Shown piece by piece: positions 1 to 64,000 of a DNA stretch of 64,000 nucleotides. This DNA comes from Barthelona sp. PCE. Lineage: Eukaryota. The translations under genes and the position numbers were made by a program. The stretch is from assembly GCA_040285745.1 (NCBI GenBank), contig JAUFOR010000008.1, forward strand, positions 1,612,001-1,676,000. Direction: 5' to 3'. The notes below the pieces were generated by a model. That model ran no database searches. It saw only the letters and a list, made by a program, of their open reading frames with translations, and had not been told where the DNA came from. The first letter of the stretch is position 1. Each line of letters begins with the position of its first letter.

Positions 1-21
1 CCCGAAGATACTAACGTCTAT

Positions 22-723
22 TTATTCTTTTTTCCTTCCGAATGAGCGCACCATTTCAAGGTAATGCAACGTTAATTTCTGTGATTCTTGTGTTAAGTGC
101 CTCATGTACTCGTTGAAAAAATCCTGGAACAATTCTGCATCGGCGGAATGCACACTAGTAAATGCCCTCTGGAGCACATACAGATCCATGGCTTTGTCTT
201 TGTGATTAACCGTCATGAAGCTCAATCCAAAGTCTATTACGGAAAGTTGCTCGTTCTCACTGTTCCACATCATGTTGAGTGTCGTCAAATCACCGTGAAT
301 GAGCTCATTGTTATGGAGTCGGGCAATGGAATCTGCCATCTTACACAATATGATACTTCTTTGCTCAGGTATATTGAAAAGTGCTTCTTTCACAGTTATT
401 CCGTCAATCTTGCTCATGACTATATGTGTGGGTGGAATTACAGCTAGTACACTGGGTGTATTCACACCATATGTACTGGCTCTGAATAAATTTTTCACTT
501 CCCTAATGTTTCTGGTTTCAAGAATACTCCGATCAAGCTCTGGGACACGATATGTCTTCGAGAATCGTTCCTTAACGATGACATCCTGTCCTTGATAGAT
601 TCCTGAGTAGATACATCCTTCTGCTCCCTGACTGATAAGTTCAAAGTCATGTGAACTTCCCCTTTGGATGATTCCAATATCGTACTGTGGCATTTTTTTC
701 TTTCCCATTGTGAAATAATGCAA
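22..723 (-). CDS. BUD32: KEOPS complex atypical kinase Bud32/TP53RK
   Basis: QGAEG glycine loop, KERFSKTYRVPELD, HGDLTTLNM, IDFGL, DLYVLQRAF and basic GRKK tail. The true start may be a slightly downstream Met. Confidence 0.93.
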   Translation of the reverse strand: MHYFTMGKKKMPQYDIGIIQRGSSHDFELISQGAEGCIYSGIYQGQDVIVKERFSKTYRVPELDRSILETRNIREVKNLFRASTYGVNTPSVLAVIPPTHIVMSKIDGITVKEALFNIPEQRSIILCKMADSIARLHNNELIHGDLTTLNMMWNSENEQLSVIDFGLSFMTVNHKDKAMDLYVLQRAFTSVHSADAELFQDFFNEYMRHLTQESQKLTLHYLEMVRSFGRKKE

Positions 724-749
724 AAAAATATTTACACTTGTTCATAGTC

Positions 750-1469
750 TTAATCTAAATCTGTGTCATCTTCTTCATCAGAATTACCCGTACGCCACGT
801 GTTTAGCTCCTCAACTTCTTTTGAAGCTTCCATATTCTGTAAATTGCGTTTTTTTATCCGCTGGGTCTCCATAAATGTATTTAATTGATTATCCCATTTC
901 TCTAGGTTCTTGTGGAGTTCCTGATCCTTCTTTCTGATCGATTTTGAAAACTCTACAATACCAAACGAACTAGGCATTTTGTCCTTTTTGTAAAAATCTT
1001 GTGAATATTCAACCTGCTTGTAGCTTTTGTCTCCTGTTTCTGTCAGCTTCTCAAACCCCCTACCCTTGCGTGTCATCTCTTTTTCAAGATTCTTATAGCG
1101 TATTGAAGGATCTATATTGTGTGTAATGTGTCTCCTCTCAACATGATCGAATATGTATGTGTCTTTGCAATGTTTTTGTTCATAATGCCTCCGCTCAGGC
1201 AAACGGAACTGCTTTGCTGAGGGGGGTTGAATGCACTTCTTGGCTGGTCGAGAAGTTTGTGGAGGAAAAGAAAGTTTAATGGGTCTCTTTCCTGGTTTTG
1301 CACCAAACTGCATGGTTTCCGACCTTCTTTCTGTGAAATACTTCCTCCCACTAGGTTTGGCAGGCTCTAACTGTAAAGTAGGCCTCTTACTGTCTTGAAA
1401 ATGACGTTTTTGTCTTATATTAAATGTTACAGGCTGCGTTCCCGCTATAGGCGGCAACGTTAACGACAT
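750..1469 (-). CDS. Basic low-complexity protein, possibly SPATS1/SASRP1-like ciliary protein
   Basis: 239 aa ATG ORF. GDKSYKQVEYSQDFYK and EVEELNTW resemble my recollection of the SASRP1 domain (unverified). Confidence 0.5.
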   Translation of the reverse strand: MSLTLPPIAGTQPVTFNIRQKRHFQDSKRPTLQLEPAKPSGRKYFTERRSETMQFGAKPGKRPIKLSFPPQTSRPAKKCIQPPSAKQFRLPERRHYEQKHCKDTYIFDHVERRHITHNIDPSIRYKNLEKEMTRKGRGFEKLTETGDKSYKQVEYSQDFYKKDKMPSSFGIVEFSKSIRKKDQELHKNLEKWDNQLNTFMETQRIKKRNLQNMEASKEVEELNTWRTGNSDEEDDTDLD

Positions 1470-1549
1470 TTACGAGGTTCAAAACTTTGTAAAGGAGGTG
1501 AATAATCTTTTTACACCCATTTCAACATTTAAAGGACTTCTGAAGCCAG

Positions 1550-3517
1550 ATGTTCCTAAAAATCTTTGCAAAACCCAATTCTGAGGCGCTAGTGGTGGAT
1601 TTGAATGAGAATTCAACACTACTTGCGAATTCAAACTTATTTTCAAGCATATTCGAGCAGTTTGTAGATACCGCAGAGGAGGAAGACAGGCATTTGGACA
1701 TTGTTCTGAGCGAATTTTTTGATGATAGCGACACAGCGCTGACTTTTTTCACACCTGGCGCATTTGAACGTTTGTCTTTATTTTTGGAGAATATTGATTA
1801 TCTGCAGGAATATGTCGATTGCAGAAGCACGATTCTGAGTCTTCGTGAAGACTTTGAGGTTGGTGTTAACGAACTGAAAATGAACTTGCTCAAGGAAGAT
1901 GAAAAACTCGTTAAAAATCTTCAATCGAAGCTCGAGAAGCATGTAATATTGACAACCAAGTGTCTTAAGAACGAAACAGAGCGTCTAAACCAGGCATTGA
2001 GAAGATTACACACAGAGCTTGAGCAAGATCTTGCAACAAGACGAGAAGAATTCCACACTAGCTATCAGGAGACTTTGAGCATACTAAAGGAGAACTACCA
2101 TGCTGTTTCCAACCCCCTGCTAGAGAAAACTATTGAATTGCAGGATATTGCGTTGGAGTGTGGTCTGAGTAACCAAGAAGTCATTGACACTTTGATTTTG
2201 AGCGGGTTCCTTGCTATTGCAGAGGTAATTAACGTTTGTGCCAATTTCATCGCTCAGGACTTTGACGTTTTTAAGGACGAGCCAAATTTTGCCAGTCTGG
2301 TGTCAAAAACTCTCCAACAGGAGATTATGACAATGGCATCGCAGTGGGAGGTGACATCTCTGCCCAGCCCACAGAAGGGAGCACTTCGTTCGTTGCGGAT
2401 GGGACACATCATCATCAAGGATGAAGAACGGGTACCAGTTGAGCCAGTTCCACAAACTACAGTCAACGAAGAAGACTCCACACAGCATCTCAAGAACCTG
2501 CTGCAGAAGATAAAGAGGAATAGAGAAGAGTTTGAGGAATTCCATGACGAACTCAAACAAAGTGCCATTGATTTTGATGAACAGATGAGTAAGATCAACC
2601 ATCCAATTCCCGTTGAGTACGAGAACTTCGAACGGTCTCTTCCTGCATTGGACGATACGGTTGATCAGCTGATGGCCCAACAACCTACCACCGAGTCAAC
2701 AACGTCGCACCTCGTGAAGCGTAACAGAATGCAGGCGTTTTTGAAGAAGAAGAAGCAGAGATCACAGAAGCTTAAGTCCCCAGTGAGACGAAAGGTTGAT
2801 TTACGCAATCTTGCCGCAGCATCACCAGTTGAAAAGAAGGCTGATAAGAAGGCGCATGAGGATGCTGTCCGCTTAACAGTTTTGAAGGAGCTTGAGGAGG
2901 TGGAACACGAGATCGAGGCCCGTCTTGGGGAGATCACACCTCACCTACCACCCACAGTTGACATGTCTAATCTTCCTCTTTGGTCATTCGTTGAGATGCA
3001 CATGCAAAAGTCCGATGAGTTGTGTTTGTACGATGCAATTTGGGATACAGAAGATAATGATTACGGAAAGATGATGCGTTTATTAGGTTGGTTGCAGGAT
3101 GCTCCGAAGAAAATTGAGAAGCGTGGTGAGCGCAAAGAATTTAAAGGCAGAAAGGCAACTAATCACTACAGCGAGCTCGTCACATACTGGAAGAGCGTTG
3201 TGTTGGACGATGACGTTGACGACAATGTCATTGTTGAAGTGATACCATCTCCCGCAAAGGATCATTTAGATGAAGAGGATGTGCCGAGATCATCGATGAG
3301 CATTGCAGAGCTCATTGCAACACAACCAACTGCTCCAGAAGAGCCAGAAGAGGAAGCAGCAACACCAAAACTAGAAGAAAAAGTCGAGATGAACATTGAT
3401 GATATGATTGCGAATGTGACTGCAAAAGTCAATCTTGCTTTGGGGAACCTTTCATCGAGCAAGGACCATAGCACGTCTTTGGATGTACTTGTAGAAGAAT
3501 CACGTTTGGGTGTGTAA
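1550..3517 (+). CDS. Hypothetical acidic coiled-coil protein
   Basis: 655 aa ORF with heptad-rich E/L/K segments and a basic KKKKQR patch. No family recognised. Confidence 0.75.
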   Translation: MFLKIFAKPNSEALVVDLNENSTLLANSNLFSSIFEQFVDTAEEEDRHLDIVLSEFFDDSDTALTFFTPGAFERLSLFLENIDYLQEYVDCRSTILSLREDFEVGVNELKMNLLKEDEKLVKNLQSKLEKHVILTTKCLKNETERLNQALRRLHTELEQDLATRREEFHTSYQETLSILKENYHAVSNPLLEKTIELQDIALECGLSNQEVIDTLILSGFLAIAEVINVCANFIAQDFDVFKDEPNFASLVSKTLQQEIMTMASQWEVTSLPSPQKGALRSLRMGHIIIKDEERVPVEPVPQTTVNEEDSTQHLKNLLQKIKRNREEFEEFHDELKQSAIDFDEQMSKINHPIPVEYENFERSLPALDDTVDQLMAQQPTTESTTSHLVKRNRMQAFLKKKKQRSQKLKSPVRRKVDLRNLAAASPVEKKADKKAHEDAVRLTVLKELEEVEHEIEARLGEITPHLPPTVDMSNLPLWSFVEMHMQKSDELCLYDAIWDTEDNDYGKMMRLLGWLQDAPKKIEKRGERKEFKGRKATNHYSELVTYWKSVVLDDDVDDNVIVEVIPSPAKDHLDEEDVPRSSMSIAELIATQPTAPEEPEEEAATPKLEEKVEMNIDDMIANVTAKVNLALGNLSSSKDHSTSLDVLVEESRLGV

Positions 3518-4261
3518 AGTAAAAAAAGATTGGAGAGTTTTTTTTTCAACAGTATCCAGGTTTGATTCTTCCTCCAAATACGTGTCTATTTCATCTTTGC
3601 TCGTGGTGTACATGTTCATCACCTCTGCTATTATCTTATTGGCCATTTTAACACGCTTTTTTATATCATCGACAAGCATACATCGTGGATCGATGTCATC
3701 GAGATCATTAAAAATGTTTCCATCGAGATTAGGCGATTTGATGGTGGAAGAAGCTGAAGAAAATACACGTTGCCGAGGTGGTGATTCAGAAATGTTTGTC
3801 AGGCAATCAAGTAAGCTTTCCACATCCTTTTTCTTTTGTGGAGGGCTCAGGATCGGGGCTTTTGCGATGAGTGGTTGTGATGTAGATCCACTGGATACAA
3901 TAATTGGCTCTTCTTCTTTTGGGGCAGGTTGAGGTCTTTCATCCGGATCAAATCCTGCAAAGAGAAAGTTGTTCCCAGCGTCTTCCATTTCTTTGACTTC
4001 CTGACGTACCTCTTGTCGAAGAGGACCTGGGTTTTCATCCTTCTTCTTCTTCTTAAGCCTTTTTTTACGTTCCTTCATTCTTTTTTTGCGTTCCCGCCTC
4101 TCTTTTCTAGTCAGTTTACGATCATTTGATGATCCAAAACCCTTCATAGAGTTACTTTCTGTAGATTCTTCAGCTTCTTCTTTGACCTGGTCGAATTTAA
4201 TATCAATATCCTCGCCCGCGCTTTCAATCTTCTTCCTTCTACTCCTGAATGGAAGCTTCAT
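3500..4261 (-). CDS. Hypothetical charged, probably nuclear protein
   Basis: 253 aa ATG ORF with a long K/R tract. Its 3' end overlaps the convergent gene by 18 nt. Confidence 0.7.
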   Translation of the reverse strand: MKLPFRSRRKKIESAGEDIDIKFDQVKEEAEESTESNSMKGFGSSNDRKLTRKERRERKKRMKERKKRLKKKKKDENPGPLRQEVRQEVKEMEDAGNNFLFAGFDPDERPQPAPKEEEPIIVSSGSTSQPLIAKAPILSPPQKKKDVESLLDCLTNISESPPRQRVFSSASSTIKSPNLDGNIFNDLDDIDPRCMLVDDIKKRVKMANKIIAEVMNMYTTSKDEIDTYLEEESNLDTVEKKTLQSFFTLHTQT

Positions 4262-4425
4262 ATTGTGTTATTGGTTAGATTTGGTGAAACAGATTCTTTG
4301 TTATGTATCAGGTGTTCAGATAGGATTGTATGGATACAAGTGTAACATTATACGTGTTTATATTGTCAATTTATCTCTTGTAATGTGATGTAGACAAATA
4401 AATAGATTTACTCACTAACAATACA

Positions 4426-4860
4426 TTAGAGCAATTGACAACAGCCACCCATTGGCTCACGGTTTGTCCGCACATCTCTTATCAGGAACTGTATACCAGC
4501 ACAAAAATCCGCGTTAGTGAACACTCTAATGGCATTTCTCGTTTGTAATTGCTGAAATTCACCATATGGCATCTGTTCTTCATCATCTTTACGCCATCCA
4601 ATGGCTACAGACGGTATCGGAGTTGTGCTTTTTCCCTTTATCTCATTCAGTGTATCTGTAACTGTGGCAATCGATGAGAAACTAAAAAATAGGACGATAC
4701 CACTTACTTCAGGTGATACAGCGTTGTTAACGTCTCCATCTACCAGCTCAAACGCACTACGGACACCATCAACAAGCATGCTGCCGGTAGAAATATCTTC
4801 TAGAGCTGAAATTAGCTCTTGACTATCTATGTCGTGTGATATAACAATAAACTTTTCCAT
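4426..4860 (-). CDS. Degenerate Ras-like protein with CaaX box (probable pseudo-GTPase)
   Basis: Ras-like strand order (KFIVI; LVDG..FELVD; GIVLFFSFSS; IPSVAIGWRKD; FLIRDVR) and terminal GGCCQLL. No GxxxxGKS, DTAG or NKxD. Confidence 0.6.
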   Translation of the reverse strand: MEKFIVISHDIDSQELISALEDISTGSMLVDGVRSAFELVDGDVNNAVSPEVSGIVLFFSFSSIATVTDTLNEIKGKSTTPIPSVAIGWRKDDEEQMPYGEFQQLQTRNAIRVFTNADFCAGIQFLIRDVRTNREPMGGCCQLL

Positions 4861-5195
4861 GTGTGTGTATACGCTATTATGGCCCTTTTAAAAACAAAGA
4901 CGGAAACAGATGTAGTTCCTATGAATTTGGATGAAATTGTTAAAGCATGTTTAGTGACTTTTTGTGAAGTATGTTCCATTAAAATTCCTGTATAAGTCGG
5001 ACATACTAAAATAAATTAATTGAACTACAATATGTGAATAATTATTTGGATAAAAGAAAAGCGAAACGTTTGAATCAAATGCATTTTGCACAAGTATCAC
5101 AGCACAGTATACTCATACAAGCAGATTATTCCACACAGACGTAAGAAAATGAGTGTACAAAAAGTGTTATTGATTTTTCTCCTCAATTTCACCTA

Positions 5196-7913
5196 ATGCA
5201 CAAAACATTTCGAGTGTGCGATGATGGAGAAGACGTTTCTGTCTTCCGTAGCACTTTTGTGCCTTCTTCAAACACATACATTGCAGCTTCAGAAGCTCAG
5301 CTTTGCCTATTTGACGTAAAGGGCATTAAACCACCGCAATCACACACAGCGCTGATTGCTGCACCTTCAGATAATAACGGTGTGCACCTTGTTGGTGTTA
5401 ACAAAAAATGGATGGTTGTGGGATGCAGAAATGAATTATACTATCAGTATATGACCGGGGTAGCCGAGTTTCGTCGCTTCATGCACGACAACGATGCCCC
5501 AGTGTCAGGTATTGGATGTCTTGATGCTGGTGTTGTTTTTTCAGTTCAAAAAGACAAAGAGTCGCCTGTTTTCGTTCGATTTTCAGAGGAGACGAAGGAA
5601 ATAGAGGAGTATAAGCCACTTAATATACCTATGCACAGTTATTGTGCCTGGCTAGTCTCGGATGGTAAGAACAGAATTGCATTCCAGGATGCTCGCAGTC
5701 CCCATTTACAGATATATGACGTTAGGGCGGGTACCAATACCATAATTCAGAACGTTGGACGTGTCAATGTTAACGTTCGCGAACACCCATTTGTAACACC
5801 ATGTTTCTCGAAGAACGGGAAGTTCCTCGCAATTTCAGGATGCGTTGCACCGCATTTGCCCGTCATACACATGAAAATGGGAAGTAATACGATTTTAGAG
5901 CTTAAAAGCAAGCGGTTGCAGGGAAGTTATGCGGAATGTGTTGCCTTCGACACTGGTAACATATTTGCTCTTGCAACAACTACACAGTCGCTTATTGTGT
6001 GGAAGCTTTCAGATCAGGAGATCTATTTTGAGTGTGACCTTGAAGAGTTTGATATTGTCGCAGCAAAGGCTCTCAGCACTGTTCCAAGACAGTCGGTCAC
6101 TGACCATTTGATTGTAGCTATCATTGATGACCGCGGTGAGGCGCATCTTATTGATATTTCAACAAAACACTCTAAATCCGAGTATTCTAAGAAGGAATCC
6201 TTAAAGCAAGATATTGAAGATCTCATGGATCCTGACGAGGAGACAGGCGAACGCGAGCGAATGAAGGCACTGGATGATGAAAGCGACGACGAATCAGATA
6301 TTGAAGCTGCACATCAAGCCGTTTCTAGAACATACCAGGTTGACCATATTCAAGCAACAGGGCAAGCGACTTTTCAAGTTGCTTCAGAACCTCTGGATAA
6401 GAGCAAAACTTGCGTGTTGTGCGTTAATGAACACGGTGTGCTGCGTCGTGAACAAGGCGGAACAAGTGCTCGTTTTTCCCCTCACGTTCAAAATGCACCA
6501 ACCCCCATTACCAATATTAGCAGCGGCGGCGACGGTGAGCTGATTTTGGGCTGTGTCTGTGAAATCGGTATTCTTTACGTTGTCGAAAGACAGTACAACG
6601 AAAGTGATGAATATGAGCACATTGTTTGCTTTGAACCCTTCTCAAGATCGCGCACAAGTTGGCATTATAAGTTGCTCAATAGAAAGGAGCGTGCGCTGTG
6701 TTGCGCAATGGGCAGTAGAATGGCAACTGTAGTAACGTCTATGGGTCTTGTTCGCTGTTTTGCCGCTGGAGGAATGCAGCTTCCGATAATCACGCTCATG
6801 GGTGCACCAGTTACATGCGTTGCTTTAGTGGACACAGCTGCGATACTCACTGATCAAAACGTAATGATTATCACCCCCAGTCGTCTCGGACAAGTCAACG
6901 TCGTTCCCGCACCTTACGACGGCGTGAGCAATTGTAGATGGTTTGGCTTCAACAAGAAGGGATATCTCTTCTTTTTGAACGACCGTGGCTGCCTACACCA
7001 ACTCAAGGGAACACATTGGACTTGTATGGCGACTGTAGGATCTGCAATGTATGTTTTTGCAATTGTTGGGGGTGAGATGCACTATGAGCTCACTGACGAG
7101 GCAAGCGGTATGCCAGTGTTCCCAAAGGACATTAAAGTGAAGAGGATAAACATAAGGTTACAGAATCCTTTATTGGGCAGTCATAAGAATCCAGAGGAGA
7201 TGGAAATGCACAACCAGTTGCTGATGGGTCTCTCACTGCATCAAACTTCGCTCGACATGCTTGGGAAACGGAGACTCAGCAAGGATATGATTGCTCGGCT
7301 CATTCAGCGGGATTCTGAGCTTGATAGTTATACTGTGAGGATAATTAGCAATCTTGTTGCTTCTGTACAGGGAGCAAAGGTGACGCGTGAGGTTAAGCTT
7401 CGATGGAGGGTTCTTGATTATTGTCAACTTCTTCGTTTACGCAAGTCATTGCTTACTGTTCGGATCAAGTGTGAGGCTGAGGGGTTCTCTGAGATAGCTA
7501 GAGATATAGAGAACATGGAGCGGTCTGTTTTCCCACAAACACAGGATGTTTCAATTTCTGAAATGTTTCTAAAGAACAAATCACTGGCTAACGTTGATCA
7601 GTTCCTCTCCGTTAAGAAACAGACACCAAAGAAGGTTAACTTTGGCGCTGCTGTGCTTCAAAACACCCCAGCAAGTCTGTCTATGAGCTTCCCAGAGGAG
7701 GACAGCGATGAGAAGTCTGAAGAAGAAATGGAGGAATTACCCATTGAATCACCATCAATCGAGGAAAGAAAGCGCACACAGGCTGCTCCCGCTCAATCGT
7801 CACCCATCCGCAAGCTTCAGAAAGTTTCTGCAGTTAAGGTTGTGTCGTTGGGGAGTGGATCACCAAAGAAGCCTTCGAAGTCGGGCAAGAAGAGTAGTAG
7901 ACGTTTTATTTAA
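5196..7913 (+). CDS. WDHD1: Ctf4/And-1/WDHD1 replisome hub protein
   Basis: N-terminal WD-like beta region, acidic linker, then SepB-like motifs (ATFQVAS, GLVRCFAAGGMQ..GAPVT, CRWFGF..G) and a helical C-terminus. Confidence 0.75.
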   Translation: MHKTFRVCDDGEDVSVFRSTFVPSSNTYIAASEAQLCLFDVKGIKPPQSHTALIAAPSDNNGVHLVGVNKKWMVVGCRNELYYQYMTGVAEFRRFMHDNDAPVSGIGCLDAGVVFSVQKDKESPVFVRFSEETKEIEEYKPLNIPMHSYCAWLVSDGKNRIAFQDARSPHLQIYDVRAGTNTIIQNVGRVNVNVREHPFVTPCFSKNGKFLAISGCVAPHLPVIHMKMGSNTILELKSKRLQGSYAECVAFDTGNIFALATTTQSLIVWKLSDQEIYFECDLEEFDIVAAKALSTVPRQSVTDHLIVAIIDDRGEAHLIDISTKHSKSEYSKKESLKQDIEDLMDPDEETGERERMKALDDESDDESDIEAAHQAVSRTYQVDHIQATGQATFQVASEPLDKSKTCVLCVNEHGVLRREQGGTSARFSPHVQNAPTPITNISSGGDGELILGCVCEIGILYVVERQYNESDEYEHIVCFEPFSRSRTSWHYKLLNRKERALCCAMGSRMATVVTSMGLVRCFAAGGMQLPIITLMGAPVTCVALVDTAAILTDQNVMIITPSRLGQVNVVPAPYDGVSNCRWFGFNKKGYLFFLNDRGCLHQLKGTHWTCMATVGSAMYVFAIVGGEMHYELTDEASGMPVFPKDIKVKRINIRLQNPLLGSHKNPEEMEMHNQLLMGLSLHQTSLDMLGKRRLSKDMIARLIQRDSELDSYTVRIISNLVASVQGAKVTREVKLRWRVLDYCQLLRLRKSLLTVRIKCEAEGFSEIARDIENMERSVFPQTQDVSISEMFLKNKSLANVDQFLSVKKQTPKKVNFGAAVLQNTPASLSMSFPEEDSDEKSEEEMEELPIESPSIEERKRTQAAPAQSSPIRKLQKVSAVKVVSLGSGSPKKPSKSGKKSSRRFI

Positions 7914-8607
7914 GTAACTTACTTTTGAACACGACCCTGAGCTCCTTATATATGGATGTGTATGTGCAAATAACAGCTGAAACAACCATCCATTGAATAA
8001 TAGCCCCTAGTGAGTGATGCCATCCACCAGAAGGATTTGAAACATCTGTTGTCATAGCGAAGTTGGAAATGATGATTCCTAGAACGAATACGGAGATGAA
8101 AATAACAAAGACGTTTCGTCTAAATTTACGAACAGAACTCTCTTTTGGTGTACTAAAATAAAGTAAAACAGAGTGAATACAACAGAAAAGGAAGAATAAT
8201 CCACTTACACTTAGGTGGAGATATAGGTGGGTTTCGTTTTTGGGATCTAACGGCACAATGGCCAATGTTAATAAACAAATAATGGAGGCAACACCGAAGA
8301 ATGTAGCCAACAAAGATTGGATCCCAATTGCTCTGATGAATATGGTGACAAACATCATGAAGCAGCTGATGGTCGTGAGAGCTGCTTGGAAAAAGTAACG
8401 ATCTGGAAATATCACACCTGTCTCTGATAAAAAGGGGAGATACTGGTAGTCCGTACGTACCAGGAAACATACAACAGCAATTGCGAGAAAGACCACTGAA
8501 AAAACAATGATGGCCTTGAAGAATGCGAGGAATTGAGTTACCAAAATGTCTGTTGTGGAAAAAAGGGGCTTTTCAGGGTTTCTTGGTGCTTTATCAGTGT
8601 CAGTCAT
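7906..8607 (-). CDS. Frag1/DRAM/Sfk1 (TMEM150)-family six-TM protein
   Basis: PFLSETG..FP motif after TM1, His before TM4, six hydrophobic segments. Start placed at ATG 8607 (MTDTDK). Confidence 0.8.
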   Translation of the reverse strand: MTDTDKAPRNPEKPLFSTTDILVTQFLAFFKAIIVFSVVFLAIAVVCFLVRTDYQYLPFLSETGVIFPDRYFFQAALTTISCFMMFVTIFIRAIGIQSLLATFFGVASIICLLTLAIVPLDPKNETHLYLHLSVSGLFFLFCCIHSVLLYFSTPKESSVRKFRRNVFVIFISVFVLGIIISNFAMTTDVSNPSGGWHHSLGAIIQWMVVSAVICTYTSIYKELRVVFKSKLLK

Positions 8608-8696
8608 GGGTAAATTGGGTGAAAAAAACCAAAAAAAAGTTAAAAAATAACGAGGTTGAGGTGTAAAACAATAAAACACTTCTTTCTTAACTTTAG

Positions 8697-9413
8697 ATGT
8701 TTAGCAAGGTTGAGCAGGTGGCTTCCATTGGGAAAGATGGGGTGGCACAGCTTATGCAGGCTAGTGTCCTTGTAATTGGTGCAGGCGGTATTGGAACACC
8801 CGTATTATTAGGATTAGCGGGTGCGGGCGTCAGCAACATAACTATTGTTGATTTTGATGTTGTGGACCCCACAAACATCCACAGACAGTTTTTCTACCGA
8901 CAGAGCGACATTGATCGCGAAAAAGCACGTGTTGCAGCTCAGTTTTTGGAGGAAAGGTTTCCAAATGTGCACATTGTGGTGCACAATGTTGCTTTCAATG
9001 AAGAGTCTGTTGATGAAGTGATGAATCCAGGATTTTCGTTGATGCTTGATTGCAGTGATAACTGGGACACGCGTGACTTTTGTAACACCGTGTCACTTGA
9101 GAGAGGGGTACCCTTGTTGCATTGCGGTGTCGCTGCTAACGATGGGCAATGTTGTTTGTTGAATTATGATGAGAATGCCCCTTGCTATCGTTGTTTGACA
9201 GGAAAAAAGCCAAGTATCGTGCGAAACGCGGCGAAAGAGGGAATCACAACACATATTTGCATGTTAGTTGGAGCTAAGAGTGCTGGTTTAGCCATTGATT
9301 TTTTGTTAGGGCGCACTGATAATTACTGCTATCATTTCGGTGATGGAAGGCCGCCTGTACGTAGCTTCAGGGTCGTGCGTAAACGAAGATGTGCTTTACA
9401 CGATGCCTCTTAG
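8697..9413 (+). CDS. ThiF/MoeB/Uba4-family E1-like adenylyltransferase without rhodanese domain
   Basis: GAGGIG, DFDVVDPTNIHRQ, DCSDN..TR and PCYRC motifs in only 238 aa. Confidence 0.9.
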   Translation: MFSKVEQVASIGKDGVAQLMQASVLVIGAGGIGTPVLLGLAGAGVSNITIVDFDVVDPTNIHRQFFYRQSDIDREKARVAAQFLEERFPNVHIVVHNVAFNEESVDEVMNPGFSLMLDCSDNWDTRDFCNTVSLERGVPLLHCGVAANDGQCCLLNYDENAPCYRCLTGKKPSIVRNAAKEGITTHICMLVGAKSAGLAIDFLLGRTDNYCYHFGDGRPPVRSFRVVRKRRCALHDAS

Positions 9414-9547
9414 AAACCAAAATTTTTTTTTATGATTTCATTACCAAGTAAACACAGTGAGTCACTGTGCATCAGAAATGATAAAAATTTTTTGAATTCA
9501 GAGCAAGAACAAAGTGTTTTTGTCTTTTTTTTCCTTTTCTTATTCAC

Positions 9548-11446
9548 ATGCCAAGAGTGGTAACTCGTCACTTTGATCGATTTTCACAAATATGTTTTGG
9601 AGCAGTAAGCATTATAGTTAGTTCTTCTCCGGAACTCAACAATTACAACTTTTATGTTATAAATGAGTCTGAAGAAAGATTATCAATACCACCATGTGGG
9701 CTAGAGCCTGCTTCAAAAAGTAATTCTCGGTTGTTTGAAGCCATTATTGCATCAGGGTTATTCTATCGTCGATTGGTGACTACATTGGGTGATCAGTGGA
9801 ACATAGAGCTTGAATTGGTTCAGGTGAAGCGGTACAATGAGTGTGAAATGATTGGAAGATATAGTTTTAAAGGTCCTCGACTTGTTTTGCAAAATGGACA
9901 TCTACTCAATGATGAGTATTGGGTTTACTTGTTTGAGGGCTTCATATCATTCATCAATCTAAGGACTGGTGAGCTTTCAGAGACATTCTTTTCGGATCGT
10001 GTAGCTTTTTTCAGATTTTTTTCTCACAATGATATTTTGTTTATTGTATCGGTAGCTGATCAGAAGATCTGGCATAATGTTGCGTTTGGAGAGGATGGAA
10101 AGCCGTTTTTGAATGCAAATCACCCTCTTTTCAAAGAAACATATTTTTGTTTGGACGAAACACCCGGTCAGAGCTGTTTTATCATGTGGGATAAGGGACC
10201 TGTTACAATAAGCATATCCGGCAATGATGTTATCAACGTGCCGATTGACTATGAAATACCAAAACAGAGGAAATCAAATGAATTTATTCGATTTCAAGAT
10301 TTTATTTTATTCCGTCGTAACCATACGTATGTTGCGAGTAGAGAGGACATCGATCTGATATCTGAGCTATTTTTACCGTTTTCCGTTGATGGAATCCTTT
10401 ACAATTACAAACCACCGAGTACGGAGTTTAACAAGGTTTTAAGCACTCAAGGAAAAGGGTTTGTTTGCTTGAAGAATGACGAGTTGATCCCGGAGCTGAA
10501 TTTCAATGTTGATGTACGAAAAATATCATACTCAAAAGTTGTAGGTACAAGATATGTACTGGACTTGTTCAATAACCGAAGTTTCTTCTTTCAACCAGCG
10601 CAGCATGTTTTCGAAGGAGAGGTATCGCTGATGAGCACAGGTCGAATTTATGATTCAGATAGTGCAAAATGGAAGATGAAGTGTCTTACATCTTCAAACC
10701 AGGAATACAATTTGTATATAGATAATGTATTAGTGAGTTCGATCGTTAGACCGTCTCATCAGCCTAACATGAATTTTCCCAAGTTTTCAGATCGTATAAC
10801 TGTTCTACCTTGTGTGGTTGGTGATCGATATTTACTGATGGTTGATGACAAGATGATTGCAACGTTAAGAAGAAGCGGTTCCTTTGAAGTAGTTGGAAAC
10901 ACGGTGTGGATTGTTGAGCATAGGCAACTGACAATGATAAAGATTGATGATGATTTTGTTCCGATCAAGCATTACCTAGCTTTCGATGAAGAACGGTTAA
11001 AGATCAAAATGATTAACGAATATGATTCCAATGAGCTGCTTGTTTCTGGTAACAGTGTGGATTCGGGCAACGTACAGTTTTTTGTTAAATTTAACGGTGA
11101 AACAAATTCGTTGGAGAGATTTGAAGTGTCAGATGTGAGTAAGGGGAGTGTGTTTGTTGATAAAGGAGTTCTGCTTTTAGGTAATGATTTACATATACTA
11201 AGCAGAGGGATCATTCGTATTCTGCATATTGCTATTCTTGATGTTTCCATGAGGTTTAGTCCCCAACCGGGTGTGCTGGTGTGTTCAACGTTGAAGCAAG
11301 TGGACAGCGTTGTTTATCTGGATGTTTTGTCATTTGATGATGATTATAGAGATTACAGCCGTTGTTCGAAAAGGAAAAGCGTCATTGATATCATCACTCA
11401 AGGTGATTTTTCAATTTTCACCGAATTTACCCACTTTGCTTGTTAG
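9548..11446 (+). CDS. Unassigned beta-rich 'MPR' family protein, copy 1
   Basis: 632 aa, starts MPRV, rich in F/V/I strands, with NEYDSNEL and SPQPG motifs near the C-terminus. Confidence 0.75.
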   Translation: MPRVVTRHFDRFSQICFGAVSIIVSSSPELNNYNFYVINESEERLSIPPCGLEPASKSNSRLFEAIIASGLFYRRLVTTLGDQWNIELELVQVKRYNECEMIGRYSFKGPRLVLQNGHLLNDEYWVYLFEGFISFINLRTGELSETFFSDRVAFFRFFSHNDILFIVSVADQKIWHNVAFGEDGKPFLNANHPLFKETYFCLDETPGQSCFIMWDKGPVTISISGNDVINVPIDYEIPKQRKSNEFIRFQDFILFRRNHTYVASREDIDLISELFLPFSVDGILYNYKPPSTEFNKVLSTQGKGFVCLKNDELIPELNFNVDVRKISYSKVVGTRYVLDLFNNRSFFFQPAQHVFEGEVSLMSTGRIYDSDSAKWKMKCLTSSNQEYNLYIDNVLVSSIVRPSHQPNMNFPKFSDRITVLPCVVGDRYLLMVDDKMIATLRRSGSFEVVGNTVWIVEHRQLTMIKIDDDFVPIKHYLAFDEERLKIKMINEYDSNELLVSGNSVDSGNVQFFVKFNGETNSLERFEVSDVSKGSVFVDKGVLLLGNDLHILSRGIIRILHIAILDVSMRFSPQPGVLVCSTLKQVDSVVYLDVLSFDDDYRDYSRCSKRKSVIDIITQGDFSIFTEFTHFAC

Positions 11447-11451
11447 TATTA

Positions 11452-13275
11452 CTATTCAATGACTTTAGCTTCATACACAGACAATATATCGATCAAGATA
11501 TCGATTTTAATTTCCTCCTCAGCGCCTTGCACAGATAGAGAACGCACGGTAATTTCTCTGTTTTCACATGTTACCACTTCAATAACGTTATCACCGGGTG
11601 CATTGTGGCATGCACTAATATCAAAGTCGTATGAACGTATTATGCTGGCTGACAGATCATTGTGCAATTCATAAATACCAAATGTGGTAAAAAACCCACG
11701 ATGGCTGCACCATCCGATGAATTCCTCGGTATTGGATAATTCCAACTGTTTTGACGTGTCAGCAATAACATCTCGTACGTAGTACGCATTGTCATCTTCA
11801 TCTATGTCACATATTTCATATACATAAAGGTTACGATCGAAATTATTAGAAAACAGGTTTCCAATGTGGTATTCATTGAATACTCTTGTTTCCTCCACTG
11901 TGATACTTTTACCATCGAACGCAAACGGAATTTCATACCTTTTATCTCGGATAAAAACACACATACCATGGTTATCACTTGTTTGATAACAAAAAACATC
12001 AGTGTTTGTGGTTTCTTCATAATCATGATCTTCGAAAACCCATTCAGCTGCCACATCAGTCTTCTTAATTGTAATACGATTAGACGATCCAGTAGAATTG
12101 CTTTCAGCACAAAATATTGTGCCGAACTTTTTGTTAACGAAATCATTCCAATTAGAATCATTAGAACCCTTTAAGTAGATGCGCTGTTCATCCTGATCAA
12201 CTATAACACTTGTTGGATAGCCGAAGCGGAAGTTTCTGCCGCATTTCTCAATTTCAGTGATATCAAGAACAGCTAACATGTTGTTATCTACCCGGACGAT
12301 TCGAGCAGATGAGTAAAAACGACTGTAAAAAAGTGGAACTTCATTTTTAAACTGATGACGAAGATCAAAGCCAACTGAAAAATCAACCTCAGGTCTTGTT
12401 CTGAAGATGATGTATCCTTTACCCTGGATTAGTGCCAGACATTTCATGTCATCGTTAGTCACCTCAACAATGCAGGTGTGTGCCTTGAACGAAAGTGCAT
12501 AGAGACGATAACCTGGTCGATAAACAAGAATGCTGAAACATTTTAAACTAGAATATGTATTCACACACTGTTCCAAATAGTTTGTAACCAGAACGGAGAC
12601 CGGTTCCATTCTCTTCCCGTCGTATAAGTATGAACCGAGGTGCTGAATTGAATACATCGTCACACAGCAGTTACTGGCAGGAATTGCATCACTCAACATA
12701 TAGTTTTCATCCATTGGGACGAGTTTTCCATCAAAATCAGATGCTACATAGTCGCAGAAAATGATACTATGGTTTTGAATGTATGAAGTGAACAACGTGA
12801 CGCCCAAATCAGATATCAGTTCTTTCTTTTGTTGATCAACTTTCGGATGCAGTGGTGATTTGTAGAGGTCTAACACATCTTCTTCTGTCATACCAGTGTA
12901 ATAAATAGCATCAGGTGAGTAACCAACAATGGTATTTGAATCAAAATTTGGAACTCGACACACGCGAAGCTGCTTTGAACCATCTTTCTTAAGACATGCC
13001 TCTGTAATGCAACATGTCTCTTCATCCGAGTCTTGAAAGCGAAAATACGCTTTGTCACCCACAAAAGTAGGTTCAATGCAATTCGATGGATAAGTAGAGT
13101 TTGTGGTTCTGAAATAATGGTAATACTTAATTTCAGTACCATTTCCCAAACTGAATACGTCCAAATCTTCTAAAGATTCGTTGTGTAGAAAAATTGCACC
13201 ATTTGAAACAGTAACAATACATTCCTCAAGTCCACAGATTGATATTCCCTCCTCAAAACTCTTTATACGGGGCAT
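11452..13275 (-). CDS. Unassigned beta-rich 'MPR' family protein, copy 2
   Basis: 607 aa, starts MPRI, with NNFDRNL and CHNAPG motifs near the C-terminus. Tail-to-tail with copy 1 across a 5 nt gap. Confidence 0.75.
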   Translation of the reverse strand: MPRIKSFEEGISICGLEECIVTVSNGAIFLHNESLEDLDVFSLGNGTEIKYYHYFRTTNSTYPSNCIEPTFVGDKAYFRFQDSDEETCCITEACLKKDGSKQLRVCRVPNFDSNTIVGYSPDAIYYTGMTEEDVLDLYKSPLHPKVDQQKKELISDLGVTLFTSYIQNHSIIFCDYVASDFDGKLVPMDENYMLSDAIPASNCCVTMYSIQHLGSYLYDGKRMEPVSVLVTNYLEQCVNTYSSLKCFSILVYRPGYRLYALSFKAHTCIVEVTNDDMKCLALIQGKGYIIFRTRPEVDFSVGFDLRHQFKNEVPLFYSRFYSSARIVRVDNNMLAVLDITEIEKCGRNFRFGYPTSVIVDQDEQRIYLKGSNDSNWNDFVNKKFGTIFCAESNSTGSSNRITIKKTDVAAEWVFEDHDYEETTNTDVFCYQTSDNHGMCVFIRDKRYEIPFAFDGKSITVEETRVFNEYHIGNLFSNNFDRNLYVYEICDIDEDDNAYYVRDVIADTSKQLELSNTEEFIGWCSHRGFFTTFGIYELHNDLSASIIRSYDFDISACHNAPGDNVIEVVTCENREITVRSLSVQGAEEEIKIDILIDILSVYEAKVIE

Positions 13276-13334
13276 AACACAATGGTAAGGGATGAATATA
13301 AAACTTTAAGCTTTCTTTTCCAAAAATAATGTGT

Positions 13335-16300
13335 TTATTCAACCACGACGCGAACATGACGTGCTGAAGAGGCACTCTGTGGTGGTCTCTCTTCTTCTTT
13401 AGCGCTTGACATTTGATGGACTTCCTGAAGTTCTTCAACATGTGCAGTCTCACTGGGTTTTGATTCTTCAGGCTTCTTGCCAACGTTAGCCTTTGAGCTT
13501 GATCTTGCAAGTGTCTTGAGATTACTCTGTGAGACACTCTTCTGCATCTGTTCGAACTTCGACATCTGTCTTGAGATATTCGCTTTTGAGGCGGTATTCT
13601 GTGTTGCAAATGCTGTTTTCTTACTCAGTTCAGCATAACGCTTACGTAACATACGCAGCTGCTTACGAGACTGGAAAACATAACGGATACCAACCAATAT
13701 GTGAATAACCGTCGCAAACAGGAAGCAATATACGGACCATTCGCCGATCTGGGTCTCTGTGGGCATGGTTGTAATATACTTATCAAGCTTGAGAGCTTCT
13801 TTGACCTCATCACTCATGCTCAGTGAAGCGATCAGGGTAATAGCGATGAAGTTTGCAAGTCGAGCAATAACATCCATCACATTCTCACTGGAATCAGAGA
13901 AAGGACGAGAAATCAAAGCGATGAGGAAGTAAAAAGCAATGACCAAGAAAGCTATAGAGGTTTTACCTCGAGTAGAAAAGGCAAAGATGGTTCCAACCAT
14001 CAGGAAAAACTTCTCAAGCATCTGGATAACCTTATAATAGCGGTAAGAACGACGGTAGTTAGAGTATAGATATGATTGGGCAGTAGAGAATTCACGAACA
14101 GCATCACTCCATAGTTTACGGAAGTCGACTTCAGCTTGGCGAACATCTTTCTTACCTTCCTTACCCTTACTCTTCTTACGCAAGGCTTTGATATCCTTGA
14201 GCTTCTTCTTGATACCGTAATTTTCATCTACATCGTTAACACCACGTCGGATAAGAGCACTGAAAAAGATTGGGAGTGCAAAGGCGGTAACACCAGCACC
14301 AACTAAACAGACCCATTGGAATACAGAGTACTCGTCAACAGCTCTTCCACAGTTCTGAGTGGGGAAGCTCTCAATTACATATTTACCACTTTGCTCAACA
14401 CACTTGAAAGCTCCTAGTAATGTTTTGATGACTGGTAGATAAAGAGTTGTGATCCAAAAGAGTGCAGCACGTTTCTTGAGCTTAAGGAACTGGAACCAGA
14501 AGGACTCCGTGTTGATCTTCTTGTGGAAATAGAAGGCAAACATCCAGTAAGCAAGGAAAGCCAAAAAGGTGGGGAGAAGGAACTGGAACAAAGTGTCGAC
14601 GCCTTCACCACTAAAATCAGCATTTTGCAGCTTTGTGATAAGCTCTGTGTCCGCTACATAGGCGAAAACACCACCAATTAAAACGCAAATCAAAAACAAA
14701 AACAGAGTAAAGCAGATATGTGAGCAGAACCGATGGTAGTATCGTTTATGCCATTTTTGTTGTTTTGGGTTGGTCAAATAGAAGAAATAGAAGAAGAGAA
14801 TGCCCAGCAGAACACCAAAGTATTTGGCGTAGTTGATGAGCTCGGAACCAGACACAATATCTGAGAAATCAATTGATACAGCCTTAAGAATTGTGTTAAA
14901 CACATCAGGTACACCCGGCCATATAAGGGTGGGACCCAAAGCTGCAAGAAGGAAGAAAATCTGATAAAAAGTTGTGAAAATCTCCCATTTAGTAAGAACA
15001 GAACCGTCCGCACGTGCTTGCGGAATGGTAAGGATGTCTGCGTATTCAGGGGCCTCGAACATCTCAAAATCTTCAAGTTCAATGGCGTCCTTACGTGCCT
15101 TAATTTGATCTTCATCGAGATACTCGTAGTCAGCCTCGGTCAGGAGCGGAGGTCGTTCCAAGAAAGAGAGCCCACAATCGGTCTTAAGACGCGAAGACAC
15201 GGCAATAGCATTCATTCGTTCATCGTCAGTGACTGTCTTTCCGTTCAGCGTTTGTAAAGATTTGCACATATACAGCAGCATGAATCGTACAGAGTCGATC
15301 GAGTTCCAAGAGTCAGCAAATATGAGGTGCTTGACCGGTAGATGCGACAGTGCACGAAGACAAGCAACAAAATGCAATGGTTCAATACAGTCCTTGTTAA
15401 GATCGATGGAGGTAATGTTGTTACGACCACACTCGACGCCCTCAAAGTGTTGGAGATACTCCACAGCAAGGAACTCGTGCTTGTCGATGGCGTACGGGTT
15501 ACGGAACCCATCAATAATGTTGAGTCCGCGGAGGAACAGTCCCATAGACTCTATATAATCCTCCGGTTTCTGGAACGCGTCTTCAGCGCAGTTCTTCACA
15601 CGGAGCTCCTGAAGGTTGTGGCAGTACGCCAGCACTCTGAAGTTCTGCATCGGCTCAATAATATTGTTGTTTGCAATGGAGAGGAAGACGAGATCACGAC
15701 ACTCAACAATGGTTTGAGGAACGTTGTAGATCTTATTGTTCGACACGTCAAGTGACTGGAGCATGGGGAAGCGTTCGATACCTGCAATACTGCGGATCTT
15801 CTGATTCCGGAGGGTAATTGAAGTTGTCGTCTCGTTGTATCCCTGATGCTTACAAAGGATCAAGAAATGGAGCTTGTTGACAGCCTCCTGTCGTCCAGAG
15901 TGGTCCTCGAGAGCGGTGAGGCGTTCACGCTGCGTGATTGGTTTGTTATCAACACGAGATAGCTTACAATCAATCGAGAGCATGCGTTCACTGCAGCCAA
16001 TGATCTTCTTACGGTCAGCGCCAGGGTTGCCCGCAACAATGATGGACTGCAAGGAAGGAACAAGGTCGACGATCTTGGAAAACGTCTCTGGGTTCTTGAT
16101 AGCATTGTGACTTAGGTCTAACACCTTCAGGTTCTCGCACTTCTCGATGTTTGCATTCAGAATTGCCTCATCAGTGATCTGATTACCCATGATCGTGAGT
16201 GATTCCATGCTCTTGAAGTATTGGAAATCAATGCGCTTTAAGTTCACCTTTGCCAGCGACATCTTTCGCAGATTGACAATGTCGTTCCTGGAGAGCCCTG

Positions 16301-19025
16301 ATCGCTCGACGAGGGTACGTAGGATAGCGTGGAATTTGTATATTTCGCGGGTTTCACCGAGCACCTCATACACTTCGTTCCATCTGATTGGCGAACCGTC
16401 CAGTTCTCCAAGAGGTGTCCAGGGATTCCTCAACGTTTGAAGTTCACTGATAAACGATGCGCGATCACTCTGCTTGGTCATCCATTTGTGTCCGTGAACG
16501 CCGAGCACCTTGAGGTTGGGTAGAGCGTTGACAATTGTGATTATCTCGTCCTTGCGGAGAAGGTTTGAGCGTAGATCGAGGATTTCAAGGTTCTGAAGAT
16601 TTGTAATAGAAGAATTCCTGAGGGTTTTGAGTGAGTTACCAGCAAGGTAAAGCTCGGTCAGCTCAGCATACTCTGTAAAGTTAACGTACTTGAGATTGCA
16701 TCCAGTGAGATCGAGAACTGTATCTTCTAATCGCTGCTGCACCAAACAGGAAAATTTAAACTCTTCAAGGTCACGGGAGTTGCCATTGTTGCGCATGAAA
16801 AGCTGTACACGCTCATCAACAGAGATCATGTTATCGACATACATCAGTTTAAAGCTCTGGACGTGCATGGGAAGGTTCTGTACGATGATACCACGCACCT
16901 GCTCGTTGAATCCATGGTTAAAACGAAGCGCAATGGCAGTGAGGTCTGGTAGGCCCATTATATAGTCCACAACGGTCGGGATACCGATAGTCTCAATGTT
17001 GATCTGGTTGTGTGACAGGTCCAAGCGCTGTACGGTCTGCGGTATGTCAGGGAGAGTCGTCAGCTTGTTATTGGCGAGGTTCGCAATACGAAGGTTGACG
17101 TACGGTGCAAGGTCTATATTCTCTAGCTGCAGACCATAACAGTTAATAGAACGAACCTCCTCATCCTCGAACTGACTCTCTTCGTATTCAGGATCAAAGT
17201 TAAATGCACCGTCAAGTCCATAGAAACAAGCAAGCCTCAGCTTGAACTCATCAGAAGCGTCTGTGAGATCACGCTCAATAGGGGCGATCTTCATACCATC
17301 GAGGAACGCAAGACGGGGCAAGTTAGCTGCGACGATGGACTTACGATACTGTGGATCCTTCTTCTGCTGTTCATCAGCAACGAGGTTTAATGAAACGAGA
17401 GCTTGAAGATGTTCCATTTGCGTTTTGAGATAATTGAAGTCAATCTTGTTGTTCTGCAGGTCAAGATACTCCAGTGCAGTTAGCGACTCAAGACCCTTGA
17501 CATAAGCCAGACTATTACCGTGCAAATCTAGATAGACGATTGAGGCCATGTTGGTTACATCTGCATACGGTACGCGCATATCGCGGATGACGACGCTCTT
17601 GAGACCAGCCATAAAGGAAGTATCAAGAAGTTGACGATGTCCAACAGCTTGGATCATAGCCATGTTCCAAATCTTGATCCACTTATCCTCCTTCGCAATT
17701 TGCGCCATGTGAATGGCACGCATATAATCAGCATGTGTAATTACATTACCATCAACCTTCTGCAGACCAGGAAGGTCATTTGTACCGGGAAGATGGCCTG
17801 TTGACATCAACAGTTGAGGAAGATAGGCTTGGTTGGAAACTGGGTTGTTACGGAGATCAACCTCCTTGAGGGAGGGGCAGAATGAAAAAACCGCAATAAA
17901 ATCCAAGGTTGCGAGTCTGTTACCAACCAAAACAACAGAAGTCAAGAGATCCAGGTGCTCAAGACCGCAGCCTTGCACTGTTGTTAGGTAGTTTCCACTC
18001 AGGTCAAGATGTTTCAGACTTGCAAAGTTACGAACGTGGAATTGGGTTAAACCAGCGTTTTTAATTTCGATTTTCTGAATCAGAGCAGGTTGCCAGAATT
18101 TCATCTTTGCAATCTCGGGCAGTGTCATAACACACTTATCCCATACACCGATGGGTCCTTCTACTCGATCCATCATGGTTGTCGTCTGTCCGTTTAAGAA
18201 ACGGAGTGTTGGGCAAATCCTTACAAACTGCGGCGTTGCTTGAATCGGGTTGTTTCTGATGTCAAGGAACTCAATGGGGCAGTTCTGTAGCAGGAGAGAT
18301 AGCATTCTTGCGTTTGTTATTCTGTTGCTCGTAACATCGACATAACGAACATTGAACCAGCGGCCTACGGGAAGCCCCTGGAGACCACAGTCACGAAGAA
18401 TGAGGACTTCGATGTTTGGGCAAGCAACGATAGCTTCAACCATTTTCTTCTTTAATTCTTCGCCCGAAATTGCTACGTATTTAATGTTAACATAGTTCTC
18501 AGGGGTGAGATGGATGAGAGCAGAGCCGCTGGTGACTTTCTCCTCATCTTCATATTCGGTTTCAGAACGAAGAGGTCCAAGCCCACGGGAAAAAATTGCT
18601 GGAAGCCAATCTTGTGCTTTAATTGCATCTCTTGCCTCTTCGAAACGATCTTGATTGAATTCAGCCGGATACACACCTCTAATGTCGGTTTCAAAATCAG
18701 GATTCAAAGGTTTGGGATACTCTTCACCTTTTCCTGGCACAACAGGAGGAAGTTCGAAGAGCTTGTTACCGTCAGATGGCGGTGGGCGATTTGAGAGACG
18801 GGAAACAAACTTAGGAGCATTAAGTTGCATTTGTTGCTGTTCAGCAGCTGCACGTTGTGCGGCTTCGCGTTGCAGAATCATTTGCTGGTGCTGTATTGCT
18901 TGCATGTTTGGCATTGATTGAGGCATTGGTTGCTGCTGAAAGCCAGACATTCTATTTGGGTTTGCATACCCTTGTGTGGGAACCGAATTGCGGTACCCAG
19001 CTTGGGGCGCGCTGTTTCTAAACAT
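13335..19025 (-). CDS. Large leucine-rich-repeat protein with a C-terminal multi-pass membrane domain
   Basis: Q/M/P-rich N-terminus, many LxxLxLxxNxL repeats grouped by eight LRR-cap motifs, then about 10 hydrophobic segments. Confidence 0.88.
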   Translation of the reverse strand: MFRNSAPQAGYRNSVPTQGYANPNRMSGFQQQPMPQSMPNMQAIQHQQMILQREAAQRAAAEQQQMQLNAPKFVSRLSNRPPPSDGNKLFELPPVVPGKGEEYPKPLNPDFETDIRGVYPAEFNQDRFEEARDAIKAQDWLPAIFSRGLGPLRSETEYEDEEKVTSGSALIHLTPENYVNIKYVAISGEELKKKMVEAIVACPNIEVLILRDCGLQGLPVGRWFNVRYVDVTSNRITNARMLSLLLQNCPIEFLDIRNNPIQATPQFVRICPTLRFLNGQTTTMMDRVEGPIGVWDKCVMTLPEIAKMKFWQPALIQKIEIKNAGLTQFHVRNFASLKHLDLSGNYLTTVQGCGLEHLDLLTSVVLVGNRLATLDFIAVFSFCPSLKEVDLRNNPVSNQAYLPQLLMSTGHLPGTNDLPGLQKVDGNVITHADYMRAIHMAQIAKEDKWIKIWNMAMIQAVGHRQLLDTSFMAGLKSVVIRDMRVPYADVTNMASIVYLDLHGNSLAYVKGLESLTALEYLDLQNNKIDFNYLKTQMEHLQALVSLNLVADEQQKKDPQYRKSIVAANLPRLAFLDGMKIAPIERDLTDASDEFKLRLACFYGLDGAFNFDPEYEESQFEDEEVRSINCYGLQLENIDLAPYVNLRIANLANNKLTTLPDIPQTVQRLDLSHNQINIETIGIPTVVDYIMGLPDLTAIALRFNHGFNEQVRGIIVQNLPMHVQSFKLMYVDNMISVDERVQLFMRNNGNSRDLEEFKFSCLVQQRLEDTVLDLTGCNLKYVNFTEYAELTELYLAGNSLKTLRNSSITNLQNLEILDLRSNLLRKDEIITIVNALPNLKVLGVHGHKWMTKQSDRASFISELQTLRNPWTPLGELDGSPIRWNEVYEVLGETREIYKFHAILRTLVERSGLSRNDIVNLRKMSLAKVNLKRIDFQYFKSMESLTIMGNQITDEAILNANIEKCENLKVLDLSHNAIKNPETFSKIVDLVPSLQSIIVAGNPGADRKKIIGCSERMLSIDCKLSRVDNKPITQRERLTALEDHSGRQEAVNKLHFLILCKHQGYNETTTSITLRNQKIRSIAGIERFPMLQSLDVSNNKIYNVPQTIVECRDLVFLSIANNNIIEPMQNFRVLAYCHNLQELRVKNCAEDAFQKPEDYIESMGLFLRGLNIIDGFRNPYAIDKHEFLAVEYLQHFEGVECGRNNITSIDLNKDCIEPLHFVACLRALSHLPVKHLIFADSWNSIDSVRFMLLYMCKSLQTLNGKTVTDDERMNAIAVSSRLKTDCGLSFLERPPLLTEADYEYLDEDQIKARKDAIELEDFEMFEAPEYADILTIPQARADGSVLTKWEIFTTFYQIFFLLAALGPTLIWPGVPDVFNTILKAVSIDFSDIVSGSELINYAKYFGVLLGILFFYFFYLTNPKQQKWHKRYYHRFCSHICFTLFLFLICVLIGGVFAYVADTELITKLQNADFSGEGVDTLFQFLLPTFLAFLAYWMFAFYFHKKINTESFWFQFLKLKKRAALFWITTLYLPVIKTLLGAFKCVEQSGKYVIESFPTQNCGRAVDEYSVFQWVCLVGAGVTAFALPIFFSALIRRGVNDVDENYGIKKKLKDIKALRKKSKGKEGKKDVRQAEVDFRKLWSDAVREFSTAQSYLYSNYRRSYRYYKVIQMLEKFFLMVGTIFAFSTRGKTSIAFLVIAFYFLIALISRPFSDSSENVMDVIARLANFIAITLIASLSMSDEVKEALKLDKYITTMPTETQIGEWSVYCFLFATVIHILVGIRYVFQSRKQLRMLRKRYAELSKKTAFATQNTASKANISRQMSKFEQMQKSVSQSNLKTLARSSSKANVGKKPEESKPSETAHVEELQEVHQMSSAKEEERPPQSASSARHVRVVVE

Positions 19026-19489
19026 GGGTGATGTTAAAGATCAAATATATCTTAAAAAAGGGATTGAAAAAATAATACAAATGGTTTTTTTTGGGTTTTC
19101 AGATATGGATAGCATATTGTGGGTATAAATTTGCGTACCAAGGGGTTTATACCTTCATTCTATACTCTTAACGGTGATTTTGAGGCATACATATTTAGCG
19201 GTGATTTTCATTCTGATTTTTTGGGTTTGACAGTTAACAAACAAGCACAAGAATTGATATTACCCCATAACATGATAGTATAATCTATGTATAGCTTGTT
19301 TGAGTAGAGAAATTCTGTTTTTTATTGAGAATTCGATAGGAGTCTTGATGGAGCACATTGATAAGTTAAAAAGAACACTTTATTAATGAGATGTATTTTC
19401 TTATTGAGGCGGAGTCGATTATTTCACCTCTTTCACAAAAATCATTTAATTTATATTTTTTTGCTTCTGCATAACCAAAATACACACAT

Positions 19490-20014
19490 ATGCAACAGAT
19501 TGACGTTATACAGCGAACAATAGAGTTTGGAAACAGAGTTGAATTATGTCAACAAGCCCCACCAGGCAAAGATCCAGCATTCACATGGTATCGGTGGACG
19601 ATTTTCTTCAGGGCAGCTGATGGCAAACCTCTTCGATTTGTAGAGCGTGTTACTTTTAAGCTTCATGAATCAATGACAAATTCTAGGCGTACAGTATCTG
19701 CAGAACCATTTGAGGTAAGCGAATACGGATGGGGAACGTTCCAGATTGAAGTAACAGTGAAAATATCCAGTATGGGTAATTTAAAATTTGTTTTACCATT
19801 ACGCTTTCCTCATCAAACTGTACCTGGGAAGACTTTCGAGTATAAAACCATGGACATGGTGTATTTTGAGGGTCTTACTGCATCACAGGCAGCGTTGTAT
19901 GGGGATGCAAAAGATTTCAAGCCTGAAATACCTGTTCAAGAACTCTCAGATTGGACAGAGCGTTTAAATGAAATCGAAAACACTCTAATGGATGAGTTAG
20001 ATATATATGGATGA
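19490..20014 (+). CDS. YAF9: YEATS-domain protein (Yaf9/GAS41-like)
   Basis: WTIF, VERVTFKLHES and PFEVSEYGWGTF motifs with a short C-terminal coil. Confidence 0.88.
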   Translation: MQQIDVIQRTIEFGNRVELCQQAPPGKDPAFTWYRWTIFFRAADGKPLRFVERVTFKLHESMTNSRRTVSAEPFEVSEYGWGTFQIEVTVKISSMGNLKFVLPLRFPHQTVPGKTFEYKTMDMVYFEGLTASQAALYGDAKDFKPEIPVQELSDWTERLNEIENTLMDELDIYG

Positions 20015-20201
20015 GGATGGTTTTTTCACTGGAAAGCAGTGTTTGTAGTTTGATAATGTGTGAAGATGTTGCTGAGTACGACTATCATGTTTGTATCTAC
20101 CCATTACATCTTTTATTAACGAAATAGTGATAGGATCGAAGTCATAAATTGTCAATAAAAAAATTGTTTGTTACGCATTTTTTCAACCATTACACATTAA
20201 T

Positions 20202-20705
20202 ATGGAAGACGAAGTAGCAGCAAATCTGTTCTATCAGATGTATTTCACAATGATGAAGTCATTTATTGAGGAATGTGAGGAAGCAGAAAGTGAGGAAGCC
20301 TTTGAGAGTTTAAAAGGGACATTACAAACAATGGGAGAACAAGTGGGTCGTAAACTGATCGAAAAGCACACATATAGAGCCTTTAAGCTGCATGGATTTG
20401 ATGACAGGAAAAAGTTCTTTACACAAACATTTTATAAGAGCGTATTTAACTCCTCTATTGTTTCAGAGCTGAGTGGAGATACCTTCTTCTTCACAGACTT
20501 AAACTTTCCCATTCTTCAAAAGTTTATACAAGCTGACGGTGTTGTTGTAGAGTCTCAGACTATTGTTCTTATGTATTTGGAGTATTTTCTGGGCATAATG
20601 AAAGGCGCCTTAGTGGGTTTAGGGTTCAATATCGGTACATATAACGTACATATTGATCATCAAGGTGATGTTGCAATTGTTTTTTCATTTCAGATTAAGC
20701 CTTAG
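20202..20705 (+). CDS. TRS33: TRAPP subunit of the Bet3 family, Trs33/TRAPPC6-like
   Basis: LQTMGEQVGRKLIEK, KFF..F...VF, GIMKGALVGLG and terminal FQIK. Confidence 0.8.
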   Translation: MEDEVAANLFYQMYFTMMKSFIEECEEAESEEAFESLKGTLQTMGEQVGRKLIEKHTYRAFKLHGFDDRKKFFTQTFYKSVFNSSIVSELSGDTFFFTDLNFPILQKFIQADGVVVESQTIVLMYLEYFLGIMKGALVGLGFNIGTYNVHIDHQGDVAIVFSFQIKP

Positions 20706-20968
20706 TTTTTTTGTTTACATATACATAAAATGTAGATTATTCGTTGAAAGAAGAAAAGAGAAGATGTGTTACCTTTTTGGAAGTAAATTTTTGGAATTGG
20801 AAGTGCAGGTTTGCATATTTTAATATTCTTGCATATTTTTCTCTTATGTGGGATAGATATGTTATCGAAAAACCGATTTAGATTGTTTTCATCATGGTAC
20901 ACTCTTCAGCACAAGTGTAAACAATTTTATCATTCTTTCACGGCTTTAGTACCATTATTACTAACGCC

Positions 20969-22237
20969 ATGAACTCTATAGGTGGTAATAGGGGCGGAGG
21001 TCGTTCCAAAAATTCTAGTAAGAGTAGAAGCAACAACAAGAATCGTAATAATAAGGACAGACGATCAAAGGGTAATAGCGGAGGCAAAGACCGGCGGCAG
21101 AACCAGGGTGGTTCTCGACAGGGTGCAAATGCACCACGAGTAGTCACAGACGATCTTGAAACAGCTGTAACATGTATTTCATATGATCCCAGCGATCACA
21201 GCAACTGCCTAATGTGTTTGAAATCAGGAGAAGCTGCTCTTTTTAATGGAAAACAGCTAAAACAGATGCCTTTTAAAGGTAAAAGGATAGGTTCTACTGA
21301 TGATTTTCCTACATCATGTACCATGATTTCCACATTAGAAGACTTCGATAAGGGGTTCGGAGTCTTCGGCCTCACATCAGGAGAACTCGTGTCGGTAGAT
21401 ATATCGGATGGAACGTTTATGAAACAGCAGGTTCACGAAGATATGATTTCATCAATCCAGTCATGCATTTACAACGGTGAAACATGCATATTCACGGCGT
21501 CTCACGATGGTCGGATTGGATTCTGGTCATTTGGTGGTGATGAATGGCAACCTGTGTTTGATGACGATGGGCCTGTTTATCTAGAACCGGATTTCCCTGT
21601 ATATTGTATGGAACTGCTCATGGACTCCAACAGCGGAGAGCTGCAGTATCTGATTTGTGCGGGCCAAGGGTGTGGATGCACCGTCTTCAACGAATCATTT
21701 GACAGTCTAGATGTTGAGCTAGATTTACAAGTGCAGCCAACAGCAATGTCTTGCTTTTTTTATCAAGGGATGCCTGCGTTTGCAGTTGCTGATCTAAAGG
21801 GCAACTTCAACGTTGTTGTTCTGGATGATGATGAGCCATACGTTGGAAAGCACAAACACGACAGTAGAAGAAATGCAAAATCCTTCCCCATCGCGTCAGT
21901 ATGCGGTATGTGCGGCACTGACAACGATGTTGGCAGCATAGTTACTGTATGCGGTCCACAGATGAAGACGACACAGTTTTATTACGAAGAGGGAAGCGTG
22001 GAGTTCAAAGATGGCCCAATAGCCCATTTGAGCGTGGATGAAACAAAGGTATTCGGGCAGGTGATGCGTACGCAACACTATAATATGATAGATAAGAGAA
22101 CCAAGTTCATTTATGCAATTTTGAGTGTTTGCCCAAGGGACAGTTACAGTAAGGCATTACGAGATTTAAGGAGCGACAGAGATGTCGACCTTTCTGACCA
22201 ACCCCATGCAATTATGTCAGCCAGGCTTAGTTTGTGA
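20969..22237 (+). CDS. WD40 protein, divergent Rae1/Bub3-like, with a basic G/N/R-rich N-terminal extension
   Basis: HEDMISSI..TASHDGRIGFW repeat. LQVQPTAMSCF..FAVADLKG..KHKH..FPIASV follows the Rae1/Bub3 blade pattern. Confidence 0.55.
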   Translation: MNSIGGNRGGGRSKNSSKSRSNNKNRNNKDRRSKGNSGGKDRRQNQGGSRQGANAPRVVTDDLETAVTCISYDPSDHSNCLMCLKSGEAALFNGKQLKQMPFKGKRIGSTDDFPTSCTMISTLEDFDKGFGVFGLTSGELVSVDISDGTFMKQQVHEDMISSIQSCIYNGETCIFTASHDGRIGFWSFGGDEWQPVFDDDGPVYLEPDFPVYCMELLMDSNSGELQYLICAGQGCGCTVFNESFDSLDVELDLQVQPTAMSCFFYQGMPAFAVADLKGNFNVVVLDDDEPYVGKHKHDSRRNAKSFPIASVCGMCGTDNDVGSIVTVCGPQMKTTQFYYEEGSVEFKDGPIAHLSVDETKVFGQVMRTQHYNMIDKRTKFIYAILSVCPRDSYSKALRDLRSDRDVDLSDQPHAIMSARLSL

Positions 22238-22252
22238 ATGAAATAAAAATTA

Positions 22253-23821
22253 TTAGTACTTCATTGGTAAGGTTACAAAAAGATTGCTTGATTTATGATT
22301 GTTTCCGCTTTCATAGAAGTGGGACCGCGATGCTTTGTATTTATGCGCTCTTGCATTGGCAGGATCATGCAAAATACTATAATAAGCAGAAAAAAGATCA
22401 TGAAAGACACTCAACATCTCGAGATTCATGTGGCTATCATTAGAGTCGTTGTTCCAGTAGTTGTTCCGCGACACTGTCTCCAATCCAGCAAAACGAATCT
22501 TTGTATTCGGTTCAACAGTTGTCAACAAATCATTCACGGCTCTTTCTAAGTTCTTGGTGATAAAGTATTGCCCAAAGCTGGGGTGAGGTTTCTTCTCGTT
22601 TTTAGGATCTCCCATTACAAGGACGGGTATCTTGCTGTGATGCAAGAGTTTCGCGACAGAACTGTGTATGAATCCATACTTGAGCGATGGCTCCGACCGT
22701 GTCATGATCTCCCATCCACCTGTTGTGAACAGAACCATCCGGTATCCCCTGTAGTCGGGCCAGTCGATGCCGTTGTAATACGTAGGGGGGACCCATTTGT
22801 GCTTGATAGATAGTTGTCTATTATTTGCCTTGCGGAAAAATGTTTTTTCGTTGAAAGGCGGCTGCTCTATTGGGCAGTGCTCGAGTTTCACGGTAGAGAT
22901 ATCAAGCTTCTTTCCAGCATAAGTGTAACCGTATTCAAAGTTATACCTTTGTAGATGATAACCTAAGAACTGTCTCCCATGGGATGGAGCTCTGTAAAAG
23001 AGACTTCCTTCACTCATGAGGGCCTGTGGAACACGGCATCGGTCTTTTCTGTTGAATAATTGCAGACGCTTTTCCAAAAGATGGGGTTTGATAATATTAT
23101 AGCACTTCTTGCCCTTACCATCCATATTTAGATAGTTTTTAAACAAACGGCGTTCTGAATCAAAGTCGAAAGAGGTTGTGAACGTTGAATATACTGACGT
23201 GTCAAAGGAAATCTGCTTAGAGGTACAAACTGGCGCTTTGAGAATATTGTTAGGATCCATGCAAGTATCAATTTTTTGATTTTTAACATTAATGTTCACA
23301 ACATGCCATGAACCCCATCTGAACTTTTCGTTAAGCCTGAAGGTTTCCCTAAACTTAGTTATAGGTGTAGACCTACAAGATATGAATGGGTGTTTGCTCT
23401 TTCGCTCACAGCGGCCCTCAGTAATTGTAAAACTATGACAAAATGGGTGACCAACTCGAAATCGAAGCTCGTAATCTCCATGTGATTGAGGATAGCATGT
23501 TATATCATAGCGTTCCTTGAAGGAGTCGGCATGGACGAGACATCCACTTTCATCAACACCTTCTTTGTGAATGAGGTATACTTCTAGTTCATCTGGCTTT
23601 TGCGAATTAGGAAGTGGTATGTGGAAGACAGAAGGTTCTCCACAGTGCAAAACAACGTTCTTAACGTTTTTGAAGTGGTTATCACCAAGTAAAATGGATT
23701 CTTTTGGTGGGTACGCACAAACTGCATTAGGTGGTCGTGCAATCGGGGGTCTTGGGTAATAGTATGCCCCAAAAACCCCATATAAGCCCAGTATTATCAA
23801 AAAGAAGGTGATAAACTTCAT
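22253..23821 (-). CDS. Secreted protein, possibly NXPE/PC-esterase (SGNH)-like
   Basis: Signal peptide MKFITFFLIILGLYGVFG, Ig-like segment (GDYELRF), VLFTTGGWE and a C-terminal NDSH. Confidence 0.55.
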   Translation of the reverse strand: MKFITFFLIILGLYGVFGAYYYPRPPIARPPNAVCAYPPKESILLGDNHFKNVKNVVLHCGEPSVFHIPLPNSQKPDELEVYLIHKEGVDESGCLVHADSFKERYDITCYPQSHGDYELRFRVGHPFCHSFTITEGRCERKSKHPFISCRSTPITKFRETFRLNEKFRWGSWHVVNINVKNQKIDTCMDPNNILKAPVCTSKQISFDTSVYSTFTTSFDFDSERRLFKNYLNMDGKGKKCYNIIKPHLLEKRLQLFNRKDRCRVPQALMSEGSLFYRAPSHGRQFLGYHLQRYNFEYGYTYAGKKLDISTVKLEHCPIEQPPFNEKTFFRKANNRQLSIKHKWVPPTYYNGIDWPDYRGYRMVLFTTGGWEIMTRSEPSLKYGFIHSSVAKLLHHSKIPVLVMGDPKNEKKPHPSFGQYFITKNLERAVNDLLTTVEPNTKIRFAGLETVSRNNYWNNDSNDSHMNLEMLSVFHDLFSAYYSILHDPANARAHKYKASRSHFYESGNNHKSSNLFVTLPMKY

Positions 23822-24394
23822 AACAAATTTTTACAACGTGTTTTACAGGAATCATATAATTTTTACAGGACATATTTGATTATTTTCTATATTTGAATGT
23901 TTTTTACGTACAAAAAATGATTTAAGCTTTTTGCAAAATGCTGGAAGAGAAAATCACAGTTAGTCAACTACATTACATTTTTCTTGCTAGCAACAGATCT
24001 ATATTGGAATTTATCATAGAAAACATTGTTTTATTATTGTACAATTATACTAGAAGCAACCTGCATATTTGGTATCAACTTTCCTTTTGTGATGATAGGA
24101 ATTTTCGTTGTTTACTGCTTATATTGTTGCGTTTAAAGCGTTTTGTAACATTGAAGAACTGATATAAGCATCTTTCTTGCTTAATGAATATTTCAGCTCC
24201 TAGAAGTTGTAGCTCCAAATTAGTTCGTTAAAGATCACGTTTTCAGAATAAATCAGCGTATTTGGTGAAAGAATAGTACTGCGGTGAGATAGAGTATTCC
24301 TTATTGTTGTTAATTCTTTTTAATCCTTATTTTTACGTTTTATTACAACGTATTCAAATCAGGGTTTTCTTTTTCATACATATTTACATAGTTT

Positions 24395-25342
24395 ATGAGT
24401 ACCAGAATCACTAAGAAGTGTAAATGTGGTGCTACAAGCTGGATGAAGCATGATGGGTATATCATATGCAGTGTGTGCTCTGTAGCTGACCGTTTATTGC
24501 TGCATGAGGGCGAAGAGTTCCAATCGTTTGACGATTCAAGTGAGAATCAACGTGTTGACGCATTTACAGGAGGACGCTCGACAGCAACCATCACTCTAAG
24601 CCACAAGGGAAGGCCCACGGTGCTGCATCTTAAGATGGACGGCCAGACGAACGAGATCAGAGCTGATACAAATCAGCTAAAGAGCTACATAATGGGCCTT
24701 ATGAATGAAATGAAGATTTTTGAGTTCCGTACAGAGATATCCAGTGACACACTCTTTTACTACTCGCGCAAGAAGAGCTGGTCCGGGCACGGAAGATTCC
24801 GAATTATTACATTATGTTTCTACTTTGCATGTCATAACAACAACGTTGTTATCAGCAGAAATGAGGTTTTACATGTAGCATTTCGGTATCTAAAGGACTT
24901 TGACCGTCCCAATGACCTTCTAACATTCAACCAAAGAGAACACATCTTTAATAACAGTTATAAGACTGTTTCTTCTGTGTTGATGAAGAATAACATTGAT
25001 TATACTGAGTACAAGCGTCCGGAGGACTACATGTCTCGCCTTGTTTTCCGTTTACGCGTGGAAGACGGTGAAAATCTAATTATCCTTGGTAAAGCACTTG
25101 CTATTATGTGTAGAAAGGCTGAGAGGGATTCAACGCCAAAGTCCATTACAATTGCTGCAACAGCGCTCTCTGTGGCCATCAGGATGTTGGAGGTCGACAG
25201 AAGTATCACAGACGTGTACCAAGTGACAGCGGTTACAGAAGGAACAATGCGATCAAAGATTCCAACATTGATTGCATATATAGACAGGCACAAGGGGGAG
25301 CTGCCCGACTTTGTGACAGCAGAGATGATGGTTGGCATTTAG
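24395..25342 (+). CDS. TFIIB: TFIIB-family general transcription factor
   Basis: Zn ribbon CKCG..DGYIICSVC, EEFQSF..RV reader-like segment, and two cyclin-fold repeats (P.DYMSR, SITIAATAL, VTEGTMR). Confidence 0.8.
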   Translation: MSTRITKKCKCGATSWMKHDGYIICSVCSVADRLLLHEGEEFQSFDDSSENQRVDAFTGGRSTATITLSHKGRPTVLHLKMDGQTNEIRADTNQLKSYIMGLMNEMKIFEFRTEISSDTLFYYSRKKSWSGHGRFRIITLCFYFACHNNNVVISRNEVLHVAFRYLKDFDRPNDLLTFNQREHIFNNSYKTVSSVLMKNNIDYTEYKRPEDYMSRLVFRLRVEDGENLIILGKALAIMCRKAERDSTPKSITIAATALSVAIRMLEVDRSITDVYQVTAVTEGTMRSKIPTLIAYIDRHKGELPDFVTAEMMVGI

Positions 25343-25402
25343 TGATTTAGTAAAGAAGTTGCATTGTTTGTTTTTCGTTTTAACGTCTTTTTCTTGAATG
25401 TG

Positions 25403-26548
25403 ATGTCGATTTCACTTACGAACTCAGTTATCAGCGAGCGCGATATGCAGCTGTTGAGCCAGGAAATAAGCGCTGCAGAACGTAGCATAGGGCATATGAA
25501 CGATAACGATGATTTTGGGTTTCTTGAAGAAATTGAGAACTTTCAAAGGGCAAAAAATCACAGAACAGCTCAGGTAACACCATCTAAAGGTGCACCATCA
25601 GAAAGGAAGCAACATAGTCGAATTTTACATTTACCCACTCCACCTTCAGTGGCTCCAAAGAACATTGTCACCCATAAGGAATCACTCACTAAGGACGTCC
25701 TCAATGAAATTGAGGAACTGACGTCAAGCTACTTGAAAGTACCGGAATTTACCAAATTGAACAAATCTGAGACGGATGTTCGTATATCACATTTACAAGA
25801 TCTTGTGGCGAAGCTACGAGAGGAAAACACTCAATTACATGAGATTTGTTTCAATAATTATAATGCTGAATTACAAATGCACTTTATGGAGAATAATGAA
25901 GAATACAGTGAAAAAGTAGTTAAATGTGTTGATATGGCACGTGAAACACAAAACCAACTACGAAAGTTGTTTGATGAACAGCAATTGACAGAGAAAGTCA
26001 ATGTATCACTGAGGAAACAGGTTGATGAATTGGAAGGTGCTTACAAAGATGTAGAAAATCGTTTTAGCGTTTTAGAATCGGAGCATATAGAGCTGCAAAG
26101 CTCATACACAACACTCACAGAAGACTATACCAAGAGTGAACAACTTGTACAGTTAAAAACGGAAGAAATTAGTCTTTTGCAAGGGAAAATTCGGGAATTG
26201 GAGCAGCAAGCAGAGATAGATGATGGATTGATAGCTACATTAAAGAACGAACGGCGGATAAAGGTGCCAGAACCCCATGATTTGTTGGTTGCCAATGATG
26301 ATTTGGATTTAGAAGAGCTCATATCACCAACCCCAAAATCCATTACCAATTCTGTGTTTTCAGCAGATCCAAAGGTAGAAACACCTCATCAAGGACACGA
26401 TGATGGTGTCCAAGTTGATTTCTTAACGCCAAAGTTGAAATTTTTGGAAACAAGGGTTCAAAGTCAAAAAAAGGAATCAAAGCAGTATCATGCACAATTG
26501 GAAGAGCTTAGACAATCATTTATCTCAATTTTGGAAAATAAATCATGA
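25403..26548 (+). CDS. Hypothetical coiled-coil protein
   Basis: Long heptad E/L/K/Q region. First in-frame ATG is at 25403 (the ORF track starts at a TTG). Confidence 0.75.
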   Translation: MSISLTNSVISERDMQLLSQEISAAERSIGHMNDNDDFGFLEEIENFQRAKNHRTAQVTPSKGAPSERKQHSRILHLPTPPSVAPKNIVTHKESLTKDVLNEIEELTSSYLKVPEFTKLNKSETDVRISHLQDLVAKLREENTQLHEICFNNYNAELQMHFMENNEEYSEKVVKCVDMARETQNQLRKLFDEQQLTEKVNVSLRKQVDELEGAYKDVENRFSVLESEHIELQSSYTTLTEDYTKSEQLVQLKTEEISLLQGKIRELEQQAEIDDGLIATLKNERRIKVPEPHDLLVANDDLDLEELISPTPKSITNSVFSADPKVETPHQGHDDGVQVDFLTPKLKFLETRVQSQKKESKQYHAQLEELRQSFISILENKS

Positions 26549-26566
26549 GCTATGTTGTAGTTTACT

Positions 26567-27085
26567 CTATACCGGTCCAATACTAATACAAGGTTCGAGC
26601 AGAGGGATATCTAAGTTGCTTCTGAATTCCTTTAAAAATACCCACTTAAATTGCATTTCCTTCTCTCGATCACGGTTTCTACGTGCTAGCTTCTCCGAAT
26701 ACTTCTTACGTTCTAGTTCTTTACGTCTTTTACGCTCTGCTTTTCGTGTTTCTATGTTTTGATGCTCTTTCTTCACCGCTTCTAAATCATAGCGCCTTTC
26801 GCTTAAGTCATACTCAAGTAATTGTACAGGGGAATCTCGTCTCACAGGCTTTTTTGTCTTCCTTCGAGACTTAGAAGGAGTTAATAAATCTAGAAGATCA
26901 GTATCATCATTATGTGACACTTCTATGATCTGTGCTGTTGTGTTGTATGTTGATTTCCCAAAAAATGTGCCCATATGATCGATTGTTGATTGAAAAGGTT
27001 GTGGAGTTATATGTGTGGGAGGGTTAACCGGAGTTGGTAGCCTATTACTTGACCGCAAGGGTTCTTCATCGTCTGAAAGATTCAT
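26567..27085 (-). CDS. Hypothetical protein with a basic charged helix
   Basis: 172 aa ATG ORF filling the gap between genes. Its stop is followed directly by AGTAAA. Confidence 0.65.
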   Translation of the reverse strand: MNLSDDEEPLRSSNRLPTPVNPPTHITPQPFQSTIDHMGTFFGKSTYNTTAQIIEVSHNDDTDLLDLLTPSKSRRKTKKPVRRDSPVQLLEYDLSERRYDLEAVKKEHQNIETRKAERKRRKELERKKYSEKLARRNRDREKEMQFKWVFLKEFRSNLDIPLLEPCISIGPV

Positions 27086-27178
27086 TCTTTAGATAAACCT
27101 TATGAAAAGGAGAGAAAATGTGTTATTACAATAAGTAGGTGTTAAGTGTAGTTTTTAACCCTTTCAACTAATCTATAA

Positions 27179-27463
27179 ATGGTATCACGACTTACAAAAG
27201 TGTTAGCAAGCTGGATTGTATTTTTAATCTGCTGGTACGTACTAAATTTCATGGAATTAGTTGTAATTCCTCAAAAGTTCCAAATATTTGCATTATATCT
27301 CCCTGCTTGGGTTATTGTGATGCTGGGTGTTAGGGCTGCATTCTCCATTGGCTTCCACATGGCTGTCATTTATAAGGAATGTCCTGAAGAAGCTGAAGAA
27401 CTTCAAGAAGAGATCAAGGAGATGAAGAAATTCTACAAGGAGGTCCAAATGGACATTGAATAG
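27179..27463 (+). CDS. DPM3: Dolichol-phosphate mannosyltransferase subunit 3
   Basis: 94 aa, two TM helices, then CPEEAEELQEEIKE. Confidence 0.9.
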   Translation: MVSRLTKVLASWIVFLICWYVLNFMELVVIPQKFQIFALYLPAWVIVMLGVRAAFSIGFHMAVIYKECPEEAEELQEEIKEMKKFYKEVQMDIE

Positions 27464-27675
27464 TTTGCAAATAGCGATTTTGAGAGTTTGTGTGTGCTAT
27501 ATCTTTTGTTGTAAATCTTCCAGTCACCAACTATTTTATATGTTTCACAGCAGCATACCATTAATATCTACTTTTCAGATGTGTGTAAAATTCTTTTCAA
27601 GTGAAATGGAAATCTCAACTTAGATAAAGCTCTCTGTTTTTTTTTAGCTTACCCTTTTGAACACAGGTGGAATAT

Positions 27676-28206
27676 ATGTCTTGCATCTTGCCCATCATAC
27701 CACATTCCAGTCCCAGATTCTCGCTTGGTACGCGAAAACATAGATGTTCTGTTCACCATGCACCACAAAAATTACATTTTTCAAAGCGTCACGTACAGAG
27801 TATCGGTAAACAAACCGAATTTAAGGGGGATTTTCATCATAAAACGAGAAGACATTTTCGTCCACGTACCCAAAATCATCAAGTTTTTAAAGAGCGAAGA
27901 CAGCATCCTATGAAACCCAAGGATAACCTTGGCCTGGGATGCCGTCCTTTTGAACCACAAAAAGAGAAAACAGTATTTGTTCCCCCTTTGCGTACTAACC
28001 GTATTATTTTTCCCTCTGAACATGTCATAATCAATGAGCAGAGACCTCATACGCAGCGTACAGGGAAACGCATTGTTCGTAATGAGAACAACGTTCCTTT
28101 ATCAGCTCGTACAGGTGTATACGTCCCGTTTACTCCAAAGAAGCGTGTATTGATCCATCAGGGTTTATGCAGCAACTCAGAGTCTCGTGATTCCCCATTT
28201 TGTTAA
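27676..28206 (+). CDS. Hypothetical basic R/P/H-rich protein
   Basis: ORF from ATG 27676 (MSCILPIIP). No family recognised. Confidence 0.6.
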   Translation: MSCILPIIPHSSPRFSLGTRKHRCSVHHAPQKLHFSKRHVQSIGKQTEFKGDFHHKTRRHFRPRTQNHQVFKERRQHPMKPKDNLGLGCRPFEPQKEKTVFVPPLRTNRIIFPSEHVIINEQRPHTQRTGKRIVRNENNVPLSARTGVYVPFTPKKRVLIHQGLCSNSESRDSPFC

Positions 28207-28276
28207 GATTTAACTCATCGGTTACTTTTTGGAGTTATTTATTAGCAGTAGTTATGTAAAATAGTCAATTTTTCAT

Positions 28277-28978
28277 TTATTTTTTTTGCGGGGATAACAT
28301 TTTACGTACTAGTTGGGAGTAGGGGCTCATTGGATCTATATCAAACACTAATCTGTTTGTTGATTCTTGCTGTTTAATTGGTGAATCCATCATTGTTTCA
28401 TTTAGTTTTGATGTACACATAACTTGTTCTGGATATGGTGATGGTACAGGGCTTCTAAGACTCCTCGGAACATCATCTTCATCTTCATCTTCATCTTCAA
28501 CATCAATATTATATTGTTCTTCAACACTCTCATCGATACTTTCTTCAAACTCGAGCTTCTGAATAATCTCACTCTTCTTTGTGGTGGGCGTGTCCAACGT
28601 CACGTATTGTGAAAATGTTGGATGTTGTGATAGTGTATGCAAATCATCAACAGCACTGATGAAGGCCTGATCAGCAAATGCTGCCTGACCCTTTTTGCAT
28701 ATCTGCCGCACAATTACCCTGTTGAGGATGTTAAATATGGTCATGATCTCCTTCTTTACCGTATCATTGCGATTATATTGTTGGGTTGGTGATGAAGCTG
28801 ATTTAATATCGTCTGGAATGGCTTCCAACATCTTCTGTTGTGTGGCGCGTAGTGATGATATTGCGGAGGAGGTATCTGTTAGTGTGTCTTGATCCATGAA
28901 TCTACGGCAGTATCCCACAATATTTGTGACGAGACGCCATATATCGTCTAGCCATTCTGCAATGTGCTCTCTGTTCAT
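28277..28978 (-). CDS. Hypothetical protein, helical N-terminus and acidic SP-rich tail
   Basis: 233 aa ATG ORF. Confidence 0.7.
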   Translation of the reverse strand: MNREHIAEWLDDIWRLVTNIVGYCRRFMDQDTLTDTSSAISSLRATQQKMLEAIPDDIKSASSPTQQYNRNDTVKKEIMTIFNILNRVIVRQICKKGQAAFADQAFISAVDDLHTLSQHPTFSQYVTLDTPTTKKSEIIQKLEFEESIDESVEEQYNIDVEDEDEDEDDVPRSLRSPVPSPYPEQVMCTSKLNETMMDSPIKQQESTNRLVFDIDPMSPYSQLVRKMLSPQKK

Positions 28979-29198
28979 TTTAAGCTGCTGACCTGTGATT
29001 TTGGTGCAAAAATATGTAAAAAAAAATGCCCAAAGGGTTGAAAATGTGAAAACTATTTGTATCTTGGCTTTCTGTCGCTGTAAGCATATATTTTAACTTT
29101 TAAAATTAGTTTAGGGACAACTTATTATTCTTTAATGAGTGAAAGGCGGGAATTTGAAAAACCTGTTTTCGCTACTTTCGTTCATTAATCCTTTATTC

Positions 29199-30164
29199 AT
29201 GTCTTTAGAAAACTTGTTAACGACTTATTTTCCCGAAATAAGATCACCAAAGAAGATAGAAACAATGCAACAATCTGCTGAAGTATATTTCAACTTAAAC
29301 CGTGAGTTTCCCGACCTTCCTGACGTATCACTTGTTAAATTCAACGATGAAAAACATTCAGACAACCATTTACTGGTGAAATATCTATCAAAAAAGGCAG
29401 GAATTGAACCTCCAGTTGCATTAGAAGAATCTTATGTTGGAAATGAGTCAGACGGATTTGATGACAGTGATACAGGGTGGAATCAGGTCTTTCCCACAAT
29501 TGACAACACTGACCTTATCCTTGAACTGGAGAAAGAATTAGAGACATACAGTATGAAACTAATTAAACAAGTTCAAGCGACTAATGATGCTCATGAAAGA
29601 GTGGCTACACTGGAGGAGTGCATAAGGGACCGAGAACAGACCATATTCGAGCAGCTTAACAGAGAAAAGGAACAACTGAGCAATCTTGAAAAAACAAAAG
29701 CTCGTGGTCTTGAAGCTAAAAGGGAATGTGCTGAGATCTTGATACGACTTAAACAGGCCATGGAAAGAAGCACAGAGCAGCAGCGCGACCACCAACAATC
29801 TATTCAAGAAAAATCTGAATTGCAAAAGAGGAGTGCAGATCTTGAAGATCAAATACGGATTCTAAAGAGACAAATAGAGAGCATGCGCGGCAGCTGTGGC
29901 GAGTACGAAAGCCAAGTTAGCTTATTACAGGAAACAATCCAAAAACAAATGGAATTGACACAAGATAGGCACACTGATGATAAATTGCTGGGCACTCTTA
30001 TCAATAGAGACGGGGTCACGAACGATGCTTTAGGGCGTGAGTTGGTTAAAATGACTCGTCTAGCAAGAAGGTATGAGAATGCATCTAGAAAAGTAATTCG
30101 TATATCTCTCTACAGCGTCATCATTATCATAATATTATATATGATTTTTGTATCTATGATGTGA
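29199..30164 (+). CDS. Tail-anchored coiled-coil protein (golgin-like architecture)
   Basis: Long coiled coil ending in the TM segment ISLYSVIIIIILYMIFVSMM. Start placed at ATG 29199. Confidence 0.7.
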   Translation: MSLENLLTTYFPEIRSPKKIETMQQSAEVYFNLNREFPDLPDVSLVKFNDEKHSDNHLLVKYLSKKAGIEPPVALEESYVGNESDGFDDSDTGWNQVFPTIDNTDLILELEKELETYSMKLIKQVQATNDAHERVATLEECIRDREQTIFEQLNREKEQLSNLEKTKARGLEAKRECAEILIRLKQAMERSTEQQRDHQQSIQEKSELQKRSADLEDQIRILKRQIESMRGSCGEYESQVSLLQETIQKQMELTQDRHTDDKLLGTLINRDGVTNDALGRELVKMTRLARRYENASRKVIRISLYSVIIIIILYMIFVSMM

Positions 30165-30806
30165 TTACACATCAAACAGAGAGATTGAGTTGAAAAATGG
30201 GTCAACAGACTCTTCTAACCCATTCTTTTTGTTGGAAAAAGCATAGGAAAAAGGAGATTGAGCTCTAGTACGTTGCACTTTTTGAGGTGGGGCACTCATC
30301 TCAACATCAAACTTTGGTGTCTGCAAATATCGCTGATGAGCTGTCTCATACAACAACGGGGATTGTAAGGGTTCTATGTCCATCGTTATAGGAACCGGTT
30401 TTCGAATAACTGGTGGGTTTAGCGGCTTTCCAGAAACAAAAACATCTGATACAGGTTGTTTAGGTTCTATAACAGTAAATAATCCATTCATGTCATCTCT
30501 TCGATTTGCGTTGAATAATTCAGATGCAAAATCAAGCTTTTCAGCAATATGTCTTTCCATTAACGTGTTTAAATTAGTTTCATCATTGCAATTTTCATCA
30601 ACAGGGTTATCTAAAAACGCAACGTCAACTGGTAAATTAGTAGCTGCCATTGTTGGTGTAGATGCCTGATATCGCTCGAAGAGGGTTTCAAAATCCGTTT
30701 TATCATTTAGAACGTTGCGAAAAATTGCCCCAAGTTCAGCTGGTAATATATTGATGATATCAGTCATATCTTCTTCATGTTCTTCTGATTTTAAAACCGT
30801 GGTCAT
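30165..30806 (-). CDS. Hypothetical protein
   Basis: 213 aa ATG ORF. Its stop codon directly abuts the stop of the convergent gene. Confidence 0.65.
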   Translation of the reverse strand: MTTVLKSEEHEEDMTDIINILPAELGAIFRNVLNDKTDFETLFERYQASTPTMAATNLPVDVAFLDNPVDENCNDETNLNTLMERHIAEKLDFASELFNANRRDDMNGLFTVIEPKQPVSDVFVSGKPLNPPVIRKPVPITMDIEPLQSPLLYETAHQRYLQTPKFDVEMSAPPQKVQRTRAQSPFSYAFSNKKNGLEESVDPFFNSISLFDV

Positions 30807-31365
30807 AATATGAAGGCTGAATTAAAGGGAAAAAAAAATGGAAACACAGATTTTCAGTTAGTTTGAAGAATTTCATATGCTCTAAAGTTCTGTAAAGATT
30901 ATTGACTATTTATTTCTAATTATTAAATTTGATATAAGCAGATATTTGTTGTGGTACTTGAAGAAAGTTTTTCATTAAGTGGATATGTATTCAATATTTG
31001 ATCCATGTGGGCAAATATCAAGAAGTTTTCGATTCATTACAAAATTTTTTTCTTTCTGTGCTTTGTATTGTTAACACAAAGAAGGATGATATCAAATCGA
31101 GCAACATTGGATGATCATTTTTAATGTAATGCACTGTGCTAACCATTGCATTAGTACTTTTGATCGAAATGAGAGATGTTTGGATAAAAAATTGAAACAT
31201 ATAAAAAGCAGGGGATCATGTATGTCCTTATTTTAGGATATTTTTACATAGAAAATAGATAAGTTTGCTGTGATTCACAAGAGTGACAGGTAACCTATTT
31301 ACCTACCCTTAATATAATCGGAGTAGTTTGTATTTCTAAATACATTTTATTTCAAAGCCATCAAG

Positions 31366-34300
31366 ATGGATAAACAAAATTTTAAGGAGCTTTGCAACCT
31401 TCCCATTTGCCGTAATCAGCTTTTGGTTGAGTTAGTTAAGTTACCAGTTTTTAGTGCTTCATTGTCAGAATTCTCATCAGTCAAAGAGAAGAAGGCTTAT
31501 CTTCATCATCTTCGTATTCATAAAGCGTATCCCCTTTTGTTCAATATGTTGGAAGGAGGGGACATCAGACTTGTTCTTAGTATTATGAACTTTCCTCGTG
31601 TTTTCAGAGCTTTTATGGAACAGGACAACATATTAGACAAGCTAAAGAAGCTTCGCACACTCGTAAGACAATATTTGTTTGGTAAATTGGGACGAAAGTT
31701 TCAGTTTTCATCAGTTTGTGATTTAATTGTTAATTGTGATTCATTTACATCTTATGAAAAGCAGAGGGTGCTGTCTTCTTGTTCGTTAGGAGTTCTTGAA
31801 GACCGAATTAATCACGAAACACCATTAAATTTAATTAATCGACTTTTAAAACGCAGAGATACTCTTCAAATTTTGGAAAAATGGGTGTTTTTATGTCTTC
31901 AGCACAACACCAAGTTTTTTTCAGAAGGAAGAAAAATATATACTACTGTGTTTACTAGACTTGTGAATGGTTCAGTAACTTTTATTGATTTTATGATCAA
32001 TTTCCTTAAAGAAAATGGGCTAATGCACTGGATATCACCCACTATCAAAAGAAAAAAAATGATTTTACCGTTTGTTGTGTTGAAATATATTTTTGTGAAT
32101 TTTCCACAACTTTATATTGAAGAGATAAGTGAAAAAAGATATGATACATTATATGATGATGAGTTATTGGTTGTTTTGGAGTTGGACAAAGAGTTGTTCA
32201 TAAAGTTAATACTTAAATCTCCAGTTTATTATCGAAATTTTGTTATGAAAAATGAATGTATTCTTCGAGAAAAGGTTGTATGGGCGAGGATCATTTCATC
32301 AGTCATGGAACACATCAATGCACCAACTAAATTTTCGTTAGAGAATACAAAAATGTGGAAAAAAAGTAGGAAGGATCACGTTGTTACTAGTCCACATAAT
32401 TTGTCGTGTTGCAAGATTATTGACAATGATGAGTTGCAAGAGATCACTTATCTCAAACAGACCATTCGTGTTGACAGGTTCACTGCTGAAATGTTCCATA
32501 GTTTGGTTAGCAAACAATGTCTAGATGCAAATTTTTTGTTTACTGCCTTTTTAGAACGTTTTCTTTTATGGGGTTCTGATCTAGAGCTGGGAGCATTGAA
32601 ATTGTTTGTTAAGTTGGCAATGAACAGATTTAGCGGTTTAGACTTGAATAGTTTTTGTTTTCCAGTTACTTCCATTTATCACACTGATGATATTATTGAG
32701 ATTTTTGAAGAGGCGTCGATAAAAAATTGTTATTATTGGATGAATCCATTGAACTTATTATCGAAATCACCTCAGGATGAAACCGTTATTGAATATGCTG
32801 CATATTACCTACGAAAGATGTTAAACTATTTTGAAGAGAAAAATATTCAATACAATATTATTGTGAACCTGGTTTATCCCGATTTTCCAGCGCAGTTTTC
32901 TATGGAATATTATGTGAAGCACAACAAATTCAGAATACATCATTTTTTCGAAGTTCATAGTGCTAAGAGTGATTTTGTTAATACTTACAAAGAGAATACA
33001 AGCATTAATGTTCCATTTTGGGTGAGTGTAATTAAAACTGCGTTTGCTGGCTCTCAAAAATCTACGCGCAAGAGTGTTGGCAAATTCCTAAACTTATTTT
33101 GCAATTCAATCCAGTTCACTAATGTGGTGAATATGAAAAAAAAGCGTACTACTATTCTTAATCAAAAATTTTTAACTGAGTACGGTCTTGATGAACTTTT
33201 AGGGGAAGGTGTAACGCTATATAAATACAGACATCTTTTTCATGAAAGGAAAGATGTGTATTCATATAAAAAAACAGTTATCAACACTGAAGTTTTCAGC
33301 AATCATGCGATTTTTAAACCTGTTGCGAAAGATTATTCAACAAACTCCAATATTCATCCAAAAATTTACCGTGATACATGGATGAAATATGCATCCCAAA
33401 TCAAATATGATCCTCTCTTAGTTGTTGAACAAAGTGAGCTCAATTTAATTCGTGATGAGATTTTGGGAGAGCTTGATGATCATCTTAATATGTTGGACGA
33501 AATCGTTGAGCAGTGGGTCGAAACGGATGACATGAAGGAAAGTTTGGAACAAAACCAGAAGTTACAAACCATCGAAAATTTCTTCGCCCAAATAATGTGT
33601 CTATCTCTTTTTTACGATGTTAGGCTTACTGATTCACAACGTGAAACAGCGTTGCGTGCTGGTAGAATGAATAGTAGTTTCGGTATGTACGTTAAAAGAT
33701 GTGTACTTATGTTATATAGAAGTTTCAGCAACGATATTGCACTTCAAGTACACGGTCTCAAGTTTAATGGCTCTGCTCCTTATGCATGCGGGAATCTTAT
33801 TAAATATGCAAGCACTTGTAATCAAACTGAAATAATTTCTTTGTTCGATGATATCACAATGTTAGCGGATGTCAAAGGAGTAACTTCTGTCAAAATGATG
33901 ATTGTGCTGGTTCACAAATTTATGGAACAAATTCCAAACTTTAATGAGTTTTTACTCAAATTATGGAAAAGACCAATTAGTGTTGACGTTAGAATCTTAT
34001 TATTGAATTATTCTGTTGAGATAATCGAACAAAACCCAGTCAAAATGATTAGAACAGAGATATTTTCGATGTTGGAGGATTGTGCTACTCGATTTTCCAC
34101 GTCAAAATCACTAATTGAGCATTTGTCAAACATAATCATTGGTTTCAGCAGGAATTGGAGTCATGAGGACTTTATCAGTTGTTATCCACTCATTGAGCAA
34201 CGTATTTTACTTCCAATTATGAAAGATTCTGGTGATGACATGAGATACAGTATGATGTCAATTATTGGTACTTTTACTGAAATAGCAAGACCCATTGCTT

Positions 34301-35454
34301 CATATGTTAGTGAAGAAGCGTTGATGTGGTATAAATCAGAAGAGATTTTGTCTTTGTTTGCCAATTCCAATTACAATGTTGGTAATTTTTTGTATATTTT
34401 GCTTCATGCAAACATTGAGGCTGCAGAAGATTTTTTGGATTCCACAGTAGCGTATATATTGAAACAATCCTCTAAAAATCTTTTTGTGCATTTTTGGAAT
34501 AGTTTAATAACTTGTGAAGTTGAGTCAAGTGATGTTTTGGGCAAATATTGTGAAATATTAATACGATTACAGAAAAAATATCCACTAATCGATATGAGTG
34601 ATGTGATTTTTGCCAATTATAATAGAAACAATGCTACTTTAAGTTGTTTTGTTGATATTATTATTAATCTTCATCTATTTCCGTCGCATTCAACTAGATC
34701 AAGACTTGTATTCCCCAAACCAACACCTAAAGAAGCTCTGGATGCCATGGAATTGTTGATTCGTTGCGATCCTAAATTGGTTTATTATATTATCGAACAT
34801 TTAGTCTTCCTTAAAGCAAGGTCAGTTTTTATTCTGCTCAATAGCGAGAAGCCTACAGCTTATCAGCGCTGTTTGCTGTATAATGTTCATTTAAACAAAG
34901 CAATTACAGCAATATTATCAGATCAATCTTCCAAGGAGATCGTTGTATCTGGAGGTTTTGGAATGTCAAATGGGATCGTTAAGCAACCAACAAATACAAA
35001 TCAAAGAATGGTTAGTCAAAGTAGCACGAGAAATTGGAAATTTAGTGATTATGTTTTTGGATGTAATAGCGGCTTTGGAGCTGGAGCACATCATGGAAAA
35101 TCTAATGTATTTGGAGTATATTTTGGAGGCTTTGGAGTACCTATAGCACCTAATGGTGGTGGCTTTGGAACATATAATGGCTTTGGAGCACCTAGAGCAC
35201 CTAATGGTGGCTTTGGAACATATAATGGCTTTGGAGCACCTAGAGCACCTAATGGTGGCTTTGGAACATCTAATTGCTTTGGAACACCTAGAGCACCTAA
35301 TGGTGGTGGCTTTGGAACATCTAATTGCTTTGGAGCACCTAGAGCACCTAATGGTGGCTTTGGAACATATAATAGCGGCAATATACAATCTGGAAACAAC
35401 TATGCTGGTGTTCAGAGATCTGGCCCAAGAAGAAGAGGAAGAAGAAGAAAATGA
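31366..35454 (+). CDS. Large AT-rich helical orphan protein with a C-terminal GFG-repeat tail
   Basis: 1362 aa uninterrupted ORF with an L/I/F/K-rich body, GFG repeats and terminal PRRRGRRRK. Confidence 0.8.
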   Translation: MDKQNFKELCNLPICRNQLLVELVKLPVFSASLSEFSSVKEKKAYLHHLRIHKAYPLLFNMLEGGDIRLVLSIMNFPRVFRAFMEQDNILDKLKKLRTLVRQYLFGKLGRKFQFSSVCDLIVNCDSFTSYEKQRVLSSCSLGVLEDRINHETPLNLINRLLKRRDTLQILEKWVFLCLQHNTKFFSEGRKIYTTVFTRLVNGSVTFIDFMINFLKENGLMHWISPTIKRKKMILPFVVLKYIFVNFPQLYIEEISEKRYDTLYDDELLVVLELDKELFIKLILKSPVYYRNFVMKNECILREKVVWARIISSVMEHINAPTKFSLENTKMWKKSRKDHVVTSPHNLSCCKIIDNDELQEITYLKQTIRVDRFTAEMFHSLVSKQCLDANFLFTAFLERFLLWGSDLELGALKLFVKLAMNRFSGLDLNSFCFPVTSIYHTDDIIEIFEEASIKNCYYWMNPLNLLSKSPQDETVIEYAAYYLRKMLNYFEEKNIQYNIIVNLVYPDFPAQFSMEYYVKHNKFRIHHFFEVHSAKSDFVNTYKENTSINVPFWVSVIKTAFAGSQKSTRKSVGKFLNLFCNSIQFTNVVNMKKKRTTILNQKFLTEYGLDELLGEGVTLYKYRHLFHERKDVYSYKKTVINTEVFSNHAIFKPVAKDYSTNSNIHPKIYRDTWMKYASQIKYDPLLVVEQSELNLIRDEILGELDDHLNMLDEIVEQWVETDDMKESLEQNQKLQTIENFFAQIMCLSLFYDVRLTDSQRETALRAGRMNSSFGMYVKRCVLMLYRSFSNDIALQVHGLKFNGSAPYACGNLIKYASTCNQTEIISLFDDITMLADVKGVTSVKMMIVLVHKFMEQIPNFNEFLLKLWKRPISVDVRILLLNYSVEIIEQNPVKMIRTEIFSMLEDCATRFSTSKSLIEHLSNIIIGFSRNWSHEDFISCYPLIEQRILLPIMKDSGDDMRYSMMSIIGTFTEIARPIASYVSEEALMWYKSEEILSLFANSNYNVGNFLYILLHANIEAAEDFLDSTVAYILKQSSKNLFVHFWNSLITCEVESSDVLGKYCEILIRLQKKYPLIDMSDVIFANYNRNNATLSCFVDIIINLHLFPSHSTRSRLVFPKPTPKEALDAMELLIRCDPKLVYYIIEHLVFLKARSVFILLNSEKPTAYQRCLLYNVHLNKAITAILSDQSSKEIVVSGGFGMSNGIVKQPTNTNQRMVSQSSTRNWKFSDYVFGCNSGFGAGAHHGKSNVFGVYFGGFGVPIAPNGGGFGTYNGFGAPRAPNGGFGTYNGFGAPRAPNGGFGTSNCFGTPRAPNGGGFGTSNCFGAPRAPNGGFGTYNSGNIQSGNNYAGVQRSGPRRRGRRRK
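35128..35373 (+). repeat. Coding tandem repeat, five units of 48/51 nt
   Basis: Unit GGCTTTGGAGCACCTAGAGCACCTAATGGT(GGT)GGCTTTGGAACATATAAT with lengths 51,48,48,51,48, encoding GFGAPRAPNG(G)GFGTYN. Confidence 0.95.
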
Positions 35455-35523
35455 TTAGTGTATCCGGAGTTTAAATAAATCCTCTACTTATTTATTTGTA
35501 TTCATATGCTTCTTCCACACCAT

Positions 35524-37585
35524 CTAAATCAAACTGTTAATTGATAAGCTGAAAGTTTTCATCATTTCTGAAAAACTATGTTCAGTAGTTTCATCAACAC
35601 CTGATCCATAAAATCGTTTCGTAATGAACCGAAATGGGTAGTACCCAGCCAATACTCGGATAATGGCACGTTGTTGAAACGAAATATTCTCTAACAAAAT
35701 TCGTTCACCCGGCTCATTGTGAACACATTCCCCTAAATGTAGGTGTTTGAGAGCACTATTGTAACGGTATACACGTGTTGCATTGCTGTCAGAGTCAGCT
35801 GCTAAATCAGGCGAAAAGAATTGGAGTTTTTGTAATACTAAGATGCTACAGTCGTAATCAACAGTTGATATTTCTAAATTTAGGTTATTGACTGAATAAG
35901 CAAGAACATCAGAATAATTCCTAGTACCCCACAGTTCTTTGTCAAAAGGATTATAACACAAAAAACGAGAACGCGCATGATTATATTTCAATTCTAAAAC
36001 ATTTTCTTCATGTAAAGCAAAAGATACCACAATTACATAGGAACCACGCAGTATTATAAGATTATCAACAATGAATATTGAAGTAGTGTCTGCAGCATGA
36101 CCTATTCTTATACTATCAATAAAACCCAACGTGTCATCGAAAAGAAAAATTGACGCTCCACGAAAAGCATGAAAATCTTCTTGTAAAAAGCAAATAAGAC
36201 CCTTTTCTTCATCAAATGTATGTAAGATAGTGTTTCCTGGCATCGAAAACAGGGGTGTTATAAGATTATCATTGGTTGTATAATCAACAACATAAGTTAA
36301 ATTATGCATAACTGAAACCAACATCAACCGATCGTTAATAATTTGGTCACACGCAACTGGCCTATATTTTTGGCTTTGTGTGAATATCTGAGTTGTTTTG
36401 TCTTGAGTGTTAAAAATGATAGTTGCTCCACTGTCTTTTTTGGGAAAATTGTATGCATCAAACACTAAAAGATTTTTTGAAGCATGCTTACATCGGTTTT
36501 TATCCAATGTTAAATCATGAAATATATTTTTTCCACTTCTATAAAAGAAATTTTTGAGTTGAAAAGAACTTTCTGAGCTTTTTTCTAAACCCAATAAATT
36601 TGATACTCTGGTTTTAAAGCTTAATGACTTCATTTGCTGAAAGTTATCTGACGTGTTGCTGGTCAAGAATAGAATAGAACCATGTAAACAGTGTGCATAT
36701 TCACCAATTTCAATAACTTCATTGGTATTTATGTTATAATAACTGATAACGTGTTCTAAAATCAGAGAGAACTGGATAATATCTTCAGAAATCTCATATA
36801 TTATCATACCATAGCAACTGCAGAAATCAACCTCAGAAAAACATGTTTGAAGTAAAGGAAATTTTTTAAACAGATCAATATGACTAGGTCCATCACAGAG
36901 AACAAACTGATTAAAAGAATTATTGCTCCCTGAAACTTCTGTAACATGTAATAAACAATTTGCATTGATAACATTAAACTTGATCAGAATGATTATTGTT
37001 CAATGGATGGAGAACTAAATTACTGTCTAAATAGCAATATGTTGGGAAACCACCGAAAATACCACCCTCATCATATGAAAAAATTGGGTAAGCAGAAACA
37101 TAGGTTGAATGATTGAAAATTTCAAAATCGTTTAGCTCAATTTGCACTTTATTCCCCATTGTTTGAGCATACTCTATTTCAAGAGAATTGCTTTTAACTA
37201 GGAAAAAGGTCTGTGGGGTGTAGCAAAACAGCTTGTAATACTGATACTTCTGACTTGATAAAGTGGCCTCAAATTCTACTGTTTCAAAGATTTCATGTGG
37301 GCCACTTGCAGATATATACCAGAAATGTATCCTCACTGTGAAAATATCATCTTTCTGTGAGATTGTAAAAGAATAAAACAAATTATTTCCCTCAATACAT
37401 TTTCCCATTATAATTCCTTTGTGTACTTCTTCATCAGAACATCTGAATGACCCGTTATTTGTTTTGAAATCCTCATCAATTGTGATAAATGAAAAATTTT
37501 GTGCTTTGTCATTCACATTCAGTATGACTGGTTGGTCATGCTGTTCAATGTTATAAACAAGATCCTTTTGTAATAATCTCGGCAT
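35524..37585 (-). pseudogene. 'MPR' family copy 3, interrupted by one +1 frameshift
   Basis: The 5' ORF (MPRLLQ) stops at 36974-36976. The +1 frame is open from 36999 to 35524. Joined length is about 686 aa, with NPFDKEL and CVHNEPG motifs. Confidence 0.65.
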
Positions 37586-37806
37586 TATCGTGTCAGCGGT
37601 ATATGGTAAGAAATTTTCAATACACTACCAGTGTTATAGAAAATAAACGGAATGTGGTGGAATTTTTGGAGTTGGGTTATATCGTTTTTTATACGCAACA
37701 AGGTGGCATAAGTTTCCCAAAAATCATGGAGAGGTGGAGGACATTGTTGTATTTGCAATATTTATCGTTTTCTTAAATCTCCCCCTTTTCAACTATTTCA
37801 AGGTTT

Positions 37807-40800
37807 ATGATGCTTAGAGAACGCATTTGTCTGCTTTTAATAGCACTAATTGCCTGTTCCTGTATGTTGTTGCAAAACGATGTCATTAATTGATTATTTT
37901 TTCATTGTTGGCTCGTCTGATCCCCTTTTGAATCATTCTAACGTTTAGTTGCCTTTAACACTGGTACATATAACGACTGGATTGACGTTTCTATCGCACC
38001 AAACGAGGCTGTGAATTACGTCTTCCCTAAAACAACAGATGGGGATTATCTCACTTCACAAATTGAGTTCGATGCGGATAAGACGTTCCCTGAAAACTGT
38101 CCTGTCCTCATCGACTTTGCTTCAGAAGATGTTACAGGCCACGATATGCTTAGGCCATTAGATCGCTTCCATAGTGACCGCAGAGCCAATACTGGTACCA
38201 ATGAAAATTACTTTTACTACGGTATCAGCCCTCAGATGCGTGATAGCCGTATTGGTTTGCAACTTATCTCACCTGATGGTAACTGCGATTTGTCAGACTT
38301 TGAGGATGGCAAGATCCAGTTCCGCTACCGTCTCCGTAATGATAACATGGAAAGCATTCCCTTTGATGGTGTTGGAAAACTTACCCTTGTTGAGAACAAG
38401 CCAGTTTTTTTCACAATGACCAAACCAGCTTCAGATTGGGTTTCAGCCACAATCTCTGTCTCTGATTTCGATTTCGGTGAGACTGCAGGTGATCGTATGT
38501 ATTTATATGGTATAACCACTGAGGATAAACTCATTCGTACTTTGATTGGCGAGCTTTATCTCGACAACATTTTGGACACTCCTTTTGCCTTTAGTGACTG
38601 TCACACCTTTGGCTTCCACGGATTCATCCTGGTTGCACCTCACGATTTGGAAGTCACTTTGGAAATTGACTTACGTGATACACATGTAATCGAATATGAA
38701 GAGTTTACTCATGATGTCGATAACAGCCATGAGCTTGCCCTCGATGGTTACCAGATTCATAAGATCCCACCATCCACTGGTGTATTGCTACACGATGTTA
38801 CACAAGGCGGTATTGAAGTATTTATGGTTCCTTCAATTTGCTTATCATCTCAATGTCCTCAATTTACGACTGTTCACACAGAGGACGAAGTTTTCTTCAG
38901 TGAATATCAAAATTCTGCATTTTTCTTTACTGACCGTTATGCCTCACAGTATTTAATTGTGAAGAGTGTTTCTGCCGATGTTGAGACCGTTCCTGTTGCT
39001 TTCGACATTCGGTTCTACCCAACAAAGGCTAACGTCGAGCAAGAAATCGCTGTCAACACCGTTGTGTACTCGAGTGTCGATGGTGGACGTCGCTTTGTTT
39101 TCAAGAAGCCTCTCATGACATCAGATGATTGGATTACGATTAAGGTGTTTTCAACAGATGAAGCCGACATCAAGGCTACATTGTCTGCTAAAACTGATCG
39201 TCTGCCTGTTTCTTTGGAGCACGCTAATAACTTTTACGGTTGCGAGCTTCCGGCTGACTTCTACTACGTTAACGTCGTTACTCTTAAACCATTCCCAGTC
39301 CATATGACTGTTGTTATAGAGAAACACAGCGCTCGTAAGTTACAGTCGCATAAGACTTTAACCGGCCGTCTCAGCGGTAAGACATGTGATCATTTCACAC
39401 TCGATTCAAACGATTTTGCTCGCGTTGGAAAACTTACCGTCCACTTATATAACCCCAGTAACGCACCTCTTACCATGCACATGTCACCTCAAGGTATCAC
39501 TGGTGACAGATCCACTTCATGTATGCACAAGCCGATCTATTCGGCTCCTCACACATTTAACTTTGTTGTTCCATGTGAGTTACCTCTTGGTGTACACCAC
39601 GTTGCCGTCTGTCATGACCACCGTCTTGTTCACGATTACTCCATTAGTGTCAACATTGATGAACCAGAGGTTATTCGTATGCCAGTTGACAAACCTTTCG
39701 AGACAAAGATCTGCAACAGGGTCTTCTTGGAAGTCCCCGATGTTGATTACGCTGCAGTATTAGAGGTTATCAGCACCACTGATGATTCTCTTAAACTGAC
39801 TGCTGCTACTTCTCCCTTCAAGGATTCTCGCTGCAACATTGTTAAGCAGCACGGAGATTACTCATGTCAGGTTGGCGATAACCACCAATGTTCATTCATG
39901 GTACCTCACTTCAAGTTGACAGATGGCCAAAAACGCCGTGGAGTGAATGATGGTCTATATCTGATTCTGTCAAGCACCTCTTCCACTTCTTGTGGTGATG
40001 AGCACAGCGCTGTTATTCGTGTTTCAAAGCTTACCAACCCGGTTAAGACACTGAAGCACGGCTTCACAGATGTTCTCTCCCCTTACGGCGGTATTCATCT
40101 CAAGATCCCAGCAAAGGTCAACAAAGAAACTTACGGCCGAATCACTGTCTATCTTGACAGTGACGGTTCACCCACTGATCCTGTTGTCAAGTACGCCCTC
40201 ACTCCTCAGAATTATGTTGGCGCTTTCACAAAGACAGATTTCGAGCTGAGGAAGGAAACGTTCATGTACATTGCTCCATGTGATTCACTCAAGCATGATT
40301 GGTATCTCTCATTGTATCACTTGTCAGGTTCCACTGTTAAGTTCACAGCTGTTGTCGACTACGTCAAGATTCCTACCGTGGAAATTGATCAATCATCATT
40401 GATTGAGATCAACGACAATCGTTACGAACACGTTAAGTTCAAGGTTCCCCCTGTTGCTGAGTGTGAGAGCATTTTAATCACTGCTCAATCAATTAACGGA
40501 TTCAGTTACAACGTCTTTACCTCTTTCGAACGTCCTCTTGCTCCTCAAACATGTTGTCTTGATGATGTTGAATCATCTGTCTTTACAATGTCCGACGCTG
40601 ATAGCCACTCTCATGTTTTGAGCCGTGGATTAATCGGTGACCATAAAGAAATTTTCTTCACCTTCTCTGGTATCGAAACTGAGGTTGTAGACTTTGAGAT
40701 CAAGTGTACTGTTCCTTCACATCACACTATCGCTGAGCTCAAAACAGATCAGCCAAACATTATTTCTCAAAACGACAAGACATACAACCTCAAGGCTTTG

Positions 40801-43800
40801 GCTTCATTGTCGAACGTTGATTATCTTGTTTTCGAGGCTAACACAACAGTTAATATGCTTATGGCATATGAGAACGAGCCTACTCTTATTGATTATGGAT
40901 TTACACACGGTGTTCCTCTTCATATTCCCAAATGTGCTCTCATGAGCAAGGATCTTCATGTTAAGATCAGTGGAATCCCAGACAACGAGATCGTTGAGGT
41001 CACTGTTAAATATTACACCGTCTCAGAATATCAAACTACTCAAGAAATCAAGGATCATCCTACAGGAACAGTTTTCTACACAAAGTTCACACCAACAACC
41101 ACCACTAAGTATCCCAAGGCGTTCCGCGCCACTGCTGAAATGCCTGCTGGTGTCGAGAGCACTATGTTTGCCAATACTGGCTTCCCCGTCTCTCTTCAAA
41201 TGTTGTGTGGTCACGAAAGTGCTTATCGTGTTGATCAACTTGCTGGTTCATCAAAGAAGCTCGAGTTCGAGCCTTCTGACATCCACCCTGAGATGCCCAT
41301 ATACTTTGCCTTGCGTTTCGAGACCAAGGGAAGTGATAAGATTGATTTCACGTTCACCATTACTGAAACAGAACAGATGGTAGCTGAGATCGGACTCGAT
41401 AACGAAATCGAGGTTGGTGGTGACTCTATCTATCAATGGATTGAGGTTAGCCCCACCTTTGATAACGACTATGACACTGTATCCGTTACAATCGAATCTG
41501 AAGTCGGTGCTCTCCGCGCCTTCTTCTTCGATGAGGTTGGTAGCCCTTCAGTCGTCAATTTGTATCGAAGCGCCTTTGGATCACTCACGATTTTGGAGGG
41601 TAAGAAGAAAACCTTCTCTCTTCACACGGCTCTAAAGTTCTACCCAACCGGTTTCTCACACGGTGAGAAGCTTCATGTTCTTCTACACCCCTTCGATCCT
41701 GCGACCTGGAAAGGACGTATTGTTGCAAACAACGAGCATAGGATTATGACTGAGTGGGGAAGCAAGACAGTGAAAGGTACTGACATCAAGACCGCTGATG
41801 ATCTTGTTGCTTTCAGCACACCTGCTCTAACCAACGGTGATTGTTTCGTCTATGATTCCACCGCTCAGGCTCTGTACACCAATTATCAATCAGATTATTA
41901 CGGTGATTTCAACACTCAAGGCATTGAGAAGTTCTCATTCATGCGTTACCGTAGCTCCAAACCCTCTTTTGGTGTCTTTGCCAAACCCACTTTCAAGCTC
42001 GATGATATTAAGTTCACTGCATTCAAGGTTGAACCCACGTATGTCGAGTTGGACATTGCAGGTGATGTTGAGATTACCAATTCTGTTAAGGATTTCAAGG
42101 TTTTCAGATTAACTATCCCCAACAACAAGCAACTTGCTGCTATTGAGTATAAGTTAACTGGAGATTCATCTGGCTACCTCGGTGTTATGCCTGATCGTGA
42201 GCTCCCAGACTTCTTCTCTTTGGGTTCTTCCCCAATGAACACAATTCACCCTGATCAACCAGACTTCACTCGTCTCACTGTTGCTGACCTTCGTCTTTCC
42301 GAGGAACTCATGTTCACTGACGACGGACAAATGCTTTACTTGTACGTTTACGGTTTAGATATCGAAACACCAGTCACTGTTACACTCCGTGTTCTTACAC
42401 GTGATGTTATCGTCGTCACTGAGGATACGAGCACCTATGCTGTGCAGTCCAAACTGGGTGCTCTTTTCAAGATGTACACTGAGGGTAAGCCCTCATATCT
42501 TCGTTTCGAGTCTAACGAGAAGCTGGGTAATTATCGCTATCACAAGGCTACCCCCGATGATAACAACATTGTTCGTACAGAGGACCTTAACGTTGCTGTT
42601 GGATCTATCTTTATTGAGATCGATCCCGTCTTTGATGGTGAAGATATTATCCGTGATGTAACCATTATTTTCAAGAAGGTTGTACCTGATGAATCTATGG
42701 TTGGCTTTGAAGCTATTAAGCTCATGACTTTAGATGATACAACTCCCTTCATCAGACTCAGTATTTCGTATCCTAACGATTTCATCCACGCAATTGCTGG
42801 AGTCCGATTCTTAGAGACAGATCATCAAGTTACTATGGAGCTCGTCACTATGAAGAACGGTTTCCTCGCTGAATCCGCTGTTAACAGTGAAGGAATGCAC
42901 ATTCTACCTGAGAACGTATACGAACCTGATTATCCTCTGCCAGCTGGCCTGTATCTATATATGTACAGATCCGGAAACAACAAGCTTGAGAACATGGAGT
43001 TCTTTGCATCTGTCACCCGCATGGTTGACTTTGCCATTGTTGATGATCATCAACTCTATGAACCTTTCGTTTGCAACTCATTTGAGGATGATATCTGCCC
43101 CACTTACTGCGCACAGTCAATGTCGCTCAACTCCAACAGAGAGGTCGAGTATCTCAAGACCCCCACTGGTACTTTTGTTAACGATGGTGACGTAACAACC
43201 CTTCACATTCTTCCTCAGCTCGAGGAATATGGTGTTTCTGCAGATGCAATCTGTCGAGTTGAGGTTCTTGTCACCGAAGGTGCAGTTATGGCAAATAGCC
43301 ATGAGATTCCCGTCTCTGCTTTCTGGACTGACGTTACGGGCGATATTGCCGCCGCTTCTCTGGAAGTACTCAAGATCCGCATTGATCAGGCTGCTGAACG
43401 CATCTCACTTCAATACAGAACAACTTGTCAGGGTGGTGTCGTACCAGTTGGTTCAAGCTGCTCATGCCCTAAGAACTGTCACTTTGATGTGCAGTTCGGT
43501 GAGGTTATCAGCGAGTACTCCGATTTGGTGTTCGCTCATTACCTTCGTCGCTACAGCGAGCATGATAACGTGCCTCTTCCCGTTAAGATGCGTATGAACG
43601 GTTTTGCCCTTGAGGGTGAATATATTTCAGATACTGCCGTTGTTTCCAACCCTATGGCTGTTGTTCGTCAGGAGATCATGGAAGATTACAAAATGTTCCA
43701 ATCTACTAACGATCTGCGTCTTTATCTCAATATTCCTTTTGCTTACAACCAACCCCTTCGTGGTAAGTTTACTGAGCTTAGAGATCAATACCTCCCTGAA

Positions 43801-46596
43801 CCAGATAATGCTTACACAATGGATCGTCTCGAACGCTATGTTGGATCGTTGCACGCTGGTGATTTCGTTCACGGCCTCGCCAACAACAACGATAAGTTCG
43901 TAAGATCTCTCTACATCAAGGAGGGTTCTTTGCCTGATCATGCAATCGTCAATCTTTCAATCAGCGATATCCGCTTCTTTGACGAACGCGGTTTTGATTC
44001 TCGTGATGACTTTAACCCCGTTCTTAAGGTTGACATTGGTAAGCCAACTACCGGTAATTACTTTGACAGCCTTCAATTTGATCTTCAGTTCAACAAGGAC
44101 GGATATCATATGATCTCTGCTGATGAGCTTAAAACACGCGTTATCAGAGTCTTTACAGATGATGAGCGTATGGTTTCTTTCAAGGTTGGTTTCCATATTA
44201 TCGAAAAGGAGCACAAGGTTATTCCTTCCGATGGAAAGCGTCACTGTCTCACCGTCAACGGAGGATATTTCATTGGTAAACTCCCCAAGGTATCACGTGA
44301 TCCATCAAAGTACATTAGCGTTGTTTTCAACGAACCCACGACAACTCAGCACATTGAGCTGTTTGGTGCTTGGGGAACTATCCCTACACCTACTCAGAAC
44401 GACTTCAAGCTTGGTTTGATGCACCCCACATCCAAGGACTTCCACTGTGCCCCTGAACAAGACATTTATTTCATGCTTCGTGCTCCAATTGTCGGTAAGT
44501 ACGATGCTTGTATCACTGTTGAGCATATTTCCCTGTCCAAGGCTGACATTGCTATTGAGACACAGGTGCTTTCAGAGCGTGATTTCAGTTTGAAGACATT
44601 TGTTCCTCAGACATCCCACTTCTTTGAAATTATTCGCAACGATATCTTTATCGAGATCACTCATCCCGGCAAGACTTGGAGTGAAACTGTGATTGATGTT
44701 GACGTTAGTGTCGACCTCATTGTCGATTATGATGATGCCGTTGTTACCTTATTGGGTAAGTCAACTGATACTCATCTTGAGTGCGGTGCTTATTACCAGA
44801 TTGCCACTGCCATGTATTCGGATAGCATCGAGTTCATCGTCAAGGATCTTGATTCGAACGTCGATAAGCTATTCTTACACTTCCCAACTGTTCGCAGTTT
44901 CTCCGTCGGTGCTTATTCACTAAATGAGGTGGGTGAGATCAAGGGTGAGTTTGGTACTGAATACAAGAACGTTGCAACCTCTGCTTATGCACAGGAGACA
45001 AGATATACCTTCGAGTTGGGTTCAAGCGTTGACAATGTTAACGAATACATTCAGTTTGAGGTGAGTGGACCTCAGGTCAAGTTTGTAGTCACTACAGACT
45101 CTTGCTCATTAACCCCCGTTGTTATTCCCAGTTACGATAGCCGTAAGACTGTCATGCGTGTTTACAAGGAGGACTTCCAGAACATCTGCAACCGTCAGGC
45201 TGGTATCTTTACACGTGAGTATCCAACTCTACTTCATGTTGGTGTCCGTAACCGTGCCGCCAATGCATACAGTCTGAAGATTACAACTGGATCTACTGAA
45301 ACGATCAAGGCTAACCTCGATGAGATTGCTACACTCACTACCAACGGTTTAGATGCTGGTATCTGGGAGTACACCGTACCTACCACAACAGACTTTGACA
45401 AGGAGTACTTGTATCTTCGTCTTTTCAACGGTTTCAAGACCATTGAAAAGTTGGATAACATGCCTCACGATCTTAGCTTGCGTATGTATTCCTCCACTCA
45501 AATCAAGGAGAACTTACCTCCCAAGCGTATCAGCTTCGAAAGCGATCAGGACTGGCCCAACCGCGAGTCTGCAGAGGCAAACGATTTACCTATCAATGCC
45601 GGTGATAAGATTTACGTTATCATGGCATTCGATATTGATGGTCTCCCTGAACCTGACGCCGTTGTTCGCGCTACTACTTCTATTCTATTCGTACACGGTA
45701 CAGTTGAGGCTGTCACCGATGTTAAATCGATTGAGGCTACCTTCAAGTCTGCTTACAAGGTTCTCTCTATTCCTAGCGATCAGGCCTTTGACGTTTTAGT
45801 CGCAGATGAAGACACCGCCCAGGAACTTTCACTTTATCTTGTTGCTGATGGTTTCCACACCAAACATCAACACACACGCAAGTACCTACCCAACACTGAT
45901 AGGTATGAGCAGACAGGCCGTTTTGTCGTCACCACAGACGCCATCACCACATCACGTTCGTTGATGCTCGTCATCAAGAGGCCAGATTACAACTCACGCC
46001 TTGACGTCACCTATGCTCCAATCAAGCCCGCCAAGCCAACTAATGCTGAATTCTGTAGTGGATTCACAGAGAAGTATTCGATGTCTATGCTCACAGGTAT
46101 CCGTGACAACGAAGCTGAAATGAGGTTTAAACGTTGGGTGTACTCCTTTATTCCATGGAAGACTGAGAGTACCAGATACTACAGAACAACAGAGAAATGC
46201 GCTGCAGATCTTAAGAAACTCTCTTGCCTTTTGAGTTATCCTCCGGTTACATCCAAGGGTAATATGAAGTATTACCCTAGTGAATTGGGCGAGAACATTT
46301 ACAAGCACTGCTACTCAAGAAGACTCAACATCTTTGATGAAGAAGCCGATCCTGCCATGTCTTTGTTTGATGCTTCATCTACTTACTCTCTCAAATGGAT
46401 CACACCTGGACCTGGTAAGGAACCCACTAGCATGATGTTGTACTTCTTTGTTGCAATCATTGTTATTGTTGTTTTGGTTGCCATATTTGTTACTCTGAAA
46501 AAGTCTGGTAGCGGAACTGGTAAGAAACGTGAGAAGACAGACGCAATTCTGTCGGGATACACACCTGCTGATGAGTTGACTGAGTCTCTCATCTAA
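37807..46596 (+). CDS. Very large type I membrane/surface protein (2900 aa, two exons: 37807-37861 and 37949-46596)
   Basis: Splicing yields the signal peptide MMLRERICLLLIALIACSFAF in frame with the long ORF. It has tandem beta-rich modules, a Cys-rich juxtamembrane domain, one TM and a short tail. Confidence 0.88.
37862..37948 (+). other. Spliceosomal intron, 87 nt
   Basis: GTATGT...TTCTAACGTTTAG. It contains in-frame stops and its removal joins the signal peptide to the ORF. Confidence 0.9.
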
Positions 46597-46654
46597 TAGA
46601 TTGTTAAATAAATCAAATGTTTTTGTTTTCATAACTTTTTAACCATTTTATTCA

Positions 46655-48628
46655 ATGAAGAATAAGAAATTGTGCGCAGTTTTAGCATCGGCAGGTGTTG
46701 TTGGTGCTGCTGGTTTGGGTTTTTGGCTGTACAATCGATTCAAGCGAATTGAACCATTGTTAACTGATACAGAGCAAAATATTGTTGCGGGTCTTGTGCA
46801 AGAGCGGGACTTTGGTGAGATCTTGCACTATTTGAAGAGTTCTCACGACAGAGAACGATTAATTGGAATTTTAGCATTGTTTGACTTTGTTGATAACTTC
46901 AACAAACTCAAAGCACCAGTTTCTTCGTTCATAGACCTTACAGAATTTATGGAAATGCTACTTAAGCCACTTAAAGAGGTGCATGACCATTATTTTTCTG
47001 CAGTCTGTGGTCGTCAGGTTCTTATCTTTCTGGCCTTTTCTGGCAAGGTTCCAACCAATTTTGACGAGGAAGATGTGGGCAAGGTACTAATTCCCGACTT
47101 TAAGGAGACAGCTGGAGCGGCAATGGAAACCCATAACTATAACATGCTTTTACCTTCTTTTGCAAAGAATTTGGTGCTTCTCCTTGAGAATATACCCGTA
47201 GAGATTGGTGTTTTACTCTTTCAAGCCATTGATAACAAACAGTTTTTAATCCTAAATTGCTTGCAATTCTTGATTGCTGGGCTTAAAACCGACCTTGTTG
47301 TTCAGGTGCTCCAGATGCTGAGCGAGTTCTCCAAGTATGTATATGCCTGTAAGTACTTCAATGAAAACAAACTTATGGATATTTTGCTAGCCATGCTCGG
47401 GCAGCCTATGGACGCCTATGTAACCCAGCTTGTCGCCACTGTCATCTACGGGCTGGTGCACTCAAGTGATACTGAGCAACTGAACATCCAGAAGATCATT
47501 GCGTTGTTGACTGGCATTTTTTCCAAGATTAAATTAACAACTGACGCAGGAGCTAACGAGGATGTGATCACGCTACTGTCAACACTTGCAAGCTGCATTA
47601 GGACGTTGGTTTACGCAAAACCTGAAGCGTCTGTGTTGTTGACGAGTCATATTCAGGCGTTTATGCGTTTCACATGTTTTACAGAGATATCACCTTCAAA
47701 AGCGAACTTGCGCTATTGCTGCCTGTCAGTCCTTGCTCAGTTCATATCCACACACGAAGCACCGTTCAAGTTTGTGGTGCCCGACTCCATATTACTGACG
47801 TGCGCCACAGCATGCTCCAACGACTATGATCTGGTCCTTCACATGCCCGTGAGCAAGATCATGCACAACCTGTTAGTCTCACCAATTTTTGGTACTCTTG
47901 ATGCCAACCAAGTCGATCTATTCGTAGATTCCATCAATCGACGTCTTTTAACGGTGACTCAGCCTGTACTTGGCGCATTCCTGGTGATTGCGCTCGTAAT
48001 GCTCGATTCAGGCCGCGTCACAATAGATCGTCTTCCGAATTTGGAGCTCGCTAGATCTCTCGCTACGGAGAACAACTGCTCACCGGTGATCAGCATGGTT
48101 ATGGGCAACATTAATGACAAGTATACGAGCTCGTCACCGGATATGGATGCAACACTGTTATTCCCTGCTGTAAGAGGCTATTCATATCAAAAGATTCAGG
48201 ATCTCGGATACCTTCCAATCCCTGACGGTTTTGAGCCAAGACAAATGCCAGACACTATCACAGTACCTACATTCTGCGTCGGTATCGATGATTTGGGTAT
48301 CACTTTTAAGGCACTCCCTCCGAACTTATCTGCTCAAACTATGGTTTCAGCTACCAGTCGTTTGGTGACATCTTTCGTTGCTGGCCAGACGCAGAATGGG
48401 TACACAGTCGACGATGTGCAGAGAAATAACCGTGGATCGACCTATATTGTGTATGTCAAGACGGTTACTGAAGAGGACTTTTCCCTTATGATGCTTCATT
48501 ATTGCACACAGCATCCTATTGTTGGTGGCATCTGCTTACTCGCCCAAGGTTCGATTGCTAACCTCGATGCAGCTGTAGAGCATTTGGAAATGATCTCCAA
48601 AACAATGTTTGTATCTTGCTTGCGATAA
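46655..48628 (+). CDS. N-terminally anchored ARM/HEAT-like protein
   Basis: Hydrophobic segment LCAVLASAGVVGAAGLGFWLY flanked by basic residues, Leu-rich helical repeats and a small alpha/beta C-terminal domain. Confidence 0.7.
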   Translation: MKNKKLCAVLASAGVVGAAGLGFWLYNRFKRIEPLLTDTEQNIVAGLVQERDFGEILHYLKSSHDRERLIGILALFDFVDNFNKLKAPVSSFIDLTEFMEMLLKPLKEVHDHYFSAVCGRQVLIFLAFSGKVPTNFDEEDVGKVLIPDFKETAGAAMETHNYNMLLPSFAKNLVLLLENIPVEIGVLLFQAIDNKQFLILNCLQFLIAGLKTDLVVQVLQMLSEFSKYVYACKYFNENKLMDILLAMLGQPMDAYVTQLVATVIYGLVHSSDTEQLNIQKIIALLTGIFSKIKLTTDAGANEDVITLLSTLASCIRTLVYAKPEASVLLTSHIQAFMRFTCFTEISPSKANLRYCCLSVLAQFISTHEAPFKFVVPDSILLTCATACSNDYDLVLHMPVSKIMHNLLVSPIFGTLDANQVDLFVDSINRRLLTVTQPVLGAFLVIALVMLDSGRVTIDRLPNLELARSLATENNCSPVISMVMGNINDKYTSSSPDMDATLLFPAVRGYSYQKIQDLGYLPIPDGFEPRQMPDTITVPTFCVGIDDLGITFKALPPNLSAQTMVSATSRLVTSFVAGQTQNGYTVDDVQRNNRGSTYIVYVKTVTEEDFSLMMLHYCTQHPIVGGICLLAQGSIANLDAAVEHLEMISKTMFVSCLR

Positions 48629-48636
48629 TAAATTTT

Positions 48637-49650
48637 TTATTGACCATTCGCAATATCAAACCACTTTCTTGGGATATTGCTACTCCTCTCAACCTGCTCC
48701 CACTTTAACAACCTCAGTAAACCTGGTAGAACATTCTCTGTTACGCAAGCGTGCAATGCTTCGACTGAATGAGCATCGGCGCCTCCACTGATAGGAATAG
48801 AGTGACGCTCACAGTATTGTCTTACGATGTTTGCGTATGTGTTTTTCTTCCATATTATATCTGTTTCAATTGCATCTACGAGATGCGCCTCTTCGTAAAA
48901 TGTATTCAAAGTTTTGGGGTTCAAAAAAGTAAAGGGATGAGCCAAAACTGAAATTCCACCGGCTCCATGGATCAACTCAGTAGCCTCTGCAACGTTAATC
49001 CGCTCCGGATCTGGTACATGATAAGGAAAGTAAGCATTTTCTTCATCGCCACTAAGGTACAGACGATATGGCTGTCTCAGCAACGGTTCTGTCTTCAATT
49101 CGTTCCAAAAGTGAATTCCACGCTCGCTCCTATCCTGTTTAACACGATCCAACAATTGCTTATGAATAGCCCTGTTGTGAATACCTTTTGGATCATTCTG
49201 ATCCAAATGAAGCATACGGAGGATATGTGGTCTTCCAACTGGTACATCAGGCTCTACTATCTTTTCCCAAAGTTCATTCACATCAGCTTGAAAGCCCAAA
49301 TCCACAAAGTGCTGAGTAATGATTTCAGCTCGTCTGATCCTATGTTTGCAGTATCTTGTGCAGTGATCAACGAGTTGTTCGTTGTTCGGATCAATGAATA
49401 GGCCCACAACATGGATCTGAGCACTCACAGATAACTCAACACCTGAAATAAATTTTGTTGGAGCATGTAAATCGAGTTTGAGACGCTCTACCTGGTCAAC
49501 TGGCATCAATGTATCGTGGTCGGTGAATGCAATACATCTGAGTGGTGTTCCATCACGTTTTCTGTAAGATAGCATCTCATCATATGTATTCTTTCCATCA
49601 CTAGCAGTTGTGTGGTTATGTAAACTTTCACAAGTTGTTTCCCCGAACAT
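48637..49650 (-). CDS. PHP-domain phosphoesterase (YciV/TrpH-like)
   Basis: HNHTTASDG, TDHDT, GVELS, HVVG, GRPH, AHP and GGADAH motifs are all present. Confidence 0.9.
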   Translation of the reverse strand: MFGETTCESLHNHTTASDGKNTYDEMLSYRKRDGTPLRCIAFTDHDTLMPVDQVERLKLDLHAPTKFISGVELSVSAQIHVVGLFIDPNNEQLVDHCTRYCKHRIRRAEIITQHFVDLGFQADVNELWEKIVEPDVPVGRPHILRMLHLDQNDPKGIHNRAIHKQLLDRVKQDRSERGIHFWNELKTEPLLRQPYRLYLSGDEENAYFPYHVPDPERINVAEATELIHGAGGISVLAHPFTFLNPKTLNTFYEEAHLVDAIETDIIWKKNTYANIVRQYCERHSIPISGGADAHSVEALHACVTENVLPGLLRLLKWEQVERSSNIPRKWFDIANGQ

Positions 49651-49773
49651 TTATGTGGTATAACGTTTGTAAAGTGGTAAAAAAGAGAATATAGCACAAC
49701 TCAAAAAATATTTATTTTTATTTCATCAATGTTTCAAAACGAATGCTGCGAGTTATATCACCTTTACTGTCGA

Positions 49774-50871
49774 TCAAATGAAGAGATCAATTTCTACTGG
49801 CTTACTAAGGATACCAAATGAGTTGAATCCACACTGGTTGTGCTTTGAAGATCCCCCCGCCCATATTCTACCTAGATCATCGACAAGCATGATATGCGCC
49901 TCAAGGACACCGCCAGATCCACCAATACGTACTGTGTTTATGGGAACATCTATATCGAGCAACTGCGGAGATCTTTTTGATTCAGACTTCATTCCTAGCT
50001 CGCAGAATTCGTTGCTTCCAAACACCAGCACCTTTCCACTGCACAGGACGACGGCACTGGAGTAGTATGAGCACTCTACAGCAACTGGACGCTCAGACAC
50101 ACTTGAGCAAAAACTTGGGAGAATAACCTTGGATACATCGTTCACTGATTGGTTATGGCCCAGGCCCAATTGCCCCGCCGAGTTCAAACCGAATGAATAC
50201 ACAACGCCATCATCTGTCAACAACAATGAATGATCACGAGCACCACTCGCCATGGTAACTCTTCCTTCAATATATTTTGTGATGGATCGACGGGCACTCA
50301 TGCGCCCAAGCTCAAATATGCCCTCTGTGGTGACCACAATACTGTGGAAATCACCACATGCAAAAGTCGTTACATTGTGGAACGGAAGAGGTCTAAGTTG
50401 ATAGACAGGCTCGCTCACAGGGAGTCCTAGCCTGTTTCCCGCGGAACATCCACATCCGTAGAGCGTCCTGTCGTCGTCTATGGCAAGTAGATGCCATCCA
50501 CCAGCTTCAATATCGATAATAGGGCATGGAGTCTCAACTAAACGGAACGTTAACTGACATACAACGTCTCCGTATCCCAACTGTCCGTACTCGTTCGACC
50601 CACAAGAAAAAACTTGCCCATTTTCTGACAGATAAAAACTGGCCTCATGAGCACAAACTACTTTCACAGCCTTTTCATCATCTCTCAGTTTTATGATGTG
50701 TCGTGATCCAGTGGGGTTTGTGTGCCCCAGGCCGAGCTGCCCATTGCGGTTTAACCCAAAAACAATGAGATCTCCATCCTGATTTATGATTATTGTATGT
50801 GCTCCTCCTGTAGCAATGTGTGAGAAGTTGCCCGAGTCATGAACGTAATTAAAAGGTGCCCTTCTTGGCAT
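49774..50871 (-). CDS. RCC1-repeat beta-propeller protein
   Basis: Repeated FGLNxxGQLGLG and GGxH/CGDFHS motifs over about seven blades. Confidence 0.92.
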   Translation of the reverse strand: MPRRAPFNYVHDSGNFSHIATGGAHTIIINQDGDLIVFGLNRNGQLGLGHTNPTGSRHIIKLRDDEKAVKVVCAHEASFYLSENGQVFSCGSNEYGQLGYGDVVCQLTFRLVETPCPIIDIEAGGWHLLAIDDDRTLYGCGCSAGNRLGLPVSEPVYQLRPLPFHNVTTFACGDFHSIVVTTEGIFELGRMSARRSITKYIEGRVTMASGARDHSLLLTDDGVVYSFGLNSAGQLGLGHNQSVNDVSKVILPSFCSSVSERPVAVECSYYSSAVVLCSGKVLVFGSNEFCELGMKSESKRSPQLLDIDVPINTVRIGGSGGVLEAHIMLVDDLGRIWAGGSSKHNQCGFNSFGILSKPVEIDLFI

Positions 50872-51271
50872 GATTACACCGAAAGAAGAAGAGAAGTGAG
50901 AAAAATGAAAACACGTGTTTAGCTATCTACAGTCATATACTGTTAAGTAATTCTGCTGATTTATGGTGACTTATCCAGAAAACAGCTTTCCAAAAGCTGA
51001 AAGTTTTCTCTCAGTGAAAAAAAAAAAAATAGTACAACAAATTCTTTATGTAAGGTGATTTTAACTCGCTATAATAAGCATGCGGTGATAGTATAAAGAG
51101 CATTTAATTGATTGGAATTCAGCCCATTTTTTTCTCGCCAAATACACTTTTAAGAACAGGTGTCATCTTGTAAATGGCTATAACATGCAAGTAAAGGCGA
51201 GCTGATCAGCAAAACAAAAACAAAAAGAGTAAGTCAAATCATATACACATATTTTCCCTTTCTCTCTGCAT

Positions 51272-51577
51272 ATGACAGATAAAAGCAACAACAAAAGAAC
51301 TGCATTCGGTCGAAAGTTTCTATTCGCATCTGAAGGCAATGTATACACAGAAATGATGGGTATTTTGGCATTGGTTCTCAGCATGATTGCAATGTTTACA
51401 AAGAATAAGGCTTTGTGCTGGGTTGGACTCTTCTGTTCCATCTCTGCATCACTTAATAAGAGCAATGCTACTCAACAGACTTCCACAACAATTGCTCAAC
51501 TGCCATTCTCTATTATGAGCCTTATAATGACTTATTTCGGTAAGGGAATGAACTTCAAGCAACCAGGAACAGGGTAA
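51272..51577 (+). CDS. WDR83OS: PAT complex subunit Asterix (UPF0139)
   Basis: 101 aa, three TM segments, K.LCWVGLFCSISASLN and FSIMSLIMTY. Confidence 0.8.
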   Translation: MTDKSNNKRTAFGRKFLFASEGNVYTEMMGILALVLSMIAMFTKNKALCWVGLFCSISASLNKSNATQQTSTTIAQLPFSIMSLIMTYFGKGMNFKQPGTG

Positions 51578-51673
51578 TAGTGTATTCAACAAAGTATATA
51601 TAATAGTGAAATAAAGCATCGTTAAAAACTGAAATATAAGCTTAGAATTTGTATTAACTTGTGTAATTTACCT

Positions 51674-51952
51674 TCATTCCCCTATGTTCTGTACAGCTAA
51701 TTCTTCAAAACTCTCGAGAAATGCAGAAAAAGAATCAGAATCACAAACTAATGGTCCACCCAGCAGTGTTATGATGCGTGGCATCGGTATTTTAAAGTGA
51801 CCAAACTGTTCTGAGATCTCAGTGTTAAGTTTGTTTGCTGAGAATACAGAGGATGCTCTTGACCTCTCGCTCTTCAGCGCACCCGCACCCAGCAATGTTT
51901 GGGACATGTTGAACGGGGACTGTTCATATTCTTCACTGTATGATGTGAACAT
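51674..51952 (-). CDS. Small hypothetical protein
   Basis: 92 aa from ATG 51952. It fills a gene-sized gap and its stop is followed by GGTAAA. Confidence 0.45.
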   Translation of the reverse strand: MFTSYSEEYEQSPFNMSQTLLGAGALKSERSRASSVFSANKLNTEISEQFGHFKIPMPRIITLLGGPLVCDSDSFSAFLESFEELAVQNIGE

Positions 51953-52076
51953 CGAAAATAATTCTGGCAAAAAAAGAAATAAACTGTCAAACTGGACTAT
52001 AAAATATGCTCAAGAACCAAAATGCAACTGTTGAAACACAGTTAAAACAGTAAAAGAGTTAGAATTTGAAAAACAT

Positions 52077-54827
52077 TTATTCAGTCTTCTGAAGCTTTTT
52101 AGGGTGCTCTTTGACAACAATTCCAGCTTCAACAGCCGGGCGCGGCTGGTGCTGCATTATATCGATAGATTCAAAAGGCAGAAGGCGCACCTGAGCGTTC
52201 ATTGAATATGACTTTTCTTCGACTGAAACGCTTATTTCAGCAACATAGCTCTTGAACAGTAACACTGGGCCCTCTTTGCCGTCTTGTGAGACCACAAAAC
52301 CGCCATCAACAGGACGAGCTTGGGGAAGAGTTGCATCAGACATGTTGATAGAAAACTCTTGGAAACCCTCAACACCGTACGCGGGGAAGTGCAGGCGGAC
52401 ACCGTTGGGGAGTACGTTGACAACGACACCAACTGCCTTGATTGGCCGACCTCTGATCAGCAACAGCGAAGACACTGAATCTGACATACGTCCGCTGCGA
52501 TCTGCTATGAACTTCCTCTTGTTCAGGTTGTCGCAGATGGCAGCCATCTGGTCCTTTACCAGCATGTCTGGAGGCAGCTCATCAAAGTCAGTGCAAGCGG
52601 CCAACAAGCGGTGTACGACAAGATCAGAGTATCGACGAATGGGCGACGTGAAGTGAGTGTAGTACGAGACGGCGAGGCCGTAATGCTCAAAGTCTGCCTC
52701 AGAGAATTGACCTGTGACGAAATATTTGGCAAGAGACATGCATCTTGTGACTCTGATCTTGAGATACTTCAAGAAAAGGTCTCTCTCGCGCTCTGTCGAA
52801 CCATGTTCGTTGCTCACAGCTGATCTCAGCGATTCAGCCAATGTTTTGTTTGACTCAGCATTAATGGTCACTCCGAATAACTGTAGAGACTCGTTAAGCT
52901 CCTCGATCTTATCTTCACGGGGTGCTGGGTGGCGTCTCAGCAAAGCTGTGGAAGGGAACTCGTCGAAAATCTTTTTCGCTACAAAACGGTTAGCCAGAAG
53001 CATGAACTCTTCAACAAGAGAGTGAGTCTCGCCCTGGATGTACTCTTTCACAGATAGAGGTTCGCGGGTGACCTCATCGACCTCGAACTTGACCGCTGTT
53101 GACGCTAAAACGAGCGCGCCATCGATTAATCGTTGCTCCTTCAACAACTGAGCAATTTTCCACAGACCACGGATACTCTGCGCCATGTCGTCCTCCCGAG
53201 ACTTCGTGTTCATGATCTCGAGTGCTTTGCCGTATGTGAGAGATGCCTGCGAGTGAATGATGCTCTTTGTGAACTGTACATTTCCGTATTGAATCTTGTA
53301 CCCTGATGGTCTCTCCTCGTCCTCAACGAGGGTGAGCTGCCAAATCACAGAAAATGCAAACCGGTCCACCTTGCACCGCAATGAACATAAGTCCTCAGTG
53401 AGCATCTTTGGAAGCATGTCTATACGACGATCAACAAGGTATACAGACGTAGCACGCTTCCTAGCCTCCATGTCCATTGCACAGTTCGGACGCACAAAGT
53501 GTGATACGTCAGCAATATGAACACCTACTTCAAATGAAAGAGGGCCTGTCTGAATGCAATGGAGTGCATCATCAATATCCTTACAACCAGGAGGATCGAT
53601 GGAACATATGGGCTTGTCTCTAAAATCTGCTCTACCCTTCTTGTCAACCGCTGTCGGAACCCACGGTGATGAAGGAAGACATGCCAGGATGGACTCTGAA
53701 AATGGATAGTGTGGCACCTCGTTCTCGATAAGGATAACTCGAGTCTCGACATTACGATCTCCCATCGGTCCAATTACCTTGAAGAAGTGAGCTGTGGGAA
53801 GCTCTGCGGTGGCTGGCCAATCGACCAACTTAACGAGGATACGCTGCCCCATTAACGACTCAACGTCACTTGTACGCAGATTAAATGAAGGCATGTGTCT
53901 GTCAACTGGATGGAAAATACCGTCTTGTTCGACAGAGCCACAGTAGTCTCTCCAATTTCGGATCATTATACCGCGAATGGTGGCCTTGTCATCTTCAACA
54001 GTAAAACACACGATATCTCTATTTGTTGCTCGGTTGAACTTACCCTTCTCAACGGTGATGTTATCCTTGAACGAATGTGACCTGATACTTCCGCTAATAG
54101 GACTATACTTATCTGCGTGGAACACGCCTCGGAATGCCTTTTTGTTGGCGATAGCTGCGTTCATCTCAGAGTCACTCCAGTGCTCATCAAATAACGTTGC
54201 ACTCTCCATGACGTCCTCTACTAAACAACCCAAATCTGGTTCGTGCTGCAAAACGTACTCACGCAGGCTAACGGTGGTGACTCCGTTACGCTCTGAGTTG
54301 GCTGCGTCGCTGTCAGTGTCAGAAACAATATAAATAGCTTTGGCATCAACATGATCATTGTAAAAACGCACAACACTGTGTCCAATGCTTCCTGTGTTCA
54401 AAAGATCTGTAGCAACAAACCTGGCGGCACGATCGGGGAAGTAGTGCACCGTTGTTTGTTCCTGCTTCGTCTCACTAGAGTCAAACGTCCATCCTTTGAG
54501 AAGGTTCTGCAATTTTCTTTGATTGAGGACAGAATTCTTCAAAAAGGCGCTTAAGTTGGACTGGGGCAGTACCACGTTGTGCTTACGACGTGCTAAGAAT
54601 TCAATAACGGAAAAATGTGAAACACATACATTTGAGCTCATTACTAGAATAGGCTTTTCGAGTGACAGCTTACTCTCTTCCTGAAAGCACTCGTTGCATT
54701 CTTGTACTGAACATAAAACGTTTCTACGAATGATAGGCCTACTTTCTCTAACGATGCGTCCCTTTTTTGACTGTCTGAACTGCGATTGCGCCCGCAACCC
54801 CCTTGTTGGTCTCCCAAATATTGGCAT
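52077..54827 (-). CDS. DIS3: Exosome nuclease Dis3/Rrp44 (RNB domain intact, PIN degenerate)
   Basis: CR3 Cys motif, SIDPPGCKDIDDALH, GVHIADV, VEEFMLLAN and YTHFTSPIRRYSD. Confidence 0.95.
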   Translation of the reverse strand: MPIFGRPTRGLRAQSQFRQSKKGRIVRESRPIIRRNVLCSVQECNECFQEESKLSLEKPILVMSSNVCVSHFSVIEFLARRKHNVVLPQSNLSAFLKNSVLNQRKLQNLLKGWTFDSSETKQEQTTVHYFPDRAARFVATDLLNTGSIGHSVVRFYNDHVDAKAIYIVSDTDSDAANSERNGVTTVSLREYVLQHEPDLGCLVEDVMESATLFDEHWSDSEMNAAIANKKAFRGVFHADKYSPISGSIRSHSFKDNITVEKGKFNRATNRDIVCFTVEDDKATIRGIMIRNWRDYCGSVEQDGIFHPVDRHMPSFNLRTSDVESLMGQRILVKLVDWPATAELPTAHFFKVIGPMGDRNVETRVILIENEVPHYPFSESILACLPSSPWVPTAVDKKGRADFRDKPICSIDPPGCKDIDDALHCIQTGPLSFEVGVHIADVSHFVRPNCAMDMEARKRATSVYLVDRRIDMLPKMLTEDLCSLRCKVDRFAFSVIWQLTLVEDEERPSGYKIQYGNVQFTKSIIHSQASLTYGKALEIMNTKSREDDMAQSIRGLWKIAQLLKEQRLIDGALVLASTAVKFEVDEVTREPLSVKEYIQGETHSLVEEFMLLANRFVAKKIFDEFPSTALLRRHPAPREDKIEELNESLQLFGVTINAESNKTLAESLRSAVSNEHGSTERERDLFLKYLKIRVTRCMSLAKYFVTGQFSEADFEHYGLAVSYYTHFTSPIRRYSDLVVHRLLAACTDFDELPPDMLVKDQMAAICDNLNKRKFIADRSGRMSDSVSSLLLIRGRPIKAVGVVVNVLPNGVRLHFPAYGVEGFQEFSINMSDATLPQARPVDGGFVVSQDGKEGPVLLFKSYVAEISVSVEEKSYSMNAQVRLLPFESIDIMQHQPRPAVEAGIVVKEHPKKLQKTE

Positions 54828-55011
54828 TTGTTCTTGGAGTGTTGATAAGGTGGAAAAAGGAATAATGATCAGATCAGTTTACTCGTCAATGTCGATTTAG
54901 TGGTGCTTAAAGCTATCAAATGTAAAAGAATTCTTATTCCTGTATGCACTTGTATTAAATATTTATTGTAAAAATAGTAACTAATGATTATTTAGAGTAG
55001 AATTATGCACA

Positions 55012-58000
55012 CTAGAGCAAATCCTGCATAATACTTAGAGGGATTTGTGACATAGGGAGATCACTCAGACTGATTGCCATGCCGCTTTCCAATGACGAGC
55101 TGGTTGTTGTAAAAGAACCAACAGCATCTGTTTCCTGTAATAGACAGTCGTTTTCACTGTGCTCTGTGCTCTGGAAACTGTAACTATTGGTAGAATATGT
55201 TCTCTTACGGCGTAATACACGCATCAATACAGTTGTTTCACATGTTATTGTAAGAGTAAGCCATAAAACAATGTTTCTTTTTGGTAAGGCCAGAGAAACA
55301 GCAACCGGGAGAAAAGAAACAGCAAAAACATGATACTTACTATCACTGGTACTTATGATAACAGAAAGAGAGATGCCCACTGCAGTCCAAACCACCATAG
55401 CACTCATCAAAAGGCTGGGGTTATAATGGCGAACATACAGCAAAACGGTCAACTGTTGGAGGATCATGTAGTATCTACGTATGATGGCGAGGAATGTTCT
55501 ACTCACGGCAAAATCGAACAGCATGTACACAGCAGCACATACGCTATTGATTATGAAGTTGAATCCAGAAGTACAGTAAACGTGAAGTAACACTACTGCA
55601 AACAACGTATCGGTGAACAACAACCCTGCGTGCACAACCCTCTTCCGGGCAACAATGTGCAATATCACCTTAACAGCAACCAATACTATTGGGAATGCAA
55701 TTGTAAGAGGAGCGTAAAAACATTCTATAGTGAATAATGGGAATACCCACGTTGACAACAGGTTCCAATTGTGAAAAAGGCAATGGGTTGTGGTCCATAT
55801 GGAGAAATAAATTCCAATGTGTACGAAATCACTCGCACCATGTAGGGCACTTCTTACACTGCTAAAGATGATTAATTCGCACGAAATATACAATATCACA
55901 CGCAGCATGATGCCAAATATAGACACACCACTGCATTTTCTGCAAGTTCCGAACATTGCAATTTGTTTGGCGTTTGAGTGAATGCATTTATGACACGATG
56001 ATCCGTAGTGTCCATCTATGCAACCGTTAAGCTCAGGTATAGCACTCTCGAACCCGACCTTGGCACCAAAGTAGCCAGCGCGTACTGAGGCTCCTATACA
56101 GCGTCTCGATACGTCACAGCGTCCGATACTTATTGTTTGTGGAGGTTTTTCAACAACGTTGAAACCTGATTCAACACTATAGTGCGCGCCGCTGTACCGA
56201 AGTCTGAGTGAATCGTCCTCAACAACCTCTCCATCACGCTCGACATTTACCCTATAGCAAAACTCATCTGAAAAGTTAAAACTCAGCTGAACCATCCCGA
56301 CTGGGCAATCGAGGCACACACCCAGGGTCTCGTAAGTCGCAGGGCTGGTCACTTCTGTGTAGTACGTACCTGGATCACAATAGGGAATGTGTAATTCAAC
56401 AGAAAAAATTTTAGAATTCGGGGATGCGAATTCAAAAATAAAACTCTGACCTGCAAAAATCATTACTGACTTTGGTAAGTACACCCACGCATAATCTCTC
56501 TCCTGTTTAACACTCGCATATCCAGCACCATTCACAGTTACTAAAGGTTCATACTTTAACTTACCGTTCAGCTTGAACGGTAGTCTGTTTATGTTGCTGT
56601 AGAACTGCGGTGTCGCGAATTCCAACGCTTCAACGCTGGATAATCGTTTGTAATGCTTGTGTTTGCATGGAATCGTTGTACTGTCCAGAAATGCGCAACG
56701 TGCATCTCCTGGTGTGTCTGATGTGATACTACCGGTGACAGACCCACCAGTGAATGTCAATATACATCTGGCACAAAGCATCTGCTCAACGGAAAAATCA
56801 GCATCAATGTTAGCTGCGGAAACGAGATTTCCTCCCCAAACGGTATTTGCGCCAAATATACCGTGCATTGTTGCATTTTCTGCCCATATATTGTGAGAAT
56901 TAATCATTGGAAACGAAAAACCATTTGACAAAACTGACATATTAAATACATGGGCAAAAAACGCTGGTTTCTGTATTCCTACACCTTGTTTTGTGGCATA
57001 TGTCACAGTGAAACCATCAGTAACAAGAGTTAACTTCCTGGCACAAACAATGGGTACGCTAAAGTAGTTTGCAAAATGAAAAAATGAATTCCTAATTATC
57101 ATACTCACACAATCACCCACAAGCATGGACTTGTTAGTGCTGATGTTCACCCGAAACGTAGTATCATAAGCCTCAAAAGTTATTCTATCTTCAACTGCAA
57201 AATCTGTCTCAAATATTTGTCTCAAAGTCATACGTTCGAAAGAAGAAGATTTGAAGATAATCATAGGTGAGTTCAGTTTAAAAAGACTACGTACCGTGAC
57301 ATCTCGCATGTGAAGCATAATGACAGACTCTTTTGGGGCTTGCATTAAGAATAGAAAGTTACTATCCCGAACTGTGATTGTATTAATTGTCACATTATAT
57401 GCAACAAGCAGCTCTACATATTTAATAAATGTGATATTTTGCATAGTTACATTAACAAAATTCGTAAAAGCACCACTATCAAATACCATTGAATTGAACT
57501 GACAATTAACAAAGGAAATAAACCCACCGTCACTGACGATCCCCGATCCCATATCACTGTTTATGAACTGCACATTAATAAATAAGAGTTCACGTGGATC
57601 AGAAGTTTCTTCATTGTATACAAATATTGGTTCAGTGCTGACACAGTCTCTAAATATTGAATTCTTAACAGTTATTATTGGATTGATAGCACGTACTTCA
57701 AAAGATGGTGTGTACAACCAAAATCTACTGCTGTTGATCATCATTTTTTCAGTTGCTTCCAAAACGATCACGGGTACTAATGTTGCAAAAGCAATATCGC
57801 TTATATCAAGTGAACTAATATCAACAACTTTCGCATCTAAAACACTCTTTTTGTTGATATCTGATCCATGGAGTGTAATCCAGTTGAGCTTCAATTGCTG
57901 GAAACTCATACGAAACCCTCTGTCCAGCTGAATATGATCTCCCAGAAATGTCTCTCCACGAAGATCTGTTTTCCTAAACACACAATATGAACAAAACCAA

Positions 58001-59028
58001 TGTGAGGCAGTTCCAGCAATATTATGCATATAGGTGTTTTTAATATCAAACACACCAGATTCTGTTACTGAAAAATCTGACTGTGACACGATATCTGACA
58101 ATGATATCTCATCAGAACTAACTAAAACAGCACTGATATTACTGATAAAACAATTATCCATTGAAAACATTGTGTATCGGAACGATAGAACCTGCTCAAC
58201 GCCAATGAATGTTAAGTTTGAGTTAACCATGTTAATCGTTTCACCATAAAAGTTGCCTCCTGTTAATGTCACATTTGAATCATACACAAGGATATCACTT
58301 ACACTTACTATGCTGTTTATAGCTGTCAATGATATGACGGATTGATTTATGGTCAGCGACTGGTCTTCATCTGTAAAACTAACGTGTTCATGTGCAAATT
58401 TTTGAAATATTAAATTGGTTGCTGTGGCATCAATGAGCATGTGTTTGCTTCTAAGAATGATACCATGTGTTGTGAAGTTTAACGAGGCAAAATCAGCCTC
58501 TATAACGGTATTAGACAGAGTTATAGGTGACATAAAAAAAGTCAATGTGCTACTAGTTGCATTAACAAACTCACCAGTTAAATCGATTTCACCAGAACAT
58601 ATTGCGTCATATGCAGTTACCCTGTCAGTGACAGCAATATCCACGAAGTCATAGTATCCTGTTTCAAGAAAAAGTATATTGGCAAATATACTTTTCTTAT
58701 CTTGTTTATACTTTCCATTAATGAGTTTGAGTTTGTCTGCATCCACAGAACCGGATATTGTGATGTCAGAATCCATTCCATCAATAATAAGTGTTGCAGA
58801 CGGCATTATGATGTCCTCCGAAAAAAAATACTGTCCTGTTCGCAAAATTGTAAAAGAACAGTAAACAGAGTAAGAATCCGCACACCTCGCTATTGGAATG
58901 TTGAGAGATTTGCAAGGATGTGTCTTTGTTCCACAGTTAGAAATAGAATCATCGCCCTCTTTACCATCTATGTAAAAGAAAAACCCGTGGGTGCATGTGA
59001 GTAGTAATATAATGAGTACAACCCGCAT
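55012..59028 (-). CDS. Surface protein with signal peptide, beta-helix-like ectodomain, Cys-rich stalk and multi-TM domain
   Basis: MRVVLIILLLTCTHG, CGT..HPCKSL, I/F/S/N/T-rich beta repeats, C.PG.Y/C..CP.G motifs and about 7-9 hydrophobic segments. Confidence 0.8.
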   Translation of the reverse strand: MRVVLIILLLTCTHGFFFYIDGKEGDDSISNCGTKTHPCKSLNIPIARCADSYSVYCSFTILRTGQYFFSEDIIMPSATLIIDGMDSDITISGSVDADKLKLINGKYKQDKKSIFANILFLETGYYDFVDIAVTDRVTAYDAICSGEIDLTGEFVNATSSTLTFFMSPITLSNTVIEADFASLNFTTHGIILRSKHMLIDATATNLIFQKFAHEHVSFTDEDQSLTINQSVISLTAINSIVSVSDILVYDSNVTLTGGNFYGETINMVNSNLTFIGVEQVLSFRYTMFSMDNCFISNISAVLVSSDEISLSDIVSQSDFSVTESGVFDIKNTYMHNIAGTASHWFCSYCVFRKTDLRGETFLGDHIQLDRGFRMSFQQLKLNWITLHGSDINKKSVLDAKVVDISSLDISDIAFATLVPVIVLEATEKMMINSSRFWLYTPSFEVRAINPIITVKNSIFRDCVSTEPIFVYNEETSDPRELLFINVQFINSDMGSGIVSDGGFISFVNCQFNSMVFDSGAFTNFVNVTMQNITFIKYVELLVAYNVTINTITVRDSNFLFLMQAPKESVIMLHMRDVTVRSLFKLNSPMIIFKSSSFERMTLRQIFETDFAVEDRITFEAYDTTFRVNISTNKSMLVGDCVSMIIRNSFFHFANYFSVPIVCARKLTLVTDGFTVTYATKQGVGIQKPAFFAHVFNMSVLSNGFSFPMINSHNIWAENATMHGIFGANTVWGGNLVSAANIDADFSVEQMLCARCILTFTGGSVTGSITSDTPGDARCAFLDSTTIPCKHKHYKRLSSVEALEFATPQFYSNINRLPFKLNGKLKYEPLVTVNGAGYASVKQERDYAWVYLPKSVMIFAGQSFIFEFASPNSKIFSVELHIPYCDPGTYYTEVTSPATYETLGVCLDCPVGMVQLSFNFSDEFCYRVNVERDGEVVEDDSLRLRYSGAHYSVESGFNVVEKPPQTISIGRCDVSRRCIGASVRAGYFGAKVGFESAIPELNGCIDGHYGSSCHKCIHSNAKQIAMFGTCRKCSGVSIFGIMLRVILYISCELIIFSSVRSALHGASDFVHIGIYFSIWTTTHCLFHNWNLLSTWVFPLFTIECFYAPLTIAFPIVLVAVKVILHIVARKRVVHAGLLFTDTLFAVVLLHVYCTSGFNFIINSVCAAVYMLFDFAVSRTFLAIIRRYYMILQQLTVLLYVRHYNPSLLMSAMVVWTAVGISLSVIISTSDSKYHVFAVSFLPVAVSLALPKRNIVLWLTLTITCETTVLMRVLRRKRTYSTNSYSFQSTEHSENDCLLQETDAVGSFTTTSSSLESGMAISLSDLPMSQIPLSIMQDLL

Positions 59029-59159
59029 TGCTCATCTGTAGAAAGGGGTAAAAGCTTTTTTCATGAGATTTGATGAAATAATCTTACATGTTCACAATAC
59101 AGATACATTGGTGCATCCTATGAGTGTTTACTAAGTACATAACATGTTGAAGAAGGGAA

Positions 59160-59900
59160 CTAAAATGAAAATTCTGAATCAAATGCAGGGAATACATATT
59201 CGATGATATTGTGATGTTTATCAACCCAAAGGAACCCATCGTTTGCAAGATTCATGATTGCACGGTTGATCCTCTCAACATCATTCCATTTCAGCTCTGA
59301 TCTCAAATCATCTTGACTTACACGACCATTTCTGGCTTCTGCAATGCCCAATATGACATTTGTGTCCGTTGAAAGCTCTAATGGAACACTTACAATATGT
59401 TCTTTCCCATTTAACTCAACAATTTTAAACTCACCATTGAGATCACTTACACTTTTAATAGCACGTTTTATATCATCTTTAGAGATGGCTTGTGCTGTTT
59501 TTGACCGCCTTTCATTTAACATATTAATTAAAAGATCTAAATCAACGATTCCGCCATTTTGTTGTCTGGTGTCAAGACAAACTGTGATAATCTGAACAGC
59601 AAGCTCGTAATAGAAGTTACCCATACCGAGCATTGATGCAAACATTCCCTGAGAATGAGCAATAATATCAACTCCCAGTGAACCACAAATCTTATTGAAT
59701 TGGTACCTGAATTGTGGGTTCTCGACAATGTCCTCCTTGTGCTCGACAGCAAAATCTTGTAGTTTATCTTTAAATACCCTCAAATGATCGCTAATATGAG
59801 CAGAATACTCATCATTAAGTTCTTGCCCTGTAGATTTCAGCTTATTACGGCGCTGTTGCTCCCGCCGAAGACCTGCAATACCAGCACGTCGCCTACTCAT
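59160..59900 (-). CDS. SNF8: ESCRT-II subunit Vps22/SNF8/EAP30
   Basis: MSRRRAGI, NPQFRYQFNKIC..LGVD, GMGNFYYELAVQI, SVPLELSTD and GFLWVD. Confidence 0.95.
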   Translation of the reverse strand: MSRRRAGIAGLRREQQRRNKLKSTGQELNDEYSAHISDHLRVFKDKLQDFAVEHKEDIVENPQFRYQFNKICGSLGVDIIAHSQGMFASMLGMGNFYYELAVQIITVCLDTRQQNGGIVDLDLLINMLNERRSKTAQAISKDDIKRAIKSVSDLNGEFKIVELNGKEHIVSVPLELSTDTNVILGIAEARNGRVSQDDLRSELKWNDVERINRAIMNLANDGFLWVDKHHNIIEYVFPAFDSEFSF

Positions 59901-59971
59901 TTGTGAAGGGATGAAAATTTGCTTTCACTTTTATTTATTGTTATACCTTCCCAAATTGGTCCATTTGTTTA

Positions 59972-60352
59972 ATGTCGGGCGCAGAATTCGAAGATGTCAT
60001 TGAAGAGATATTAACTGTCGATAAAGATTCATCTTCTTCACAAAAGCTACAGCACATTTCTCTACGTTTAGAGGAGTTGGGTGGAGCTTTGAATACCGTT
60101 GCATCCCTCGTGTCACAACATCAAGAATATGCAAATGATATTATGGGGATGCGTGAAAATTTTGAGAATAGTTTCAGGTATATAGATGAACTTGAGCAGT
60201 ATTTGGAATTTGTTGAGGGGCGTGTTGAGGATCTAAACCGAGTTAAACCATCTTTGTTTAGTTTCTTTGGTCGCAAGAAACAATTAAGTATTGATTACAG
60301 TGTATATCACGATAATTTAGTAGTTGAAAATTTACCCAAACTTCAGACATGA
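59972..60352 (+). CDS. BLOC-1 subunit 4 (cappuccino)-like coiled-coil protein
   Basis: 126 aa. RLEEL and F.YIDELE..LEFVE..V.DL resemble the cappuccino core. Confidence 0.55.
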   Translation: MSGAEFEDVIEEILTVDKDSSSSQKLQHISLRLEELGGALNTVASLVSQHQEYANDIMGMRENFENSFRYIDELEQYLEFVEGRVEDLNRVKPSLFSFFGRKKQLSIDYSVYHDNLVVENLPKLQT

Positions 60353-60359
60353 TTACTAT

Positions 60360-61061
60360 TTATTCTTGAGAAAACAAAATATTTTTTAGGTGAGGTAACA
60401 AATGTTTTTTGCGTGTTTCTAAACGTTTTTCTAAAGTATTATCGCAAAAGATTCTGCCTGTCATATCTGTTATGCCTACTCCACCAAGACTATGTTCTGC
60501 AGGAAGTTTTTCATTGGATAATTGATACTGAACTTCTTTTTGTGTGAGCTCTAAATATTTTTCTGCGGCTTTTTCAAAGAGTCCAGTTACAATGTCTTCG
60601 TCCTGAGGACGGCAGATTACCTTAACAATAGGTTCTTTGAGTGCTATTGTTGCTTCAACTATGGAATCCAGCAAAAATTTTGAGTAAATTTCAGCATCAT
60701 CAGTTACAAGTTCACCAATGCGTTCCTCGGCACCTCCAAAGACATCTTTAATCATATCTTCTTGAGAAGCCAAGAACTCAAGTTTTGCATCACTGGTTAG
60801 ACCAGACTGTTCACTAAATGTTAAGGTTCGACAAAAGCATTATTTTGCATGGTCATACATTCTCATATCAACTTCAATCTGTTTCTTTTCCTTGGAATAC
60901 TTTTGCTCCAATCTTGCGGTATTCTCTTGGATAATGTTGAGCTTGGCTACCTGACAGGCTTGTTTGGTCTCGTTCTGAAGCTCCAGAATCTTCTCACGAG
61001 CTTCTGACTTAATGAATTGAATCATTCGTGTGATCTGCTTCTCTGATTGATTGTCTTGCAT
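60360..61061 (-). CDS. ATP6V1E: V-type ATPase subunit E (two exons: 61061-60859 and 60813-60360, 218 aa)
   Basis: QITRMIQFIKSEAREK, CRPQD, LGGV and CDNTLEKRL. The spliced junction reads DMRIEQSGLTSDAKLEFL. Confidence 0.93.
60814..60858 (-). other. Spliceosomal intron, 45 nt
   Basis: Minus strand GTATGA...CCTTAACATTTAG. It contains the in-frame TAA that splits the ORF. Confidence 0.92.
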
Positions 61062-61540
61062 CGTATGTGTTGGTTTCTGTGTGTATTACGTACGGAAAAA
61101 TGGGGAACAAACGAAAAGTCGCAACTACACAAGTGAAATGGAATTTTGTTGTTAATGCAAGCTCAAGTTTTTGTTACATCGCCCTAAAGTGATTAAAACT
61201 AAGTTATAAACCCCAAATACTGATAATTTACTTGAACAACGCATCTTCCAAATGTATGCCACCGTTCGGATAAACTACAAATTTATGTACTTTTTCCCAA
61301 TTCAAATGTGTTATATGCATCAGTTTTCACTTAAAGTGAGAACGCAGCACCATAAAAAACACATGATGCAATCTTTCGAAAAGCATCACTATTAAACCCA
61401 GACTTAGCTAAACGCTGTAAAAGATGAGATTTCACGACATATGCATTGAGCTTAAAATTTAAAACACCTTTCTACAGTTGTTAAACCTTTTTCGTTGATT
61501 TACAATCTTTCTATTGGTTTCAAAGCATCGCACATACTAA

Positions 61541-62185
61541 ATGCTTCTCACAACATTCATTTCACGTGTCTCAGATGGTCTAATTCTAAGCTCTTCAAGT
61601 AACACCTCATCAGAAGTTGACTCAAAGCTTCTTAACCAAGCAAAATACCTACTAAAGGCAATCGGCACCGAAGCAGACCGAGAGAGAAGCGTAGTTACAG
61701 CAGATAGCCATCAATTCTGTGTATTTTTGCAACGCGACGTGGCATTTCTTTGTCTCACACAAGTTACAAGCGAACAGAACGTCGTCTTTGCATACCTTAA
61801 GGAGGTGTCTGATTGCTTCCTTGAAGAGTATTCACAAAATAAGATAGATAACGCTTCTAGGGCATATGAGCATATTTTTTTCGAAAGCACAATCACCAGA
61901 TTACAGAAAAAGTACTCTGATATGAAGGGTAATGAGAATATGAACGAGATTATGAGTACTTTTGATGATATCGGAAATATTTTAACAACAACACTTAGCT
62001 CATTGTATGAACGTGGTTCTATACTCACTGATCTTGCAACAGATACGAACGACCTTGTTAACAGAGCTGATGCAGTTAAAAACAAAAGTATCGCACTCAG
62101 ACGTAAAATGCTTATCAAAAAATACACACCTCTTGCAGTTATTGCTGCTATAGTACTTCTTATAATCTGGATGAAGTTTAGGTAA
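61541..62185 (+). CDS. SEC22: Longin R-SNARE Sec22
   Basis: ISRVSDGLIL longin start, FAYL.EV..F, RAY..I.F, ERG zero layer and a C-terminal TM. Confidence 0.88.
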   Translation: MLLTTFISRVSDGLILSSSSNTSSEVDSKLLNQAKYLLKAIGTEADRERSVVTADSHQFCVFLQRDVAFLCLTQVTSEQNVVFAYLKEVSDCFLEEYSQNKIDNASRAYEHIFFESTITRLQKKYSDMKGNENMNEIMSTFDDIGNILTTTLSSLYERGSILTDLATDTNDLVNRADAVKNKSIALRRKMLIKKYTPLAVIAAIVLLIIWMKFR

Positions 62186-62235
62186 ATGTTTAAGAGGGTT
62201 TACTATTGAATATATGAATAAATCAGAAAAAGTCA

Positions 62236-63732
62236 TTAAAACATTTCGTCTACAAAAGAAAATGTCTTCTTTGGTTGCTTTTTCGGTTTAACATCAGGTA
62301 CGGTGCTGAATAAGGTGATGGGGACATCCTTTTTAACAGCAACAGGCTTTGTTCGAACAGGCACATCATCATCTAGCATATCAAGCAAACTTCCCTTGGC
62401 TTTGGGGGATCCTCTAACAATTGGTTGTGGGTTTGGCTTGGGTTTTGGCTCATTATTGAATACACCGAATAAATCATTCGATTTTTCTCTTGAAGCAGGT
62501 GCAACTTTAGGTTCAACATCTTCAACAAAGGAGAATAAATCGGTTTTTGGCTTGGGTTTGGGCTCATAAGCGACGGGTTTATATGAATGTGTTTCTTTCA
62601 ATGGAGAAACGTTATTCAACGTCATGATTAGAACATCCAACTGTGGTTTGACGTTTGTGTTTCCTGAAAGGAACATCAAATCAGCAACATCGATGTAGCT
62701 TTTTAGTTCTGACCGCTCCTGTGCCAATTTGTTGAGATAATAAACGGATTTGACGATTTTTTTTGGGACCTCATTAGCCTTTGCGATCTCCATCAATTTC
62801 TCAACGATTGCAACAGTGTCCATCTTCAGCGCCCGTGTAATGTTATGCCCAGCCTCTGCCTCACTAGGAATCATACGGAATCCTCCTCCTCCAGTCATTG
62901 TCTCAACCATTCTGGTTTCCAAGACAAGAGACGATTCAGAGAGTTCCCCGACCTCCTCAGGAGCAAGGATCTCCAACTGCGGCTCACTTGTTGACTTGGA
63001 AGTGTTAACAGATGAAGATCCAATACGTGAGTCAGAATAAGTCGTTTCTGTGATTGCCATTTTCGTATTTCCCTTTGTCCAACGGGAATCTGAGGATGAC
63101 ACTAGCTTTGTGCTTTCAGTCTTTTTCTTTGAGGTTCCATGAAAACCAGTTTCAACTGTTACGTCGGTCGGCATACTTACAGGTTTCGAGCTCATTCCAA
63201 TCTTTGATGAAGAAAGTCCAATGCGGCCGTTGCCAAATGCTTCAGACTTGTTATCGTTATTCGATCTTGCAGGACGAGAAGATGAAGAAATGGAAGAATT
63301 TGAGGGGCGGTTCTTCCTGCCAAAGCCTCCTGATATACTCAGGCCGATGGAGGGGGCTGCCGTGGGAGGCTTTCTAACAGGTAACATGTCGTCATAAATC
63401 ACGTTGAGCACTTCCTCTAATTGATTACGTACAGGTGAATTCAAGGGAACCTCACGGTTTCCGAGCTTCAGGGCGGCGTCACGAATGTTGGCAGAGCGAG
63501 ATCTACAAATATTTCTGGCTGCAACATCACCATCAGTAATAATAACTTCAAGAACTTTAAGTGTCTTCACTTTCACCTGCTCAGACCCTGATAGGCGTGC
63601 GATGAGGAAGTTTACGATGCTTGTGCATACAGGAGTTCCCTTAAATGTGTTCTCAGCGATTTTTGAAAGCAACGTATGATTTGCGAGTGTTTTATCATCT
63701 GACGTTGCGTTTACGAGAGAAACTTTGTCCAT
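62236..63732 (-). CDS. TEPSIN: Tepsin (AP-4 accessory protein, ENTH plus tVHS domains)
   Basis: N-terminal ATSDD..VKVKTLKVL ENTH-like domain, central ETRMVETMTGGGGFRMIPS, and DLF/FSFV motifs in the tail. Confidence 0.75.
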   Translation of the reverse strand: MDKVSLVNATSDDKTLANHTLLSKIAENTFKGTPVCTSIVNFLIARLSGSEQVKVKTLKVLEVIITDGDVAARNICRSRSANIRDAALKLGNREVPLNSPVRNQLEEVLNVIYDDMLPVRKPPTAAPSIGLSISGGFGRKNRPSNSSISSSSRPARSNNDNKSEAFGNGRIGLSSSKIGMSSKPVSMPTDVTVETGFHGTSKKKTESTKLVSSSDSRWTKGNTKMAITETTYSDSRIGSSSVNTSKSTSEPQLEILAPEEVGELSESSLVLETRMVETMTGGGGFRMIPSEAEAGHNITRALKMDTVAIVEKLMEIAKANEVPKKIVKSVYYLNKLAQERSELKSYIDVADLMFLSGNTNVKPQLDVLIMTLNNVSPLKETHSYKPVAYEPKPKPKTDLFSFVEDVEPKVAPASREKSNDLFGVFNNEPKPKPNPQPIVRGSPKAKGSLLDMLDDDVPVRTKPVAVKKDVPITLFSTVPDVKPKKQPKKTFSFVDEMF

Positions 63733-63950
63733 AGCGACTTAGATACTGGTTTAAACCACTTTGAAATGGATATTATTAATCAAAACAGTTTTCCTATTCA
63801 AGAAGCAGCTATTTCCAGATACCCCCACACTAATTGAAGCAATTCTTCTTCACACAATAACTTTTTGGCAACAAAATTTGGCAGGCATGTGTTTTTCAAA
63901 CATCATCCTTTTCCTCTCCTTCTGTTTATTTTTTTAATTTTTTTTGTGGG

Positions 63951-64000
63951 ATGGCAGACGTTGATGAGGTTGATTTCCCGGATAACGTGATTTTACCACC
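63951..64000 (+). CDS. 5' end of a gene running off the window
   Basis: ATG after a T-rich leader, open to the edge as MADVDEVDFPDNVILPP. VILPP recalls the start of Prp21/SF3A1 but is too short to call. Confidence 0.45.
   Translation, partial: MADVDEVDFPDNVILP

Follow-up and report, generated by a model that had tools for sequence, protein, structure and literature searches.

Gene layout and basic properties of the encoded proteins

The window, i.e., the whole 64-kb stretch of DNA analyzed here, is compact eukaryotic DNA with the standard code. The products of the three genes considered here all start with Met-Pro-Arg (MPR). The first one encodes protein 1, a 632-aa ORF on the plus strand (9548-11446) that is the demonstrated member of an MPR family predicted to adopt a tandem β-propeller fold. 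The second one encodes protein 2, a 607-aa ORF on the minus strand (11452-13275) that also has an MPR start and is a candidate divergent member of the same family. These two genes are convergent, and only 5 nt separate their stop codons.

Protein 3 is split into two minus-strand ORFs in different frames, i.e., an N-terminal ORF of 203 aa with an MPR start (3N; 36974-37585) and a C-terminal frame that is open from 36999 (3C; 35524-36999), whose first ATG lies at 36807, giving an ORF of 427 aa (35524-36807). Both frames are open across 26 nt on the minus strand (36974-36999), and a single frameshift must fall within this zone, joining a protein of about 686 aa. No homopolymer longer than 3 nt was found in the zone. 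Splicing was also considered. The frame can be restored by 60 GT..AG candidates, yet no notable consensus was seen in any of them, and the shortest among the 40 candidates listed would excise 112 nt that are entirely open reading frame. Compared with an intron, a plain frameshift explains the split more simply. The ORF check thus agreed with the sequence-only reading of this DNA as to the coordinates of the three genes, their MPR starts, and the frameshift of the third.

None of the three proteins matches a Pfam family at E ≤ 0.1. A crude scan of all the pieces found no TM-like window, as the same reading had stated, and protein 1, about 630 aa long, is soluble. The content of Phe, Tyr, and Trp is 12.4-15.8% in the pieces of proteins 1-3 vs. 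9.4% in the other ORFs of the window, and the composition of proteins 2 and 3 resembles that of the protein 1 family. Protein 3, with its frameshift, is slightly above the length range of this family (about 590-675 aa).

Protein 1 belongs to a strongly diverged family

An exhaustive phmmer search with protein 1 yielded 27 homologues of about 600-660 aa, mostly full length, sharing 21-29% identity (E-values from 1e-24 to 3.6e-4). Counting the query, 28 proteins were found at E ≤ 1e-3 and 16 at E ≤ 1e-10, and most of the alignments cover about residues 1-630. The members carry no other domain, and they share at most 35% identity, forming 28 mutually distant clusters, with a typical identity of about 22%. 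The only named member is P0029, a 632-aa protein annotated as "hypothetical protein PCE1_004618 [Barthelona sp. PCE]." This metamonad has a full proteome of 5064 proteins (PMC11316075, Table 1). The family is defined here by an alignment of 24 members (A1); the E-value of 7e-170 obtained by its HMM with protein 1 is circular, protein 1 being part of the alignment.

The family could not be linked to any known one. No Pfam family, WD40 (PF00400 and its clan) included, rose above noise in any of the 24 aligned members, and the PDB sequence search with the A1 profile found no relatives. A word-seeded homologue search returned only the query itself when started from protein 1, and P0029 as the sole addition when started from A1, while the P0002 pattern search of bacterial and archaeal genomes gave 193 matches, none of which was confirmed. 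The invariant or nearly invariant columns are M1, P186, T205, P206, W375, W454, N490, F536, S571, and P572, and the conserved columns contain no set of His, Asp, Glu, Cys, or Lys residues that would point to catalysis. Taken together, the sequence comparisons support that protein 1 belongs to a real, lineage-restricted, and strongly diverged family that is absent from Pfam. The proposal of a lineage-specific, fast-diversifying family therefore holds for protein 1 and its 27 homologues, but it does not extend to the membership of proteins 2 and 3.

Predicted structure of protein 1

The AlphaFold2 model of protein 1 built with A1 is all-β, with about 53 strands, a pLDDT of 80.6, and a pTM of 0.70. 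When compared with the PDB by Foldseek, this model gave at least 500 matches at E ≤ 1e-3, and the 41 matches listed are all large multi-propeller proteins or assemblies, including doublet-microtubule chains, DDB1, COPI, UTPs of the SSU processome, and IFT-A. In the viral library, Foldseek found generic propellers alone, with TM values up to 0.28 among the full-length matches. The model and its tandem-propeller matches bear out the β-propeller proposed for protein 1 from its sequence, and they show it, at the level of a prediction, to be a tandem double β-propeller of no specific known family.

The ESM Atlas comparison also gave propeller-type structural neighbours for proteins 1 and 2, with DUF5711 common to both, although it stays at the level of a lead (model pLDDT of 0.44 and 0.46, TM below 0.5, feature scores up to 0.90). 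The bacterial propeller families PQQ_2/BamB-like, LVIVD, PD40/DPPIV_N, and DUF5711 are the nearest ESM Atlas clusters, with TM below 0.5 on these low-confidence models. For protein 2, the ESM Atlas model (pLDDT of 0.46) has propeller-like neighbours with TM up to 0.49, and the AlphaFold2 model from its single sequence is unusable (pLDDT of 34.2). Thus, the description of these proteins as β-rich is sustained for protein 1, whereas for protein 2 it is backed by low-confidence models only.

Possible kinship of proteins 2 and 3 with the family

The sequence-only reading had grouped the three proteins by two C-terminal motifs, and all of these motifs were found in place. In protein 1, NEYDSNEL (11015-11038, plus strand) contains N490, an invariant family column within the consensus NPYCxxE, and SPQPG (11258-11272, plus strand) contains the nearly invariant S571 and P572 within the consensus SPxPGV; both sit on the most conserved C-terminal columns of the family. 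In protein 2, NNFDRNL (residues 477-483; 11827-11847, minus strand) lies in the register used by three weak family alignments (P0015, P0023, and P0006), each non-significant alone. The equivalence of CHNAPG (residues 556-561; 11593-11610, minus strand) to SPxPG is uncertain, because the best-scoring alignment, that with P0004, places CHNAPG on the GNxxW region of the family instead. In protein 3, the best local hhalign alignment places NPFDKEL (35932-35952, minus strand) on the NPYC column with an E-value of 0.16, and CVHNEPG is found at 35707-35727 of the same strand.

As a sign of kinship, however, the motifs were not confirmed. Of the 33 ORFs, only these three contain the motif pattern, which turned up in 9 of 4000 shuffles; it had, however, been built from these very sequences. 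When forced into a MAFFT alignment with the family, proteins 2 and 3 agree with it at N490, F536, and P572, and match 7 of 19 conserved columns in all, vs. shuffle means of 5.7-6.9 with a maximum of 11. These matches are no better than those of shuffled, reversed, or unrelated ORFs, in a count that is itself powerless after MAFFT --add, since the true member P0029 falls below unrelated ORFs.

All the a priori homology tests were likewise non-significant, and the profile similarity among the three proteins that the earlier proposal would imply was found neither by BLASTP and phmmer nor by HMMs and hhalign. BLASTP of proteins 2 and 3 against protein 1 or the family gave E-values of 0.027-0.33, and phmmer gave no significant match. 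With the family HMM, protein 2 scored an E-value of 0.43 and the two pieces of protein 3 scored 0.31 and 0.25, the unrelated TFIIB-like ORF reaching 0.13; N-terminal, C-terminal, and motif sub-HMMs did not produce any significant match to proteins 2 and 3. The hhalign probabilities of proteins 2 and 3 against the family were 0.7% and 0.4%, with P0029 as a positive control at E = 6e-7, and the global mode returned only trivial end overlaps. The word-seeded homologue search with protein 2 retrieved the query alone, and the PDB sequence search gave one match for protein 2 at noise level (eIF6, E = 0.98) and none for 3C.

These results are what would be expected if protein 1 were the only family member of the three, and proteins 2 and 3 were unrelated orphans with a coincidental MPR start, size, and motifs. 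The same interpretation would find support in the MPR start of an RCC1 gene and the MPI start of a Dis3-like gene in the same window, and in the fact that orphan status is the norm here, 19 of the 33 ORFs being without a Pfam match. Reversed protein 3 also scores like the real sequence, its pieces scoring as high as the real ones in weak matches (12 vs. 11 and 11 vs. 9). Nevertheless, hhalign detects no likeness between the two halves of the family, i.e., its own propellers (E = 0.16), and if such halves are mutually undetectable, the failed detection of proteins 2 and 3 carries little weight.

In addition, three observations argue against mere coincidence. Firstly, of the five ORFs of 550-750 aa that lack a Pfam match, three have an MPR start, vs. 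one of the remaining 30 ORFs. Secondly, in a set of 29 sequences, protein 2 matched P0004 by phmmer with an E-value of 3.8e-4, which is the only result close to significance and the best of 32 window ORF queries (the next being 0.009), and it reached 18 of 28 members at E < 1 vs. 9 for its reversed sequence and a mean of 5.4-6.5 for its shuffles (maximum of 11), so that none of the 120 shuffles attained 18. Much of the excess of weak matches is composition, given that shuffled protein 2 already yields about 6 of them vs. about 1 for control ORFs. Thirdly, weak matches within a collinear band, which was set post hoc from the same weak-alignment offsets, were in excess in all three pieces and in none of four control ORFs, whose counts fall inside their nulls. 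They numbered 6 for protein 2 (reached by 0/100 and 1/100 shuffles), 6 for 3C (1/100 and 9/100), and 8 for 3N (1/100 in both cases). For 3C, five weak family alignments at offsets from +202 to +212 correspond to the end-to-end collinear register, in which its best hhalign alignment is also found. The offset cluster of protein 2 was non-significant (reached by 14-19 of 100 shuffles), and a rival register at about -105 exists alongside the collinear one.

On balance, these sequence comparisons tip slightly towards proteins 2 and 3 both being more diverged members of the protein 1 superfamily, and we consider it rather unlikely, albeit by no means negligible, that they are unrelated orphans. What still ties them to the family is their MPR start, together with size, composition, and the modest collinear excess, which is clearest for protein 2. 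Of the three copies in 64 kb that had been postulated, one is demonstrable, i.e., protein 1, and the other two remain candidates.

The Met-Pro-Arg start

MPR starts are enriched in the window: of its 33 ORFs that reach 150 aa or more, 4 have one. Besides proteins 1-3, these include the RCC1 protein mentioned above, and thus MPR is not exclusive to proteins 1-3. The MPR codons of protein 1 are ATG CCA AGA (9548-9556, plus strand), and the Pro and Arg codons vary across the three genes (CCA/CCC/CCG and AGA/CGT), indicating that MPR is conserved at the protein level. The N-terminus is intact in 20 family sequences, of which 15 begin with MPR, 2 with MPI, 2 with MPQ, and 1 with MSH, so that MP is present in 19 of 20, and P0029, which is additional to these 15, also begins with MPR. 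These N-termini support MPR as a trait of the protein 1 family, in line with the original suggestion that it was a family feature.

A protein starting with Met-Pro is expected to expose a free N-terminal proline after methionine excision. In the model of protein 1, a strand is located at residues 5-8, with a pLDDT of 74 for residues 1-10; MPR is present in all three genes, and the strand that follows it was seen in the protein 1 model only. Removal of Met would leave a free Pro-Arg N-terminus running straight into the first strand, and this strand would most likely latch the propeller ring shut.

A different function can be envisaged in which MPR is not structural but an N-terminal recognition signal, with the free proline being read by a receptor (for degradation, methylation, or targeting) that would control the turnover or location of the repertoire. 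The retention of MP in 19 of 20 intact N-termini despite about 22% identity elsewhere would fit such a signal, as would the varying codons, which imply selection on the amino acids. The Met-Pro start is common to the MPR family and to the Pro-type N-degron substrates of GID/CTLH ligases. Degrons based on an N-terminal proline are a recognized class (e.g., PMC11441550). The strand placed by the model directly after MPR, however, fits a structural role at least equally well, and we regard the recognition signal as improbable.

Comparison with known tandem propellers

The best Foldseek E-values against protein 1 (9.4e-10 to 3.6e-8) correspond to the tandem WD40 chains of ciliary doublet microtubules (9e78, 8i7o, 9d5n, 7rro, and 6u42), which we take to be of the CFAP52/WDR16 type. 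Like protein 1, these chains contain two propellers in about 605-626 aa, but the superposition is poor (TM of 0.29-0.34, rmsd of 13-14 Å, and 8-10% identity), and a WD40 Pfam signal is found in none of the 24 family members. Neither Foldseek nor the PDB profile search found a specific likeness to ciliary tandem-WD proteins beyond the generic double propeller. We know of no conserved MPR start in this group. The tandem propellers of DDB1 (4a11_A), COPI (3mkq_E and 9qpq_D), Utp21 (4nsx), and IFT-A (8bbf_A), with Foldseek E-values of about 1e-8, serve as non-enzymatic binding platforms; these proteins are larger, have extra domains or a third propeller, and show TM values of 0.17-0.28 to protein 1 with no sequence similarity.

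It is very doubtful that the family is not a lineage-specific invention but a drifted version of some conserved eukaryotic protein with tandem WD40 domains, for instance an inner protein of ciliary doublet microtubules or a UTP of ribosome biogenesis: the top Foldseek matches are indeed doublet-microtubule chains of similar length from Leishmania, mouse, Trichomonas, and cattle (E-values of 9e-10 to 5e-9), and the organism is described as a flagellate in the literature, but the TM values and identities are low, DDB1, COPI, UTP, and IFT-A lie within one order of magnitude in E-value, no WD40 or other Pfam signal rises above noise in the 24 members, PDB sequence matches are absent, and 28 mutually distant clusters are unlike a single-copy orthologue.

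Proposed role and significance

The best overall explanation, to which we assign a probability of about 0.6, is a fast-diverging family of two-propeller scaffolds with an MPR start, having proteins 2 and 3 as likely distant kin. The family is probably a non-enzymatic interaction scaffold, i.e., a new sequence family with a common fold, whose members would act as protein-interaction scaffolds or adaptors. A few positions, mostly Pro, Trp, Phe, and Asn, may hold the fold, leaving the remaining surface free to diversify.

The family is new to Pfam and comes from an anaerobic protist that has received little study, of a lineage near the base of metamonads, in a window where more than half of the genes have no recognizable family. 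Our literature search found no paper joining Barthelona with a propeller, and the finding has no bearing on any open question of long standing. A far-reaching but very unlikely scenario is that barthelonid flagellates possess a set of double-propeller adaptors expanded by birth and death, in which dozens of lineages have fallen below 35% identity, some members being unlinkable by sequence, whose invariant free Pro-Arg N-terminus would be a shared recognition tag (degron, methylation, or targeting). If this were true, a repertoire under common control would represent a new adaptor system coupled to an N-terminal signal. At a practical level, the family is a case of extreme sequence drift of propellers in which the fold was still recovered by AlphaFold2 from only 24 sequences. 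The strict MPR start on proteins that are about 22% identical is an unusual and testable feature that may report on N-terminal processing or on ring closure.

The three genes with an MPR start

The gene for protein 1 (9548-11446, + strand; 632 aa, starting MPR) converges with that for protein 2 (11452-13275, - strand; 607 aa, starting MPR), with only 5 nt between their stop codons. The third gene, on the - strand, consists of an N-terminal ORF that starts MPR (protein 3N; 36974-37585, 203 aa) and a C-terminal ORF in a different frame (protein 3C; 35524-36807, 427 aa), whose frame remains open upstream to 36999. The two reading frames overlap by 26 nt, a stretch that contains no long homopolymer, and a single frameshift there would yield a protein of ~686 aa. 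We read this split as a frameshift, either genuine or due to an assembly error. An intron is a poor alternative: 60 GT..AG candidates restore the frame, but none is notable, and those listed would remove open reading frame.

The sequence-only reading had described three genes of similar length starting with MPR and devoid of TM segments. Their positions and MPR starts were confirmed, the third being two ORFs joined by a frameshift, and no TM-like window was found in any piece of proteins 1-3. The lengths are indeed similar (632, 607, and ~686 aa), the last assuming one frameshift. The content of Phe, Tyr, and Trp is 12.4-15.8% in the pieces of proteins 1-3 and 14.1% in the protein 1 family, vs. 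9.4% in the other ORFs of the window.

Protein 1 belongs to a divergent sequence family

Protein 1 belongs to a genuine family. A word-seeded homologue search retrieved only protein 1 itself, but phmmer, run exhaustively against 1.84 billion representative sequences, yielded 28 proteins including the query at E ≤ 1e-3, 16 of them at E ≤ 1e-10. The homologues have ~590-675 aa and share 21-29% identity with protein 1, most alignments spanning residues ~1 to ~630. Just one relative carries a name, the NCBI entry "hypothetical protein PCE1_004618 [Barthelona sp. PCE]". Thus, the proposal of a fast-diversifying family holds for protein 1, with 27 homologues and members sharing at most 35% pairwise identity (medians 15-23%).

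In the alignment of 24 family sequences (A1), M1, N490, and F536 are invariant, and P186, T205, P206, W375, W454, S571, and P572 are nearly so; the consensus motifs include LDxTPG, NPYCxxE, and SPxPGV. None of these 24 members gave a Pfam match beyond noise, and no PDB sequence relative of the A1 profile was found. A literature search returned no paper pairing "Barthelona" with "propeller". Judged by these searches, this is a new sequence family, outside Pfam, with neither a PDB sequence relative nor a paper on it.

Predicted fold of protein 1

The AlphaFold2 model of protein 1 built with A1 (mean pLDDT 80.6, pTM 0.70) contains ~53 strands and three short helices. Foldseek returned at least 500 PDB matches at E ≤ 1e-3, and all 41 listed are large multi-propeller proteins or assemblies. 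The doublet-microtubule chains among these are ~605-626 aa long and have E-values of 9e-10 to 4e-8; DDB1, COPI, SSU-processome UTPs, and IFT-A are also represented. Among the matches listed, TM-scores were 0.17-0.34 and identities 7-12%, and a viral structure library gave generic propellers only. The model clearly points to a double-propeller architecture that is not assignable to a specific family, in support of the beta-propeller suggested earlier for this protein. When the N-terminal propeller half of the family was compared with the C-terminal one by hhalign, no similarity could be detected (E 0.16), which indicates how scant the sequence signal left in these propellers is. For proteins 1 and 2, the ESM Atlas models were of low confidence (pLDDT 0.44 and 0.46), with propeller-type neighbours at TM < 0.5, and AlphaFold2 on protein 2 without an alignment gave no usable model (pLDDT 34.2).

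The Met-Pro-Arg start

MPR had been regarded as a family trait, and it is one in the protein 1 family: among the 20 sequences with an intact N-terminus (8 N-terminally truncated models were left out), 15 begin MPR, two MPI, two MPQ, and one MSH. The Pro and Arg codons vary among the window genes, so the conservation acts at the protein level. MPR opens 4 of the 33 window ORFs, and Pro occupies position 2 in 5 of the 33 ORFs ≥150 aa. The fourth MPR ORF encodes an RCC1-repeat protein (49774-50871, - strand; RCC1-like domain E 1e-72; MPRRAPF), and therefore MPR is not exclusive to the orphan family; its base rate may be raised in this genome. A Dis3-type RNB exoribonuclease (52077-54827, - strand) starts MPI.

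In the model of protein 1, the N-terminus leads directly into strand 5-8 (pLDDT 74 for residues 1-10). We favour a structural role, in which this strand would close the propeller ring and leave the Pro-Arg end free. It is possible that MPR is instead a recognition signal such as a proline N-degron.

Are proteins 2 and 3 diverged members?

The kinship of the three proteins was not sustained by any significant similarity. Pairwise BLASTP among them gave E 0.027-0.33, and phmmer found no link among all window ORFs. The family HMM scored protein 2 and the two protein 3 pieces at E 0.43, 0.31, and 0.25, an unrelated TFIIB-like ORF reaching 0.13. In hhalign, proteins 2 and 3 had probabilities <1% against the family; as a control, P0029, a divergent true member outside A1, was recovered at E 6e-7. 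A MAFFT alignment seemed to match protein 2 to MPR, P186, P206, N490, F536, P572, and the C-terminal IDxLS motif; such matches do not discriminate, since shuffled, reversed, and unrelated sequences give matches at 135 or at 19 conserved columns equally often, and P0029 itself scores below them in the conserved-column count.

The proposed C-terminal motifs stand only in part. NEYDSNEL (residues 490-497) and SPQPG (571-575) of protein 1 fall where the C-terminal part of the family alignment is most conserved. Separate HMMs for the N-terminus, the middle, the C-terminus, and the motif region found nothing in proteins 2 and 3 and did not choose the register proposed for their motifs.

Other signals favour membership. 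Among Pfam-less window ORFs of 550-750 aa, 3 of 5 start MPR, vs. 1 of the remaining 30. Queried against 29 family sequences, protein 2 reached E 3.8e-4 (to P0004), the best among 32 non-family ORFs, followed by ORFs at 0.009 and 0.012. It hit 18 of 28 members at E < 1, vs. 9 for its reversed sequence and a mean of 5.4-6.5 for its shuffles (maximum 11; 0/120 reach 18). Control ORFs and their shuffles hit ~1 member, so composition accounts for part of the excess. The protein 3 pieces and their reversed sequences behaved alike (reversed vs. real, 12 vs. 11 and 11 vs. 9).

We also counted weak alignments in family-collinear register against 100 whole-sequence and 100 20-residue-block shuffles. Protein 2 had 6 (reached by 0/100 whole and 1/100 block shuffles; reversed, 1), protein 3C 6 (1/100 and 9/100; reversed, 4), and protein 3N 8 (1/100 and 1/100; reversed, 5), the four control ORFs having 1, 1, 2, and 1 (44-86/100; reversed, 0, 1, 3, and 1). 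These counts are suggestive only, because the collinear band was set after the register data were seen. Five protein 3C alignments lie at offsets +202 to +212 (4/100 shuffles reach five), where its C-terminus meets that of the family; its best local hhalign alignment adopts this register too, with NPFDKEL falling on the NPYC column. Protein 2 shows a competing register at about -105 beside the collinear one, its offset cluster is not significant, and its best alignment sets CHNAPG on the GNxxW region of the family, not on SPxPG.

By our judgement, not by computation, protein 2 is probably a diverged member and protein 3 a somewhat less secure but still likely one; that both are, we put at roughly 0.55. 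These odds reflect the rarity of MPR starts together with the match in size and composition, the adjacency of the protein 2 gene to that of a proven member, the weak alignment signals, and the poor sensitivity that sequence methods have shown in this family.

Genomic setting

The window is compact, apparently intron-poor, and eukaryotic, with the standard code, 40.5% GC, and 33 ORFs ≥150 aa in 64 kb (stops: TAA 17, TAG 9, TGA 7). Pfam matches point to ordinary eukaryotic genes and comprise RIO kinase, Mcl1/Ctf4, ThiF, YEATS, TRAPP, TFIIB, RCC1, Dis3-type RNB, EAP30, longin SNARE, and ENTH. For 19 of the 33 ORFs, no Pfam family was found at the thresholds used, and thus orphan status is by itself uninformative in this genome. 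The text of PMC11316075 describes the genome of Barthelona sp. PCE as reduced, and the fourth of the five assembly columns in its Table 1, presumed for this reason to be this strain, gives 10.2 Mb, 8 contigs, N50 1.59 Mb, 40.3% GC, and 5064 proteins.

Gene packing is extreme, as at the convergent stop codons 11446/11452. Adjacent genes overlap by 18 nt (3500-3517) and 8 nt (7906-7913) or abut directly (30164/30165), so that neighbouring transcripts must overlap. Beside protein 2 lies a 1896-aa protein (13335-19025, - strand) with many leucine-rich repeats (LRR_4 E 1e-31) and a hydrophobic C-terminal region weakly resembling a TRP channel (PF06011, E 0.034, below cut-off). A 1362-aa protein without a Pfam family (31366-35454, + strand) carries about five tandem Gly/Phe-rich C-terminal repeats (~35090-35400; GGFGT..NGFGAPRAPN) and then an Arg-rich tail, recalling FG-repeat proteins. 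A giant Pfam-less ORF (38011-46596, + strand; 2861 aa if it starts at GTG, 2816 aa if at the first ATG) with one hydrophobic stretch near its C-terminus looks like a large surface protein.

Possible role of the family

The conserved positions of A1 are mostly Pro, Trp, Phe, and Asn, and no catalytic-type residue set is conserved among its columns. Since, in addition, all the structural neighbours listed are binding platforms, the family would most likely act as a non-enzymatic interaction scaffold or adaptor whose surfaces are free to diverge. The sequence family is new, but its fold is very common and most genes of the organism are orphans; its value is that of a useful annotation and one curious conserved feature, rather than a novel type of system.
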